Source: a bacterium (lineage in GTDB: Bacteria; Fidelibacterota; Fidelibacteria; Fidelibacterales; Fidelibacteraceae). From it: a stretch of DNA of 64,000 nucleotides. The position numbers were made by a program, and so were the translations under genes. Shown here piece after piece: positions 1 to 64,000 of the stretch. The stretch spans positions 2,176,001 through 2,240,000 of the forward strand of contig OY781066.1 of assembly GCA_963676395.1 (NCBI GenBank), in the 5' to 3' direction. The notes under the pieces were generated by a model. The model ran no database searches. It saw only the letters and a program-made list of their open reading frames with translations, and was not told where the DNA came from. Numbering within the stretch: position 1 is the first letter of the stretch; the number at the start of each line of letters is the position of its first letter.

Positions 1-557
1 TCTAAAGCGGCTGAACCTGGTCGACGTATTCCTTGAACTAATTTGTGGAAGTGATCAAATTCTTTCAAATTATTATCCGGATTCGTTGGATAATCGTAGG
101 GAAAACCGGTTGCAAACATACATTCTTTCCATTTCGTACTGCTTGACACTTTTATTCTACTTCCATTAAGAAAAGAGCCTTCTCCTTTTTGTGCCTCGAA
201 AAGATAATTTATAATGGGATTGTAAACATAGCCATGGGTTGCAACTCCATCTTCATAAAGTGCCAAAGAAATGCAAACGAATGGCAAACCATGGACGAAA
301 TTTACCGTACCGTCAATAGGATCTATGATCCATAGCTTATCCGCTTCTTTCATTTTATTGTCGGTTTCTTCAGAAAGATATTTCGAACCGGGAAGCAGTT
401 TTGAAAGTCTATCCATTAAGTAAGCTTCAACCTGACGATCTACCTCAGTGACAAGATCCACTTCGGTTGATTTACTGTCTACCTTTTTCTTAGTATGAAT
501 ACGATCAGAAATGATCTTACCTGCATCTTCTAAAATTGATACGATCTTATCACGCAT
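1..557 (-). CDS. suhB: Inositol monophosphatase family protein (3' end outside window)
   Basis: Manual translation from ATG at 557: MRDKIVSILEDAG...DLVTEVDRQVE...SEE...WIIDPIDGTVNFVHG...GIRRPGSAAL, the IMPase motifs. AGGAG RBS upstream. Not in the ORF track because it is incomplete. Confidence 0.9.
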   Translation of the reverse strand, partial: MRDKIVSILEDAGKIISDRIHTKKKVDSKSTEVDLVTEVDRQVEAYLMDRLSKLLPGSKYLSEETDNKMKEADKLWIIDPIDGTVNFVHGLPFVCISLALYEDGVATHGYVYNPIINYLFEAQKGEGSFLNGSRIKVSSSTKWKECMFATGFPYDYPTNPDNNLKEFDHFHKLVQGIRRPGSAAL

Positions 558-651
558 AGGACTCCTAAAATATAATGTTGAATTATAAGACAATGATAAG
601 AAAGAAACAAGCGGGAGATTGGAAGAGTTGAGCGAGAAAACGATTACAAAA

Positions 652-683
652 AAGAAAGGAATGCTTGTAAGCATTCCTTTCTT
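652..683 (-). terminator. Rho-independent terminator downstream of the amidase gene
   Basis: Perfect 15-bp inverted repeat aagaaaggaatgctt-gt-aagcattcctttctt, with an A-run on its left (U-run on the minus strand). Confidence 0.8.
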
Positions 684-702
684 GTGTATTAAGATTTATG
701 AT

Positions 703-3378
703 TTATTTAACGAGCAACATTTTTTGGCTCATTGTTCCCATTCTGGTTTGTAGTTTTGCAACATAAATACCTGAAGGAAGAGGTCCAGCATTAAAGTTTA
801 CATTATAAGAACCGGCCATTTGGTTCTCGTGAACTAATGTTGCAATCAAGCGACCATGAACATTGTAGACAGAAAGATTTACATCGCTTGGTTGATCCAA
901 TGTGTAATTCAAAGTAGTTGAAGGATTGAAGGGGTTAGGGTAATTCTGTGATAGTGAGAATCCTGAAGGAATTTCCACATCATCAATGGCAACACCACCG
1001 GGTGTCATAACCGTAAGATCTTCAATGTAAATAGTTCCTTCGGCTGTTCCTGTGCTATCAACATATTCAATTTGGAACGAATCGAAACTCAGTTGTCCAT
1101 CTAACGTTCCATCAGAAACACCTTCCCAAGTACCGGTTTCGCCTTGGCGTAGATCCCATCTGATCAGTTTCCAACCGAGGAAGTCGATATTATACCATGG
1201 ACTGACTTCTGAACTACCTGAGCCGTCAGGGTCATCAACGGCAAAACGGAATTTATTATTTGATCCGTCACCAAAAACCCAAGCTTGCATAACATCACCG
1301 TTATCAAATTTTTTCGAAGCCGGAGTACTGGCGCCATTTAGCCATTGTCTGTAAAAACCGGTTTCAGCTTCGGAATCGAATTTATAGTAGAGTTTCATCG
1401 AAGAAGTGCTACCATTGCAATGGTTGACAACCTCAGTATCTGCAATTCTTTCACCTGCGATCAAATTGCTATTGCTTCCACTAAAGTCCCAGTTTTTCCA
1501 ATTGCCGGTTACGGATGCAGATGTAAAGGCGTCGATAATAAGTGTATCGGCATAATAAGGAATATTGGAATTAATGATGATGCTTGAAGTTTGTCTTGTT
1601 GTTGTAGTATTATCAAAAAGGTCAGAGATTCCTTGATAAATAATTCTCATATATTGATTAGAACGTTGTAATTCTTGCGTGGGGAAGAGGGATACAACCG
1701 TTTGCCCATTTACAGTATAAGAATCAAATTCAAAAGGTATTTCAATATCATCACCGGTAGTACGGTAGAATCGATATTTATCTTTTAGATTTGTTGGTAC
1801 ATCGATCACTTCGTCATATACATATGAAATAATAGGTTGTAGGTCAGAATACCTCTGGTTTCTACTAGGATACCATACTGCGATTTTAGGAGCAAAAATA
1901 TCTTTTGGACTTGTTGTAAAGTTTAATACAAAATCATCTCCGGCAATACCGTCACCATTCCCATCTAAATTCTGATCTCTGTTACCAGTAATACTATCGG
2001 CGTTAAGAGTAATAGTGTATGCTGTTTCGACTTCAAGACTGTCATTAACAGCTGTTAGTGACAGAATTTTATTGTTTGAAGACCAAGTAAAGTTTAAATC
2101 AATTGCAGGGACAATCGAGAATCCGCTTTTTACCGCAGCTGTATCCATGCTGTGTGAGAACTCCAAGCTAACAGCTTCCCATGCAGGATGTTCCGATTCG
2201 TTGTTTTTAGGTGTAAACTTTTTTACATAAGGTGCTGCCGAAGAGGTCATATACAAGTTTTTAGTCCAGAAAAATTTTGAAGAATCAACAGTAATGGTCG
2301 TTGTGTCAGTCCAGTAACCTGGCGCTTCATAAATTAATTCATAATCTCCATAAGCTAAACTATCGAACAGATAAAAACCGTTATTTCTATTGTAACCATG
2401 ATTATTATTATAGCCGTTCATATAATAATCGTAATTACCTGAATTATCAATCGCCGCCCAGTTGGTTGCGCTGATAGGTGAACCTGTTGTGATCTGTGAC
2501 CATTGAGGAGTGTATTCATCAATATACATGGTTCTATTTCCGTAATACACTTTTGCTGCACTTGTATCACCAATGGGATAAATTGTCATTTTAATGCTAT
2601 CAATAGGTTGATACTGATCATTGCTGCCACTGAGATATTCGTAATCTGTCAGGTTTTCTTTTGTCCTGACGATTCCGGCAAGGTTTACCATTTTTGGTAG
2701 GGGTTCGCCATAATATTGCAAAAATGCCAATGCCATAGCCCAGGCATCATTGATACGATAATCTAGATTTTGTAGACGATATGTGTTGGGCCAATAATCA
2801 TGAAAAGAACTTTCAGACAAAACACCGGGGATATCTAAATAACGAAAAACACCTAAATAATTACGATTATTTCCATAAAACGTATAATCACCTGCATGCC
2901 AATAACTTGTTGTTTGACAGGCATCCACGATGTTGCTTCCCATATAATTTGACATTGCCAGGGCGCCGGAATAATGTGTTTGGCTCGGGTTCATGATCGG
3001 ATCTCCGGTAAAACCTGAATATAACATTAGAGTAGAATTTCCACCTGAGGCATTGGTATGAGTAGAATGAAACCAATCACAGTTTTGGTTTGTAGCGTCA
3101 GATCCAAGACTTGATAAAGCTGATCCATCGGATGTACGATTATGTCTACGAGAGAGAACGACATTAGCGCCCCAACGCTCAAGAACGGTTTCCATTACCA
3201 AAGCTCGAGTTAGATTACCTTCTGATTCCCAAAAACCGGCATCATTGATTGGTGGTCTATCACCTGAATCGTGCCCACCGTGGCCGGGGTTTAAGTAAAT
3301 TTTCTTTCCATTTAAGTTTTGTGCAGAAAGAATACTTAGCATTGCGAGTAGTATAATAAATATTTTTTTCATGTTCAT
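703..3378 (-). CDS. Secreted N-acetylmuramoyl-L-alanine amidase with Ig-like (Big_5-type) domains and a T9SS-like C-terminal sorting domain
   Basis: Signal peptide; Amidase_3 motifs IYLNPGHGG..E..HSTHTNA..LSE; two Ig-like repeats; C-terminal FSLSQNYPNPFNPSTT...KMLLVK. Confidence 0.85.
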   Translation of the reverse strand: MNMKKIFIILLAMLSILSAQNLNGKKIYLNPGHGGHDSGDRPPINDAGFWESEGNLTRALVMETVLERWGANVVLSRRHNRTSDGSALSSLGSDATNQNCDWFHSTHTNASGGNSTLMLYSGFTGDPIMNPSQTHYSGALAMSNYMGSNIVDACQTTSYWHAGDYTFYGNNRNYLGVFRYLDIPGVLSESSFHDYWPNTYRLQNLDYRINDAWAMALAFLQYYGEPLPKMVNLAGIVRTKENLTDYEYLSGSNDQYQPIDSIKMTIYPIGDTSAAKVYYGNRTMYIDEYTPQWSQITTGSPISATNWAAIDNSGNYDYYMNGYNNNHGYNRNNGFYLFDSLAYGDYELIYEAPGYWTDTTTITVDSSKFFWTKNLYMTSSAAPYVKKFTPKNNESEHPAWEAVSLEFSHSMDTAAVKSGFSIVPAIDLNFTWSSNNKILSLTAVNDSLEVETAYTITLNADSITGNRDQNLDGNGDGIAGDDFVLNFTTSPKDIFAPKIAVWYPSRNQRYSDLQPIISYVYDEVIDVPTNLKDKYRFYRTTGDDIEIPFEFDSYTVNGQTVVSLFPTQELQRSNQYMRIIYQGISDLFDNTTTTRQTSSIIINSNIPYYADTLIIDAFTSASVTGNWKNWDFSGSNSNLIAGERIADTEVVNHCNGSTSSMKLYYKFDSEAETGFYRQWLNGASTPASKKFDNGDVMQAWVFGDGSNNKFRFAVDDPDGSGSSEVSPWYNIDFLGWKLIRWDLRQGETGTWEGVSDGTLDGQLSFDSFQIEYVDSTGTAEGTIYIEDLTVMTPGGVAIDDVEIPSGFSLSQNYPNPFNPSTTLNYTLDQPSDVNLSVYNVHGRLIATLVHENQMAGSYNVNFNAGPLPSGIYVAKLQTRMGTMSQKMLLVK

Positions 3379-3381
3379 TCC

Positions 3382-4266
3382 TTACTTGATATCTAAAGTT
3401 ATGATCATGATCTTATCTTCCTGAGCGTCTTCACATACGATTTTTTTACCGTCAGGTGACCACGATGGATACATTTCCATATTGTCTTTAGTGTGTGTTA
3501 ATTGAAATACTTCTCCGTCAGCTACGCGAACAAGAAATAGATCGGAAGAAACAAAGACATGCCCATCATCAGAATCGCGCATAAACACGATCCATTTACC
3601 ATCAGGTGACCATTTGGGAGCACGAGCTTCTTCGACTTTCATTTTGATATTACCATAAAGATCCATGACATACAGATCATTTACATCAACAAAAGCAATA
3701 AGTTCGTTGTTTGGGGCAAACGATGGCCACAAATAGAATTTATCATCACCAAGAGGCTTTAACGATTTGCTGGTGCCGTATGTGTTAATAAGTAATGATC
3801 TGTTGTAAGAAATTACGTATGGTCTCGAAAGTGATGCTTTAGAAAGACTTTGGTCCATTTTTAAAACATCCTTTTCAATGAAATATATACCATGTTCAGT
3901 AATTTTAGGTATAACATCCAATCTTTTCTTATCAATAAGTACAGTTGTTTTTTCATTTTTGGTGTCAAACTGTTTGACAGAATTCATTCTTAAGCCATCA
4001 ATATAACTGTCAATGCGATAGATGATTTTACCATCAATATCCATGACATAATCATATGCTGATTTTGAAAAATGTTTTAATGTTTTGTTCTCTAAATTGT
4101 AAATACTACCACCGTCAAGTGAGTTGAATACAATGTTTTTTCCATCTGCACTAAAAATAGGTTGTATAGTATTATCGCCAAGTTTAAGTGATTGAATATC
4201 AGTCACATCAACTTTGGCGAAAAGGGCCGCTGCGAACAGCATAAGTATGAGTACACTTTTTTTCAT
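3382..4266 (-). CDS. TolB-like / PD40 beta-propeller periplasmic protein
   Basis: PIFSADG, PKWSPDGKWI and PSWSPDGKKI repeats. Start moved to MKKSVL (ATG 4266, GGAGG RBS), followed by a signal peptide. Confidence 0.75.
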   Translation of the reverse strand: MKKSVLILMLFAAALFAKVDVTDIQSLKLGDNTIQPIFSADGKNIVFNSLDGGSIYNLENKTLKHFSKSAYDYVMDIDGKIIYRIDSYIDGLRMNSVKQFDTKNEKTTVLIDKKRLDVIPKITEHGIYFIEKDVLKMDQSLSKASLSRPYVISYNRSLLINTYGTSKSLKPLGDDKFYLWPSFAPNNELIAFVDVNDLYVMDLYGNIKMKVEEARAPKWSPDGKWIVFMRDSDDGHVFVSSDLFLVRVADGEVFQLTHTKDNMEMYPSWSPDGKKIVCEDAQEDKIMIITLDIK

Positions 4267-4437
4267 GTAATCCTCCAAATCAATTAGTCGGTTAAATCGC
4301 GTTAATATAAATTTTAATTCATGTATTTCCAACTTAAAGCGAAGAAAATTGTTTCAATTAATATTATTGAAGAAAATAAAAAAATGTAAGGGGGCGACCT
4401 ATATGTCTATTCAGATAAATGATAATTTATGTATAAT

Positions 4438-4477
4438 AAATTGAAAGAGCGGACACGTAGGTCCGCTCTTTCAATTT
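4438..4477 (-). terminator. Terminator-like hairpin downstream of lat
   Basis: Long inverted repeat aaattgaaagagcggac-acgtag-gtccgctctttcaattt. Confidence 0.75.
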
Positions 4478-4499
4478 CGTTATGACGAATATTGGTTGT

Positions 4500-5807
4500 T
4501 TACATTTCTTTAAGTACTTTGCGAATTACATCACAACCGTGATCAATTTCTTCTTTGGAAACATTTAAATGGGGACGGAAGCGCATAGATTTATCTCCGC
4601 AGAGGAGTATCATGACTTTATTATCCCACATTTTACCAAGGAATTTGTCACGTTTTTCGCCTGTAGGCAGATCAAACGCGCACATCAATCCTTTACCGCG
4701 AACATTGGAGATCAATGCAGGATAGTCGGCTTCGATCTTTTTGAGTTCTTCAAGAAGATAAGCGCCTGTTTCGGCTGCTTTTTCTACGAGGTTTTCTTTT
4801 TCGATGACTTCGAGTGTGAATTTAAAACGAAGCATATCTATCAAGTTACCACCCCATGTTGAGTTGATACGGCTTGATTCTACAAAAACGTTATCTTTAA
4901 TTTCATCTAATTTAGGTCCGGCAAGAATACCACATACCTGAGTTTTTTTACCAAAAGAGATAATGTCAGGTTTGACACCATAGTTTTGGTGTGCCCAGAA
5001 TTTTCCGGTCAAACCAACACCACTTTGAACTTCGTCAAAGATCAATAGAATATCATTTGCATCACAAATGTCGCGCATAGCCTGGAAGAAGCTTTCACTG
5101 AAGTGGTTGTCTCCACCTTCACCCTGAATAGGTTCGATGATCATACAAGCGATATCCTTTGCTTCCTTGGCAACGACATCTTTGATCTCGGCCAAGGCTT
5201 TGGCTTCGAGTGCTTCGTTGGCTTCTTTATTATCTTCCAAGGGAAAAGTCAATTTAGGATTGGTTACGCGTGGCCAATCGAACATTGGGAAATACTGAGT
5301 CTTGCGTGGATCTGAAGTATTGGTCAATGAGAGAGTATAGCCTGTACGTCCATGGAAAGCTTGTTTGAAATGTAGGACTTTCAAGCCAACCCATTCGGTT
5401 TCGCCTTTTTCAAAGTTCTTGCGGACTTTCCAGTCAAACGCGGTTTTTAGAGCGTTTTCTACAGCCAAGCCACCACCCGAAACAAAAAATGCTTTTGGTA
5501 GGTAATCCGGAATACCAACGCGTGAGAAGGTGTCCATAAAATCGGCCATTTCTTCGGAATAAATATCTGAATTGGTCGGTTTGTTAACAGCTACGCGAGC
5601 GAACTCATCTTTCTTGGATACCAAATAGGGATGGTTGAATCCAATAGAAAGAGACGCGAACATGGAAAAGAAATCTAAATATTCTTCGCCGTTTCGTTTG
5701 TCAACGAGCCAGGAACCATGTGATTTGTCAAGGTCTACAATGACGTCAAAACCGTCTGTAAGCATATGCTTGGCCAGAACCTTTTTAACTTCAGTTGCTT
5801 TTATCAT
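4500..5807 (-). CDS. lat: L-lysine 6-transaminase (class III PLP aminotransferase)
   Basis: HMLTDGFD, AFHGRTGY, EPIQGEGGD, DEVQSG, FGKKTQV, RINSTWGG; adjacent to an ALDH7 gene. Confidence 0.9.
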   Translation of the reverse strand: MIKATEVKKVLAKHMLTDGFDVIVDLDKSHGSWLVDKRNGEEYLDFFSMFASLSIGFNHPYLVSKKDEFARVAVNKPTNSDIYSEEMADFMDTFSRVGIPDYLPKAFFVSGGGLAVENALKTAFDWKVRKNFEKGETEWVGLKVLHFKQAFHGRTGYTLSLTNTSDPRKTQYFPMFDWPRVTNPKLTFPLEDNKEANEALEAKALAEIKDVVAKEAKDIACMIIEPIQGEGGDNHFSESFFQAMRDICDANDILLIFDEVQSGVGLTGKFWAHQNYGVKPDIISFGKKTQVCGILAGPKLDEIKDNVFVESSRINSTWGGNLIDMLRFKFTLEVIEKENLVEKAAETGAYLLEELKKIEADYPALISNVRGKGLMCAFDLPTGEKRDKFLGKMWDNKVMILLCGDKSMRFRPHLNVSKEEIDHGCDVIRKVLKEM

Positions 5808-5842
5808 ATAGTCTCCTTTATTATTGGGCCTAAGCCACAGTT

Positions 5843-7381
5843 TTAAATATTAAATTTGATGCCTTGTGCGAGAGGCAAGTCTTTTGAGTAATTAATTGTG
5901 TTAGTTTGGCGACGCATGTAACCTTTCCAGGCATCGGAACCGGATTCACGACCGCCACCGGTTTCTTTTTCACCACCGAAAGCGCCACCAATCTCAGCAC
6001 CGGAGGTACCGATGTTAATATTAGCGATACCACAGTCCGAACCACGGCAAGAAAGAAAAAGTTCAGCTTCACGGACATCTTGAGTAAAGATAGCCGATGA
6101 AAGTCCTTGAACCACATCATTCTGGATGGCAATAGCGTTTTCTACATCACCTTTGTATTTCAGTAAATACAGGATAGGTGCAAAGGTTTCTTCCTGAATG
6201 ATAGGCATAGAGTTGATACCTTCGACGATCGTTGGTTTTACATAAGTGCCTGTTTCGTAATCTTTACCGTTTAATACCTGGTTTCCGCATAGGATTTTTC
6301 CGCCTTGCTCTTTCGCAGCAGCGATAGCATCTGAGTACATTTGAGCTGCATCGGTATCAATGAGGGGACCAACATGGTTTGTTTCATCCATAGGTGATCC
6401 GATCTTGAGTGATTTATAAGCTTTTACCAATGATTTTTTAACCTGATCGTACATGTCTTCGTGAATGATCACACGGCGTGTTGATGTACAACGTTGTCCG
6501 GCTGTTCCAACGGCACCAAATACGATACCCGGGATAGCAAGTTTAAGATCGGCATTCTTGGTAACAATAATAGCGTTGTTACCGCCAAGTTCGCAGATGA
6601 CCTTACCGAATCGTGAAGCAACCACTTCATTCGCATGGCGACCGACACGTGTTGAACCGGTAATAGAGATCAAAGCAACTTCTTTATCTTGAAGCATCGC
6701 TTCACCAACGTCACGACCTGAGCCGATCACAAGGTTAAAGATACCTTCGGGTAGGTCATTTTCTTTTAAAACTTCAGCAACGATCTTTTGAGTTGCGATA
6801 GCTGTCAAAGGAACTTTTGATGAAGGTTTCCAAATACATACATCACCGCAAACAGCTGCCAGCATAGCATTCCAGGCCCATACGGCGACAGGGAAGTTAA
6901 AGGCTGAAATAATACCCACGATACCGATGGGATGATATTGATCATACATGCGGTGTTCGGGGCGTTCTGAATGCATGGTAGAACCGTAAAGCTGTCGTGA
7001 TAGACCCACTGCAAAATCACATATGTCTATCATTTCCTGAACTTCGCCGTAACCTTCTTGTATGGATTTACCCATTTCAAGCGTTACAAGTTCACCGAGT
7101 TCTTCTTTATATTCGCGCAGTTTTAAGCCAATTTGACGAACGATTTCACCGCGTTGTGGAGCGGGTATGTTGCGCCATACCGAAAATGCGCGAGAGGCCT
7201 GTTTTTTTACGGCCTGGTAATCTTCGTTAGAACAAGTTTGCACCTTAGCAAGATGCGTACCGTCGATAGGAGAAGAAATATCCAATGTTTTTGTAGCAGT
7301 TGATGCGACCCATTCGCGGCCAGTAGAACAACCACTGTTTGTTTTGTTAATACCAAGTTTTTTCAATAAAGTTGATGACAT
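5843..7381 (-). CDS. pcd: ALDH7-family aldehyde dehydrogenase (aminoadipate-semialdehyde / piperideine-6-carboxylate dehydrogenase)
   Basis: AFNFPVAVW, ELGGNNA, GTAGQRCT, EETFAP, GAEIGGAFGGEKETGGGRESGSDAW, LPLAQGIKF. Confidence 0.9.
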   Translation of the reverse strand: MSSTLLKKLGINKTNSGCSTGREWVASTATKTLDISSPIDGTHLAKVQTCSNEDYQAVKKQASRAFSVWRNIPAPQRGEIVRQIGLKLREYKEELGELVTLEMGKSIQEGYGEVQEMIDICDFAVGLSRQLYGSTMHSERPEHRMYDQYHPIGIVGIISAFNFPVAVWAWNAMLAAVCGDVCIWKPSSKVPLTAIATQKIVAEVLKENDLPEGIFNLVIGSGRDVGEAMLQDKEVALISITGSTRVGRHANEVVASRFGKVICELGGNNAIIVTKNADLKLAIPGIVFGAVGTAGQRCTSTRRVIIHEDMYDQVKKSLVKAYKSLKIGSPMDETNHVGPLIDTDAAQMYSDAIAAAKEQGGKILCGNQVLNGKDYETGTYVKPTIVEGINSMPIIQEETFAPILYLLKYKGDVENAIAIQNDVVQGLSSAIFTQDVREAELFLSCRGSDCGIANINIGTSGAEIGGAFGGEKETGGGRESGSDAWKGYMRRQTNTINYSKDLPLAQGIKFNI

Positions 7382-7396
7382 GTTATAAACCTCCGC

Positions 7397-7873
7397 TTAA
7401 CTTCGTTTATACTTTACAAAGACAAATTCATCGTAATCTTCCGACGATTCTTTAGTCCAATGATCAAGGTCGAATATAGGAAAATAAACATCGCCCTCAT
7501 AGTCTTTTTTCACCCAAGAAATGTACAGGTAATCGGCATATGAAAGTGCATGTTCGTAGGTATAAGCTCCGCCCATAATAAATATGGGTTTTCCCAGTTT
7601 ATTGCCTTCGGCCAAAGCTTCTTCCAACGATCTGCAGACGATGAGATTATCATTGCTTTCCAGTGTAGGGGAGATCACAATGTTGTTTCTGTTGGGCAAA
7701 AAAGGTCTACGTAGCGATAAATAAGTATTGTGCCCCATTAAAACGGTATTTCCGGTAGTTTGGCGCTTAAAATGCTTTAGATCCTCGGAAATATGCCAAG
7801 GAAGCTCGTTACCCTTACCGATGAGGCGATCTTGAGTCATGCCGACGATGATATTGACGGGTTGTTTGGTCAT
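7397..7873 (-). CDS. folA: Dihydrofolate reductase
   Basis: IGKGNELPWHISEDLKHFK, LPNRNNIV, GDVYFP; downstream of thyA. Confidence 0.92.
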   Translation of the reverse strand: MTKQPVNIIVGMTQDRLIGKGNELPWHISEDLKHFKRQTTGNTVLMGHNTYLSLRRPFLPNRNNIVISPTLESNDNLIVCRSLEEALAEGNKLGKPIFIMGGAYTYEHALSYADYLYISWVKKDYEGDVYFPIFDLDHWTKESSEDYDEFVFVKYKRS

Positions 7874-7945
7874 AAAATAATATCTCCATTTTATAGGGTG
7901 CGGTCGTGATCGCGCTTTACCTACAATAATGTTAGAATTTGGGTT

Positions 7946-8812
7946 TTATACTGCCACTCCAAATTTGATCTTTGGTGCGGCTTCGTAATTGCTTAATTCA
8001 AAATCTTCAAAGCTTAATTCAGCCAGTGGTTTGTTTGCAATGCTCATGGTGGGTAATGGCCCCGGTGTTCGTGTCAATTGCTCTTTGAGTCCATCAATAT
8101 GATTTTCATAAATATGTGCATCAATAACAGTATGAGCAAATTCACCCGGCTCATAACCGCATTCCTGTGCCAGGATCATGGTTAATAAGGAATAGCAAGC
8201 CAAATTAAAAGGAATACCTAAAGCGATATCACCGGAGCGTTGGGTGAGGTGGCAGTTTAATTTATTGCCGCTGACATTAAAACAGAATGAATAATGACAA
8301 GGAGGCAATTTGCTTTCTGCGGCATTGCCCGGGTGCCATGCCGAAACCACCATGCGGCGAAGATTTGGAGTATTGGGATTGACCTTGATCTCTTTCAGTG
8401 TATCAATTACGAATTGGATCTGATCAAAGACTAAAGTTCCGGTTTCAGGATCGCGATAGGTCCACTTGGTTTTCCAGTTTTCACCGGGAAGATGACCTGT
8501 TTCGGGAACCGGGAAACGACGCCAGAAACGACCGTAAGCCGTTTCAAGAAGACCTTCTTCATCTGCCCACGCATCCCATATCTTTGTTTTAGTGCGTAGA
8601 TCCTTAATATGGTTTTCACCGCTTAAATACCAGAGTAATTCATGCAACATGGATTTATAGTACATTTTTTTAGTTGTCAAAAGAGGATAACCCTTGGAAA
8701 TATCCACTTTATAAAAGTAAGCGAAAGATGAAATGGTTGATACACCGGTTCGGTTGGTCTTTTTAACGCCATTCTCCAAAACATAATTTACCATATCAAG
8801 ATATTGTTGCAT
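7946..8812 (-). CDS. thyA: Thymidylate synthase
   Basis: NRTG, LPPCH, QRSGDIALGIPFN, AHIYENH. Confidence 0.95.
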   Translation of the reverse strand: MQQYLDMVNYVLENGVKKTNRTGVSTISSFAYFYKVDISKGYPLLTTKKMYYKSMLHELLWYLSGENHIKDLRTKTKIWDAWADEEGLLETAYGRFWRRFPVPETGHLPGENWKTKWTYRDPETGTLVFDQIQFVIDTLKEIKVNPNTPNLRRMVVSAWHPGNAAESKLPPCHYSFCFNVSGNKLNCHLTQRSGDIALGIPFNLACYSLLTMILAQECGYEPGEFAHTVIDAHIYENHIDGLKEQLTRTPGPLPTMSIANKPLAELSFEDFELSNYEAAPKIKFGVAV

Positions 8813-8983
8813 GAAATTTGCTCCTCAGGTCTATTTAATTCAGTAGTGATATTAAGAAAAAAAATGGAAAAATACAATTTCAATCAATTATAAACTGTGA
8901 GCAATAAATGGGATTTGTAGTTAGGGAAAAGCCAAAAAATACATTTAGCTTGTTTTTAATAGTGATATAAAACGTATTGATAG

Positions 8984-9001
8984 CGTACGTAAAACCGTAC
9001 G
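8984..9001. promoter_or_regulatory. Probable YefM-YoeB operator (two CGTACG palindromes)
   Basis: CGTACG at 8984-8989 and 8996-9001, centres 12 bp apart, just upstream of the antitoxin start. Confidence 0.6.
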
Positions 9002-9010
9002 GAGTAATAA

Positions 9011-9253
9011 ATGAAAACAATCAATATAAGCAATGTAAGAAAAGAGCTCTATATACTTGTTGACCAGGTTAAGGAAGCTCATGAACCCGTATACATTACA
9101 GGTAAAAATAATTCGGCTGTATTAATATCTGACGAGGATTGGCGATCAATTGAGGAAACCATGTATTTGATTTCTATTCCGGGTATGAGGGAGTCAATTG
9201 TGGATAGCATGAAAGAAGACCCCAAGGACTTAGATACTGAACCGGGTTGGTAA
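9011..9253 (+). CDS. yefM: Phd/YefM family antitoxin
   Basis: 80 aa; HEPVYIT...AVLISDEDWRSIEETMYL..PGMRESI. Confidence 0.9.
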   Translation: MKTINISNVRKELYILVDQVKEAHEPVYITGKNNSAVLISDEDWRSIEETMYLISIPGMRESIVDSMKEDPKDLDTEPGW

Positions 9254-9255
9254 TC

Positions 9256-9516
9256 ATGTATCAAATCGTATACTGCAAGCAAGCTCAAAAAGATGCAAAA
9301 AAAGCATCGATGGCAGGATTAAAGCTAAAGATTGTTAAATTATTGAACATTATAAAGAATGATCCATTTCAAACTCCACTGCCATATGAAAAACTGTTAG
9401 GCGATCTTAGTGGAGCATTTTCGCGTCGAATTAACATTCAGCATCGCTTGGTATACCAAGTATATGAGAAAAAGAAGATCATTAAAGTGATCAGGATGTG
9501 GACGTACTATCAATAA
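9256..9516 (+). CDS. yoeB: Txe/YoeB family toxin
   Basis: PYEKLLGDLSGAFSRRINIQHRLVY...RMWTYY. ATG 9256 preferred over TTG 9247. Confidence 0.9.
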   Translation: MYQIVYCKQAQKDAKKASMAGLKLKIVKLLNIIKNDPFQTPLPYEKLLGDLSGAFSRRINIQHRLVYQVYEKKKIIKVIRMWTYYQ

Positions 9517-9536
9517 ATATAGTACTCATATAATAT

Positions 9537-11120
9537 TTATTTCATGTAAAGCATTTTTTTCGTAGAAATAAAGCGATCATTGACTTTTAAGGTCGCAAAA
9601 TATATCCCGGAGCTTAGCTCTTGGGCGTTAAAGTTTTGACTGTATTCACCGGCAGGTTTTAATTCATTGACAAGATTCTTGATTATTTTACCTTGAATGT
9701 CATAAATACTGATGTCAACATTTCCTTGTTCTGAGAGATAGTAATCAATTCTTGTTACAGGATTAAATGGATTGGGGTAAATATTTTCCAATCGATGTTC
9801 AATGGGGACAACGGGCTCTGTATCTGCGCCGGCGATGTCATAAGAATAACAGTAGGCATGATATATTACATCGTCGTCATTAGTGCTGCTAGATAATGCT
9901 TTATTACTTTTTATAACAAGAAGCTTATCATAACCGTCACCACAAACATCTCCAATACAATTTAGTGTCATTAATTCTATGTTAGTTATGGAAGGATAAT
10001 GCGAGGGTGGAAGGGTGAAATCGGAAGCAAATTCATCGGGAACGGATCCGTAGCAGCCTCTATATTGATAAGGATTTTTTAGGACAATTACCCAATCGTT
10101 GAGTCCATCTCCGTTTATATCTCCAAGAACTTGATCTTTCATGTCAATATTCCCATAAGTATATTTCGGGATGGTATCAAATAAATCATAAATACCCACT
10201 TTTGATTTTTCGACATACCCAAAATTCAAATAGGCAAAAAGTTGTTTGCTGGATACGTCATAAGTGATTACACCCAGTGTGTCGGCGTATAGCAGGGTAT
10301 CAAAATTGTTAGCAATAGTGCTTGGATCGTTTGATCCCATATATCGGTAGATTACATTATGGTCAACAGCTTCATAAACACTGAAAAAATCATCAAATCC
10401 ATCATCATTGATATCGCCCATTGATGAATATGATTCTCCCCAACAAAAATATATATTGCTGGTATCATGATTAACAAATGGGGGAGGATAAAGGATGATA
10501 TCGGCGATTGTTGAGATATTATCATCTCCTAAAAATATATATTGTTTTGCACTGTCTGCTCCATAATACACATAGGTCTTATCGTAAGATAAACCACAAT
10601 ATATATCACTTTTGCCATCTCCATTAATATCACCAATGGTTCCAATGGGGCTAAAATTAACTCTGGTTGAGTACGCAAAGATGCTACAGGTATCATCGGG
10701 AATAAAATCAAATTGTGGACCTCCATGTAAAACATACAAAAGTGGTGTGGAAGTAATATATTTATTATCAATAATAACTTCCAAGTAGGCCATGTCCTCA
10801 TATCCATCACCGTTTACGTCACCAATATATCCAGCGTCATGAGCAAAAAGTCTATGATCGGGTGTAAAATCAATGGGGTTACCGCCAAAAAATAACCATA
10901 CCGAATCTTTAGTATAAAAAACATTTTCATCATGAAATACATAAGCCCAATCGTCGTATCCATCGGCATTTATGTCCCCGAGTTGCCTAATGGACATGAT
11001 CTCTCGTTCTCCCATGGGCGTTTGAAATTCATAATCAAATATGCATTCAAGGGTGTCGTGGGCAAATAGTGGTATTGCAAATAGTGGTAAAACAAACAGA
11101 AATATTTTTTTACATTTCAT
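9537..11120 (-). CDS. Secreted FG-GAP/integrin-like repeat protein with T9SS-like C-terminal domain
   Basis: Repeated GDINxDGxDD motifs; signal peptide; C-terminal NIYPNPFNP. Confidence 0.8.
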   Translation of the reverse strand: MKCKKIFLFVLPLFAIPLFAHDTLECIFDYEFQTPMGEREIMSIRQLGDINADGYDDWAYVFHDENVFYTKDSVWLFFGGNPIDFTPDHRLFAHDAGYIGDVNGDGYEDMAYLEVIIDNKYITSTPLLYVLHGGPQFDFIPDDTCSIFAYSTRVNFSPIGTIGDINGDGKSDIYCGLSYDKTYVYYGADSAKQYIFLGDDNISTIADIILYPPPFVNHDTSNIYFCWGESYSSMGDINDDGFDDFFSVYEAVDHNVIYRYMGSNDPSTIANNFDTLLYADTLGVITYDVSSKQLFAYLNFGYVEKSKVGIYDLFDTIPKYTYGNIDMKDQVLGDINGDGLNDWVIVLKNPYQYRGCYGSVPDEFASDFTLPPSHYPSITNIELMTLNCIGDVCGDGYDKLLVIKSNKALSSSTNDDDVIYHAYCYSYDIAGADTEPVVPIEHRLENIYPNPFNPVTRIDYYLSEQGNVDISIYDIQGKIIKNLVNELKPAGEYSQNFNAQELSSGIYFATLKVNDRFISTKKMLYMK

Positions 11121-11136
11121 TGAATATTCTCCTACT

Positions 11137-11877
11137 TTAAATATGTATACCTGAAGGTATCACGGTATTTTCAAGAGTATAATTTCCATATTTTATCGGA
11201 ATGATTGTATCGTCACCTCTTAGTAAGATGTATGTACATCCACATTCATAAGCATCTTGTATATACTGTCTAAGTGCTCCGGCGTCGTCTTCGATAAACG
11301 ATGCAAGATCAATGCTATAAGAGTTTAGTACACTTTCAATGGAAGTGATACCTATGTTAATTCCTTTTCGTTTTTTCCACTCAATAAAATTATCAAAAGT
11401 TTGAATTAATGAATTAGCAGTGATAATTATATATTCGTAGTCAAATGAAGGAGTAAGGTTATTTTTTTTATCTAATGGGCTAAGTGGTTTTATTTGATAT
11501 TGATCTATATCCTCGGAATTTTCTACAATTGATTTAAGTGCCTCATCATATACATATTGCATATTTTCACTTCGTTGAAGAATTGGATTGTGTTTGCTTG
11601 TTGCTAGATCAGTGAATAACTCAAAGCTAATATTCTCGTTTAAACAATAAATTTCATTTTCTGAAATGATGTAGTATTTTGTAATAATCGGTAGTCTTGG
11701 CTCACTGATATTTGAGGATGTCGGGAAATCTTTATAATTAATTGTCTGATAGTTACTGTTCTCTTTAGCCGTAAAAATTTCTGATATCTGTAGGTATTCT
11801 GAGCGAAATTCGACATTTTTGTTCATATTGGCAAAGCAGACAGCAACAAGTGTAAAAAGAAATATCGCCTTTTTCAT
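11137..11877 (-). pseudogene. Truncated gingipain-like C25 cysteine peptidase
   Basis: Signal peptide, propeptide-like EPRLP, then YIIIT..FIEWKKRKG..IQDAY..YILLRGD..IPS. The frame ends at 246 aa, before the catalytic region. Confidence 0.65.
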
Positions 11878-12065
11878 TTCACAACCTTACTATTATGTTA
11901 TAATATAAAAAATAAAAAACATAAAAATAAAAGTCAATAACAAAATAGGCTGTATGATTTTTAAAGAATATCAATATACCGAATTGCTAAGAAAACAATT
12001 TTATTTTCGGGGGAGATTAAATATCTTTAGATGTTAACGATATCTATCTAAAGAAGGAATCTAAT

Positions 12066-12380
12066 ATGCTACCCAAAGGAAATATGCAACAGCTGATGAA
12101 ACAAGCTCAGCAAATGCAAAAGAAGATGGAAGAAGCACAAAAAGAGCTGGAAGCTAAGGAAGTTACCGGAACAGCCGGTGGTGGAATGGTAACAGTCGTT
12201 GCAACAGGAAAAAAGACACTAAAATCAATTAAAATTGAGCCTGAAATTCTCAAAGAAGATCCCGAAATGGTCGAAGATATGATCGTTGCGGCCGTTAATC
12301 AGGCAATGCAACAAGTGGATGAACTAACTCAGGATACTTTAGGCGGAATTACGGGCGGAATGAATATCCCCGGATTCTAA
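12066..12380 (+). CDS. ybaB: YbaB/EbfC nucleoid-associated protein
   Basis: MKQAQQMQ...AGGGMV...EMVEDMIVAAVN; upstream of recR. Confidence 0.92.
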   Translation: MLPKGNMQQLMKQAQQMQKKMEEAQKELEAKEVTGTAGGGMVTVVATGKKTLKSIKIEPEILKEDPEMVEDMIVAAVNQAMQQVDELTQDTLGGITGGMNIPGF

Positions 12381-12389
12381 GAGGTTTAC

Positions 12390-12992
12390 ATGGCCGGAAT
12401 CCCCGATGTAATTTTAGAAGTTGAGAAGCTTATCTCAAAATTTCCCGGCATAGGGAGAAAATCTGCTCGTAGAATTGCTTTTTATTTATTGGATAAAGAC
12501 CGTGAAGATGTGCTTAAAGTTGCCACTGCGATGGTTGATCTAAAAGATAAGATAGAGCATTGTACAGTTTGCAACCATATTACTGAGCATTCACCTTGCG
12601 ATATATGTGCAAATACAAAACGCGACAATAGTTTACTCTGTATTGTTGAAGATAGTATGGATGTGATTGCTTTGGAAAAATCAGTCTCTTTTAAGGGAAA
12701 GTATCATGTTTTAGGTGGCCTTATATCGCCGTTGGATGGTGTTGGACCCGATGACTTGGCTTTTGATAGTCTTCTTAAACGACTGGATGAAGTAAAGGAA
12801 ATTATTCTAGCCATCAATCCATCTGTTGAGGGAGATACCACGTCATTTTATTTAACGCGCTTATTAAAAGAAAAAGGCATTAAAATTACCCGACTGGCTC
12901 GTGGAATCCCAATAGGTGGTGATTTGGAGTATACTGATGAAGCGACGATTGCCAGAGCGCTTGAGGGAAGAATAGAAATACCCAATGAATAA
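12390..12992 (+). CDS. recR: Recombination mediator RecR
   Basis: PGIGRKSARR, C4 zinc finger, Toprim YHVLGG, EGDTT, GGDLEYTD. Confidence 0.95.
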   Translation: MAGIPDVILEVEKLISKFPGIGRKSARRIAFYLLDKDREDVLKVATAMVDLKDKIEHCTVCNHITEHSPCDICANTKRDNSLLCIVEDSMDVIALEKSVSFKGKYHVLGGLISPLDGVGPDDLAFDSLLKRLDEVKEIILAINPSVEGDTTSFYLTRLLKEKGIKITRLARGIPIGGDLEYTDEATIARALEGRIEIPNE

Positions 12993-13081
12993 CGAACAAG
13001 TAAAAAGAATATTCGATATTTGTGGATTTCGAAAATCACGTATCAGTGTTTCTTGTTTGGATAATATTTGAAAGATACATT

Positions 13082-13687
13082 ATGAATAAAGACATACTAA
13101 AACTCCCAAATATATTATCTTTACTTCGTATTATTATGGCACTGGTGTTGTACATGTTGTACATGAGAGATTTTGTACATCCCGATTTTATTGGTCCCTT
13201 GCCTCTTTTTCTCATTTATGTTGCGATCGCTATAACAGATTATATTGATGGGATTATTGCACGAAAATTTAATATGATCACAGAGCTTGGCAAAGAGCTG
13301 GATCCAATGGCTGATAAAGTCTTGGTATTTTTAATGCTTTTTGCATTTTTTAGAATAGGTTTGTTACCTTGGTGGACGATCTTACCGGTATTTGCCCGCG
13401 ATATTTTTGTCAATCAGCTTCGTAAACGCTCAAAACAATATGAGATCACATTTAAAACCTCCTATATTGCCAAAGCCAAAACAGCGATTCAAATGATCTT
13501 TATCGGTTTTGTTTTAGCTCTCCCGGCTGTGATGAGTTGGAATATTCCGATGGGGTTGTATGAATTTTTAGCAGATTTGATCAGCGGTAATGCTATCATT
13601 ATTATTATGTCGGTGATCATGGTATTTACGGTTTATACCGGAGTGGATTATTGGACGAAGTATAGGCAAGCTTTGAAAGATTCCTAG
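13082..13687 (+). CDS. pgsA: CDP-diacylglycerol--glycerol-3-phosphate 3-phosphatidyltransferase
   Basis: LPNILSLLR; DYIDGIIARKFNMITELGKELDPMADK. Start placed at ATG 13082. Confidence 0.85.
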   Translation: MNKDILKLPNILSLLRIIMALVLYMLYMRDFVHPDFIGPLPLFLIYVAIAITDYIDGIIARKFNMITELGKELDPMADKVLVFLMLFAFFRIGLLPWWTILPVFARDIFVNQLRKRSKQYEITFKTSYIAKAKTAIQMIFIGFVLALPAVMSWNIPMGLYEFLADLISGNAIIIIMSVIMVFTVYTGVDYWTKYRQALKDS

Positions 13688-13762
13688 AAATTAATACGTA
13701 AGATTTGTTGAGACGCAAAATATCGCATTTCTACAGGTCCTGATAATAATATTGGACAAATA

Positions 13763-14245
13763 ATGATGTCTCATTCTCAAAAACTACAGAAAATATCAAA
13801 ATTCATTGTTTCACTTTGTGGTATCGGTTATTTCCCCGGATTTCCGGGCACCATTGCATCTTTAGTTATTGCTGTGGGCGCATTTGCTTTAACATCTTAT
13901 ATAGAGATCAATTGGTTGATTGATGTGGAGATGTTTTTATTGTTCTTGCTTTTGGGTTTGATTCCGGGGGCGCAATTGGTAAAAAATCAGAATATAAAAG
14001 ATCCCTCTTGGTTTGTAATGGATGAAGCTGCAGGTATGTGGTTATCTATGCTTTTTTTACCCAAGGATAATATTTGGGTCGTTATCGTCGCATTTGCTAT
14101 GTTTCGTGTGTTTGATATTTGGAAACCTTGGCTGATTCGTAAAGCGGAAAAGGTTCCGGGTGCTACAGGCATCATGTTAGATGATGTTGTGGCTGGAATA
14201 GCGAGCTGGGTTATAAGCTTTATTGTATGGAAAACATTAATGTAA
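13763..14245 (+). CDS. pgpA: Phosphatidylglycerophosphatase A
   Basis: PGTIAS, DPSWFVMDE, FRVFDIWKP, GIMLDDVVAG. Confidence 0.9.
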   Translation: MMSHSQKLQKISKFIVSLCGIGYFPGFPGTIASLVIAVGAFALTSYIEINWLIDVEMFLLFLLLGLIPGAQLVKNQNIKDPSWFVMDEAAGMWLSMLFLPKDNIWVVIVAFAMFRVFDIWKPWLIRKAEKVPGATGIMLDDVVAGIASWVISFIVWKTLM

Positions 14246-14284
14246 TAATAAAGGGGCACGATTTATCGCGGCTTTACCATAAGT

Positions 14285-15520
14285 ATGAGTAACAATAAAC
14301 AAAAATTTGCTATTATTATTAATATCGGTGATGAATTGCTTGCCGGGCATACCGTAAATACAAATGCCACATGGATGAGCTTAGAGTTACAAAATATTGG
14401 TGTGAAAGTTCTTCGCCATAGTGTAATTGCTGATGAGAAAGAGGCTATTGAGTCTGCCTTGGATAGTGTGGAGCATAATATTTCTTATGTCTTTATTACA
14501 GGAGGCTTGGGACCAACCGAAGATGATAGAACCAAAGCCGTAATTACAAGCTATTTTGGGGGTGATTTGGTTTTTTCGGATGACGTTTACAAAGAGGTGT
14601 TAGAGTTCTTTAAAAAACGAGGGAGAACACCCTCGGGGAGCAATCGTTCTCAGGCAATTATACCTACAAATGCTAAACGCATTGTTAATGTAATGGGGAC
14701 AGCCAGCGGTATGATTTTTGATAAAGATGAAACGAAATATTTTGTTATGCCCGGTGTACCCTATGAAATGAAAAGTATGATGAGCAGAGACATTCTTCCC
14801 ATGTTAGCCACAAAGAATAGGCTTTTGGAGCATGAATTACAGATAAATACTTTTGCTTTACCTGAATCTGAAATTGCCGATAGAATTGCGAATGAATTAT
14901 CTGACGAGCTTTTTAATATAAAAATCGGTTATTATCCATCTGTTAAAGGAATTACTATCCGGTTATTGGCGCGTGATAGCATTCTTGTTAAGAGAGTACA
15001 AGCTAAAATTGTGGATATGTTTGGTAAGCATGTGTTTTCTTTAAAAGGTGAAGCTTTGGAAGAAGTTTTTGTCAGGCAGTGTATTGAGCGAAATCTTAGT
15101 ATTTCGTGCGCCGAATCCTGCACAGGTGGTCGTATAAGTGACATGATCACATCGGTTGCAGGTTCTTCTATGGTTTTGAATGAAGCTTATATTACCTATA
15201 GCAATGAAGCAAAGCAAAGATTGCTTGAAGTTCCTTCTGAAATATTAGATGAGTATGGTGCCGTAAGTACAAATACCGTAAGCGCAATGTTAGAAGGTTT
15301 GTACAAGCGAACACAAGCAGATATTTGTTTGGCGGCAAGCGGTATAGCGGGACCTGACGGAGGGACAGAGGAAAAGCCCGTGGGACTTGTTTATATTGGG
15401 GTAAGATATAGAAATATTGTAAAAGTTAAAAAGTTGACTTATGATAGAGGGCGAGATAAGAATAAAGAATATGCAGCCAGAGCCGTTTTGAATTTAGCGA
15501 GATTAATGCTGATAGAATAG
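14285..15520 (+). CDS. cinA: CinA family competence/damage-inducible protein with PncC (NMN deamidase) domain
   Basis: IGDELL, TGGLGPTEDD, PGVPYEM, AESCTGG, SGIAGPDGG..KPVG. Confidence 0.9.
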   Translation: MSNNKQKFAIIINIGDELLAGHTVNTNATWMSLELQNIGVKVLRHSVIADEKEAIESALDSVEHNISYVFITGGLGPTEDDRTKAVITSYFGGDLVFSDDVYKEVLEFFKKRGRTPSGSNRSQAIIPTNAKRIVNVMGTASGMIFDKDETKYFVMPGVPYEMKSMMSRDILPMLATKNRLLEHELQINTFALPESEIADRIANELSDELFNIKIGYYPSVKGITIRLLARDSILVKRVQAKIVDMFGKHVFSLKGEALEEVFVRQCIERNLSISCAESCTGGRISDMITSVAGSSMVLNEAYITYSNEAKQRLLEVPSEILDEYGAVSTNTVSAMLEGLYKRTQADICLAASGIAGPDGGTEEKPVGLVYIGVRYRNIVKVKKLTYDRGRDKNKEYAARAVLNLARLMLIE

Positions 15521-15529
15521 GAGTATCCC

Positions 15530-16090
15530 ATGTCCGATAAACGATTATTTATAGCTCTTCCACTCCCAAAGGATATTAAAGAAAAATTAGCTGGGGTTCA
15601 GCAATTACTTGAGCCGATTTCTGAAGGAGTTAAATGGGTAGAGGAAGATAATTTACACATTACTTTGAAATTCTTGGGCGAAACTCCTGAGAGAATGATG
15701 GATGAGGTCATTGATGAATTTGATCGTATATGTGAAAATATTGAACCCTTTGAGCTGCAGATAAAGGATTTAGGACAATTTCCCAAGGACGGAGATCCTA
15801 AAATTCTTTGGGCAGGTTTGCAGAAAGTACCACCTGTTGTTTATCGATTATCTGACGAGTTTAATACCGGATATTTATCTATGGGTTTTGATAATTCAGG
15901 CAAGAAATTTGCTCCTCATATTTCTTTAGCCAGAACAAAATCAAAATTACATGAAGAGCTTATTCCTTCATATTATGATATCCAGCTTGAGGCCAGTGTT
16001 TTTAAGGTTGATAAAATTGTATTGTATGAGTCAACTCATAAACGCGGTGCTTTAAAATACACGCCCGTAAAAGAATATTTATTGAAATAA
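15530..16090 (+). CDS. thpR: RNA 2',3'-cyclic phosphodiesterase (2H family)
   Basis: RLFIAL, HITLKF, PHISLAR. Confidence 0.9.
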   Translation: MSDKRLFIALPLPKDIKEKLAGVQQLLEPISEGVKWVEEDNLHITLKFLGETPERMMDEVIDEFDRICENIEPFELQIKDLGQFPKDGDPKILWAGLQKVPPVVYRLSDEFNTGYLSMGFDNSGKKFAPHISLARTKSKLHEELIPSYYDIQLEASVFKVDKIVLYESTHKRGALKYTPVKEYLLK

Positions 16091-16509
16091 GATAAGATTA
16101 AGATAATTTTTTAGAGAGACTGTCGCAAAACTATGTGACACTCATTTGACTACTTATGAAATAATAATTTGAAGCTAATTATGGTTTAAGCCATATGCAG
16201 TATAATTAATAAAACATAATAATGAATGGATATAAAAAGTAGTTGTACCGATGGTGTGGGATGCGTCCCCTAAAATATATTTTAGCGATAACAAAGGGAT
16301 ACGAGCTTTGAACTGAAAAATTAGTCTTAGTAAGATTAATTAATATATAAATTGCTGTGTTTCTTATATTAATTCTTTGCCTATCGTAAATTATATAGTA
16401 GGTTTAGCTTGGTATAAGGATATACGACTTTAACTAGCTTAGGAATGAAAACAATTTATAGACTTGTAATGCTATATTGCAAATAAATACACACATTTTG
16501 GAGGGTATT

Positions 16510-17829
16510 ATGTTAGATCAGAAAAGGTCTATTTGGTCATGGGCTATGTATGACTGGGCAAACTCGGCGTTTGCCACCACTGTAATGGCGGGCTTTTTTC
16601 CGGTATTTTTTGGGGCATACTGGAGCTCGGGTGTTTCAAATGTAGACACAACCGCCAGATTGGGTTTTGCCAATTCAATTGCATCTATCGTTGTTGCTTT
16701 GCTTGCTCCCTTTTTAGGCGCTATTGCAGATAAAGGAACAGCAAAAAAGAAATTCTTGTTTACATTTGCCTTTATTGGTGTGATCATGACAGCTGCTTTG
16801 TTTATGGTTAAAGAAGGACAATGGCAAATGGCGGCATTCTTTTATGTCATCGCTACCATTGGTTTTTCCGGTGGTAATATCTTTTATGATTCACTGTTAC
16901 CCGGTGTTGCTTCCGAAAAGAAAGTTGATCATGTTTCGTCATTAGGATTTGCAATGGGTTATATTGGTGGGGGACTATTGTTCCTTGTTAACGTAATTAT
17001 GTATTTAAAACCCGAATTATTCGGCATTGCAGACGGAAGTACGGCGATAAGAATTTCCTTCTTGTCCGTCGCTATTTGGTGGGCTGTATTTTCAATCCCT
17101 GTTTTTCTATGGGTAAAAGAACCTGAATTTCAAGAAGAAAAATTAAGTATTGGCGCCTCAGTTAAAGCCGGTTGGAATCAATTTATCGGCACGTTTAAAG
17201 AAATTCGTCACTTAAAAGTTGTTGGTATGTTTCTTTTAGCCTACTGGTTTTATATTGACGGTGTAGATACCATTATTCGTATGGCAATTTCAATTGGTAC
17301 AGCTCTTGATTTCCCTGCGGCATCACTGATCGTTGCCTTGCTTATTGTACAGTTTGTAGCCTTTGGCGGATCATTGCTTTATAGTATACTTGCAAGAAAG
17401 ATTGGTGCAAAACAATCCCTATATATCGGTATTGCCGGGTACGCCATCATTACGCTTGTCGGGTTTTTTATGAATCAAGTTTGGCATTTTTATGCGCTTG
17501 CCGTTGCTATCGGTTTATTCCAGGGTGGTATACAAGCCATTTCCCGTTCGTTGTACTCAAGAATTATTCCCGAAAATAAATCCGCAGAATTTTTTGGCTT
17601 CTTTAATCTACTTGGAAAATTTGCAGCGGTGATCGGTCCAAGTTTGATGGGGGTAATTGCTTTGCTTACAAGAAATGCCCAGGATGTTAGTATTGGCGGC
17701 ACGACGCTTGAAAATATGGGTATCAGATATGGCGTTCTATCGATTTTAGCATTATTTATTATTGGTTTCTTCTTGTTGAGGAAAGTCGATATTGAAGAAG
17801 GTAAAAAACAGGTAGAATATCTGAAATAA
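16510..17829 (+). CDS. MFS transporter (UMF1/Atg22-like)
   Basis: SWAMYDWANSAF, multiple TM segments, SRSLYS...AEFFGF. Start moved to ATG 16510 (GAGG RBS). Confidence 0.85.
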   Translation: MLDQKRSIWSWAMYDWANSAFATTVMAGFFPVFFGAYWSSGVSNVDTTARLGFANSIASIVVALLAPFLGAIADKGTAKKKFLFTFAFIGVIMTAALFMVKEGQWQMAAFFYVIATIGFSGGNIFYDSLLPGVASEKKVDHVSSLGFAMGYIGGGLLFLVNVIMYLKPELFGIADGSTAIRISFLSVAIWWAVFSIPVFLWVKEPEFQEEKLSIGASVKAGWNQFIGTFKEIRHLKVVGMFLLAYWFYIDGVDTIIRMAISIGTALDFPAASLIVALLIVQFVAFGGSLLYSILARKIGAKQSLYIGIAGYAIITLVGFFMNQVWHFYALAVAIGLFQGGIQAISRSLYSRIIPENKSAEFFGFFNLLGKFAAVIGPSLMGVIALLTRNAQDVSIGGTTLENMGIRYGVLSILALFIIGFFLLRKVDIEEGKKQVEYLK

Positions 17830-17871
17830 TATGTAAAACGTCGTAACGCGTAATTCGTGATTCGATAAATT

Positions 17872-17901
17872 AAGCCTCGGTGTAGATATCGGGGCTTTTT
17901 T
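17872..17901 (+). terminator. Rho-independent terminator
   Basis: aagcctcggt...atcggggctt followed by a T-run. Confidence 0.65.
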
Positions 17902-18115
17902 AATAAAACATATAAAATTACAAATTGAGAGTCGGGAGGATCGGGTTTTATGAGTGAAAGTTATGTTAAGGCAAATGTATTGTTTTGAGCATGTATTAAA
18001 GAACAATGGGGATGCTCAAAGGTTTGAGATTGATATTGATCCGGAATTTTACAGCCTTCAACGTTTCAATGATTGGATGTTGATGAATTTGCAACGTTCA
18101 TCATATAAAAATCAA

Positions 18116-18144
18116 TTGTATTATTTTATGAAATTCGGTATAAT
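18116..18144 (+). promoter_or_regulatory. sigma70-type promoter of tRNA-Arg
   Basis: TTGTAT-N17-TATAAT. Confidence 0.6.
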
Positions 18145-18158
18145 AGCGACTGTTTATT

Positions 18159-18232
18159 GCCCCTGTAGCTCAGACGGATAGAGCGCAGGTTTCCTAAACC
18201 TGAGGTCGCCCGTTCGAATCGGGCCGGGGGTA
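18159..18232 (+). tRNA. tRNA-Arg (anticodon CCT)
   Basis: Cloverleaf GCCCCTG...CGGGGGT-A; anticodon arm caggt-ttCCTaa-acctg; T-loop GTTCGAATC; CCA not encoded. Confidence 0.95.
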
Positions 18233-18363
18233 CGAAAAAGCCCATAAAGGCAAAAGTAAATAGTTATTAAATAGGGAATTCGGAGTAAAAGGAGTATAGA
18301 CGTGATGTTTGCGTCTTGCGAGTCTACACCGAATAGACCATGAAAGAATTAAAAGGAAGGTAT

Positions 18364-19026
18364 ATGTCACAGAATCATATGACAAAAAAAGAATTGAATG
18401 AAGACCCGTTTTTTGAAGAAGTAGCTCATATTGTTGATTTTTTTAAAAAACATCAGACTTTGTTGATCGCGATCGTTTCCGTATTGATCGTGGCTCTTAT
18501 CGTAGTATTTGGTGGCTCAGCCATCATGAGAAATCAGAATGAAAAAGCTGCAGGACAGTATGGTATTGCAATGGATTATTATAATAAAGCTCAGTATGTA
18601 GAAGCTGAAGATAACTTTATGATCCTGGCAGAACAATATAAAAGAAACGATTGGGGTAAAAGAGCTTATTATTATCTCGCTCTTGTTTCAAAAAATCTCG
18701 GTAACGATGCTATTGAAACCCTTGAATATCTGGAAAAATTCGTATCGACTGACCTTGATGATACCGCTATGAAAGCTGCCGCTTTTAAATTGATCGCTGC
18801 ACATTATTATGGTGAAGGTGATTTGATTATGGCTGCAGATAATTATTTAAAAGCATCTAAAAAAGCTTTATCTCTTAAAGAAAAACTTGATTTGGGGATA
18901 AAAGCCGGAAACCTATATATTGAATCAGACAATGCATCTAAAAAAGATGCTGTGGTCAATTACTTGTTAGGTTTAGATCTAAGTAAAAGTGATGAAGTGC
19001 GTGTTAAAGCACTGACCTTCAGATAA
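18364..19026 (+). CDS. YfgM-like membrane-anchored TPR protein
   Basis: KKELNED N-terminus, single TM helix, TPR-like helices. Start ATG 18364 after GGAAGG. Confidence 0.7.
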   Translation: MSQNHMTKKELNEDPFFEEVAHIVDFFKKHQTLLIAIVSVLIVALIVVFGGSAIMRNQNEKAAGQYGIAMDYYNKAQYVEAEDNFMILAEQYKRNDWGKRAYYYLALVSKNLGNDAIETLEYLEKFVSTDLDDTAMKAAAFKLIAAHYYGEGDLIMAADNYLKASKKALSLKEKLDLGIKAGNLYIESDNASKKDAVVNYLLGLDLSKSDEVRVKALTFR

Positions 19027-19047
19027 TAAATAGTTAAATCATAATTT

Positions 19048-19077
19048 AAGCCTCAGCGATAAACTGAGGCTTTTTTA
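19048..19077 (+). terminator. Rho-independent terminator
   Basis: aagcctcag-cgataaa-ctgaggctt followed by a T-run. Confidence 0.85.
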
Positions 19078-19194
19078 TTTTATTTATTGATTTAACTCAA
19101 GCTATTTGACTCGAACAACTCGATTGAAACATCGTACTTGTTTTGATAACATTATTTATAAGACTTTAAGAAGCTTTTATTTACCTGATTTCTC

Positions 19195-19223
19195 TTGCAC
19201 ATAGCACCTTTAATACATATATT
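19195..19223 (+). promoter_or_regulatory. Promoter of the rimP-nusA-infB operon
   Basis: TTGCAC-N17-TATATT; identical hexamers precede tRNA-Pro. Confidence 0.6.
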
Positions 19224-19230
19224 TGGCGCG

Positions 19231-19255
19231 AAAGTGGGAAAAATCCCACTTTTCT
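19231..19255 (+). promoter_or_regulatory. rimP leader hairpin
   Basis: aaagtggga-aaaa-tcccacttt plus a pyrimidine tail just upstream of rimP; resembles the conserved GUGGG/CCCAC rimP leader. Confidence 0.7.
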
Positions 19256-19274
19256 TTTTTGAGGACGTTGAAAA

Positions 19275-19721
19275 ATGAATGAAATCAAAGTATTGATCTC
19301 AGACATCGTGGAAAGTGCAGGCTATGTTGTAGAGGATATCAAAATGTCCGAAACAGGTGGTACTCTCAAGGTAATTGTTGACTCGGAAAATGGTATCGAT
19401 TCAGGTGCATTGGTTAAGTTGAGTCGCAGTATCCTTAATAATGAAACCTACGATACAAAGTATGCCGAAACTTTTCGTTTAGAAGTTTCTTCACCCGGAA
19501 TTGATGCTCCCTTGACACAAGTGAGACATTTTAAAAAGAATATGGGTAGAGAGATTGATCTAAAGCATTCGCAGGATGGTGTGGCTAATCCTTTAAGAGG
19601 TCGCATTACTGCCGTTGACAATGATAGTGTTGAGATTGAGTTGGAAAATAAAAAAGAAATTAAAAGCGTTAAGGTGACGATGGATAAGATTGAATCCGGA
19701 ATGCTTCGCTTAAAATGGTAA
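19275..19721 (+). CDS. rimP: Ribosome maturation factor RimP
   Basis: LEVSSPGID.PL motif; upstream of nusA. Confidence 0.9.
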   Translation: MNEIKVLISDIVESAGYVVEDIKMSETGGTLKVIVDSENGIDSGALVKLSRSILNNETYDTKYAETFRLEVSSPGIDAPLTQVRHFKKNMGREIDLKHSQDGVANPLRGRITAVDNDSVEIELENKKEIKSVKVTMDKIESGMLRLKW

Positions 19722-19736
19722 ATAGGAGATAGTCAA

Positions 19737-21068
19737 TTGGATAGTAGACATCTTATTGAAGCTTTTGCCAACCTGGCTAAAGAAAAAGGTATCAACCGCT
19801 CCGAAGTTGGCGAGATCATCGTCAAAGTATTTGATACTATAATTAAAAAACAATACGGTGAAGTCGATAACTTTGATGTTATTGTAAACCCCGATAAAGG
19901 TGAAATTGAAATTTATCAGGAATTAACCGTTGTTTCAGATGAAGATCTTGACGATGAAGTGATGGAAATTCCTCTATCGGAAGCGGAAAAGCTACCTGAT
20001 GTTGATGATCCTGAAGTTGGCGAGATCATTGTAAAGGTTATTGACCCGAATATTTTTGGTCGTCGTATGATCTCTGCTGCAAAGCAGGTTCTTGGACAAA
20101 AGATCCGCGAAGTTGAACGTAATCAGGTCTTTGAAGAATATCAAAACCGCGTCGGTGAGATTATTATGGGTAATATCCATCAGATACGTCGAAACGATGC
20201 TGTTTATGTTAATATTGATAAAACAGAATTGAAAATGCCTCGTAACGAACAGATACCTACAGAGCATTATCATCGCGGTGATACCATTAAGGCGATTATA
20301 AAAGAAGTACGTATGTCAACTCGTGGTCCGGAAATTATTATTACACGTGCCGACGATTCTTTCTTGCGTAGATTGTTTGAATTGGAAGTTCCTGAGATAT
20401 TTGACAGTATCGTTGAGATACGCTCAATTGCCCGTGTACCGGGTAAACGCTCAAAGATCATTGTGGAATCGAATGATAAACGTATTGATGCTGTGGGCGC
20501 TTGTGTTGGTATTAAGGGATCTCGTATTAAAGCTATTGTGAAAGAGTTGAGCGGTGAAAATATTGATATTATCAATTACAGTTCAGAATCCGAATTGCTT
20601 ATATCTCGTGCGCTTTCACCTGCTAAACCTCTCTTCCTGGAAATAGACGAAGAACGTCGTACCGTTCTTGCCGTATTCGATGATGATGAGATTGCAACAG
20701 CTATCGGATCAAGCGGTATTAACATTAATCTTGCCGGTCGTGTAACCGGATACGAGATCGATGCGATCCGTCAATCGGAATACAACCGCTTTGAAGGTGA
20801 TGATGTTTATATTGAAGATATCGAAGGTATTTCCTCTGCACAGATTCATGCACTTTCTGATGCCGATATTGAAACTGCAGCTGATTTCTTGAATGCCGAT
20901 GCCGGTGATCTTTTAGAGATCAAAGGTATTGGTGAAAAGACATTCGAAAAGATCGAACAGCTTGTTACCGCAGCACTTGAAGAAAAGCGCAGTTCTGATA
21001 ATGAACTTGATATCGATCACAATACTGAAGAAGAAGACACTGAAGCCTCGGAAGAGGCCTCTGAATAA
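19737..21068 (+). CDS. nusA: Transcription termination factor NusA
   Basis: FGRR..AAKQ, S1 and KH domains, LFELEVPEI, DAVGACVG; TTG start with GGAG RBS. Confidence 0.95.
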   Translation: MDSRHLIEAFANLAKEKGINRSEVGEIIVKVFDTIIKKQYGEVDNFDVIVNPDKGEIEIYQELTVVSDEDLDDEVMEIPLSEAEKLPDVDDPEVGEIIVKVIDPNIFGRRMISAAKQVLGQKIREVERNQVFEEYQNRVGEIIMGNIHQIRRNDAVYVNIDKTELKMPRNEQIPTEHYHRGDTIKAIIKEVRMSTRGPEIIITRADDSFLRRLFELEVPEIFDSIVEIRSIARVPGKRSKIIVESNDKRIDAVGACVGIKGSRIKAIVKELSGENIDIINYSSESELLISRALSPAKPLFLEIDEERRTVLAVFDDDEIATAIGSSGININLAGRVTGYEIDAIRQSEYNRFEGDDVYIEDIEGISSAQIHALSDADIETAADFLNADAGDLLEIKGIGEKTFEKIEQLVTAALEEKRSSDNELDIDHNTEEEDTEASEEASE

Positions 21069-21086
21069 ATGAATTAGGAGTCGCGT

Positions 21087-23774
21087 ATGACAGCTTCCGC
21101 TGATAAACCGGTAAAAATATTTCAGCTGGCGAAGCAACTGAATACCTCTCATAGAGATATTATTGAATATCTCAAATCACAGAATATCGAAGCTTCGCTT
21201 AATAAAGCCCTGGAGCCCGAAATTCTTGAGGTAGTGCTGAAGCATTTTGCCGAAGATGTAAAAAAAGCGGATAATTTAATGGTTCAGCGTGAGCAGAAGC
21301 GAATGGCTGAAGAAGACCGCAGAAAAAATCGCGAACAAGAAAAACTTGAAGAAGAAGCTGCTCGCAAAAAGGTTGAGGAAATGGTCCTTGATTCTCTTAA
21401 GGATAAGCCTAAACCACCTCCTGCGCCTCCTGTAACGGTTGTAACAGAAGAATCTGTGACGGAAGAACCGGTTAAAAAATCCGATGTGGTTATTGAGAAG
21501 AAAACGATTCAAAAAGAAAAAGAAATCAAACGTAAAGCCGAAGAAGAAGCTCGTAAGCTTAAAGAACAAAAAGAAGCTCGGCTTAAAGCCGAAAAGGCTG
21601 CCGCCGAAGAGCTGAAAAAAGAAGAAAAGAAAAATCAGAGTAAAGACGGCGATAAAAAGAAGAAAAAAGATAAGAACAAAAAAGGCGTTCAGCAGCCTAA
21701 TCAGCAGCAGACTCAACAACAATTCGAGAATAAACTTGAAAAGTTGAAAGCTCGCCATAAACATGCGACAAAACGTATTCAGGTTTCTGAGATGGAATCC
21801 CGTCTGGATAAATTCCGTCAGTCCAAGAATATTGAAGATCTTGAAACCGGTAACGCAAATCCTGCGGCAAAACGTAAGAGTAAACGAAGAAAACATGTTG
21901 ATCAAGCTGAGGTTAATAAAGCCTTAAAGGCAACACTTGCTTCAATGAGTGATAAGCCTAAAAAGAAAAAATATAAAACCAGCAAGCAAGAAAACGGTGA
22001 AGAGTTCATTGACAGCGGTGTCATTGAGATCACGGAATTTATTTCTGTTGATGAATTGGCAAAACATTTTGATGTAAGCGCTGTTGATATTATCGGTAAA
22101 TGTATGGGACTTGGATTAATGGTAACCATTAATCAACGTCTCGACTGGGATACTATTGAACTGCTTGCCACCGAATATGAGCTTGAAGTAAGTAAACTTA
22201 GCGAATATACCGAAGAAATCATCGAAGAAGAGGAAGAAGAGTACGAAGGCAAACTTTGTGAAAGACCTCCTGTTGTTACCGTTATGGGACACGTTGATCA
22301 TGGTAAGACATCAATTCTTGATTACATCCGAAACGCCCATGTGGTACAGGGTGAATCCGGTGGTATTACTCAGCATATCGGTGCTTATTCGGTAATGACA
22401 ACAGCCGGTAAACGTATTACTTTCCTTGATACACCGGGACACGAAGCTTTTACTGCTATGCGTGCTCGTGGTGCTCAGGCTACCGATATTGTTGTCGTTG
22501 TTGTTGCGGCCGACGATGGTGTAATGCCTCAGACAAAAGAAGCCATAAACCATGCTCAAGCTGCGGGTGTTCCGATGATCATTGCCATCAATAAGATGGA
22601 TAAACCGGATATTGATCCCGATAGAGTTATTCGCGAACTATCTGAAAATAATGTTTTGGTCGAAGATTGGGGCGGTGCTATTCAAAGTGTCCGCGTATCG
22701 GCCAAAAGCGGCTTAAATATGGATGCTTTGCTTGAAGCTATTTTGCTTGAAGCGGAAGTTCTGGAATTAAAATCATCACCTGAAGGTAAGGCACGTGGTG
22801 TCGTTATCGAATCTCAGCTTGATAAGGGTTTGGGAGCTATTGCAACCGTATTGATCAATCGTGGTACCGTTAAGGTGGGTGATCCCTTTATTTGTGGTCG
22901 CTTTGCCGGTAAAGTTCGCTCTATGATGAATGAATATGCCGATAGATTGCAAGAAGCAAAGCCTGCTGATCCTGTTCAGATCCAGGGGTTTGATTCCGTA
23001 CCGCAAGCGGGTGACCAATTTATCGTTATGAACGATGAAAAAGAAGCTCGCCGCATTGCCAATGAACGACAAATTATTCACCGTGAGCAAGAGTTTAGAG
23101 CTCAGTCGCTGCAAACATTGGATGAGATAGGACGTCAGATCGCTGAAGGTCGTACCCGTGAACTTGCTTTAGTTATTAAGGGTGATGTAGACGGTTCGAT
23201 CGAAGCTTTGGCTGATTCATTTATGAAGCTATCGACCAAAGAAGTTGCAGTTAAGGTTATTCACCGGGGTATAGGTATGATCAACGAAGGTGATATCAAC
23301 CTTGCATCTGCATCGAATGCGGTTATTATCGGATTTCATGTAAATGCTACTTCACAAGCTTTGGAAGTCGCTAAAGACCGGAGTGTTGAGATCCGTAATT
23401 ACACGGTTATTTATGATGCGGTTGAAGATGTAAGACTGGCACTCGAAGGTTTACTTGAACCTGACAAAGTCGTAGAAGTTCTCGGTTCAGCCGAAGTGCG
23501 TCAGTTGATTAAAATCTCAAAAGTCGGTGTGATTGCCGGTTCTATCGTGAACAGTGGTATCATGAAAAGAAATACGACCATTCGTATTTTGCGTAGCGGT
23601 GAAGAAGTATTTAAAGGCTATTTGAGCTCAATAAAACGTTTTAAAGATGATGTTAAAGAAGTGAAAGAAGGTTTTGAATGTGGTATCTACATTGATTCTT
23701 TCACAGATTTTAAAGAAGGCGATATTATCGAAAGCTACCAGGAAAAAGCCGTTAAGAGGAAACTGGAGGTTTGA
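21087..23774 (+). CDS. infB: Translation initiation factor IF-2
   Basis: RPPVVTVMGHVDHGKT, DTPGHEAF, NKMD. Confidence 0.97.
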   Translation: MTASADKPVKIFQLAKQLNTSHRDIIEYLKSQNIEASLNKALEPEILEVVLKHFAEDVKKADNLMVQREQKRMAEEDRRKNREQEKLEEEAARKKVEEMVLDSLKDKPKPPPAPPVTVVTEESVTEEPVKKSDVVIEKKTIQKEKEIKRKAEEEARKLKEQKEARLKAEKAAAEELKKEEKKNQSKDGDKKKKKDKNKKGVQQPNQQQTQQQFENKLEKLKARHKHATKRIQVSEMESRLDKFRQSKNIEDLETGNANPAAKRKSKRRKHVDQAEVNKALKATLASMSDKPKKKKYKTSKQENGEEFIDSGVIEITEFISVDELAKHFDVSAVDIIGKCMGLGLMVTINQRLDWDTIELLATEYELEVSKLSEYTEEIIEEEEEEYEGKLCERPPVVTVMGHVDHGKTSILDYIRNAHVVQGESGGITQHIGAYSVMTTAGKRITFLDTPGHEAFTAMRARGAQATDIVVVVVAADDGVMPQTKEAINHAQAAGVPMIIAINKMDKPDIDPDRVIRELSENNVLVEDWGGAIQSVRVSAKSGLNMDALLEAILLEAEVLELKSSPEGKARGVVIESQLDKGLGAIATVLINRGTVKVGDPFICGRFAGKVRSMMNEYADRLQEAKPADPVQIQGFDSVPQAGDQFIVMNDEKEARRIANERQIIHREQEFRAQSLQTLDEIGRQIAEGRTRELALVIKGDVDGSIEALADSFMKLSTKEVAVKVIHRGIGMINEGDINLASASNAVIIGFHVNATSQALEVAKDRSVEIRNYTVIYDAVEDVRLALEGLLEPDKVVEVLGSAEVRQLIKISKVGVIAGSIVNSGIMKRNTTIRILRSGEEVFKGYLSSIKRFKDDVKEVKEGFECGIYIDSFTDFKEGDIIESYQEKAVKRKLEV

Positions 23775-24112
23775 TGATATCAAGAGCGGATAGATTAGCA
23801 CGAGAGATCAGATACGCCGTAGGCGATATGCTGATCCATTCGGCTCCCGAAGAATGTAAGGGTGTCATGCTAACCGTTTCCAGAGTTGAATTGACTCAGG
23901 ATTTAAAAGAAGCGCGTATTTTTGTTTCGGTATATCCACCGGATGAAGCTGTACGTAAGCGCTGTCTTTCCGCTTTGATCGCAAATAAAGGTCGTATCAG
24001 ATTAGAGATCGGGAATAAGGTCATTATGAGATACGTACCAAAAATTAGACTGTTCATTGACGATAGTTTGGACAATGTTGAAACCATTAACACATTATTG
24101 CAAGAGATCTGA
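23774..24112 (+). CDS. rbfA: Ribosome-binding factor A
   Basis: RADRL, VELTQDLKEARIFVS, MRYVPKIRLFID; position after infB. Confidence 0.9.
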   Translation: MISRADRLAREIRYAVGDMLIHSAPEECKGVMLTVSRVELTQDLKEARIFVSVYPPDEAVRKRCLSALIANKGRIRLEIGNKVIMRYVPKIRLFIDDSLDNVETINTLLQEI

Positions 24113-24797
24113 GGATGGAACGATCGCAGGTATGACCCTGCCCGTTCATAAACCCATTGATTGGACATCCTTTGATGTTGTAAATAAATTAAGATATGTG
24201 ACCGGCTTTAAGAAAGTTGGCCACGCCGGTACTTTGGACCCCTTCGCCGAAGGAGTGCTGATCCTTGGCTTTGGCAAGCACACTAAGTTGCTTGATGAAC
24301 ATAAAGGGAAATCGAAGGTATACCGGGTTGACATCGAGCTTGGAAAAGAGACCGATACTCTGGATAGGGAAGGTCAGGTTGTGAAAAGCTGTGAGCTCAC
24401 ATCGCCACCGAGTTTAGAAGACATTCATGCCGTTCTTGAAAAGTTCAAGGGTGATATCACCCAAATACCGCCGATGTTCTCGGCTAAGAAAGTCAAGGGG
24501 AAACGCTTGTACAAAATGGCGAGAGAAGGCAAGATCATTGAAAGAGACCCTATTAAGGTCAATATAGCAAATTTGGAGATCATTGAATATGACGCTCCCA
24601 TATTGAGCTTAAGGGTAGAATGCAGTACAGGAACCTATATTCGTACTTTGGCCGCTGATATCGGAAAAGAATTAGGATGCGGAGCATATGCTTTAAATCT
24701 TGTTCGGGAACGTGTCGGTGAATTTACCTTGGACGAATCATATAGTGTAGAGGCTTTTATTGAAGCATGGACATCATTAGAAAGCTCGAAGACTTAA
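24075..24797 (+). CDS. truB: tRNA pseudouridine(55) synthase (start uncertain, 24057-24132)
   Basis: KPIDWTSFDVV, KVGHAGTLDP, QIPPMFSA, CSTGTYIR. Confidence 0.93.
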   Translation: MLKPLTHYCKRSEDGTIAGMTLPVHKPIDWTSFDVVNKLRYVTGFKKVGHAGTLDPFAEGVLILGFGKHTKLLDEHKGKSKVYRVDIELGKETDTLDREGQVVKSCELTSPPSLEDIHAVLEKFKGDITQIPPMFSAKKVKGKRLYKMAREGKIIERDPIKVNIANLEIIEYDAPILSLRVECSTGTYIRTLAADIGKELGCGAYALNLVRERVGEFTLDESYSVEAFIEAWTSLESSKT

Positions 24798-25702
24798 AAG
24801 ACAGACCGGCGGTTACGTTGGCAATAGGTTCATTTGATGGACTGCATATAGGACATCGAAAGATTCTTGAAACTGTTCGTACTGAAGCCAAAGAACTTGG
24901 TGTAAAAAGCATGATAATGACCTTCGCGCCAACACCAAGAGAGGTATTCAGTCGACAAAAAGAGATCGCATTGATGAAACCTAAGGAAAAAATCGATGCA
25001 ATAAAGGCATTGGGAATTGATATTGTTTCTTTGAAGCACTTCGACCTGGAATTTGCCTCTATACAACCGGATGATTTCCTGAAACGCTTATTGACATTTC
25101 TTGACTTGAAGGTTTTAGTTGCCGGTCCCGACCATTCTATCGGTAAAAAAGAAGAAGGCGGACTGGATTATCTAAAGAAAGCTGCCGATGAGCATGGCTT
25201 TAAACTTGTTGTCGTACCGAAAACACGCTACAAGAATGAAGACATATCATCTCAGTTGATCAGAAAAACTTTGAAAATGGGCAAAATTGATGATGTTATC
25301 GCCATGATGGGCTCCGAATATCGCATTTCGGGAACGATTGTTCCCGGACAGCAACGTGGCAGAACCATGGGGTTCCCGACATTGAATATTGAACCGGATA
25401 TGGTAAATTGTCTTATGCCGGCTTTCGGTGTTTATTGTGTGAGAGTTCGTTTGGATGAAGAAGATCTTCAGGGTATATGCAATATCGGGATAAGGCCTAC
25501 TTTTATAGAAAATAATCTTTCTATGGAAGTGCATGTGCTGAATAAGGATCTCGATCACCAATATGGTAAGCATGTGGAAATATATTTTAAGCACTTTGTT
25601 CGTAAAGAGCAAAAATTTGACACTAAGGAAGCTCTTATAGAGCAAATAAGTAAAGATATTAATGAATGTAAAATATTGACGGAGGAAAAATGTCAACATT
25701 AA
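24767..25702 (+). CDS. ribF: Bifunctional riboflavin kinase / FAD synthetase
   Basis: [32 protein letters not shown]. Confidence 0.93.
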
Positions 25703-25962
25703 CTAAAGATCAAATCACTGAAATTGTAAAGAAATTTGGAAAAGATGAAAAAGATACCGGTTCACCTGAAGTTCAGGTTGCACTTTTAACACAACGTATT
25801 AAAGACCTGACTGAACATGTAAAATTACACAAAAAAGATCACCACAACCGTCGCGGTCTTTTAAAACTCGTTGGACAGCGTACACGTTTATTGCGCTACA
25901 TCAAAGCCAACGATTACAACCGTTATCTTTCACTGATCAAAGAATTAGGATTGAGAAAATAA
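25690..25962 (+). CDS. rpsO: 30S ribosomal protein S15
   Basis: [28 protein letters not shown]. Confidence 0.97.
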
Positions 25963-26007
25963 CATAAAAGAGACAGCAGGAAGGTAGTTGCTGTCGAGGA
26001 GAAAACT

Positions 26008-28176
26008 TTGATTACAAAAGAAAAAACTATCGCCGGTAAGCTGGTACAACTCGAAACGGGGCGTATGGCTAAACAGGCGGATGGTGCCGTTATCGCAAGA
26101 CTTGGCGACACCATGGTACTGGCGACTGTCGTGTCCAGTAAAGACATGCGTGAAGGCACCGATTTCGTTCCATTGTCAGTAGAATTTCGTGAAAAATTCT
26201 ATGCAAGTGGTAAGATCCCCGGTGGTTTTTTACGTCGTGAAGGTCGTTTGTCCGATCGCGAAATTCTCAGCTCGAGAATTATCGATCGTCAGATCCGCCC
26301 TTTACTTCCCAAGAACTGGTATTATGAAACACAAGTTATCGTCAATGTATTATCATATGATGGTGAACATCAAGCCGATATGATAGGTGCTGTAGCCGCT
26401 TCTGCAGCTTTAAGTATTTCCAATATTCCTTTTGAAGGACCTATCGCATCAGCACGAACAGCTCGCATTGATGGCGAATACGTTATTGATCCACTCTATT
26501 CACAGTTTGAAGAAAGTGATATTGAGATTGTTGTTGCCGGTTCAAAAGACAATATAGTTATGGTTGAAGGCGAAGCCAAAGAAGTATCGGAAGATGAATT
26601 TTTGGGTGCTGTTGAAGCTGCGCATGGAGCAATTAAAGAACTGATCGAATTACAGGAAGAACTGATCGCAGAGATCAATCCGGTAAAACGTGAAGCTCCT
26701 GCAGTGGAAGAGGATGAAGAATTTAAAGCCAAGGTCGTTGAGATGGTTGGCAAAAAAATGGATAAGATCCTCGCCATTACAATGAAACAGGAGAGAGCAG
26801 CTGCCGAAGACGAATTGGTCGCCGGTATCATTGAAGCTCTCGAAGAAGAATATCCCGAATGTGAAAAAGATGTCAAAGGCATCGTTCATGATATTCATAA
26901 AGAAGAGATCCGTAAAAAGATCCTTAAGAAAAAAGTCCGTGTAGACGGCCGTAAAACAAATGAGATTCGTAAAATCACTGCTGAAGCTTCCATCTTGCCA
27001 CGTACACATGGTTCTGCCTTATTTACCCGTGGTGAAACTCAAGCTTTGGTTACTACGACTCTAGGCTCTTCACGTGATGCACAGTTATTGGATAGTATTG
27101 ATGGTAATGAAGATAAAGTCTACATGCTTCAATATAACTTTCCACCATTTTCAACCGGTGAAGCACGTATGATCCGTGGCGTTTCCCGTCGCGAAGTTGG
27201 TCATGGTAACTTAGCCGAACGTTCATTGAAACCCGTTCTTCCGTCAGCAGAAGACTTCCCTTATACCATTCGTGTGGTTTCGGATATTTTGGAATCAAAC
27301 GGTTCCTCATCTATGGCCTCGGTATGTGGTGGTTGTTTGTCTCTGATGGATGCAGGTGTTCCTTTGAAGAAAATGGTATCGGGTATTGCTATGGGGTTGA
27401 TCACTGACGGTGACAAGTTCGCAGTACTTTCTGATATTCTTGGTGAAGAAGATCATTATGGTGATATGGACTTCAAAGTAACCGGTACCGAAGACGGTAT
27501 TACGGCTATTCAAATGGATCTTAAGATTGATGGTTTATCATTTGATCTTATGAAAACCGCTTTACAGCAGGCTAAAGAAGGTCGCCTCCATATTCTTGGT
27601 GAAATGAGAAAAGGTTTGGACGCACCCAGAACAGAACTCAGTAAATGGGCTCCTCGCATGAGTTCAATGAAAATCGACACCGAAAAGATCGGTGCGGTGA
27701 TTGGACCGGGCGGTAAGGTTATTAAAGAGATCATTGCTGAAACAGGTGTTGAAATGGACATCGATCAAGACGGTACAGTTAAGATCTTTACCATGGATGC
27801 TGCCGCTGCTGAAGCCGCTGAAAACTGGGTTAAATCACTTGTAGCTGAACCTGAAGTGGGCAAGATTTACGATGCAAAAGTAACTCGTCTTATGGACTTC
27901 GGAGCTTTTGTTGAATTTATGCCCGGTAAAGAAGGTTTGGTTCATATCTCTGAAATGGCTTGGGAAAGAACCAATGCTGTGACAGATGTTGTTAAATTAA
28001 ATGATGCGGTTAAGGTTAAATTGTTCGAAGTTGATAGTCAAGGTCGTGTGAACTTGAGTATGAAACGCACAACAGAACCTCCCGAAGGATATGTTGAACC
28101 CGAACGTAAACCACGTCCTCCGAGAAAGAACGGAAACAGCAATTCACGCGGTGGCCGCAACAATAACCGTAACTAA
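26008..28176 (+). CDS. pnp: Polyribonucleotide nucleotidyltransferase
   Basis: Two RNase PH domains, RREVGHG, ESNGSSSMAS, DMDFKV, KH and S1 domains. Confidence 0.97.
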   Translation: MITKEKTIAGKLVQLETGRMAKQADGAVIARLGDTMVLATVVSSKDMREGTDFVPLSVEFREKFYASGKIPGGFLRREGRLSDREILSSRIIDRQIRPLLPKNWYYETQVIVNVLSYDGEHQADMIGAVAASAALSISNIPFEGPIASARTARIDGEYVIDPLYSQFEESDIEIVVAGSKDNIVMVEGEAKEVSEDEFLGAVEAAHGAIKELIELQEELIAEINPVKREAPAVEEDEEFKAKVVEMVGKKMDKILAITMKQERAAAEDELVAGIIEALEEEYPECEKDVKGIVHDIHKEEIRKKILKKKVRVDGRKTNEIRKITAEASILPRTHGSALFTRGETQALVTTTLGSSRDAQLLDSIDGNEDKVYMLQYNFPPFSTGEARMIRGVSRREVGHGNLAERSLKPVLPSAEDFPYTIRVVSDILESNGSSSMASVCGGCLSLMDAGVPLKKMVSGIAMGLITDGDKFAVLSDILGEEDHYGDMDFKVTGTEDGITAIQMDLKIDGLSFDLMKTALQQAKEGRLHILGEMRKGLDAPRTELSKWAPRMSSMKIDTEKIGAVIGPGGKVIKEIIAETGVEMDIDQDGTVKIFTMDAAAAEAAENWVKSLVAEPEVGKIYDAKVTRLMDFGAFVEFMPGKEGLVHISEMAWERTNAVTDVVKLNDAVKVKLFEVDSQGRVNLSMKRTTEPPEGYVEPERKPRPPRKNGNSNSRGGRNNNRN

Positions 28177-29414
28177 TGCAATTACCCTATAATAAAAGCA
28201 TATTAGAAAACGGAATAACAGTACTGACCCGATCGGTCGAATCTCTTCGATCGGTCGCGGTCGGTATCTTTATTCAAGCGGGTTCTTCAGACGAAACATC
28301 CTCTAATAACGGTATTGCTCATTTTTTAGAGCATATGTCCTTTAAACGTACTCAAAAGCGTGATGCATATGATATTGTAGAGGATATAGAATCAAAAGGT
28401 GGTCATGTAAATGCCTATACCTCAAGAGAAATGACGGCTTATTATGCCCGAGTGCTTGATACAGAGGTGACTACTGCACTTGATGTACTGGCCGATATTG
28501 TAATAAATTCTACATATCCAAAAGATGAGATCAAACGTGAAAGATCTGTTGTGATTGAAGAGATTCGTGATTCTCTGGATACGCCTCAGGATATCGCAAA
28601 TGATGCTTTTATGAAACAGATGTTTCCCGATCATCCCTACGGATATCCTATTATGGGATCTGTTGATACCGTTTCGAGCTTTGATTATGATGTAATTCGT
28701 GATTTTGTCGATAATCAATACGTGCCCGAAAGGATTACGATCGTAGCTGTTGGAGCCGTTGATCACGAATCAGTCCTTAGCAAAGTTAAAACCGATATGG
28801 GTGATATACCTGTTAGCGGAAAAAAACCTAAGGACTATGCTTTAAGTGATCCTGTTGAAAAGGATATTTCCATAACGCGCGATATCGCCCAAACTCATAT
28901 GATCATAGGACGCCGTTCTTATCCGTATACAGACGATCGTCGTATGGCCTATGCTATCTTGAATTCAATTCTTTCTGCAGGCATGACCTCGAGATTGTTT
29001 CACAATATTCGTGAAAAATATGGGTTTGCCTATACCATCTATTCATTTATTGATGCATTTAAATATTCCGGCTTGTTTGGAGTTTACGTTGCTACGGACC
29101 TGAAGCATGTAAATATGTTGCAGGATCTGATTTGGAAAGAGTTTAATAAACTCAAGAATGAAGGTATTTCAAAGGCGGAGCTGGATAAAGTAAAAGCCCA
29201 GAGCAAAGGTTCATTGGTCATGGGACTTGAGAGTATGTACCATCAAATGGAAAGAATGATCCAGCAACATGCCCGCTATGGTAGAATCGTCAGTATTGAT
29301 GAATCACTCAAAAAAATTGAAAGTGTTACCCCCGAGGATATTCAATCTTTGGCAAATGATCTTTTTGATGAAAGTACATTTCATCGCCTTTTATTAAAAC
29401 CTAATGGTAAATAG
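28176..29414 (+). CDS. M16 family zinc peptidase
   Basis: HFLEH inverted zinc motif, NAYTS; usual position after pnp. Confidence 0.9.
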   Translation: MQLPYNKSILENGITVLTRSVESLRSVAVGIFIQAGSSDETSSNNGIAHFLEHMSFKRTQKRDAYDIVEDIESKGGHVNAYTSREMTAYYARVLDTEVTTALDVLADIVINSTYPKDEIKRERSVVIEEIRDSLDTPQDIANDAFMKQMFPDHPYGYPIMGSVDTVSSFDYDVIRDFVDNQYVPERITIVAVGAVDHESVLSKVKTDMGDIPVSGKKPKDYALSDPVEKDISITRDIAQTHMIIGRRSYPYTDDRRMAYAILNSILSAGMTSRLFHNIREKYGFAYTIYSFIDAFKYSGLFGVYVATDLKHVNMLQDLIWKEFNKLKNEGISKAELDKVKAQSKGSLVMGLESMYHQMERMIQQHARYGRIVSIDESLKKIESVTPEDIQSLANDLFDESTFHRLLLKPNGK

Positions 29415-30176
29415 ATGACTTACCCGATTCTTGCTTACCACAAGATATCGCAGCAATGGGAACTTTCCTTTACTATGCTGTATCCATGCCAGTTTGAGCG
29501 CCAGATGCGCTATTTGGCTAAAAAGGGCTATATAGGTAAGAGTCTGAAAGAATTTCTAATGGATCCTCAGGATAATTATTTTATTCTCACATTTGATGAT
29601 GCATATGAAAATGTCTACGAAAATGCTTTCCCTCTACTGAATGAACTTGATTATACGGCAACTGTGTTTGCTTTAAGTAATTTTATCGGGAAAGAAAATA
29701 CTTGGGATCTTATTCCCGGAAATATTTATTCAAGGCATATGAATGCTGAACAATTAGGTGAACTATGTAAAAACGGCTGGGAAATTGCTTCGCATGGCAG
29801 AGATCATTTAGATATGACAAAGATGGATCCCGGTGAACTTGTTCTTGATCTGAAAGAATCAAAAGAAATATTGGAAAAGATAACAGGGGAGAAGGTCGAT
29901 ACATTTTGCTTTCCTTACGGGAAATATGATACAGCAGTAGTTGAAGCTGCAAAGGCTGAAGGATATAAGCATCTTGTCGGTTACACAGAAAGATCACGCC
30001 TGGGAGTGATTAAGCGTTCCTCTGTTTATAGAGTGGTTGATAACAAATATTCTGTTCTTAGAAAAATTAAATTAAAGCCACTTGGAATGTTTTTTGAACA
30101 TATAAAAGAAGCATTCTTTCATTCCTTTGCTTTGTTTGCAAGATTAAAGCAGAAGTTGGTAGATAGAAGCCGGTAG
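29415..30176 (+). CDS. Polysaccharide deacetylase family protein
   Basis: ILAYH, TFDDAY, EIASHGRDH, FCFPYG. Confidence 0.85.
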   Translation: MTYPILAYHKISQQWELSFTMLYPCQFERQMRYLAKKGYIGKSLKEFLMDPQDNYFILTFDDAYENVYENAFPLLNELDYTATVFALSNFIGKENTWDLIPGNIYSRHMNAEQLGELCKNGWEIASHGRDHLDMTKMDPGELVLDLKESKEILEKITGEKVDTFCFPYGKYDTAVVEAAKAEGYKHLVGYTERSRLGVIKRSSVYRVVDNKYSVLRKIKLKPLGMFFEHIKEAFFHSFALFARLKQKLVDRSR

Positions 30177-30405
30177 CCAATAGCCAGAGATAGTTAAGCT
30201 GTTGGTAAAAGAAGAAAATTGCTCATCATTTTTGATAGAGATAATACATCGATTTAGCTTCAACTTTCATGGAATAATCAAGATATATTAAACATTATTG
30301 TGCCAAATATTCATGCAAGCTTTACGTTAAATATGTTAAAAAATATACTTGATTATTAGCTACTTAAGGCAGTAACTTTAAGTAATTAAAAATTGGGTTT
30401 GGCAT

Positions 30406-31176
30406 ATGAAGTACAAAGGTATAAAAAAACTTTATTATTCTATCTCGGAAATATCAGATAAATTAGGAATTAAACCCTCTGTCATTCGATATTGGGAAAC
30501 AGAATTCAAGGATTTAAGTCCTCAGAAAAACAGGGCGGGAAATAGGATCTACAAAGAAGATGATATTGATACTATCCGTTTGATCCATCATTATGTCCAT
30601 GAAAAACATCTATCAATTCATGATGCCAATGAATTGATTCAGGACCTAAAAAAAGAGCATTTATATAAACGAAAAGTAAAAGAATTAAGTACAATTGTTC
30701 CGGAACCAATGACAGAAGAGACATCCGATCCTGAAATTGAAGAAGACATTATTGAAACACCCCCAGAACCAGAAGTGATCAAGGAAGAAACAGTGAAACA
30801 TGATTTACCTTTCGATGAAGGTTTTAAAATTATATCTAAAGACGAAAAGCTTATTTCAAAGCTCGAGCCTTTTGTAGAAGTTGTCAATGAAGAAGAATTC
30901 AAGGACGAAAAAACCGAACCTGTTTTTCAGACAGACCTTGAATTTGAGATTGTTTCTCCTACAAAAGAAACATTTATTTATCCTCTGGATGAAAAGGTAG
31001 ATGAGGAAGACGATATTGAGGAAACCGACAATGGAAGTATCAGTTTGGATACAACTCCTGAGCTACCAGCGCAACCCGATCCAGTAACTCAGATGACCAC
31101 CGATCCCGAAGTAAAAGAATTGCTCAAGAAGATCGCTGGAAATATCAATGATATCATTGGAATATTGAATGAGTAA
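30406..31176 (+). CDS. MerR-family HTH regulator with long acidic C-terminal extension
   Basis: KLYYSISE...VIRYWETEF..L.PQKNRAGNRIY; followed by tRNA-Pro(GGG). Confidence 0.8.
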   Translation: MKYKGIKKLYYSISEISDKLGIKPSVIRYWETEFKDLSPQKNRAGNRIYKEDDIDTIRLIHHYVHEKHLSIHDANELIQDLKKEHLYKRKVKELSTIVPEPMTEETSDPEIEEDIIETPPEPEVIKEETVKHDLPFDEGFKIISKDEKLISKLEPFVEVVNEEEFKDEKTEPVFQTDLEFEIVSPTKETFIYPLDEKVDEEDDIEETDNGSISLDTTPELPAQPDPVTQMTTDPEVKELLKKIAGNINDIIGILNE

Positions 31177-31486
31177 GATATAAAAAGTTACTCGTTACTC
31201 GTAGTTCCTTAGGCAATGCTTGAGGAAATTAAAACAGCACATTATCGCATTTAAACTACCATAATAGATTTCTTGTTTTCGGGATAATCCTTTATATAAT
31301 CATATATCTTTTCAGCAAGGTCAATGCATACCTTCCATACATCTGAATTGTGCTAAGTTTTAGTATCCCTATTAGATCATGTGTTATAAGTTTTGCGTTA
31401 TTCATGGTTTTTAGGATTCTAAAATTATGGGTTAAGATAAGATATGAGCCATGAGCTACGTTTCTACTGGTAATCTAAATAACTTG

Positions 31487-31515
31487 TTGCACCCACCCGA
31501 TAAATATCATATATT
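31487..31515 (+). promoter_or_regulatory. Promoter of tRNA-Pro
   Basis: TTGCAC-N17-TATATT ending 12 nt before the tRNA. Confidence 0.6.
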
Positions 31516-31527
31516 TTCCTGCTTTTT

Positions 31528-31601
31528 CGGAGCGTGGCGCAGCCCGGTAGCGCACTTGAATGGGGTTCAAGGGGCCGCAGGTTCAAATCCTGTCGCTCCG
31601 A
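31528..31601 (+). tRNA. tRNA-Pro (anticodon GGG)
   Basis: CGGAGCG...CGCTCCG-A acceptor stem; anticodon arm cttga-atGGGgt-tcaag; GGTTCAAATCC T-arm. Confidence 0.95.
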
Positions 31602-31607
31602 CAGCAG

Positions 31608-31642
31608 AAACAGGAGAAACACAAATCTCCTGTTTTATTTTT
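31608..31642 (+). terminator. Terminator after tRNA-Pro
   Basis: aaacaggaga-N8-tctcctgttt followed by a T-rich tail. Confidence 0.75.
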
Positions 31643-31691
31643 CCCCGTATTTTTTTATATTTTTTCATCAAATCAAATAAGGAATGTTTCC

Positions 31692-34600
31692 ATGAGTACT
31701 TCAACAAGAACATTTACGGGAATCAGCTTGAAGCTGATATGTTTTGTTTTACCGTTAATGATGCTAATACCTTTGATGGCTGAATCTTCATTGCAAGGAC
31801 TGGTGATACTAGCCAGTGACTGGGGATACGAAGAGACGATTGAGGGAAAGAGTTCAAGAATTGCTTCTATTATAAATAAGGCAAAAAAACAGAACTATAA
31901 TGCAATATTTTTTGAAGTAAGAGAAGCGGGGGAGAACATGTATCCGCATCCCGATTCTGTTTGGTCTACCTTATTTAATGAACAGGATCCCGGCTTTGAT
32001 CCTTTACAAGTAGCTTTGGATCTGGCAAATGAGGCTGATTTGCAATTTTACGCTAAATTTGATGTTCTAAAAGCATATTCAAAGGTAAATAAACCTCAAT
32101 CTGCTGATCACATTTTCAGTATGAATCCTGAATGGTTTTTAAAAGATGATAAAGGTGAGTATCTGGAATATGATGCCGCCTATTATTTAGATCCGATGAA
32201 TCCGGAAGTACTGACGTATCTTAAATCTGAGATCTCATATCTTGTTAGAAACTATTCATTGGATGGTGTGTCCTTTTCATCTTTAACGTATCCCGGAGTT
32301 AAAGTACTGGATAGATCAGAGTTTAAAGAACGCTTTAATACTGTAAAAGACTTTATTCAAATGGACGAAAGTCAATTTGCGCGTGAAGGATTGACTTCTT
32401 GCCTTGAGGCGTTAAGCACTGAAATTAAAATGCTTAAGCCTTATCTGTTTTTATCTGCAGAAGTTCATCCACTAAAATCTTATGATAAAAGCAAGAAAAA
32501 GGAATTCCCCGCGGATAGTTATTATTTGCAAGAGGGTAAAACCTGGTTAGATATGGCATTGGTTGATGCGATCATACCTCTTATTCATCAGCGAAGCAAG
32601 AATGCTAATTTTTATTTTAATTATTACACACAGTTAGATGAAGAAGAAAATATTAATGATAATGTTGTATTACCTTCTTTGAGAGGGGATATAGAAGTTT
32701 ATCGTGATGCCGATGTGAAAAAAACGGTCGAATATCTTAAAAAGAAAAATGCAAAAGGCATGGTTATTTATTCTGCTTCCGATGCATTAAAAGGTAGGCA
32801 GATTTTCGAAACTCCTGCGGATCTTCCATATATGGCAAGAACTCATACCTTTGCCTCTGCAATTCAATTGGACATGAGTGGTCAAGATCTACCCGGAGGT
32901 ATTGTAAAAAGCGAAGATGATAATCGATGTCATTTTGCTGATAAACAGGGACTTGTAGAAATTATAGTGAAAGAAAAACCTCGGACATTGAAATTGCAAA
33001 GTATGAAGCTTAAAATGCGCTTTAATACTCGCTCATGGGTAAAACCCTATCGATATGATCTGATGTCAAACAAAAGAGTTCAAAGACCGGAAAAGTTCAT
33101 TGAACTTCGTCGGGCTCCCGCTTTTATCAATACGGATTCGAGTTATGCTTTCTTGTTTAAGGCAAGTGAAGGAGTAACGTCCATCAATAATGAGGTGATT
33201 ATTCCATATTCCAATACCCGGATCTTTTGGAAAGATATAGCTATGAAACCTTTCGGTTACAGTACAAAAGTCCGTGGTACGCTTGTTAGCGATAATGAGA
33301 CCTTATTCTACGAAGATATATTTATGGGAAATTTTCCGGATACCACAACCAAACATCCCGTTGTATTAACTTCTGTCTCGCCCATGGACACAGTGCTTTT
33401 ACCTCCCGATGATCATTTAAGGATATCGTTTAATTCTATGATGCCGGATGAATTGGATACGGTTCTCCTGTATGCCAATGGAATCATCTATCCGTGTGAA
33501 TTTAACGGTAAAAAATATATAGCAGAAATTCCATGTGCACCGTTTGAAGTTAATTCTAAGGTTTTCTTACAAGTGGCAGCAAGGGATATATATGGAAACG
33601 ATTATGCTTATAATCTCCCTACGGCAATTAAGATCACCGCAAGAGAAGATTTCCCTGTCCTTGAAAGTATTGCGGATTTTTCTCAAGTTTCTTATTCATT
33701 GGGTGAGGTTAGATTGGGCGGTCCTTACATGAGTGAGTTCCCACCGGGTGTTCGTTTCCGTTGTGATGGTAAATTTGGTTCGACTTACAGACTAAAGCTT
33801 TCTAACAGTGAATACGGTTATATACCCGAAAATGAGGTGAAAGAATTACCGGTAGGTACACCTATACCACATTTTAATCTATATAACTTGCATGTAAAAC
33901 CGGATAGTATGAAGGATGTCCTGACGATTCCTTGGCTAGAACCTGTACCATACGCAATCCTTCCACAACCTGAACTTAACAGGTTGAGAATTAGATTGTT
34001 TGGTGTACAGTCTAATTCAACTTGGTTAACTCATGTAAAAGGTCTTGAGGTGATTGATCATGTAACTTGGGAACAGGTCAATTCAGAAACCTATGATATT
34101 TACGTTTACTTACAGGACAATGATATTTGGGGGTATGATCTTAAGCAAGGCGAACGTTATTTGAGTTTATCCGTTAAATATCCTCCGCTTAAAAAAACGC
34201 TATCTATCGCGGTTGAAGCCGGTCATGGTGGACCTTGGAATTGGGGCGCTGTTGGTTTGTCCGGATTAAAAGAGAAAGATATAAATCTTGATACGGCGGA
34301 AAAACTGGTTGAACTTTTGCGTAGTATGGGATATGAAGTTACTCAGATACGCGAAGGTGATGAAGACATCGGTCTAAGAGACAGATGGTTGCAGGTAGAA
34401 GAACTTGATCCGGATCTATTTGTGTCTATTCATGCCAATGCTGCGGGTGGACATTATTTAAGAGTTGCCGGTACCAGTACTTACTATCATAATCCTTTCT
34501 GGCGTTCTATCACTGAACAGGCCTATGATAAGCTACTTGAGATAGATCTTGAGGAATTTGGGGTAGTGGGATCATTTAATTATATGATGTGTCGTATGAG

Positions 34601-34748
34601 CAATAGACCGGCATTTTTGGTTGAGCAAGCGTTTATGAGCCATGCCGAAGATGAAAACAAATTGGCTGATCCCGAATTTAGATATCAGATAGCCGAACGT
34701 GTTGCGGTAGCTATTGATGAATATCTAAACGAGAAATTAGCAAGATAA
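31692..34748 (+). CDS. Secreted fusion: GHL10 (DUF187/DigH-like) domain plus C-terminal N-acetylmuramoyl-L-alanine amidase
   Basis: NAIFFEVR...GFDPL...YLDP.NPEV...LDGV (GHL10-like); IAVEAGHGG..EKDIN..SIHANA..VE (Amidase_3). The ORF-track start overlaps the tRNA, so ATG 31692 was used. Confidence 0.8.
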   Translation: MSTSTRTFTGISLKLICFVLPLMMLIPLMAESSLQGLVILASDWGYEETIEGKSSRIASIINKAKKQNYNAIFFEVREAGENMYPHPDSVWSTLFNEQDPGFDPLQVALDLANEADLQFYAKFDVLKAYSKVNKPQSADHIFSMNPEWFLKDDKGEYLEYDAAYYLDPMNPEVLTYLKSEISYLVRNYSLDGVSFSSLTYPGVKVLDRSEFKERFNTVKDFIQMDESQFAREGLTSCLEALSTEIKMLKPYLFLSAEVHPLKSYDKSKKKEFPADSYYLQEGKTWLDMALVDAIIPLIHQRSKNANFYFNYYTQLDEEENINDNVVLPSLRGDIEVYRDADVKKTVEYLKKKNAKGMVIYSASDALKGRQIFETPADLPYMARTHTFASAIQLDMSGQDLPGGIVKSEDDNRCHFADKQGLVEIIVKEKPRTLKLQSMKLKMRFNTRSWVKPYRYDLMSNKRVQRPEKFIELRRAPAFINTDSSYAFLFKASEGVTSINNEVIIPYSNTRIFWKDIAMKPFGYSTKVRGTLVSDNETLFYEDIFMGNFPDTTTKHPVVLTSVSPMDTVLLPPDDHLRISFNSMMPDELDTVLLYANGIIYPCEFNGKKYIAEIPCAPFEVNSKVFLQVAARDIYGNDYAYNLPTAIKITAREDFPVLESIADFSQVSYSLGEVRLGGPYMSEFPPGVRFRCDGKFGSTYRLKLSNSEYGYIPENEVKELPVGTPIPHFNLYNLHVKPDSMKDVLTIPWLEPVPYAILPQPELNRLRIRLFGVQSNSTWLTHVKGLEVIDHVTWEQVNSETYDIYVYLQDNDIWGYDLKQGERYLSLSVKYPPLKKTLSIAVEAGHGGPWNWGAVGLSGLKEKDINLDTAEKLVELLRSMGYEVTQIREGDEDIGLRDRWLQVEELDPDLFVSIHANAAGGHYLRVAGTSTYYHNPFWRSITEQAYDKLLEIDLEEFGVVGSFNYMMCRMSNRPAFLVEQAFMSHAEDENKLADPEFRYQIAERVAVAIDEYLNEKLAR

Positions 34749-34853
34749 AATATATAGGGGCACAGAATTTGATGCCTCTACGTTGATATTATTTATTATA
34801 TAGCATTACGCTTAGATGTGATGCGAATGGTTATTGTCACTCTATGGCTTGTT

Positions 34854-37142
34854 CTATCTCAGTAACAAGCCTTTTTCTTTCTCACTCAATTGCTTATCTT
34901 TTTTAATTGCTTTCATTAATGTCTCTCTCTCTTTTTGCATGCCGGAATTTTTATAGAGAAGTGAAAGTAAATAATATGAGTTGAAGTCTTGGGTGTCTAT
35001 TTCCTCCAGAACTTTAATCGCCATATTACTTTGACCTTGTTCGCTCAGGTAGTAAGCGTAGGTGTAAGCGTACTTTAGTGATGGAGTAAATTCGTAAGCT
35101 GCTTTAGCGTATTTAAGTGTGCTATCCGTATTGATTGTATTATAGAGGATAGCCAGATTATATGCAGCTATGGGTGATGAACTTAACTTCATTGCTATGT
35201 GTAAATTTTCAATAGCTTCTTCGGTATAAGCTAATTCTGCATAGAGTAGGCCAAGATTTTGGTAGGGAGCCGCCTCAATGGGTTTTTGCTTGATCGCTTC
35301 TTGTAAAAAGTATAATGATGAGTCAATTTGACCTCGCTCATAATAGATCATACCTAGGTTATTTGAAGCCTGACTCAATTCGGGCCTTAATCGTAAAGCA
35401 TTTTTATATGCATGGATTGCCGCCTTGGGTTTGCTTTGCATTTCGTGAAATTGCCCAAGATTAAAATGAGAGCTTTCTTCGGCAGGGTATGCCGTTAAAC
35501 TCTTTTTATATTCATCAAGCGCTTTTATAAAGGATAAGCGATATTGCTCAGGAATATCTTCTGTTTTTAGATCTGATATTTCTGCTACTGCGCGAATTCT
35601 TACTAATCTTACGCTATCCTGTGTCGCTTTAATTAAGGCCTCGTCTATAGCATTGTCTCTATATTTTCCTAAGCCACTTGCTGCTGATGAGCGAATAAGG
35701 GGAGAGTTGTGTTGCAAGAAATGGTAAAGTAAAGTAGAGATGCTTTCACTGTATACATTATCCAAAGCCCGGATCATCGATGCCAAACTGAAATCATCCA
35801 TGGGTTTAAGCATGTAGGGCAGGATTTCGTCAAGTTTCGTATCGATCCCGCAACGCAGTTGATCCAGATAATTTGCATATTCAATACTTGCATCTTGCCA
35901 TTCGCTCGAAAAATGCTCTCTAATGAACGAATCCGCCCATTCGGGACTCTTAGACGTATGGCAGTCATTACAGGCGTTAGGAGAGTCGTATGAGGCTGTG
36001 AGCATCGGTACGGGTGGTCTCATGCTGTGATCTGAGCGATCCATGCGAGCAAAAGTGGTTTTTGGCATGTGGCAGGCAATACACTTGTTTCCGAGAGACC
36101 CTTCCGGGTGCTGTGTGTGTTCACTCGCGTTTGCAACGCGATCAGCATGGCAAGGCAGGCAGGAAGTATTTGGATTATTTTTTTGTCTGAATCTTCCACT
36201 GGAGGTATGGCAATGCAAACAATCCATGCGTTCGTCATCGCGACATGGTGACATAAGCCAGGTGCCAAATGTATAATTTTCACCAAGATCGCGTGCATCG
36301 GGATAGTAATCGCCATTCTCAGCACAAATAAGATCAAAATGTTGAAAATAATCTTCCCCCGGAATATATCGATCTGTAATCCGAATCGATTTTGCGTGAC
36401 AGTACAAGCAGGATGCATCCACAATATCGCGATCGTATCCGCGTGATCGCGTGAATGTTTGCAAGTAAGTGGAGTCGGGGATAGTCTTGGTCTTTGCGGC
36501 TTTTAAGAATTCAGTATTATGCCTTTCTGCCGGACCGTGGCAGGTTTCACAATTGATCCCGGGTTCTAACCACGTGGTATTGTAAGAATCGTTTGCCAGA
36601 TTATATTCATTGTTAATTTGACTTACGTGACAGTCGTAACATGCTGTATTAAAGGTATATCTGCGATCCTTCCAATGTAGTGATGTGTCAAAATGATGCT
36701 GATGGACCCTCATACTTGACCCGGTAATATCAAACCATTCCTTTGCTTTTATATCGTATCCCAGTGGCAGGGTTTGCCATTTTCCTTTGTCTAGAGGTGT
36801 TAAAAAATAGTAGACGTATTTGCCTCCAAGTACAAGTTCCAAAGGGTAATTATTTCCGGATGATCTTTCGTTCATAAATGCTTGCATACGATCTATCGTA
36901 ATGGAATAGTATTCACCGGCGATCTTAAATGTATCCGGACAGGTTTGAATATTTTTAGTCAGAAAATCTTTGTCGACCTCCATCATGGCTCGTCCATGAA
37001 ATGAACTTTCCCATAATTGATAGAAGTGTTCATGGCATTCACGGCAAGAACGAGATCCCATATAGGCATTTTCATCCTTTTTTGTGCAAGAAATCAAAAG
37101 CGCAAGGCAAATAAAACAGATTTTCAGGAAGTGTTTATTCAT
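34854..37142 (-). CDS. Multiheme c-type cytochrome lipoprotein with HEAT/TPR C-terminus
   Basis: Lipobox LISC; eight CxxCH motifs (CRECH, CYDCH, CETCH, CLYCH, CLHCH, CLPCH, CIACH, CNDCH); TPR helices. Confidence 0.85.
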   Translation of the reverse strand: MNKHFLKICFICLALLISCTKKDENAYMGSRSCRECHEHFYQLWESSFHGRAMMEVDKDFLTKNIQTCPDTFKIAGEYYSITIDRMQAFMNERSSGNNYPLELVLGGKYVYYFLTPLDKGKWQTLPLGYDIKAKEWFDITGSSMRVHQHHFDTSLHWKDRRYTFNTACYDCHVSQINNEYNLANDSYNTTWLEPGINCETCHGPAERHNTEFLKAAKTKTIPDSTYLQTFTRSRGYDRDIVDASCLYCHAKSIRITDRYIPGEDYFQHFDLICAENGDYYPDARDLGENYTFGTWLMSPCRDDERMDCLHCHTSSGRFRQKNNPNTSCLPCHADRVANASEHTQHPEGSLGNKCIACHMPKTTFARMDRSDHSMRPPVPMLTASYDSPNACNDCHTSKSPEWADSFIREHFSSEWQDASIEYANYLDQLRCGIDTKLDEILPYMLKPMDDFSLASMIRALDNVYSESISTLLYHFLQHNSPLIRSSAASGLGKYRDNAIDEALIKATQDSVRLVRIRAVAEISDLKTEDIPEQYRLSFIKALDEYKKSLTAYPAEESSHFNLGQFHEMQSKPKAAIHAYKNALRLRPELSQASNNLGMIYYERGQIDSSLYFLQEAIKQKPIEAAPYQNLGLLYAELAYTEEAIENLHIAMKLSSSPIAAYNLAILYNTINTDSTLKYAKAAYEFTPSLKYAYTYAYYLSEQGQSNMAIKVLEEIDTQDFNSYYLLSLLYKNSGMQKERETLMKAIKKDKQLSEKEKGLLLR

Positions 37143-37334
37143 TGTGAAGCAATATAAATGCTTTATGGCATAAAATCAACAAGCATAGGGTAACAATTGA
37201 GAATTGATAACTGACAATATTTTGAGAAAATCACAAATTATCATTCACATATATTGATTAATTTTAATTGTAGCTAAAATAATAGCGGGGCTCAAGAATA
37301 TTAGCATTATTAAAATAATGTTAATAGCATGACA

Positions 37335-37733
37335 TCATAAATTTCCCAATGAAAGATCTCCAACGATCTTTAGCATATTTCCATCTTTTTCAACCTTAAG
37401 GTCTTTTCCGGGAAATGCTTTTGGGAGCCTTAGGTTAAGCTCCTTAACTGCCACATTTTCAATTTCTTCTATGATATGAGTTGGGACATTATCAAGGGTC
37501 TTAAGATCAATATCGACAATATAACCACGTCCTTTTTTGGAACCAAGTCCCAGGGTGAAATCACCTCGAATATCAAAGAGTCCATCATGTGAGCGGTTGA
37601 GTGTTGAACCATGTTTTCTTCGTGCAGGATGAAGTTCGTATTTATCGCCATATTCCTTTTCAAGCAGGATATCAATTTCATCTAAAACGGATTTAAGTTT
37701 CTTTTCCCAGGCGATTAGATTCGGATGTCTCAT
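37335..37733 (-). CDS. Hypothetical protein
   Basis: 132-aa ORF abutting the DUF1015 stop; no family recognised. Confidence 0.7.
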   Translation of the reverse strand: MRHPNLIAWEKKLKSVLDEIDILLEKEYGDKYELHPARRKHGSTLNRSHDGLFDIRGDFTLGLGSKKGRGYIVDIDLKTLDNVPTHIIEEIENVAVKELNLRLPKAFPGKDLKVEKDGNMLKIVGDLSLGNL

Positions 37734-38981
37734 TTAGTCTTCCAGCGAGTGGACAAAAAGTCCTGACCTCAGTTTCGGTTCAAACCATGTTGTTTTAGGA
37801 GGCATTAGGGCATTGGAGTCTGCAACTTTCATCAATTGGTCAATACTGATGGGATGCATAGCAAAGGCCAGAGCCATTTCACCGGAGTCAACGCGTTTTT
37901 CAAGTTCTTCGAGACCGCGATTACCACCGACAAAATCAATGCGTTTGTCTTTACGAAGATTTTCAATACCAAGAATGGGAGAAAGTACCAGTCGAGTCAA
38001 TAATGCCGAATCCATGCTTTCTACCGGATCGTCTAAGTTGAAATTCTCCGTTTTCAACGCTAATTTATACCAATTTCCATCAAGATACATAGCGAAATTA
38101 TGTTCTTTTCTTGGTTTGGCTGAATCTTTGCAACAGGTTTTTAGAACATTAAAATCTTTATTTAACAATTCCAGCAGTTCTTCTTTTTTTAATCCGTTAA
38201 GATCTTTTACTATACGGTTATAATCAATGATCTTTAACTGTTTTGCGGGGAAGAATACGGCCATAAACCAATTGTATTCTTCATTACCCGTATGATTTGG
38301 GTTTGCATCTCGACGCATTTTACCTACCATGGCTGATGCTTTGGAGCGATGATGACCGTCGGCAACATAAACTTGTTCGATTTGTTCGAATTTGGTTTTT
38401 AACTCATTTATAATGTTTGGGTCATTTAGCAACCAAAGTTTGTGTTCAACGCCATCTTGGCTTGTAAAATTATATTCAGGTTCAACCTGTGTCTGATCTT
38501 CGATCAGGAGATCAATACTGCGATCATCCGGATAGGTGAAAAATACGGGCCCCGTATGAGCATTAACAATATCAATATGATTAATTCTGTCTTTTTCCTT
38601 ATCTTCACGCGTCAGTTCATGGATCTTAATTTTTCCTTCCAGGTAGTCATCGATGTGTTCAACAGCAATTAAGCCGGTCTGAGCACGACCATCCAAAATT
38701 TGTCTGTAGATATACATGACATTACTTTGATCTTGAACCATATGTTTTTTTCGGAATTTTTTTAGATTGTCTGCAGCTTTTACATATACTTTATGATCAT
38801 ATAGGTTTGTTTTTTGGGGAAGATCTACCTCAGATTTTACAACATGTAAAAAAGAATAGGGTTCTACCTTAACAAGAATACGGGCTTCGTCCGAATTGAT
38901 AACATCGTAGGGTGGTGAAGCAATATGTGACGCTAATTCTTTTTTTGGACGAATACCTTTAAAACCTTTTATCCTGACCAT
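37734..38981 (-). CDS. DUF1015 family protein
   Basis: SPPYDVI, KIHELT, ADGHHR, MPPKTTWFEPKLRSG; beside serA. Start ATG 38981 after GGAGG. Confidence 0.9.
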   Translation of the reverse strand: MVRIKGFKGIRPKKELASHIASPPYDVINSDEARILVKVEPYSFLHVVKSEVDLPQKTNLYDHKVYVKAADNLKKFRKKHMVQDQSNVMYIYRQILDGRAQTGLIAVEHIDDYLEGKIKIHELTREDKEKDRINHIDIVNAHTGPVFFTYPDDRSIDLLIEDQTQVEPEYNFTSQDGVEHKLWLLNDPNIINELKTKFEQIEQVYVADGHHRSKASAMVGKMRRDANPNHTGNEEYNWFMAVFFPAKQLKIIDYNRIVKDLNGLKKEELLELLNKDFNVLKTCCKDSAKPRKEHNFAMYLDGNWYKLALKTENFNLDDPVESMDSALLTRLVLSPILGIENLRKDKRIDFVGGNRGLEELEKRVDSGEMALAFAMHPISIDQLMKVADSNALMPPKTTWFEPKLRSGLFVHSLED

Positions 38982-39356
38982 GCAGACCTCCATTATGAAT
39001 AATTAAAGCTAAAATTAATTCAAATAGCCGATATAATCAATAATAAACGAATGAAATACAGTGGATTATGAAGAATTACGAGTATTAGATAAAAATATAT
39101 ATTAAGGCAAGAAAAGTGTATTGTAGGGAGAAATTACCGGGTAAAAATTTGATAAAAATTGTGTTTAAACGATGAATTGTAAAATAGGATAACTCAATTA
39201 TCCTGCCGATCAAGTCTGGGAGTTGGCTTTAAAAAAAATAAGTGAGGGTAAACACAGGGCGAAATGTTTTTGCTTTTACCACGGTTTTGCTTAACAAAGC
39301 AAGCTTAAGAAGGCATGGTAATTCATGAAGTAATAATTTATCAACAATAGCAATAT

Positions 39357-39386
39357 AAAAAGAAAACCCCAACCAAGGGTTGGGGT
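39357..39386 (-). terminator. Terminator downstream of serA
   Basis: accccaacc-aag-ggttggggt with an A-rich left flank. Confidence 0.7.
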
Positions 39387-39431
39387 ATATAATATCAATT
39401 AAGCCATTTGTCTTCGTTGTTCTGGCTTCTA

Positions 39432-40322
39432 TTAACCTTTAAGAGCAGCTACGATCTTTTCAGCGATCTCTGTACCAACACGTTCCTGAGCTTCTGCAGT
39501 TGATGCGCCTACGTGAGGTGTTACAGATACATTGGGGTGTGAGGTCAGTTCAAAGTTTTTCGTAGGTTCTTCGGCATATACATCAATACCGGCACCGGCA
39601 ACTTTACCGCTGTTAAGCGCTTCAAGAAGAGCGGCTTCGTCAACCACACCACCACGTGCACAGTTAATAAGGTAAACACCGTCTTTCATTTTGGCTAATT
39701 CTGCAGCACCAATAACAGGTTCAGCCTGTTTCGGGACATGGAGAGAAATAAAATCAGCTTTTGCAAGAACATCGTCCAAAGAGACCATGTCTATACCAGC
39801 TGCTTCTTTTACAAAAGGATCGTAACCGATGACTTTCATGCCTATAGCATTGGCTATACCGGCTGTTAATTGACCGATCTTGCCACAACCGACAAGACCA
39901 AGGGTTTTACCATTTAGCTCAATACCTTTGTACTGTTTTTTATTCCATTCTTGATTACGCATGCTAACATTTGATTTATTGAGAAAACGAGCCAAAGTGA
40001 ACATATGTGCAATTGCAAGTTCGGCAACAGAATAGGAATTGGCAGCAGGAGTATTAAGAGTAGGGATACCCTTAGTTTTTGCATACTGATGATCAATATT
40101 GTCAATGCCTGCACCGCCACGAGCGATACATACCAGTTTTTCACCGGCATCAATGACTTCTTTGGGAACTTTAGTCGCAGATCGGACCAAAATGCATTCA
40201 AAATCTTTGATTTTTTCTACCAGTTCTTCCGGGGAATAATGCTCGTTCACACATTCAATACCGGCGCTTTCGAGGATCTCCTGGCCTTTTTTACTTAGAC
40301 CGTCAGAAATCAATACTTTCAT
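39432..40322 (-). CDS. serA: D-3-phosphoglycerate dehydrogenase (short form, no ACT domain)
   Basis: VRSATKV, GIDNID, GCGKIG, NCARGG, TPHVGASTAEAQERV. Confidence 0.85.
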   Translation of the reverse strand: MKVLISDGLSKKGQEILESAGIECVNEHYSPEELVEKIKDFECILVRSATKVPKEVIDAGEKLVCIARGGAGIDNIDHQYAKTKGIPTLNTPAANSYSVAELAIAHMFTLARFLNKSNVSMRNQEWNKKQYKGIELNGKTLGLVGCGKIGQLTAGIANAIGMKVIGYDPFVKEAAGIDMVSLDDVLAKADFISLHVPKQAEPVIGAAELAKMKDGVYLINCARGGVVDEAALLEALNSGKVAGAGIDVYAEEPTKNFELTSHPNVSVTPHVGASTAEAQERVGTEIAEKIVAALKG

Positions 40323-40505
40323 CCTATTCTCCTTTAAAAATTAAGAGTTGAGGGTTAAAACCCTAATTATTGTCATTTATTATTACAATTTAAATATAAA
40401 TAATCAAAAAACCACTTTTTAAATTTAATAAAAAATTATTAGATTAGGGTGCTTTTTTTACAGATGTGGGAAATAATTGATCTAAAGTGAGTCACAGGAG
40501 GAAAC

Positions 40506-41726
40506 GTGGTACAAAAAGAGATATTGTTATTAACGATTAATGGGGAAGACAAGCCGGGATTAACCAGCAGCATTACAGAGGTTTTGTCTGAATACAATGC
40601 GAATATCTTGGACATTGGTCAGGCAGTTATCCATAATTCCCTGAGTTTGGGCATTCTTGTTGAAGTGGATAGTCAAAATACGTCCAATATTCTCAAGGAT
40701 GTTCTGTATAAATCTTACGATCTGGATATTAAGGTGCGTTTTTCGCCTATTAGCGACGAGCAGTACTCCGAGTGGGTTAACAAACAAGCGAAGGGTCGTT
40801 ATATTATTACTATGTTCTCACGTAAGATCGCAGCAGAACATATTTCAAAGATCACTCATATTATTTATAAACAGGGCTTGAATATTGATCTCATTAACCG
40901 TCTTACCGGTCGTATGCCCATTAATGGTGATAAAAAACCAAGTAAAGCTTGCGTTGAATTTTCTGTACGCGGTAAACCGAAAAACGAAAAGAAGATGAAA
41001 GATGAGTTTTTCGAATTAGCTAACAACTCCGAAGTTGATATAGCTTTTCAGCGAGATGATGTGTACCGAAAAAACCGGAGGTTGGTTTGCTTCGATATGG
41101 ACTCAACCCTGATCCAGGCGGAATGTATTGTAGAACTTGCCAAGAAGCATGGTGTGGGTGACAAAGTGCATGAAATCACCGAAGCAGCTATGCGAGGTGA
41201 ATTGGATTTTAACCAGAGTTTTAAGAAACGTGTTGGTTTGTTAAAAGGTTTAGATGAATCCGTGATGCGAGAGATCGCTGAAAATCTTCCAATAACCGAA
41301 GGTGCTGAGCGATTGATCTCGACTTTAAAAGATCTTGGTTATAAGGTTGCGGTTCTTTCGGGTGGATTTATGTATTTTGGAAATTACCTGCAGAAAAAAC
41401 TGGGTATCGACTATGTATATGCCAATGATCTTGAAATTGGCGAAGACGGGAAATTGACCGGAAAACACCTGGGCGAGATCGTTAATGGTGAAAAGAAAGC
41501 CCAACTCATGAAACTTTTGGCTCAAGTGGAAGGCATTAAAATGGAACAGGTGATCGCCGTTGGTGACGGTGCCAATGATCTTCCTATGATCAATGCTGCC
41601 GGTTTGGGTGTGGCTTTTCATGCAAAACCTCTGGTAAAGGAAAGTGCTTCGCACTCTATTTCGACCATTGGTTTGGATGGGATATTGTATTTGCTGGGAT
41701 ATAGGGATAGACACCTGAAAAAGTGA
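40506..41726 (+). CDS. serB: Phosphoserine phosphatase with ACT domains
   Basis: Two ACT domains, FDMDSTLI, SGGF, GDGANDL. Confidence 0.95.
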   Translation: MVQKEILLLTINGEDKPGLTSSITEVLSEYNANILDIGQAVIHNSLSLGILVEVDSQNTSNILKDVLYKSYDLDIKVRFSPISDEQYSEWVNKQAKGRYIITMFSRKIAAEHISKITHIIYKQGLNIDLINRLTGRMPINGDKKPSKACVEFSVRGKPKNEKKMKDEFFELANNSEVDIAFQRDDVYRKNRRLVCFDMDSTLIQAECIVELAKKHGVGDKVHEITEAAMRGELDFNQSFKKRVGLLKGLDESVMREIAENLPITEGAERLISTLKDLGYKVAVLSGGFMYFGNYLQKKLGIDYVYANDLEIGEDGKLTGKHLGEIVNGEKKAQLMKLLAQVEGIKMEQVIAVGDGANDLPMINAAGLGVAFHAKPLVKESASHSISTIGLDGILYLLGYRDRHLKK

Positions 41727-41865
41727 ACTGTGAGTGGTAAACTGTAAGTAGACGTGAATAGTGAAAGGTTTAATTACCGTTTATTCTTTTCTTAAAGAAA
41801 TTGATCAAGCCTGATAATAATCTTTTAAATTGAATACAATCACTGTTTACTACTTACTGTTCACC
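41722..41865 (-). mobile_element. Decayed heptamer-bounded four-helix-bundle cassette
   Basis: Heptamer arrays at 41722-41767 and, inverted, at 41838-41865 enclose a gene remnant. Confidence 0.6.
41770..41839 (-). pseudogene. 3' remnant of a four-helix-bundle protein gene
   Basis: Minus strand reads LYSI, one extra nt, then KRLLSGLINFFKKRINGN*, versus LYSVKKLLSGLINYIKRRIEKK* in 44076..44438. Confidence 0.75.
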
Positions 41866-43776
41866 GGAAAGAATTTCCTGCAATTCCAACCAGCGTAATT
41901 CGGCCTCTTCCAATTCATTTGAAACCCGTTCGTGCTCGCGTGAAAGGCTACCCATTTCTTCAAGAGATTTATTCTTAAAATCAGGTGAAATGAACATTGT
42001 ATCCAACTCTTTTTTGCGGGCTGAGTTTTTTTCGATAATCGTGTCAAGTTTCGCGATTTCTTCTCGCAGTCCTTTTTGCGCTTTGTAGCGTTGTTGACGC
42101 TCTTGGGCCTCACGTCGCTTTTGGGCTTTGCGATCGAGTTGGTGAATGACCTTTTCTTCTGTTGTTTCGGGTAATTCATCAACTTTAAGGAATTTATCTT
42201 CGTATTCGGAATAGTTTCCCAGGAATTCTTTGGCATGTTTGTCTTTGAAATGGATGACTTTTGTGACCAGCATATCTAAAAAGAATCTATCGTGAGAAAC
42301 AATAAGTACCGAGCCTTCAAAATCATCCAGTGCTGAGGCCAGGATCTCCTTGCTTTGCATATCAAGGTGGTTGGTAGGTTCATCGAGAATGAGAAAATTT
42401 GCTTTGGATAACAATAGCTTGATAAGTGCCATTCGACTTTTTTCACCACCGCTTAGGACGCCGACGGGTTTATCGACATCATCACCTGAGAATAAAAATC
42501 GACCCAGGAGCGATCTGACCTCATTCTTGGGCATAAAAGGGGCAGAGTTCCAAATTTCATCAAGAACGGTATTGCTGGCATTTAGCTGCTCCAAATGGTG
42601 CTGAGCAAAGTAACCGATTTGCAGGTTATAACCGAGAGCCAGTTTACCTTCATTTCCCTTTAGATCGCCGGTGATAAGCTTCATTAAGGTCGATTTTCCC
42701 ACGCCGTTGGGACCGACCAAAGCGGCCTTCTCGCCACGGCGAAGTTCAAAATTGGAGTCTGTGAATATGGGATCCACTTCATATGCAAAACCCAGCTGAT
42801 GTGCCGCGACTACCGGGTCACCGGAGCGTTCCGGTTTATTGAAAGTAAGTTTCATGGTTGCACTTGAGCCGGTATTGACTTCTTTGACTTTGATTTTAGA
42901 TAATTGTTTAACACGACTTTGGACTTGTTTGGCTTTTGAAGCCTTGTATCGAAAGCGCTCAACAAATTGTTCCATATGGGCAACTTTGCGTTGCTGATTG
43001 CGCATTACGGCTATGTCATGCTCTATACGAGATTCCTTTTGAACCTCGTAGTCGGTGTAATTTCCCGAGTAGAGAATAACTTTTCCGTTATCGACTTCAA
43101 TGACGGAGTTAATGATCTTATCTAAAAAGTATCTATCATGCGAAACCATGATCAATGTACCCTTATATGTCGAAAGAAGGTTTTCCAACCAAACCAAAGT
43201 TTCCATATCTAAATGGTTTGTGGGTTCATCAAGCATGAGACAATCGGGTTCCTGTAACAATATTTTTGCTAAAGCAATACGCATATGCCAACCACCGGAA
43301 AATTCGGAGACAGGTCGTTGAAAATCATTTTCTTTGAAACCCAAACCTGTAAGGATCTCTTTAGCTCGTGACTCCGTGGCATATCCGTTCATTTGATGAA
43401 AGCGTTCTTGCAATTGATCATACGCTTGGAGTAACTCAGGTGTACTGTCTTCGGAGATACGGTTTTCGAGAGATCGCATTTCTTTTTCAAGCTTATAAAT
43501 ATGCTCAAAAACAGTCAGAACTTCTTCTAACAGTCTGGTACCTGTATCTTCATATTTAATTTCCTGCTGCAAGTAGGCCACTTTGGTGTCTTTCGGAACA
43601 ACAACTTGACCTTCGTTTGCTTCGCTTAATCCGGCAATAATCTTTAATAAGGTGGATTTTCCCGATCCGTTTTGTCCCACTAAGCCAAAATGCTTGCCCG
43701 GTGGCAGGGACAAGGAGCAACGATCCAAAACCGTTTGAGTCCCAAAATTTACAGAAATGTCGATTAATTGTATCAT
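41854..43776 (-). CDS. ABC-F family ATPase
   Basis: Two NBDs (GQNGSGKS/FSGGW/LDEPTNHLD and GPNGVGKS/LSGGE), inter-ABC linker, C-terminal coiled coil, no TM segments. Confidence 0.92.
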   Translation of the reverse strand: MIQLIDISVNFGTQTVLDRCSLSLPPGKHFGLVGQNGSGKSTLLKIIAGLSEANEGQVVVPKDTKVAYLQQEIKYEDTGTRLLEEVLTVFEHIYKLEKEMRSLENRISEDSTPELLQAYDQLQERFHQMNGYATESRAKEILTGLGFKENDFQRPVSEFSGGWHMRIALAKILLQEPDCLMLDEPTNHLDMETLVWLENLLSTYKGTLIMVSHDRYFLDKIINSVIEVDNGKVILYSGNYTDYEVQKESRIEHDIAVMRNQQRKVAHMEQFVERFRYKASKAKQVQSRVKQLSKIKVKEVNTGSSATMKLTFNKPERSGDPVVAAHQLGFAYEVDPIFTDSNFELRRGEKAALVGPNGVGKSTLMKLITGDLKGNEGKLALGYNLQIGYFAQHHLEQLNASNTVLDEIWNSAPFMPKNEVRSLLGRFLFSGDDVDKPVGVLSGGEKSRMALIKLLLSKANFLILDEPTNHLDMQSKEILASALDDFEGSVLIVSHDRFFLDMLVTKVIHFKDKHAKEFLGNYSEYEDKFLKVDELPETTEEKVIHQLDRKAQKRREAQERQQRYKAQKGLREEIAKLDTIIEKNSARKKELDTMFISPDFKNKSLEEMGSLSREHERVSNELEEAELRWLELQEILSGEQ

Positions 43777-43827
43777 GCGCGGAATTTAAAGTTAAAGGGA
43801 AAAAGGGAAAAGGAAAAAGTGTAATAA

Positions 43828-43946
43828 AGTGAATAGTAAGTAGTGAACAGTGAGTAGTAAATAGTGAGTAGTAAATAGTGAGTGGTAAATAGTGAGTGGT
43901 AAATAGTGAGTGGTAAACGGTGAGTGGTAAACGGTGAGTGGTGAAC
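43828..43946 (+). repeat. Tandem heptamer array, 17 phased units of RGTRARY
   Basis: agtgaat agtaagt agtgaac agtgagt agtaaat agtgagt agtaaat agtgagt ggtaaat ... ggtgagt ggtgaac. Confidence 0.95.
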
Positions 43947-43980
43947 GGTTGTGAATAGTTTGTGTTTTCTACTTTAATAT

Positions 43981-43996
43981 TGTGATCTGCGTCACA
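43981..43996. promoter_or_regulatory. CRP/FNR-family-like binding site
   Basis: TGTGA-tctgcg-TCACA, an exact TGTGA-N6-TCACA, upstream of a TTTACG-N17-TAAATT promoter candidate at 44022-44050. Confidence 0.5.
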
Positions 43997-44075
43997 TATT
44001 TAAGTGTATAAATAATAATACTTTACGGTTTTAGGATAGTCCACTAAATTTGAGTGTTAAAATAGGGGACGAAAT

Positions 44076-44438
44076 ATGAAAACTCACCACGATCTTGATG
44101 TTTGGAAAGATTCTTTGGATTTGTGTGAATCCATATATCTTGAGACAGAAAATTTTCCTAAAAAGGAGAATAATGGGCTTGTGTCCCAAATGAGAAGAGC
44201 AGCAGTATCAGTTTCATCAAATATTGCTGAAGGGGCTGCCAGGTCAAGCGATAAAGACTTTTTACGTTTTCTGCATTATTCAATGGGTTCAGTTTCAGAA
44301 TTGGAAACTCACATAATTTTAGCAACTCGCATGAAATTTGTACAAGATAATCAACTTCTTTTAACTGAATTGTATTCGGTAAAGAAATTATTATCCGGCT
44401 TAATCAATTATATCAAAAGACGGATAGAGAAGAAGTAA
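44076..44438 (+). CDS. Four helix bundle protein (23S rRNA IVP / Avd-like family)
   Basis: HHDLDVWK..IY..T..FPKKE..GLVSQMRRAAVSVSSNIAEG.AR..F.RFL..SMGSVSELET. Confidence 0.92.
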   Translation: MKTHHDLDVWKDSLDLCESIYLETENFPKKENNGLVSQMRRAAVSVSSNIAEGAARSSDKDFLRFLHYSMGSVSELETHIILATRMKFVQDNQLLLTELYSVKKLLSGLINYIKRRIEKK

Positions 44439-44528
44439 ACAGTAAACAGTAAACAGTGAGCAGTAAACGGTGAACAGTAAACGGATGTGAGTAGTCTACT
44501 TACGACTGTTCACTATTTACTGTTCACT
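44434..44528. repeat. Downstream heptamer array (7 direct units) followed by inverted units
   Basis: agtaaac x3, agtgagc, agtaaac, ggtgaac, agtaaac, then gttcact atttact gttcact at 44508-44528. Confidence 0.9.
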
Positions 44529-44537
44529 GAATTTGTT

Positions 44538-46910
44538 TTATTTTTCAAGTGCTAATTCAAGTACATCCATCATATCCGATACGAAATGAAATTCAAGATC
44601 TTCACGAATTTCTTCGGGAATGTCATCGAGGTCTTTTTCGTTTCGTTTAGGCAGGAGGATGGTTTTTAGTCCTGCACGATGTGCGGCAATGACTTTTTCT
44701 TTGATTCCGCCAACGGGAAGAACCGAACCACGCAGTGTGATCTCGCCGGTCATGGCAAGGTCATTTTTGATCTTACGATCGGTTAGTACCGAGACGACAG
44801 AAGAAAGCAATGTTACACCTGCAGAGGGACCGTCTTTGGGAATGGCACCGGCAGGAATATGGATATGTAGATCCCATTCTTTATCGTAGCGTTCTTTTAC
44901 ACCTAGTTGCGGAGCATTGGAACGAATGAATGAAAGGGCGGCTTGTGCTGATTCTTTCATGACGTCACCAAGCTGTCCGGTAAGTTGTAATTTCCCTTCG
45001 CCGGGCATTTTAGTGCTTTCGATAAAGAGAATGTCTCCACCGACTTGCGTCCATGCCAAACCAATGGCAATTCCGGGTTGTTTCATGCGTTCAGCCTGAT
45101 CGTTGTAGAATTTCTGTTTACCCAGGTATTTTTCAACGGCTTTTTCATGAATGGTCTTTTTACGGAAACGAGCGCTTTCGACTTTTTCTTTCGCGACTTT
45201 TCTTGCCACATGTCCAATCTCTCTATCGAGAGAACGCACACCGGCTTCACGTGTATAGTTTTGAATGATGGTGCGAACACCTTCTTCGTTGAACTCAATA
45301 TCCTTCTTGCTAAGACCATGTTCTTTAACTTGCTTGGGGATGAGGAATTTCTTGGCAATGTGAGTTTTTTCGGGCAGCGTGTAACCTGAGAAATTGATGA
45401 GTTCCATACGATCTCTCAAAGGACCGGGGATCGTTTCGGGCCAGTTGGCCGTGGCAATGAACATGACATTGCTGAGATCGAAAGATGTTTCCAAATAATG
45501 ATCGGAGAACGAATAGTTCTGTTCCGGATCAAGGACTTCCAGCAGAGCACTGGAGGGATCGCCTTTGTAATCTGCGCCCAATTTATCGATCTCATCTAAA
45601 ATAAAGATCGGATTGTTTGAGCCGGATTTCTTAATGCCTTGGATAATTCTACCGGGCATTGCACCGATATAGGTTCTACGGTGACCGCGGATCTCAGCTT
45701 CATCGCGTACACCACCTAAAGACATGCGATGTACATTTCGACCCATGGCTCGGGCAATGGATTTTGCCACCGAGGTTTTTCCTGTTCCCGGAGGGCCTAC
45801 AAAGCAAAGAATTGGACCTTTAACCACAGAATCCGGATCGGTCTCGAGCTTTAGCTTTCGCACGGCGAGATATTCAAGAATACGCAATTTGATCTTGTCA
45901 AGACCATAATGATCTTCGTTTAGTATCTTCTCGGCATTTTTAAGGTCGATCTCATCTTCGGTGGATGTTGACCAGGGAAGCTCGGAAATAAGCTCAAGGT
46001 AGGAGAGAGAGACGTTATATTCGGGTGATTGCTTGGATACGCGTTGCAGTCTTTCAATTTCCGCATCGGCCGCTTTCTTGGCATCTTCGGGCAGATCCAC
46101 TTCATCGAGTTTCTTTTTGATCTCTTTTACTCGGGCATCTTCGTCATCCCCCAATTCTTTACGAATGGCTTTCATTTGCTCACGAAGATAGTATTCACGC
46201 TGATTTTTGCTGATGTTTTCTTTAACATCCAACTGGATCTTTTCACCGATTTTAGCTTTCTCGAATTCATCATGCAAGATGGCCGCGGTTTCTGCCAGTC
46301 GTTTGTTAATATCGAATTGTTCCAGAATATGTTGTTTTTCATCGACTGAGATGTTCAGCATGGAACAGATCACATCGGCGAGATTACCATCTCCGACAGC
46401 GTTCATCATCATGGTAATGTTATCTTTTGAAAGATAATCACTGATGTCTACAAATTCACGGAATTGTTCTTTTAGTCGCTCGCGAATGGCTACACTCTCA
46501 ATACTATCGTCCTGAGATTCTTGCAAACGCTGAACGATACCGTGATAATAGGGTTCTGTTTTAGTCAGTGCATGGATCTCAACACGATCAAGTCCCTGCA
46601 CGATCACTGAGCGGCTTTTATCGGGCATGGTAAAGACTTTGACGATCTTAGCCAATGTACCATATCGATAAAGATCATCTTCTTTGGGGTGTTCAACTGC
46701 GACTTCCTTTTGCGCGACCACCACAAAGATCTGGTCTTCTTTCATAATATCGTTTAATAATCGTAGTGAATGCACACGTCCTACATAAAGTGGAATAATT
46801 TGCTGTGGAAAGAGAACGGTATTACGCAAAGGCATAATGGGAATCTCTTTTGGAGCATTGTATTCGTCGAGTAGTTTAAGGTCAAATTCTATGGGTTCGA
46901 ATTTATTCAT
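44538..46910 (-). CDS. lon: Lon ATP-dependent protease
   Basis: PLRNTVLFP, GPPGTGKTS, DEIDK, PKDGPSAG, GGIKEK. Confidence 0.97.
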   Translation of the reverse strand: MNKFEPIEFDLKLLDEYNAPKEIPIMPLRNTVLFPQQIIPLYVGRVHSLRLLNDIMKEDQIFVVVAQKEVAVEHPKEDDLYRYGTLAKIVKVFTMPDKSRSVIVQGLDRVEIHALTKTEPYYHGIVQRLQESQDDSIESVAIRERLKEQFREFVDISDYLSKDNITMMMNAVGDGNLADVICSMLNISVDEKQHILEQFDINKRLAETAAILHDEFEKAKIGEKIQLDVKENISKNQREYYLREQMKAIRKELGDDEDARVKEIKKKLDEVDLPEDAKKAADAEIERLQRVSKQSPEYNVSLSYLELISELPWSTSTEDEIDLKNAEKILNEDHYGLDKIKLRILEYLAVRKLKLETDPDSVVKGPILCFVGPPGTGKTSVAKSIARAMGRNVHRMSLGGVRDEAEIRGHRRTYIGAMPGRIIQGIKKSGSNNPIFILDEIDKLGADYKGDPSSALLEVLDPEQNYSFSDHYLETSFDLSNVMFIATANWPETIPGPLRDRMELINFSGYTLPEKTHIAKKFLIPKQVKEHGLSKKDIEFNEEGVRTIIQNYTREAGVRSLDREIGHVARKVAKEKVESARFRKKTIHEKAVEKYLGKQKFYNDQAERMKQPGIAIGLAWTQVGGDILFIESTKMPGEGKLQLTGQLGDVMKESAQAALSFIRSNAPQLGVKERYDKEWDLHIHIPAGAIPKDGPSAGVTLLSSVVSVLTDRKIKNDLAMTGEITLRGSVLPVGGIKEKVIAAHRAGLKTILLPKRNEKDLDDIPEEIREDLEFHFVSDMMDVLELALEK

Positions 46911-46941
46911 ATATTTTCCTTTTGTTTCATTTCAATTCGGA

Positions 46942-47015
46942 GTAGAGACGCAATGTTTGCGTCTCTAAACTGTTCAATCATATCTTGTCAAGGAGACGCA
47001 GGCAATGCGTCTCTA
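46942..47015. repeat. Pair of GTAG-type REP-like palindromes
   Basis: gtagagacgcaatgtttgcgtctcta and ggagacgcaggcaatgcgtctcta. Confidence 0.75.
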
Positions 47016-47147
47016 GCATGCGTAATAAAAGACATTTATTCATGGAACCCCGAAGCGTCGGGGCGACCGTTCCTTACATGATGTAAAGTCTTATTCCGTC
47101 GTCCTGAAACGCTGGCTTTGGCCGGCGGGGTTCAGGATCTCTTTTTG

Positions 47148-47306
47148 TGTCATCCCGAGCGTAGTCGAGGGATCTCAAATGATAGTGCTTATTACTTGCA
47201 AAGAGTGTATATATTGCAAGAAAATCACTATCATTGCGACATTTAAAAAGAGTAACATGGATATATACTCTAAGTTTTGGATTTCTCCACTGCGGTCGAA
47301 ATGACA
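47148..47306. mobile_element. TGTCAT...ATGACA MITE-like element, copy 1
   Basis: Imperfect terminal inverted repeats of about 28 bp; interior shared with 48503-48677. Confidence 0.7.
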
Positions 47307-47359
47307 GCTTAATCTTTTTATATCAAATAACTTTCTTACTAACTACTAATTACTTATAG

Positions 47360-48430
47360 TCACTCGTCACTTTCTTCTTCTTCAGGCTCCGGTTTGGGAT
47401 ATGCCTCCGGATCTAAAATAAATCCCGGTTTCTTGGCATTTGTACGACCATCCTGTTTGATCTTGAAGCTTTTAATGGTCGCTGAACCTTGCTGAGGCAT
47501 AATATAAAACAATCTTAGGATACGCACAACCCTCATAGTCACGCGCTCATCAGATTTCTTGTTATAAATATCATATGTTTGTCCGGGCCAATGTCCACTT
47601 TGCATTTGTTTAGAACGTAACCAGGCTAACATTTCTGCAATCCGAGGATCTTCTGCAGAAATATTTAAGCGGGCGCAGACTTCCAAAACACTCAATACGC
47701 CGCCTGCGAAAGAACCTTCGAGCATGCAATCGTTGCTAAGGACTTCCCAAGCGATCTTACCTTCAATGATACCACCTGTATTTTCTACAAAAAGGTGAGA
47801 TAGAACAAACTCAACACCCTTTCGGACTTTGGTATTTTTCATGTATTTGATGCAATAGGAAAACGCGTGCAGGACCTTAACGGTGAGCCAGACATCTGAG
47901 TGCCCGTCTTTTGTAGTTCCCCAACCTTTGTCATCATTTTGTTGTTTAAGTAACCATTTAAGGTTTTTTTCTACAAAAGGATTGTTTATGACTCCAAATT
48001 CAAGCAAGGTTTCAATGATAAAAGCATTCCCCGCCAAGGAGACGGGAAAAGAACCATCTTCTTGCTGAAACTTAATAATGAGCACCAAGGCACGTTCGAC
48101 TGACGTCATTTTGCGATTACAGTTATAAAAACGCAATTCTTTCACGATGGAAGCGATCTTTAGCAGCATTTCTTCCTCGCGGCCTTCTTCGAATTTATCG
48201 ATATTGTTCAAAATTCGTTCTAAGGTAAGCAAGAGGTTGATGCGGCGTTGAGCGGTTTTGACCTCCTGTTCGGTTTTAAGCAATGCCTCGTCATCATGAT
48301 CGAATAATAAAAAATTCTTATACAGATCGTAGCGAATTGGAGCATGATAGCCGTGATACAGAACGGTAATTGGGTCGTATGGTAGCTCATTTCTAAACCA
48401 CTTGACAAGTTTTGGATTTTTGTGAAACAT
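47360..48430 (-). CDS. Hypothetical protein with prenyltransferase/squalene-cyclase-like QW repeats
   Basis: QQEDGSF, WLLKQQNDDKGWG, WLRSKQMQSGHW. Confidence 0.65.
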   Translation of the reverse strand: MFHKNPKLVKWFRNELPYDPITVLYHGYHAPIRYDLYKNFLLFDHDDEALLKTEQEVKTAQRRINLLLTLERILNNIDKFEEGREEEMLLKIASIVKELRFYNCNRKMTSVERALVLIIKFQQEDGSFPVSLAGNAFIIETLLEFGVINNPFVEKNLKWLLKQQNDDKGWGTTKDGHSDVWLTVKVLHAFSYCIKYMKNTKVRKGVEFVLSHLFVENTGGIIEGKIAWEVLSNDCMLEGSFAGGVLSVLEVCARLNISAEDPRIAEMLAWLRSKQMQSGHWPGQTYDIYNKKSDERVTMRVVRILRLFYIMPQQGSATIKSFKIKQDGRTNAKKPGFILDPEAYPKPEPEEEESDE

Positions 48431-48463
48431 TTATATTCCTGTTTTATTGTTGTTTTTCATGGA

Positions 48464-48490
48464 GTAGAGATGCAGGCACTGCGTTTCTAC
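48464..48490. repeat. GTAG-type REP-like palindrome
   Basis: gtagagatgcaggcactgcgtttctac. Confidence 0.7.
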
Positions 48491-48502
48491 TATTTCCTGC
48501 TT

Positions 48503-48677
48503 TGTCATCCCGAGTGTGGTCGAGGGAGCTCAAACGATATTGTATGTTAGATGCAAAGTGCGCTTATGTTGCAAGAAAATCACTATCGTTGCGACATTTA
48601 AGATGAGTAACATGGATGTTTACTCTTTGTTTGAGATTTCTCCGCTTCGTTCGTACCTCACTTCGGTCGAAATGACA
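48503..48677. mobile_element. TGTCAT...ATGACA MITE-like element, copy 2
   Basis: tgtcatcccgagtgtggtcgaggga ... cggtcgaaatgaca; same core as copy 1. Confidence 0.7.
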
Positions 48678-48680
48678 GCT

Positions 48681-49910
48681 TTATTTTCGTTTTCGTAAAA
48701 CCTTACCTTCCGCCATAACCATTTTCGGGAAAGCGCCCAAATGTAAAGGATCTTTATCCCAGACTACCAATGAGGCCCATTTGCCTTTCTCGATGGTACC
48801 GAGATATTCATCAATGCCAAGAATGCCGGCAGGTTTCCGTGTAATTAAAGAAATCGCATCGACGTCACTCATTCCGTGGATCATAAAATATTTCAATGTA
48901 TCGCGTAAGGAGGTCGATAAAATCACAGGGTGATCTGAGATCAATGCATAATCGGCATTGGAGTCCATAAGTAGCTTAACATTTTGGTAATAACTGTGTT
49001 TTAGCTCGACTTTATAGCCCAATGATGCCAAGGGGCCGTACATAATGGGGATGCCCGCTTTTGCCAGTTCATTGAAAATGCTTTTATGCCAAACATCCGC
49101 AGTGTGCTCAGCCGTAACCTTTAGTCCGTATTTTTCTTTTAATTTGATCAAATACAGCACATCATCTTCTTTATGCACATGCACTTTAGCGGTTTTTTCA
49201 CCGCTGAGCAGTTTGATGTAATCGTTATCTTCGGTAGAAAATTTAAAATTATAATCAACCGTGATATCTGTGATCATCTGGTTGAATTCGTCTTTAGATA
49301 TCTCAGCTTTAGCCAGTTTATTTTCTGCTGCGCGAATGGCTTTATCTTTCTCATGATCGGCTTTATGTTTTTTTAATAAAACTTCGTCAAATTTTCTTTC
49401 AAGAATGCCGTAAACGCCCATGCGAGTATCGGGACGGTGACCTTTCCAATCTGCCGTTGAGCGAGGGTTATATCCCAAGGCCATTTTATAACCGTAGTCC
49501 AGGACTTCCACATCCTTGCGATTTTCGGCAAAGTTACGGATCACTTTAGCCTTACCGCCAACTAAGTTGCCGGATCCCGGCACGATACAAGAATAAAGAT
49601 GACCAAAATCCACTGCATCCTGAAAAGCACGATCATCCAGATAGATACTGTCAATAGGATCGTTTGAAATTAAAAATTGAGAGATCTTATCGTTGGTTTC
49701 CCCTTCTTGATAGGGTTCACCTTCGCGATCCATGCCGATATGGCTGTGCCCGTCGATAAACGCCGGTGTTACGATGCCCTCGTAGTGGGCTTTATCTTGC
49801 TTGTCGGTGATATCGATGATTTGATTACCTTCAATGACGATGGCTTTGTTTTTAAGCTTTTTTTTACCGTCGTATAATTCGCTTGCGTTAATTATAATTT
49901 TTTTTGGCAT
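48681..49910 (-). CDS. Amidohydrolase family protein
   Basis: PAFIDGHSH, VHVH, EH, ISDHP, GTIEKGKWASLVVW. Confidence 0.88.
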   Translation of the reverse strand: MPKKIIINASELYDGKKKLKNKAIVIEGNQIIDITDKQDKAHYEGIVTPAFIDGHSHIGMDREGEPYQEGETNDKISQFLISNDPIDSIYLDDRAFQDAVDFGHLYSCIVPGSGNLVGGKAKVIRNFAENRKDVEVLDYGYKMALGYNPRSTADWKGHRPDTRMGVYGILERKFDEVLLKKHKADHEKDKAIRAAENKLAKAEISKDEFNQMITDITVDYNFKFSTEDNDYIKLLSGEKTAKVHVHKEDDVLYLIKLKEKYGLKVTAEHTADVWHKSIFNELAKAGIPIMYGPLASLGYKVELKHSYYQNVKLLMDSNADYALISDHPVILSTSLRDTLKYFMIHGMSDVDAISLITRKPAGILGIDEYLGTIEKGKWASLVVWDKDPLHLGAFPKMVMAEGKVLRKRK

Positions 49911-49931
49911 ATTGGTCCTTTATTATTATGA

Positions 49932-50054
49932 TGTCATCTTGACCGAAGCTTAGCGGAGTGGAGCGACCTCAAATTACTTAACTTAAGTTTCGCGTTTGGG
50001 ATTTATCCACTTCATTCCTTTGCCTGCGGCAGACTCATTACGGTCGAAATGACA
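49932..50054. mobile_element. TGTCAT...ATGACA MITE-like element, copy 3 (different interior)
   Basis: tgtcatcttgaccgaagc ... cggtcgaaatgaca. Confidence 0.6.
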
Positions 50055-50133
50055 ATTATCTCTTATCAAACGAGATGCGATAAATCGCATCTTTACAATC
50101 GCGCAGATTATATTTATCTGTGCAATCTGTGGT

Positions 50134-50790
50134 TTATTTTATTCTTTTCTTCATCTCTTTTATCGTTTTTACAGGATCATCGCTTTTAAACACTACGCTC
50201 CCTGCGACAAACACTTCCACCCCCAGCTTGGATACTTCCTCAATATTCCCAAGATGGATACCGCCATCGATTTGGATAAGGTAGGGGAGTTTGAGTTCTT
50301 GTTTTAGCGTTGCCAGTTCAATAGCTTTGTCGTTGGCGCTGTCGATATATGATTGCCCGCCAAAACCCGGTTCTACAGACATGATCAGCACATAATCGCA
50401 GAGCGGCAGGAATTTCTTGATCGCATCGACGGAAGTGTTGGGCTTGATAACCAATCCTGCTTTTACCCCGTGTTTGCGAATATGCTTGAGTGTTTTCTCG
50501 GGTGTCTCCGAGGCTTCAATGTGGAAGCTCAGCCAGTCCGCACCGGCCTCGATATACCAGTCGATGGTTTCATCCGGATTCGTGATCATTAAATGCACAT
50601 CTAAGGGTAAATTCGTGATCTTGCGTATTTTTGCGATCACAGGAGGTCCAAATGTCAAGTTTGGTACAAAATGGCCATCCATTATATCGCAGTGCACCCA
50701 ATCGGCACCTGCTTTTTCAAGCATGTGGATCTCGGACTCGATGTTCATGAAGTCAGAGGATAGGATAGAGGGAGCGATGAGTTTTTTCAT
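50134..50790 (-). CDS. rpe: Ribulose-phosphate 3-epimerase
   Basis: IAPSIL, HCDIMDGHFVPN, DVHLM, MSVEPGFGGQ, IDGG. Confidence 0.96.
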   Translation of the reverse strand: MKKLIAPSILSSDFMNIESEIHMLEKAGADWVHCDIMDGHFVPNLTFGPPVIAKIRKITNLPLDVHLMITNPDETIDWYIEAGADWLSFHIEASETPEKTLKHIRKHGVKAGLVIKPNTSVDAIKKFLPLCDYVLIMSVEPGFGGQSYIDSANDKAIELATLKQELKLPYLIQIDGGIHLGNIEEVSKLGVEVFVAGSVVFKSDDPVKTIKEMKKRIK

Positions 50791-51278
50791 GAGGGTTCTC
50801 CGTCATCCTGAAATCCGCCGAATCCGTCGGCTGACGGAGAGGGAGGAGAGTTCAGGATCTTAAAAGCATTATTTACGGTAATGTAGGGGCGACTCGCGAG
50901 TCGGCTGTACGCTGTCAATATTATACCTAAAAGTGTAGAAAATGAGGACGTGGCACAATGATGTGTTTTAGTCCCAAATATTGGTTTGATGAATGTAAAG
51001 AGGAATAGCAGATGGAAATACACAATAGCTCTATCCTTTACCGTGTTAACGGTCGTGGAGTGGTTGATCCAAGACTGATCGTATGTGCGTGTTTCCATCA
51101 TAGTTTTCAATGCATTTGTTTCAAATACTGTAGAACTTAATTCTAAAATGCCTCATTTCAAACATAAATAGGAGGAAAGTCGATGAGGTCGATGAAGGTT
51201 GATAAATGCGTTGAATTGCAGAATTATTCAACAGTGGAATCGTTGGGTCGTTCGGACTATGAATACGTTTATTCATAC

Positions 51279-51311
51279 AAAAAAGCCTCAGATATTACAC
51301 TGAGGCCTTTT
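51279..51311 (-). terminator. Terminator (possibly bidirectional)
   Basis: aaaaaa-gcctcag-N8-ctgaggc-ctttt. Confidence 0.75.
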
Positions 51312-51332
51312 ATTATTTGAGTTGCAATTATA

Positions 51333-51812
51333 TTAATAATTATCAGGATTATCTTTATTTAAATATGTGCTTAATTGATAAGAAAAATTCATCATGTGTT
51401 CATTAATTTCATCAATATAAACTTTTTGTTTTGGCACATGTTTATTGTAACCATCTAAAAACATTACATAGTTGTCAAATCTTAGATCAACATCATGATC
51501 TTTGATTGTAACTTTTAAATTAAATCTGGTAGGTGCTTCGGCCCCTAGGTTTACCATTGGGTAACAACTGACTTTGCCATGTACGGAAATTTTACCATTT
51601 TCCTTGTCGGTATAGGCGATTTCAGTACCATAAGAATTTACTAAATTATCACTGATCCATTCAAGAGTTTCTTGATAGATCACCTCTTGATCTTTATGAC
51701 TGACTTTAAATGAGCTGTTGTAGCAGCGATTTTCAGAGTCAACAACCTGGATTATTCCACAACTGAACATAAAAACGGCAACAAGCAGTAGTACAAATAC
51801 ATTTTTCTTCAT
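51333..51812 (-). CDS. Lipoprotein, DUF4468-like
   Basis: Lipobox MFSC; IY..TLEWI...IAYTDKENGKI...F.LKV.IKD pattern. Confidence 0.65.
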   Translation of the reverse strand: MKKNVFVLLLVAVFMFSCGIIQVVDSENRCYNSSFKVSHKDQEVIYQETLEWISDNLVNSYGTEIAYTDKENGKISVHGKVSCYPMVNLGAEAPTRFNLKVTIKDHDVDLRFDNYVMFLDGYNKHVPKQKVYIDEINEHMMNFSYQLSTYLNKDNPDNY

Positions 51813-52040
51813 AGTTATCTCCTTGATTAGTAAAGTAATAAGAACGGCACTAAAATAAAAATATTACGAATATTGTGCAAGATAAAAATTATGAAATAGG
51901 TATATAGGTAGATATAAAAAGGTACTCAATTATATTTAATTTCAATTGTCCGCGGTGTTTTTTGAGTTACTTGCTAAATGTTAGCGGTAATAATTTAGGT
52001 AGATTTTCCGTTTCACTGAGGAAAAGCGGAGAGGAGGGGA

Positions 52041-52282
52041 GACCTAGGATCGGCGATGTGAACATTACAGAAGTGACAATTCTAGGCGCAAACATCCCCT
52101 AATACCATAAAGGTGGCAGTCTGATTCAACCAACATTCTTCTTTATTGGGACAGTGGGCTTCGTCGCAAACGGTATGTAAACGATGGTGGCTTAGGACCG
52201 ATTGAACGCTTCGGCATTCGGTGCCGCCGGACAGCTTGATCTTCAGCCAATCAGGTTTGCGTACTTCCATCATTCTTTTCAA
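52041..52282 (-). pseudogene. lipA: Lipoyl synthase 5' fragment with an in-frame amber stop
   Basis: RKPDWLKIKL, LHTVCDEAHCPNKEECW, TATFMVLGDVCA*NCHFCNV; homology ends near 52043. Confidence 0.88.
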
Positions 52283-52516
52283 TTGTGTCGTTTCAATTAC
52301 AATGTGAAAAGTAATGATTTATTGAGGGGTTTCAAATACAAATCGGCGTAAAAGTAAGGAGTAAGGAGACTTAATTGTTAATTACAGTACATTAATTGAA
52401 TAAAAAATACTTTTGATATTCATATTTAGATTGTAAAATAGGCTATCGAATAAATTATTATGTATATACAGGCGAAAATCTGTAGCTGAAAGAATGTTTT
52501 TGGGATTATGTGTTGA

Positions 52517-52636
52517 ATGCTGACAATCAGAAACTTACATCGCTCATTTGGTGGCAGAAAAGTAATTTCAGGGCTTGATATAGACTTGGAACCAGAAAAA
52601 TCAAATTCAATGGTGAGCGTTGATAGTGAATATTAA
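52517..52636 (+). pseudogene. 5' fragment of a LivG-like ABC ATPase gene
   Basis: MLTIRNLHRSFGGRKVISGLDIDLEPEK, 20/28 identical to the start of ORF 62215; ends before Walker A. Confidence 0.75.
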
Positions 52637-52660
52637 AACGATTAAAATACGTGGTTATAT

Positions 52661-53515
52661 ATGGAAACAATAACTATTACAGATTGGAATGAGTTTAAAA
52701 AATTGGTCTCTGATACCGAAATGACAAGTTGGATTTTCAGGGGACAAGCTATTTCGGATTGGCCAATATTAAGCTCTTTATCAAGATATTTTAATAAATT
52801 TGAAGTGCATACAGATTGTTGGCCTCATCAAGAGGAAAGATTATTAAGAATCTTTAAAAGAAAAGCTCACCATTATTTAGACAATGTTCCTACAGAAAAA
52901 GATACATTCGAGTGGCTTTCTTTGATGCAGCATTTTGGTACTCCTACTCGACTTGTTGATTTCACATTTTCACCATATGTTGCAGCTTTTTTTGCCTTAC
53001 ATAAAACGCAAGAAGATTGTGCGGTTTGGGCACTTTTCCCACCAAAATTTGATGGAGAATCAGAAATATTACTTCAAAATGGTGATAAATTTATTCCTAA
53101 AGATCGGTGGTTAAGAAAAAATGAAAATTATATTGATTATTATCTTAAAGGTGATAAATCATTTTTAATTATGGGCGAACCGGAAAGAATGAATCAAAGA
53201 CTAATTGCCCAAGCAGGCACATTTATTGTCCCAAGTAAAATTGACATACCCCTCGAAAAAATAATTATTGATAATTATCAAAATTCGGATGATGCAATTA
53301 AAAAAATAATTATAAAAAAATCTGTTAGAGATAAAGCTATGAAAGATTTATACAGATCAAATATTACAGAAGCTACCCTGTTTCCTGGAATAGATGGAAT
53401 GGCAAGAGCTTTATCATATGAATTAGAACATCATTGGGCTTATAATCCAAAAACAATGGAAAAGGTTGTAGGCTTTGATAGCCCTCCTTTTGGGTTGCCT
53501 GATTCAATCATATAG
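52661..53515 (+). CDS. FRG domain protein
   Basis: IFRGQ, MQHFGTPTRLVDFT.SPYVAAFFA, NQRLIAQAGTF, LFPGIDG. Confidence 0.92.
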   Translation: METITITDWNEFKKLVSDTEMTSWIFRGQAISDWPILSSLSRYFNKFEVHTDCWPHQEERLLRIFKRKAHHYLDNVPTEKDTFEWLSLMQHFGTPTRLVDFTFSPYVAAFFALHKTQEDCAVWALFPPKFDGESEILLQNGDKFIPKDRWLRKNENYIDYYLKGDKSFLIMGEPERMNQRLIAQAGTFIVPSKIDIPLEKIIIDNYQNSDDAIKKIIIKKSVRDKAMKDLYRSNITEATLFPGIDGMARALSYELEHHWAYNPKTMEKVVGFDSPPFGLPDSII

Positions 53516-53615
53516 CTAAGTAATTTGCTATCAATTATGGGTGTTTTTATAATTAGAACTAAATTTGGAATAAATATATTTTAGGAAAATATAATAAATA
53601 GGTATATAATTAATC

Positions 53616-54563
53616 ATGTCTATTATACTCGAGATAAATAATCTGGAAGTATCTTTTAAAAATAAAGATACAACAGTCTATGCCGTAAATAATGTATCAT
53701 TTTCTGTTGTTAGAAAAGAAGTACTCGGCATAGTAGGAGAATCAGGTTGTGGGAAATCTGTCACTTGTAAAACAATTTTAGGACTAAACAATCACCCGGA
53801 ACAAAGTGGAGAGGTTTTATTCCATGGGAAAAATATTTTGGAAGTTTCTGAAAAGGAGTTAAATAATATTCGTGGAAAAGAAATTTCCATGATTTTTCAA
53901 AATTCCGGGAATGCTCTGAATCCGATGGTAAGCATTGGGAAACAAATGGTTGAAGTGATACGCTTACATCAGGGACTAGACAAAATCGATGCTCAAAAAG
54001 AAGCGATACGGTTTTTAAAAGAAATGGATGTGCCTGATGCTGAAGAAAAAATGAACGAGTATCCGCATCAACAAAGCGGAGGAATAAACCAACGGATCGT
54101 TATTGCGATTGCATTAAGTTGTCATCCTGGATTATTGATTGCAGATGAACCAACAGCATCCTTGGATGTCACTATTCGAAACCAAATACTCCAGATTTTT
54201 AAAGATCTCAAAAAGAAACTAAGTATTATCATTGTTTCTCATGATTTGGCAGTTATTAAAGAAATCGCGGATAGAATCATTGTTATGTACAAGGGAATGA
54301 TCATGGAAGAAGGGAAAACGGAAGATATGTTCAAGAATCCATTACATCCCTACACAAAGGCTCTTTTAGCTTCCATTCCTTTTTTGAACAGAGATAAGAT
54401 CATTCTAAAGGGGGAGCCCCCTTCATCTCAAATTAAACCACAAGGTTGTCCTTTTGCAACAAGATGTCCTGATGTGATAGGTGAAATTTGTCATACAAAA
54501 AGGCCCAGTGAAACCATACTTGCAAATAAAGTTTATTGTCATCTTTTTAACAATAAACAATAA
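53616..54563 (+). CDS. Opp/Dpp-type ABC transporter ATPase (OppD-like)
   Basis: GESGCGKS, YPHQQSGG, IADEPT, HPYT, C-terminal CPFATRC..C..CH. Confidence 0.9.
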   Translation: MSIILEINNLEVSFKNKDTTVYAVNNVSFSVVRKEVLGIVGESGCGKSVTCKTILGLNNHPEQSGEVLFHGKNILEVSEKELNNIRGKEISMIFQNSGNALNPMVSIGKQMVEVIRLHQGLDKIDAQKEAIRFLKEMDVPDAEEKMNEYPHQQSGGINQRIVIAIALSCHPGLLIADEPTASLDVTIRNQILQIFKDLKKKLSIIIVSHDLAVIKEIADRIIVMYKGMIMEEGKTEDMFKNPLHPYTKALLASIPFLNRDKIILKGEPPSSQIKPQGCPFATRCPDVIGEICHTKRPSETILANKVYCHLFNNKQ

Positions 54564-54579
54564 AGAAGCGAGGAGAATT

Positions 54580-56169
54580 ATGAAAACTGTAAATATTAAA
54601 CATTGGATTATACTTATTCTGGGATTAGCTCTATTATTTTCTTGCAGTAAAAACAACGAGCAGGAAGATGAATTGATTCTAAAAGATGTCTGGAAACTAG
54701 AACAGGCACAGATAAATTCCTTCGATCCCCTGGATGCTTATCATGCTTATCATATCCAATTGGTAAAACAATTATTTAATACGCTAACGAATCTAGATAA
54801 TACTGGAAAGATCATTTCATCTTTGGCAACTTCATGGGAAACCGATAATGGGAAAGACTGGATTTTTCATTTAAGAGATGATGTATGGTTTATAAATGAT
54901 TCCTGCTTTTCAAAAAAAGAAGATCGAAAATTCAATGCAAAAGATGTCAAATATACTTTTGAAAGACTTTTAGATCCTTCTTCAAGTTCCCTCGGTATAT
55001 CCTATTTTACTAATATTGCGGGTGTGAAAGAATACAGGGATGGTTCTTCCGCATCAATTAAGGGAATTAATCCCGTTGATAAGAATACAATTTCCTTTAA
55101 CTTAGTTCAAACGGATTATAATTTTCCAAATTTACTATCATTGCCATATTGCAGTATTGTAAAAAAAACGGCGATAGAACGAACGGACAGTAAACAGCAC
55201 CCTGTTGGAACAGGTCCTTTTATATTGGAGAAATATATTTCCAATCAATCTGTATCATTAATAAAAAATCCTGATTACTGGGAAAAATCCGGTAAAACCT
55301 CTTTGCCAATTGTTGATAAAGTAGAAATTACTTTAACGACAGATGACAACTACTCGTTTTTATTGTTTAAAAATAAAAAAACCGATTTTCTTGAATTGAA
55401 TCTTCCTTTGATCAAGCAACTTGAAAACAGCACCTTTTCATTTGATTATCAGAAAAATGTGCTGGAATCGGCTCAATTGAATTTTTACCTATTTAATTTG
55501 GATAAAATCCAGGATCCGACAATCAGAAAAGGAATTAGTTATACTATTGATCGGGGAAAAATGCAGGCATTGCTGGGAGATAATGGTACAATTACTTCAT
55601 CATTATACCCGAAAATATTTAGCAATATTTCTCAGCCACAACAAATACTCGCATATGACTTAATAAAAGCAAAGGAAATGCTTACTCAACCTATGCATAT
55701 AAAGCTTGTGTCATTTGATGATATGCTGTCCCGAAGTCTTGCCAATCAAATCAGGGAAGATTTGAAACCTTTTTCCATTGATGTGGAAATTGAAGCCGTT
55801 CCATTTGCTGTTTTGGTTGATCGTCTGACTTCAGGCAATTATGATATGATACAACTATTTTGGGGAATGTTGTATGCGGATGTCAATCATTTTCTTACAC
55901 CGTTCAAAACGTCTTCATTCCCGCCGGTAGGAAATAATTTCAATAAGTATTCCAACGATCAGTTTGATAATACTATCAATAAAGCGCCTCAGATGCCCAA
56001 AGAACAACAAGCAGAACTTTATAAAAAAGCCGAAGCAATAATTTTGGACGATATGCCATTTATATTAACTTATTATAAAAATATGATCAGTTTATCGGAT
56101 AAAAAATATGTTCTTCCTATAAATCCTTTGCTTTATAAGTATTATAAAGATGCTGTCCCTTTTGAATAA
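54580..56169 (+). CDS. Family 5 ABC substrate-binding lipoprotein
   Basis: ATG 54580 after AGGAG; lipobox LFSC; SFDP, LATSW, FHLRDDV.F, A.DVKYTFER, PVGTGPF, KNPDYW. Confidence 0.9.
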   Translation: MKTVNIKHWIILILGLALLFSCSKNNEQEDELILKDVWKLEQAQINSFDPLDAYHAYHIQLVKQLFNTLTNLDNTGKIISSLATSWETDNGKDWIFHLRDDVWFINDSCFSKKEDRKFNAKDVKYTFERLLDPSSSSLGISYFTNIAGVKEYRDGSSASIKGINPVDKNTISFNLVQTDYNFPNLLSLPYCSIVKKTAIERTDSKQHPVGTGPFILEKYISNQSVSLIKNPDYWEKSGKTSLPIVDKVEITLTTDDNYSFLLFKNKKTDFLELNLPLIKQLENSTFSFDYQKNVLESAQLNFYLFNLDKIQDPTIRKGISYTIDRGKMQALLGDNGTITSSLYPKIFSNISQPQQILAYDLIKAKEMLTQPMHIKLVSFDDMLSRSLANQIREDLKPFSIDVEIEAVPFAVLVDRLTSGNYDMIQLFWGMLYADVNHFLTPFKTSSFPPVGNNFNKYSNDQFDNTINKAPQMPKEQQAELYKKAEAIILDDMPFILTYYKNMISLSDKKYVLPINPLLYKYYKDAVPFE

Positions 56170-57029
56170 TGAAACGTTATAATCTAATATACCGCATTCT
56201 TTTCCTTTTATTGACGGTCTTGGTGATTCCTTTGTTACCAATCATTATTATCTTTTTAGGAACAAATTCTCCCGAATATGTGATCAAGGGAACCTTGAAT
56301 ATGAGTGTTTCGCCGGGAGTATCTCCTTGGAATCTGTATTTGGAAGCATTGAAAAACCTTCTTACATTCAATTTGGGGACATCCATTTCTTCCGGCCAAT
56401 CAGTTATAAATGAAATAGGTGCGGGATTGGGTCAATCTTTTAAGATTATTATACCGGCGCTGGTATTGAGCTACCTTCTGGGAACATTGATTGGTATTTT
56501 GAGAAAAGGTAAAAGCCCAATTACAGGAAAGCGGTATGATTTTATCTTTTACATTCCGATGATCGTTTTCTCCTATTTCTTTCTGTTCTTATCCGACAAA
56601 TTGGGAATTGATTTTACGTCCGGTATAAGATATGTGTATGCGGTTATTATCTTATCGATTTATCCGGTTTTTATCGTTTATAAATCATTTATTTCCCGAT
56701 ACCATACGATCATTGAAAGTGATTTTTACCAATTTCATTTGTCCACGGGTGTAGGTAAATCTAATATTTTTAAAAATTTTCTTGTAAAATATTTCGGAAT
56801 CGAATACCTTTCATTCTTAGAAAATCTTGTTATATATATGTTCGGGTTTATTTATTTTGTTGAATCCCCCTTTGCTATTAATGGTATGGGCTATAAATTT
56901 GTTTTGGGCATTCAACGATTTGATTACCCGCTGATCATTGGCTTCTGTATTGTGAGTATTATTTTTTTTTCTGTGATCAATATTATTATTGGATATATTC
57001 AATCAAAAATCGATCCTAGAAGGACATGA
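56169..57029 (+). CDS. ABC transporter permease (OppB-like, divergent)
   Basis: FNLGTS, VESPFAINGMG, RFDYPLI; multiple TM segments. Confidence 0.8.
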   Translation: MKRYNLIYRILFLLLTVLVIPLLPIIIIFLGTNSPEYVIKGTLNMSVSPGVSPWNLYLEALKNLLTFNLGTSISSGQSVINEIGAGLGQSFKIIIPALVLSYLLGTLIGILRKGKSPITGKRYDFIFYIPMIVFSYFFLFLSDKLGIDFTSGIRYVYAVIILSIYPVFIVYKSFISRYHTIIESDFYQFHLSTGVGKSNIFKNFLVKYFGIEYLSFLENLVIYMFGFIYFVESPFAINGMGYKFVLGIQRFDYPLIIGFCIVSIIFFSVINIIIGYIQSKIDPRRT

Positions 57030-57802
57030 AAATTAAAAAACAGACATGGCTTTTATCCTTTCTATTGATAATCATCATTATTATTACTTGCCATAATATT
57101 TTTCTTTCACCTTCTAAACAAACAACGTTATTAATATCTCCCAACTGGAATCATTGGTTTGGGACGGATATTAACGGAAATGATGTTTTTATAAGGACGT
57201 TGGGAGCATTTGGGTATGAACTGCTTAATTTGGTAAGTGTTCTTTTCCTTGTATGGATTTTGGGACTATTATTGGGAAGTTTGGTATCCCAGATCGGAGG
57301 TCAGGCTTTTAAAGCTTTTTTCTTGAATCTTGTTCATTACATGGCCACATTACCCGTATTACTGATTGCATTATTTTTGCTGATACTTTTTGGAGGTGGC
57401 TTTTTTAATGCTGTTATTATTCTTTCAATTACGATTATTCCGACACAAATACTTTTTGTGTACAATCAACTGGAAACAGCTCAAAATGAAAGCTTTGTTG
57501 TTGCTAAAAAGAGCTATGGATTATCTAATACCGCAATTTATAAATCTCATTTAATTCCTTTTATTTTAAAAAAATATAATAGTTATACTTTATCCCGCAT
57601 CCCAGAAATCATTATGATGAATCTCGCTTTAAATTTTTTAGGATTAGGGATTCAAGAACCTCATCCAAGTTTAGGACGGATGCTATTTGATGGTTTGTCT
57701 TTTATGTTTTCTGCGTGGTGGTTGTGGATATCTCCCGTTATATTAATATTTTTATTATTCCTGATTGTAATTAGTATTAATCATGGTAAAGCTTATGATT
57801 GA
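57026..57802 (+). CDS. ABC transporter permease (OppC-like)
   Basis: HWFGTDING.DV, H.IP, LNFLGLG..P.PSLGRML. Confidence 0.85.
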   Translation: MKIKKQTWLLSFLLIIIIIITCHNIFLSPSKQTTLLISPNWNHWFGTDINGNDVFIRTLGAFGYELLNLVSVLFLVWILGLLLGSLVSQIGGQAFKAFFLNLVHYMATLPVLLIALFLLILFGGGFFNAVIILSITIIPTQILFVYNQLETAQNESFVVAKKSYGLSNTAIYKSHLIPFILKKYNSYTLSRIPEIIMMNLALNFLGLGIQEPHPSLGRMLFDGLSFMFSAWWLWISPVILIFLLFLIVISINHGKAYD

Positions 57803-58781
57803 CATTACATCTATTCAAAATAAATTGTTAAATGATATTAAATCCTCCTATGGAAAAAATAAATTAATACCATTTACAGGTGCAGGTTTTTCTAAAAATA
57901 TTATAGGTTATCCAAGCTGGAAAGAATTTATCGAAATAATATCTGATGATATCTCAGGAAACATAGAACATATTAAAGAGATGTTTGATAATAATTATCT
58001 TCAATCTATAGAATATTATATGATGAGTTTTCTTATAAATGAAAATCTTGCGGACGACCCAAAAAGTAAAGATCTTGGAAAAGAACAACTTTCAAAAAAA
58101 TTGAAAGAGATTTTTTGTAAAGAATTTGACCAGTCAACATGGGAAGCACAAATAGCTTTAATCAGTTTAAAGAATTTTGATTTAATATATACTACAAATT
58201 GGGATAATACCTTGGAAATTACTTGCAGGGAAATACTTGGTGAAGATAGATATAGGGTGTACTATAGAGCTTCACAATTAGAAAATATTAAAGAGGACTA
58301 TTGCAACATATTAGAACATAAAAAAGAAAATAGAAAAAAACTGATAATAAAATTACATGGTGATATTAAAGATTATGATTCAATAGTAGCATCAGAAGAT
58401 GCTTATTATAGTAGAATGAATTCATTTAATGCTTTCGATATTGTATTTCAAAATGATATACTTTTGAATGATTTTTTATTTATGGGGTTTAGTTTTGACG
58501 ATGCCAATATTAATTATTTACTTCAACAAATTCGATCTATGAAGAAAGAAATTAAACCTTCCAATAACAAAGTATATCTTATATCAATTAAAAAACCAGA
58601 TATCGCATATTATAAACTATATGAGAAATATAAAAACGTAGATGTATATTATTTGTTTAATAATATGCTAGAATATGAAATGTATGATAAATCTTGTGAT
58701 GAAGAAAAGAATAGAATAATAAAAAATAAAACAATAGAATTCTTCGATTATATTTCAGATGGAGAATTAAAAGAAAAGTAA
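57783..58781 (+). CDS. SIR2-like (SIR2_2-type) protein
   Basis: LIPFTGAGFS, PSW, YTTNWD, IIKLHGD, FLFMGFSFDD.NI. Alternative start 57795. Confidence 0.9.
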   Translation: MVKLMIDITSIQNKLLNDIKSSYGKNKLIPFTGAGFSKNIIGYPSWKEFIEIISDDISGNIEHIKEMFDNNYLQSIEYYMMSFLINENLADDPKSKDLGKEQLSKKLKEIFCKEFDQSTWEAQIALISLKNFDLIYTTNWDNTLEITCREILGEDRYRVYYRASQLENIKEDYCNILEHKKENRKKLIIKLHGDIKDYDSIVASEDAYYSRMNSFNAFDIVFQNDILLNDFLFMGFSFDDANINYLLQQIRSMKKEIKPSNNKVYLISIKKPDIAYYKLYEKYKNVDVYYLFNNMLEYEMYDKSCDEEKNRIIKNKTIEFFDYISDGELKEK

Positions 58782-58805
58782 ACTAATGTATTAAGAGGTA
58801 TTCAG

Positions 58806-59861
58806 ATGGCTATAGGATTTTCAGGTAGTAATGGAGGTATTACAAATATATACAATCAATATCTTAATAAAATATGCACATCAAAACAATCGCTCGAAGT
58901 CTCATATTTTATTAACAATCGTTGTAACTTAAATTGTAAACACTGTTATGTCGGATATTATGATTCCTCAAAAAATCTTCAGATAGATGAATGGAGTAAA
59001 ACATTTGACAGCCTCATAAAAATGGGTGCTAAAACATTTGGAAATGTTGGGAAAGAGCCTTTACTGGATTGGGATAGTACAAAAATGTTGCTTCAATATT
59101 TTAAAGCCAAGAGAGATGAAGACAAAACTATACGTTTTGGGTTTGTCAGTAATGGATTGCTTCTAAATGAAGAAATTATTCAAGAATTGACCCAAATAGA
59201 GCCTGATTATATAGATATCAGTCTTGATGGCGACCAACATAGTCATGATTCTATCCGGGGAGAGGGTACTTATCAAAAACTTCTAACCAATCTTACTCTA
59301 TTGGCAGAAACGAACTTGGCAAAAAAGGTATTTATCAGTTTTACATTGAATAATATCAATAAACATTCATTGCCGGAAGTTATTAAAACCATTTATCAAA
59401 TCGGCTTGAAAAATTTGTTGATTTCACCTTATGTCACATTGAATAAAAAAGATCTGCTGTATCTATCAGATGTCGAAATTGCCGATATTATTTCCGATAT
59501 TCTGCATGAGAATACAATATCATTTAAAAATTATGAACATTTGAATATCTACGTAAAAAGTGATTATTCTTCTTCAAAGGGAGTCATGGAGAAATTTAAA
59601 GACAGAGGTATTATAAATAAAAATGATTTATTAGTAGATAATTATGGTGTTGTTTTTAATAAATATCAATTTGGTACAAATCATATTTATTTCAATTATT
59701 TACCTTATGACAATACCTTCACACAAGCCATTAGGATCAGTCATGACGGTTATGTAAGCGGTTGTCTTGAAATGTTCCATGAAGATTATCCTGAACGGGC
59801 TATTGGGAATATCAGGGAAATGGATATTTCAAAAATATTGGCAAATTATAATAAAAATTAA
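58806..59861 (+). CDS. Radical SAM protein with reduced twitch/SPASM-like tail
   Basis: CNLNCKHCY, GKEPLL, SNG, ISLDG..HDSIRG.GTY, ISHDGYVSGC...IGNI. Confidence 0.9.
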   Translation: MAIGFSGSNGGITNIYNQYLNKICTSKQSLEVSYFINNRCNLNCKHCYVGYYDSSKNLQIDEWSKTFDSLIKMGAKTFGNVGKEPLLDWDSTKMLLQYFKAKRDEDKTIRFGFVSNGLLLNEEIIQELTQIEPDYIDISLDGDQHSHDSIRGEGTYQKLLTNLTLLAETNLAKKVFISFTLNNINKHSLPEVIKTIYQIGLKNLLISPYVTLNKKDLLYLSDVEIADIISDILHENTISFKNYEHLNIYVKSDYSSSKGVMEKFKDRGIINKNDLLVDNYGVVFNKYQFGTNHIYFNYLPYDNTFTQAIRISHDGYVSGCLEMFHEDYPERAIGNIREMDISKILANYNKN

Positions 59862-60256
59862 TATTTGTCTTGCATTGTTATCTTATACAGATCATTAGTA
59901 AAACTCTTCAATAAATTTTAATGTACTCAACTTTATGGAGTACATAAGATTAACATTTCTCAATGGAACAATTATATTTCTGCTCGTTTAAATTGACTAA
60001 ACAATGAGTTGTATATGAATCCCAAAGTATCAGCCTTCTCCTAACGATAAACGATAAACGATAAATGATGAACACCTGCCAGCCGAAGTCCGTTAACTAA
60101 CGGATGAAGGCATAAATAGTGACGCGTTACGCGTGACGAGTAACAGGCTCCCAACCTTTCTACTATTTCCTTGCAAATCAGGCAATTAAGCCGCAAATTA
60201 GTTCAAGCAAATAAATAAGTTTAATCATTGGATCAAGGCATATTGTCTATGTGTAA

Positions 60257-61588
60257 TTAATCCATATTCAACGCTTCAACCTCTTCCACTGTCTTGATCT
60301 TGTGATGCTTCATGCGACGGTTCTTGAACTTACGGAAGATGTATTCGATGATCAGGGCAGCGGAGAAGGTAAGCAGACTGGCGATAAAGGCGCTTTTCTG
60401 CGTATTCCACTGGTAAAGCATCAATGCGACGAACACGGCGATTAGGATGATTAGATTGATGATGATCAGCCATTTTTTTCCACCCACTTCCTTTTGAAGT
60501 TTCAAATGCGAGATCAGAACGAAAATATAGATGACCGTATACACGGTACTGGTGATCGAGGCAATTGCTTCCAGATTGAAAAAGAGCGCGAAGATCAGGC
60601 CGAGTCCTGCGGTAATATACAATCCTTCAGTGGATTTGAACCAGACCTTGCGTTCAAAGATCTCCGGCAATTCACCGTCTTTGGCTAGTGAATAGGCGAT
60701 ATTCGCGCCGCCGAAAAGGGTCGCGTTAAGAGCCGATGATATGGAGAACAAAGCACCGATCGTGATCAGGATGAACCCGAAGTGCCCCAGAAAAGGCTTG
60801 GCCGCCATTGCCAGGGCATTTTCCTGGTCTTTCATGATCTCGGATATCGGGAGATTCCCGATCGTGACGACCGAAATGAGGATGTAGAAAACCATCACAA
60901 GAAAAATGCTGATATAGGTCGCACGGGGTACGTTCTTTTGAGGATCTTTCAAATTCTCCGAGACATTAGTGATCAGTCCGAATCCCATATAGGACAGGAA
61001 AAAAATGATCGAAGCGTTCAATAATCCATGTACGTTCGATGAATGAAAATCCGGCTTTGCCATCGTCATGTCAATGGTCAGGAAGCCGCCCAGAATAAAG
61101 ACCAGTAGAATGGTCAATTTAACCAGCACAATATAGAATTCCGCTTTCCCCACGGCTTTACTGCCGAAAAAGTTCAAGCCCGTAAAAATCAGGATCACGG
61201 CCACTTCGACCAATCCCAGGGATAAAGGTGTGGACTCGATATGAGCGAAGGGGAGGAAATAACCGGCAAATCCTTTGACGAAGAGAGAAATGGAGACCAC
61301 GTAGCTCAACCACATCAGAAAACTCAACGCACCGGTGACCAGTGAATCGCCCATGCCTTTCAGGATAAAGGCGACAGGTCCGGCGTTTGAAATGATCCGT
61401 TTGCCTAAGATGGCATAGGAATACGCGACAGCCAAAGCGTACAAACCGGATAAAATGAACGCAAAGGGGAGATCTTTTCCTGCAATGCCTGCACCAAGGC
61501 CGAAAATAGAGAAAATACTGGCACCGATCATGGTTCCGACAGCAATGGAGATGACCTCCGGCAGGCTTAATTTCTTGTTGTTTTCCAT
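60257..61588 (-). CDS. APC family amino acid permease
   Basis: VGTMIGASIF, SYMGFG..ENLKDP.KNVPRA, LAKDGELP. Start ATG 61588 after AGGAG. Confidence 0.9.
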   Translation of the reverse strand: MENNKKLSLPEVISIAVGTMIGASIFSIFGLGAGIAGKDLPFAFILSGLYALAVAYSYAILGKRIISNAGPVAFILKGMGDSLVTGALSFLMWLSYVVSISLFVKGFAGYFLPFAHIESTPLSLGLVEVAVILIFTGLNFFGSKAVGKAEFYIVLVKLTILLVFILGGFLTIDMTMAKPDFHSSNVHGLLNASIIFFLSYMGFGLITNVSENLKDPQKNVPRATYISIFLVMVFYILISVVTIGNLPISEIMKDQENALAMAAKPFLGHFGFILITIGALFSISSALNATLFGGANIAYSLAKDGELPEIFERKVWFKSTEGLYITAGLGLIFALFFNLEAIASITSTVYTVIYIFVLISHLKLQKEVGGKKWLIIINLIILIAVFVALMLYQWNTQKSAFIASLLTFSAALIIEYIFRKFKNRRMKHHKIKTVEEVEALNMD

Positions 61589-62214
61589 TGAATGGCTCCT
61601 GTTCTTTGGACAGTTAACGTGTGAAATCAAAATTGTTTCATTAATTTTACTTGATTATAATAAAACATGCAAGCTGTGATATAACATAAAATAGATCATA
61701 ATATAAATCCGCGATCGCGTGGCTTATTCCGTTACATTGTGCAAAAGTTCTCCAATCTATGATCGGCAAGCGACAAGCACAGGGTTGTTGTTTTTGAAAA
61801 TTTAAATGTAGCCGAGAGATTATTCAAGAATGATTTAATTACTAGAGACCACATAGCTAATTAAATGACACGATACCTATAGAATATAAAGAACTGTTTA
61901 ACCTTATACATACAACTGTCCGGAAAATGAGGGAATGTCAGGTCTAACATATTTATCTGTGTAAGTTATGGGTCTATTCAATATCATTATGTGAATTAAG
62001 CTCGGATTATGATGATTTTGTTACTGCAAATTAATCTATGGCTATGATTTACGTATAACAGGTCACGACTTTTGATGAATTTGATCTTCCGATATACTTT
62101 TTTTAAAAAGTTCTTTCAATAAAGGAATATCCTTTATAAAATATGATATAAAATAATAAAATGAATATCAGGCGATTAGCCGACTCTTGAATTTCACGCG
62201 CAGATGGGAAGTAG

Positions 62215-62670
62215 ATGCTACGTATCAGAAACCTATATCATTCGTTTGGAGACAGGAAAATAATCAACGGACTTGACCTTGATCTGGAACCTCAAAAGAT
62301 ATATTGTCTAATGGGAGCAAATGGATCTGGTAAAACGACATTATTCAATATTATTACCGGATTTCTTAAAGCAAAAAGTGGCGATATAACATATAAAGAT
62401 CAATCCATATTTAATAAATCTCCCGTTAAAATTAATCATTTAGGTATAAGTCGAACTTTTCAAGATCTCCGTATGATCCGGGAATTAACGGTAAGAGAAA
62501 ATGTTATGCTTGCCTTTAAGGGTAATAAAGGAGAGAATATATTTCAAGCTATGTTACCCCCTCCATTATTAAAACACCAGAATGATGAGTTTAATTCAAG
62601 AGCAGAAGAAATTATTGAACGTGTATTTCTTAGCGATGTTATTGATCAAAACCCTGATGTATTCCGATAA
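62215..62670 (+). pseudogene. Truncated LivG-like ABC ATPase
   Basis: GANGSGKTTLFNIITG, GISRTFQDLR, LTVRENV; ends before the signature and Walker B motifs. Confidence 0.8.
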
Positions 62671-63576
62671 TAAATACGGGGGAGAGACCTATAAGCTCGT
62701 ATTTGAGCCTCAGGATACGCTGTATCGCAGGCATACACATGGTATTTTTACTTATGACAAGAATGCCGAACTGCGCGAAGAGCAAGGTTATTTGAACGAA
62801 AAGACCATTGCGAAAACATCAATTCTTTGGTTTCGCAATTACTTTGATGAAAAGGGTGATACGCTAAAGGCGATCAAGAAGACCGATCCGGACTCCGATT
62901 TTGGCTCTCGTGTAGAATACCAGAAACATTATTACAAAGATGGCGAGGTTGTAGAGGTCGAAGAGATCTATACCGAGGCCCATAACAAAGAAGTGGGACT
63001 CGTCAAACATAGCGTTATTGCGAATCCCGAGAAAGACGGAACCATTGTCACTTATCAATACAATAACGAAAAGATCGAAAAAGATGCCATTCTTAGTCAT
63101 GAGATCCATTATAATCATTACATCGAACCCGTTAAAGAGGTCATGTATCCGACATCACGGGTCAAGAATTACCTAAATCTCCAAATATTGATCATCGACC
63201 ATCACCCGGACGGCGCTCAGAGCATCATTGCTCATTACAAAGAGAACGACGCCCCCCACTCCGGAAGTCAAACTCCACGAGATCAAAGATGCTCCCAATG
63301 GCGACCAGCTGGTCGAATCCACATCTATTTCGATGGCGAACTCTACTACCGCATCAACTTAAGCGGTTACATCGCCCAGTATGCCACCCCCGACTACCGC
63401 TTTAAAACCTACCTCACCGCCTTCAAACGCGACAGCAGCATCGACCACGTCGAAAGACAGACGACAAAAACAAACACGATTATACCCTCAAGGTCACGGA
63501 ATTTTACCAAGGCCAGCAGTACCGTGATCTGTACTACAGAGACGGTAAGGTAGAGAAGACGGAATATTATGAGTAG
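62650..63576 (+). pseudogene. 5'-truncated, frameshifted hypothetical gene
   Basis: Composition change near 62650; apparent frameshifts near 63252, 63317 and 63461; alternative-frame C-terminus KVTEFYQGQQYRDLYYRDGKVEKTEYYE* ends at TAG 63576. Confidence 0.55.
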
Positions 63577-63907
63577 GGGAGGGCATGTTTACCCCTAAAA
63601 ACTGTGATTCCATTTATTAAGAAATATTTGAATGAGCTTAACTTTATGAAGCCCTTAGAATGAATATTTCAATTATATATAATAAACTTTAAGCAATGAG
63701 TTTCTTGATTAAAATATAAGTAAATTGACGAAATAGTTAAAATATAATGATAGCTATTAATACTTGTTTTGAAATTAAAGATTATTTATATTTTATTATG
63801 AATTTAGCATAAATTATTGAGAATTAGTTTATTCGACTTATTGACTGAATTGTTATCTATGGTTCTTGCACAGCAAGAATTATAAGATTTATCATGAAGG
63901 AAGTTAG

Positions 63908-64000
63908 ATGGATGCATTAATTGATATTACAACTATTCATCGAATTGGTAAGATTATTTATTCTAAAGAAAATGAACGTGTTAGAGCAATTGATATTGTT
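63908..64000 (+). CDS. Possible start of a hypothetical gene running off the window
   Basis: AAGGAAG then ATG; open to the edge (MDALIDITTIHRIGKIIYSKENERVRAIDIV). Confidence 0.35.
   Translation, partial: MDALIDITTIHRIGKIIYSKENERVRAIDIV

Follow-up and report, generated by a model that had tools for sequence, protein, structure and literature searches.

An AT-rich island in the window (the whole 64,000-nucleotide stretch of bacterial DNA analysed) carries genes for an ABC importer, a SIR2 protein and a radical SAM enzyme side by side. Do these genes form one unit and, if so, what could the unit do? The first-pass annotation described seven co-oriented genes, from an FRG-domain gene to the radical SAM gene, and all seven open reading frames were confirmed on the plus strand at the positions below. 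The AT-richness was also found: the GC content is 0.25-0.36 at 52-60 kb versus 0.41-0.45 at 47-51 kb and 60-62 kb. The features are as follows.

52082..52282, minus strand: lipoyl synthase pseudogene fragment, N-terminal ~65-66 residues (LIAS_N, 1e-6)
52517..52636, plus strand: 5' fragment of an ABC ATPase gene (~77% DNA identity to the start of the gene at 62215, a paralogue)
52661..53515, plus strand: FRG-domain gene, neighbour outside the cassette (Pfam FRG, 5e-25; PADLOC PDC-S15, 8e-53)
53616..54563, plus strand: cassette gene 1, OppD-like ABC ATPase with C-terminal oligo_HPY (Pfam ABC_tran, 2e-28; oligo_HPY, 3e-18)
54583..56169, plus strand: family-5 (Opp/Dpp/Nik class) substrate-binding lipoprotein (Pfam SBP_bac_5, 6e-58; signal peptide with lipobox Cys)
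56169..57029, plus strand: permease B, PermB (BPD_transp_1)
57026..57802, plus strand: permease C, PermC (BPD_transp_1)
57783..58781, plus strand: stand-alone SIR2_2 protein, predicted NADase-effector type (Pfam SIR2_2, 7e-20)
58806..59861, plus strand: radical SAM enzyme of a small uncharacterised family (Pfam Radical_SAM, 4e-20; partial SPASM, 8e-7)
58806..58841, plus strand: N-terminal Gly/Ser-rich tail of the radical SAM enzyme (codons 1-12), near-invariant in the family

The six genes for the ATPase, the binding lipoprotein, PermB, PermC, SIR2_2 and radical SAM make up a cassette of 6.2 kb. One nucleotide is common to the binding-protein gene and PermB, the overlap between PermB and PermC is 4 nt long, and the SIR2 gene starts 20 nt inside the 3' end of PermC. 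The radical SAM gene follows the SIR2 gene after a gap of 24 nt. These overlapping or abutting junctions are all as the first-pass annotation had them.

The FRG gene had been counted as a member of the same unit. It matches PDC-S15 over its full length (residues 2-257), and tblastn gave no match to it in the 58 related loci screened. Thus, the FRG gene does not belong to the unit and is a separate, PDC-S15-type neighbour. The block had further been seen as bracketed by pseudogene scars, and on the upstream side both the lipoyl synthase fragment and the ABC ATPase 5' fragment were verified. The lipoyl synthase fragment marks the point where synteny with same-genus genomes stops; in one such genome (G001), a full-length lipoyl synthase gene adjoins rpe.

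The recurrence of the cassette was analyzed from two independent query genes. On the radical SAM side, PermC, SIR2 and radical SAM genes were found together in 12 of the 33 genome loci, mostly with the full transporter and in the same order. These 12 are every adequately upstream-covered locus named to a bacterial lineage other than Patescibacteria, and they come from Pseudomonadota, Planctomycetota, Thermodesulfobacteriota, Myxococcota, Rhodothermota and Firestonebacteria; the phylum of the window is additional. Two loci of unclassified bacteria (L010 and L011), which have ample upstream sequence, carry a TrmB-like gene in place of the cassette. On the transporter side, the binding-protein query gave 25 metagenome loci, 10 of which, with 4.5 kb or more of sequence beyond the binding-protein gene, were testable. 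These contain the radical SAM gene in 10/10 cases and the SIR2 gene in 9/10. Co-occurrence of the transporter with SIR2 or radical SAM genes in unrelated genomes was thus strongly positive from both query sides. Overall, over 20 loci, distributed among seven or more phyla, show the six-gene order, and the stop codon of one gene frequently overlaps the start codon of the next. Since this order recurs across many unrelated genomes, it goes far beyond what chance would give; the idea that unrelated genes came to lie together by accident on an AT-rich island would suit the FRG gene, truly an unrelated neighbour, but is refuted for the six-gene core by the recurrence from both query genes and has practically no probability left.

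A search of 40 relatives, 21 of which are of the same genus, gave no copy of the radical SAM gene, and the gene trees do not follow taxonomy. The genes at 53616-59861 are one horizontally acquired operon, a discrete cassette that moves between bacterial phyla. No description of the cassette was found in the PADLOC models or in the literature searched, and the earlier view that no described system couples such genes to a family-5 importer holds within that scope.

The importer resembles those of the Opp/Dpp/Nik (PepT) group, since an SBP_bac_5 protein, two BPD_transp_1 permeases and an oligo_HPY ATPase are all present. It differs from them in having one ATPase gene, not two, and in lying in one operon with SIR2 or KAP and radical SAM genes on mobile islands. 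Furthermore, every NCBIfam equivalog or subfamily is far below its cut-off for the cassette transporter; the ABC ATPase, for example, reached 312 bits with OppD against a cut-off of 575. Within the cassette loci, the relatives of the ATPase are 42-71% identical, the binding-protein alignment has a mean column identity of 57%, and PermB keeps its place in the gene order. The ligands of the best solved relatives of the binding lipoprotein are peptides, glutathione/heme, Sap substrates or murein peptide. In Gram-positive bacteria, signalling peptides are known to enter the cell through Opp.

The SIR2 protein has 332 amino acids, and Pfam finds SIR2_2 alone in it. The motifs GAGFS, TTNWD and KxHG are intact, and residues G33, N139, D141 and H192 are invariant in the 12/12 cassette SIR2 proteins. 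PADLOC profiles matched it as ThsA (2e-22) and LmuA (3e-18), and among the PDB sequences KomC was matched with an E value of 1.7e-18. Its AF2 model (pLDDT 89.6) was compared by Foldseek, where the anti-phage NADases KomC, ThsA and DSR2 led the matches and KomC was at the top (TM 0.67/0.82). No housekeeping sirtuin was among the listed top matches. The first-pass annotation had likened the protein to anti-phage NADase effectors, and the nearest sequences and folds bear this out. From sequence and model, the cassette SIR2 is predicted to be of the NADase-effector class.

In Thoeris, ThsA combines SIR2 with a SLOG (or other) signal-binding domain, and its partner ThsB is a TIR protein. The cassette SIR2 has ThsA among its top sequence and fold matches, with the catalytic Asn, Asp and His intact. 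However, it possesses no SLOG domain, the PADLOC ThsA match spans only positions 6-222 of the 478 in the profile, and none of the seven genes of the block gave a match to a TIR-domain ThsB partner in Pfam or PADLOC. DSR2 is also among the top fold matches, whereas the large DSR sensor domain is absent. Kongming (PMC13454610; 10.1101/2024.12.20.629578) is reported to consist of the deaminase KomA, the NTP pyrophosphatase KomB and the SIR2 NADase KomC. The cassette SIR2 is KomC-like by sequence and fold, but KomA and KomB domains were absent from the cassette in Pfam, PADLOC and NCBIfam. The cassette shares with Kongming, Thoeris and DSR2 a modular effector slot and defence-island settings; it differs from them in its partners, a binding-protein-dependent ABC importer and a radical SAM enzyme.

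The SIR2 gene is replaced in some cassettes. In the complete locus L040, the SIR2 slot is exactly filled by a 396-aa gene of no recognised family and a KAP NTPase, which resembles PDC-S20 and QatA. A KAP fragment with 45% identity lies just upstream of the radical SAM gene in another locus (L005), at the contig start.

The radical SAM enzyme belongs to a small family, with 102 members at E<=1e-30 among 1.84 billion representatives. CxxxCxxC at C40/C44/C47 is invariant in 29/29 sequences, and C320 is the sole further invariant Cys. Of the 67-position SPASM profile, only part (6-45) is matched. Since only one Cys is conserved beyond the SAM cluster, a full auxiliary Fe-S cluster is unlikely. All NCBIfam matches of the enzyme are far below the cut-offs. 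The AF2 model (pLDDT 89.4) has the RiPP maturases SkfB, CteB and SuiB as its nearest folds.

The N-terminal tail was present on 23/23 cassette-linked enzymes with a complete 5' end. M1, A2, G4 and G7 are invariant, and S6, S8 and G11 are near-invariant; the low pLDDT of the tail predicts that it is flexible. The motif occurs as a single copy in the source genome, and no small precursor or tail-type gene was found there or in the bacterial cassette loci. In archaeal relatives, the same motif heads separate small proteins of 71 aa, encoded upstream of the enzyme and translationally coupled to it. In DPANN archaea, the radical SAM family lies beside tandem Lrp/AsnC-like genes and the small tail proteins, and in Patescibacteria beside TrmB-like genes, in both cases without transporter or SIR2. 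The bacterial form shares the enzyme family and the tail motif with the archaeal cassettes; it differs in that the tail is fused to the enzyme and that an importer and an effector are added. Both on the enzyme and in the small proteins of archaea, the tail may stand in for a precursor peptide. Since the family also occurs without the transporter and SIR2, its chemistry is self-contained and need not serve immunity.

SPASM/twitch maturases such as SkfB, CteB and SuiB are the best sequence and fold matches of the enzyme; CxxxCxxC is present, and a conserved peptide, here the tail, is genetically tied to the enzyme. In contrast to these maturases, C320 is the only invariant Cys in the C-terminal domain that could serve as a ligand for one or two auxiliary Fe-S clusters, there is no N-terminal domain of RRE size, the candidate substrate is fused to the N-terminus or placed on the 71-aa proteins, and neither an exporter nor a protease is encoded in the cassette. 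An analogy with viperins, which had been drawn from the radical SAM domain, proved weak: the pVip HMM gave 3e-14, the level of a generic radical SAM core, and peptide maturases outrank viperins in both sequence and fold. As in pVip, Ophion and HXS, a radical SAM enzyme is among the core components of the cassette, here a candidate for defence. Ophion comprises a radical SAM enzyme, PHP and PRTase (10.1101/2025.09.30.679545), and in HXS radical SAM enzymes mature a protein effector (PMC13128918). The cassette has no HxS-repeat effector, PHP or PRTase gene, and the three systems, as described, offer no counterpart to its importer and SIR2.

The genes of the cassette are conserved to different degrees. 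Between loci L038 and L013, the transporter proteins are 81-97% identical, the SIR2 proteins 27% and the radical SAM enzymes 55%; between L036 and L037, the values are 85-94%, 37% and 45%. Two Brocadia genomes match each other in DNA at 93% as far as PermB. Across SIR2 no identity can be detected, the interior of the radical SAM gene reaches 66%, and from the 3' end of that gene onward the value is high again, at 94%. SIR2 and radical SAM genes are sometimes inherited separately: the SIR2 protein of the window is nearest to the type of L039 and its radical SAM enzyme to the type of L003 and L004. The transporter appears to be a slowly evolving input, and the SIR2 and radical SAM genes a fast-evolving, exchangeable part. 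The division into input and output parts is marked by the replacement of SIR2 by KAP and by the hypervariable segment of SIR2 and radical SAM genes.

As to the genomic setting, a PADLOC-listed gene lies within about 3-4 genes in 10 of the 21 distinct cassette loci, a figure that has no background rate behind it. These neighbours include Lamassu, type III RM, a TIR protein, GmrSD-like and RdrB-like genes and several PDC families. Near cassettes there are also integrases, IS elements and toxin-antitoxin genes. The other 11 loci have no PADLOC-listed neighbour, and some of them lie between housekeeping genes. Members of the radical SAM family were not found in the viral contigs or plasmids searched.

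What could the unit do? The first-pass annotation proposed a conflict or signalling module; of its parts, the transporter, SIR2 and radical SAM genes stand as a real conserved unit, whereas FRG membership and the viperin analogy do not. We put at about an even chance that the cassette is an import-linked, NAD-depleting conflict module, acting in defence or abortive growth. The NADase-type SIR2, the KAP swap, the hypervariable SIR2 and radical SAM genes and the frequent defence-gene neighbours lend support to this reading. In such a module, the cargo of the dedicated Opp/Dpp-class importer would be a peptide-like molecule taken in from the periplasm, and the RiPP-maturase-like radical SAM enzyme would process this molecule or, in response, its own N-terminal tail. 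The outcome of the processing would control the SIR2 protein, which as an NAD+-hydrolysing effector would halt the cell. In some cassettes, a KAP-family NTPase and a partner of no recognised family would take the effector slot instead. We know of no described defence system with a binding-protein-dependent importer, and none was found in PADLOC or the literature searched; therefore, the central step of this model is without precedent. The cassette also contains no recognisable phage sensor. Further points that speak against the conflict reading are the occurrence of the radical SAM family without transporter or SIR2, the 11 cassette loci that lack a PADLOC-listed neighbour, the partly separate inheritance of SIR2 and radical SAM genes, and the lack of family members in the viral contigs and plasmids searched.

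A more specific and decidedly tentative version is import-coupled immunity. Here, the binding protein and importer would take up an extracellular danger or kin cue, for example a peptide from lysed neighbours or a damaged envelope, possibly a radical-SAM-modified tail. The radical SAM enzyme would read or convert the cue, and the SIR2 NADase or KAP NTPase would shut the cell down. If so, this bacterial immunity would be intercellular and gated by uptake, and the radical SAM enzyme would have its substrate attached to itself as a tail. If the broader conflict reading is correct, the cassette would be the first modular NADase system with a binding-protein-dependent importer as input, and a bacterial shutdown decision could be gated by something imported from outside. 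Either outcome would be informative, as a new defence logic or as a new pathway of peptide processing with an NADase-type sirtuin in it. For the orphan radical SAM family with the tail, hitherto seen mainly in DPANN archaea, the cassette also provides a bacterial context with testable partners. Since it is compact (6.2 kb) and occurs in Pseudomonadota, expression should be tractable.

Salvage is the strongest competing explanation, although we consider it rather doubtful: an unusual peptide- or chelate-like compound would be imported and converted by the radical SAM enzyme and by SIR2 as a deacylase or ADP-ribosyltransferase, in a mobile nutrient or cofactor cassette comparable to opine or metallophore islands. 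Importers with a family-5 binding protein are characteristic of catabolic and metallophore islands, the named families closest to the transporter are Opp, Dpp, Sap, Nik and Cnt, and several cassettes lie among housekeeping genes. The radical SAM family alone is also found beside ligand-type regulators in metabolite-scavenging DPANN archaea and Patescibacteria. However, the SIR2 protein is of the SIR2_2/NADase-effector class with anti-phage NADases as all of its nearest structures, and neither its replacement by a KAP NTPase nor its drop to 27-37% identity where the transporters are 81-97% identical is expected for a metabolic enzyme. A conserved riboswitch or metabolic partner gene was looked for and not found.

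It is less probable, and on the whole unlikely, that the cassette runs a RiPP-type self-peptide loop, in which the enzyme would modify its own tail, the tail would be released and re-imported, and SIR2 or KAP would be the receptor-effector in kin or quorum sensing. The near-invariant tail, flexible in the model and heading small proteins coupled to the enzyme in archaea, agrees with this loop, as do the peptide-maturase folds nearest to the enzyme and the peptide-binding relatives of the importer. Against it, the cassette encodes neither a protease nor an exporter, the tail is not equipped with a signal peptide, an importer is missing from the versions in archaea and Patescibacteria, and a small tail gene is absent from the source genome and the cassette loci.

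Uptake of a tetrapyrrole or metal chelate is very improbable. A heme-like or nickel-chelate compound would be imported and modified by a NirJ/AhbD-like radical SAM enzyme. The binding-protein relatives do include HbpA, SapA and NikA, and the enzyme matches NirJ, AhbC and AhbD in NCBIfam (E 1e-21 to 3e-14), but far below the family cut-offs, and its fold is closer to peptide maturases. This explanation also leaves SIR2/KAP and the tail unaccounted for. An archaeal neighbour of the radical SAM gene aligns in full length to the NirD-like 4ch7 (E 1.6e-5), whereas it is matched far better as an Lrp/AsnC regulator (E 6e-20).

Seven open reading frames lie on the + strand at the coordinates that the first-pass annotation had assigned, and their overlaps and the 24-nt gap agree with its description. 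Their Pfam identities are as follows.

52661-53515, + strand, FRG gene
53616-54563, + strand, ABC ATPase with an Opp-type oligo_HPY tail
54583-56169, + strand, family-5 solute-binding protein carrying a lipoprotein signal
56169-57029, + strand, BPD_transp_1 permease (PermB)
57026-57802, + strand, BPD_transp_1 permease (PermC)
57783-58781, + strand, SIR2_2 protein
58806-59861, + strand, radical SAM protein (partial SPASM match)

To collect loci from the radical SAM side, 29 relatives were aligned and one genome per species was scanned. The resulting 33 loci were probed by tblastn with the seven window proteins and by a crude ORF map. The PermC-SIR2-radical SAM series was detected in 12 of the 33, most of them with the full ATPase, binding protein, PermB and PermC in unchanged order; L027 is the one rearranged locus. 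The hosts of these 12 belong to Pseudomonadota, Planctomycetota, Thermodesulfobacteriota, Myxococcota, Rhodothermota and Firestonebacteria. Another 12 loci are archaeal (DPANN) and carry a divergent tandem Lrp/AsnC-like gene instead, usually with small upstream ORFs. A TrmB-like neighbour was found in four loci (two from Patescibacteria and two from unclassified bacteria) and a KAP NTPase fragment in one (L005); four loci were too short or truncated to be judged. The archaeal Lrp-like neighbour was also considered as a siroheme decarboxylase, which is kept only as a minor rival because Lrp/AsnC regulators match it far better.

From the transporter side, binding proteins were aligned and metagenome contigs were scanned, giving 25 loci. 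Ten contigs continue for 4.5 kb or more beyond the binding-protein gene; all ten have a radical SAM gene and nine have a SIR2 gene. Two shorter contigs stop inside a SIR2 gene. Transporter, SIR2 and radical SAM genes therefore recur together from both query sides, as the co-occurrence check proposed in the first-pass annotation called for. FRG, which had been counted as a seventh member, had no tblastn match in any of the 58 loci. From the co-occurrence and the absence of FRG, we conclude that the six-gene core is a conserved cassette and that FRG is a separate neighbour. A full-text literature search, outside subscription journals and supplementary tables, retrieved no account of a cassette that joins importer, SIR2 and radical SAM genes; a large comparative-genomics catalogue may nevertheless mention it already. 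The proposal of an undescribed conserved unit with features of conflict systems is upheld; the signs of conflict are an exchangeable effector slot, a mosaic structure, neighbouring defence genes and acquisition of the cassette.

On the 5′ side of the ATPase, no conserved gene for a small peptide is common to the 22 loci examined. Two of the 22 have a short Xre-type HTH gene immediately 5′ of the cassette ATPase and reading in its direction (L016, 4369-4590; L043, 1524-1712), and the two Xre-type proteins have a conserved stretch in common. An extra gene of about 200 aa, without a firm family and missing from the window, was observed between the permease genes in L007 (5576-6202), L009 (7417-8064), L013 (3653-4240) and L042 (4432-5079).

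The operon is both conserved and mobile, and consists of a slow-evolving importer and a fast-evolving SIR2/radical SAM part. The DNA identity between two Brocadia genomes changes along it as follows.

ATPase to PermB, 93%
PermC, 85%
SIR2, could not be aligned
Interior of the radical SAM gene, 66%
3′ end of the radical SAM gene and on into the genes that follow, 94%

Protein identities follow the same division in L038 and L013 (transporter proteins 81-97%, SIR2 27%, radical SAM 55%) and in L036 and L037 (85-94%, 37% and 45%, respectively). Terminal branches have a median length of 1.27 in the SIR2 tree, against 0.35 in the radical SAM tree and 0.28 in the binding-protein tree. A clade of L013, L036 and L014 is common to the SIR2 and radical SAM trees. 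The window SIR2 is nearest to the L039 type and the window radical SAM protein to the L003/L004 type, and thus the two genes are not always exchanged together. The gene trees cut across taxonomy, and the radical SAM gene was found in none of 40 relatives, 21 of which are of the same genus. In L036, an IS1595-type transposase gene (7845-8786) that reads in the opposite direction interrupts the cassette between the binding-protein gene and PermB, and PermB is shortened to 230 aa.

The reported AT-richness was confirmed: GC is 0.25-0.36 over the block versus 0.41-0.45 in both flanks. Elsewhere, the window carries unremarkable housekeeping DNA of Bacteroidota type, in which T9SS sorting domains occur. 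The rpe gene lies inside synteny shared with same-genus genomes, which stops at the lipoyl synthase gene. The first reading described the block as bracketed by pseudogene scars; two scars were found, both upstream of it.

52082-52282, - strand, lipoyl synthase remnant of the first 65 codons; the gene is full-length and adjoins rpe in the same-genus genome G001
52517-52636, + strand, ABC ATPase scar of the first codons only, resembling the first 28 codons of the ATPase ORF at 62215

Beyond lipA, the same-genus genome is not syntenic and so gives no right-hand boundary of the island. At 62215-63553, a 151-aa ABC ATPase ORF overlaps a 323-aa ORF in another frame that has no Pfam match, and the region may therefore be a broken gene. 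In relatives, rpe is directly followed by the 3′ two-thirds of the lipoyl synthase gene; the window instead has about 1.3 kb of AT-rich DNA there (50790-52082), inside which a DUF4468 lipoprotein gene lies on the minus strand (51333-51812). Rfam searches detected no riboswitch or other RNA family in window 50500-62500 (E<=0.1), and only tRNAs at gathering score in eight cassette loci.

The SIR2 protein is a bare SIR2_2 domain of the NADase-effector class. The GAGFS, TTNWD and KxHG motifs are invariant in all 12 cassette SIR2s, at a mean column identity of only 28%. Among solved structures, KomC (Kongming) and ThsA match it best in sequence. The folds nearest to its confident model (pLDDT 89.6) are KomC, ThsA and DSR2, and no housekeeping sirtuin was among the listed top fold matches. 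The complex prediction of SIR2 with the radical SAM enzyme gave a score of 0.00, which is no answer and bears neither for nor against an interaction. In the Brocadia locus L004 (9030-9987), SIR2 is split into two ORFs of 156 and 118 aa by either a frameshift or an assembly error; it is intact in the 87%-identical cassette of L038.

The effector slot is exchangeable. The L040 slot (6776-9090), which extends from PermC to the radical SAM gene, is filled by an unknown 396-aa gene and a KAP-family NTPase, which resembles PDC-S20 and QatA; SIR2 is absent. The KAP fragment of L005 (119-856) is 45% identical and lies at the equivalent position. These two KAP variants fall in different places on the radical SAM tree. 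The best ESM Atlas score of the 396-aa partner, 0.81 to PIN_12 clusters, is in a range that shuffled proteins reach and is a lead only.

The radical SAM family is small: a search of 1.84 billion proteins yields 102 representatives at E<=1e-30. The enzyme has CxxxCxxC and only one other invariant cysteine, and its confident model (pLDDT 89.4) most resembles peptide maturases (SkfB, CteB and SuiB). The first 12 residues, hereafter the tail, are near-invariant, Gly/Ser-rich and flexible in the model, and all 23 cassette-linked enzymes whose 5′ end is complete carry them. In archaea, the tail motif also begins one or two proteins of 60-72 aa, whose stop codons overlap the next start. In DPANN, these small proteins are encoded directly 5′ of the enzyme (L015, 8027-9501; L017, 9579-11059; L019-L021, L023, L030, L031 and L034). 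The enzyme's own tail is often degenerate where they exist, and the L017 enzyme has two tandem tail copies. The genome of the window has one copy of the motif. A glycyl-radical reading of the tail, based on a resemblance to the RVxG[YF] motif, was dropped: in L040 the enzyme has no Gly-aromatic pair but keeps the Ser/Gly core. Fifty-two viral-contig loci were rejected as generic radical SAM genes outside the family, since their best identity was 30%. On plasmids, the family had no match at E<=1e-20.

A PADLOC-listed gene lies within about 3-4 genes in 10 of 21 distinct cassette loci and not in the other 11, counts for which no background rate was computed. The ten are as follows.

L037, 1823-5522, complete Lamassu (LmuA/C/B), abutting the cassette
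L016, 11284-16275, type III restriction-modification and an Xre gene, abutting the cassette
L044, 5-2162, TIR protein and a pAgo-associated-like gene, abutting the cassette
L039, GmrSD-like gene
L003, RdrB-like deaminase and PDC-S09
L014, PDC-S01
L038, PDC-S70
L009 and L047, methyltransferases
Window, FRG, a full-length match to the PADLOC candidate family PDC-S15

The three abutting systems are complete or near-complete. Integrases, IS elements and toxin-antitoxin genes are common near the cassettes as well.

The transporter belongs to the Opp/Dpp/Nik superfamily, far under the cut-off of every named NCBIfam subfamily, and has only one ATPase gene. We infer a mechanism, evenly poised between right and wrong, in which the importer would bring a peptide-like cue into the cytoplasm. 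The radical SAM enzyme would work on this cue or on its own tail, and the outcome would either trigger SIR2 to hydrolyse NAD+ or activate the KAP NTPase module. Three points weaken this mechanism: neither the PADLOC models nor the literature searched offered a defence system that uses an importer, the cassette has no recognisable phage sensor, and the radical SAM family occurs without transporter and SIR2 partners in archaea and Patescibacteria. The solved relatives of the binding protein bind peptides, glutathione/heme, Sap substrates, murein tripeptide and nickel chelates. A mobile salvage or catabolic cassette is the likeliest rival, though an unlikely one. A signalling loop based on a self-peptide is more doubtful, and processing of tetrapyrroles or metal chelates is improbable. 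Chance juxtaposition has practically no probability left, as it is refuted for the six-gene core.

Set against described systems, the cassette lacks the SLOG domain and TIR partner of Thoeris, and KomA and KomB of Kongming. It also falls outside the viperins, an analogy to which the first-pass annotation gave too much weight. SPASM maturases fit only in part because auxiliary-cluster cysteines are absent and no separate precursor gene was found, a role that the conserved tail may fill. Two further radical SAM defence systems are built from genes unlike those of the cassette: Ophion consists of radical SAM, PHP and PRTase proteins (10.1101/2025.09.30.679545), and in HXS two radical SAM enzymes mature a periplasmic HxS-repeat effector (PMC13128918).
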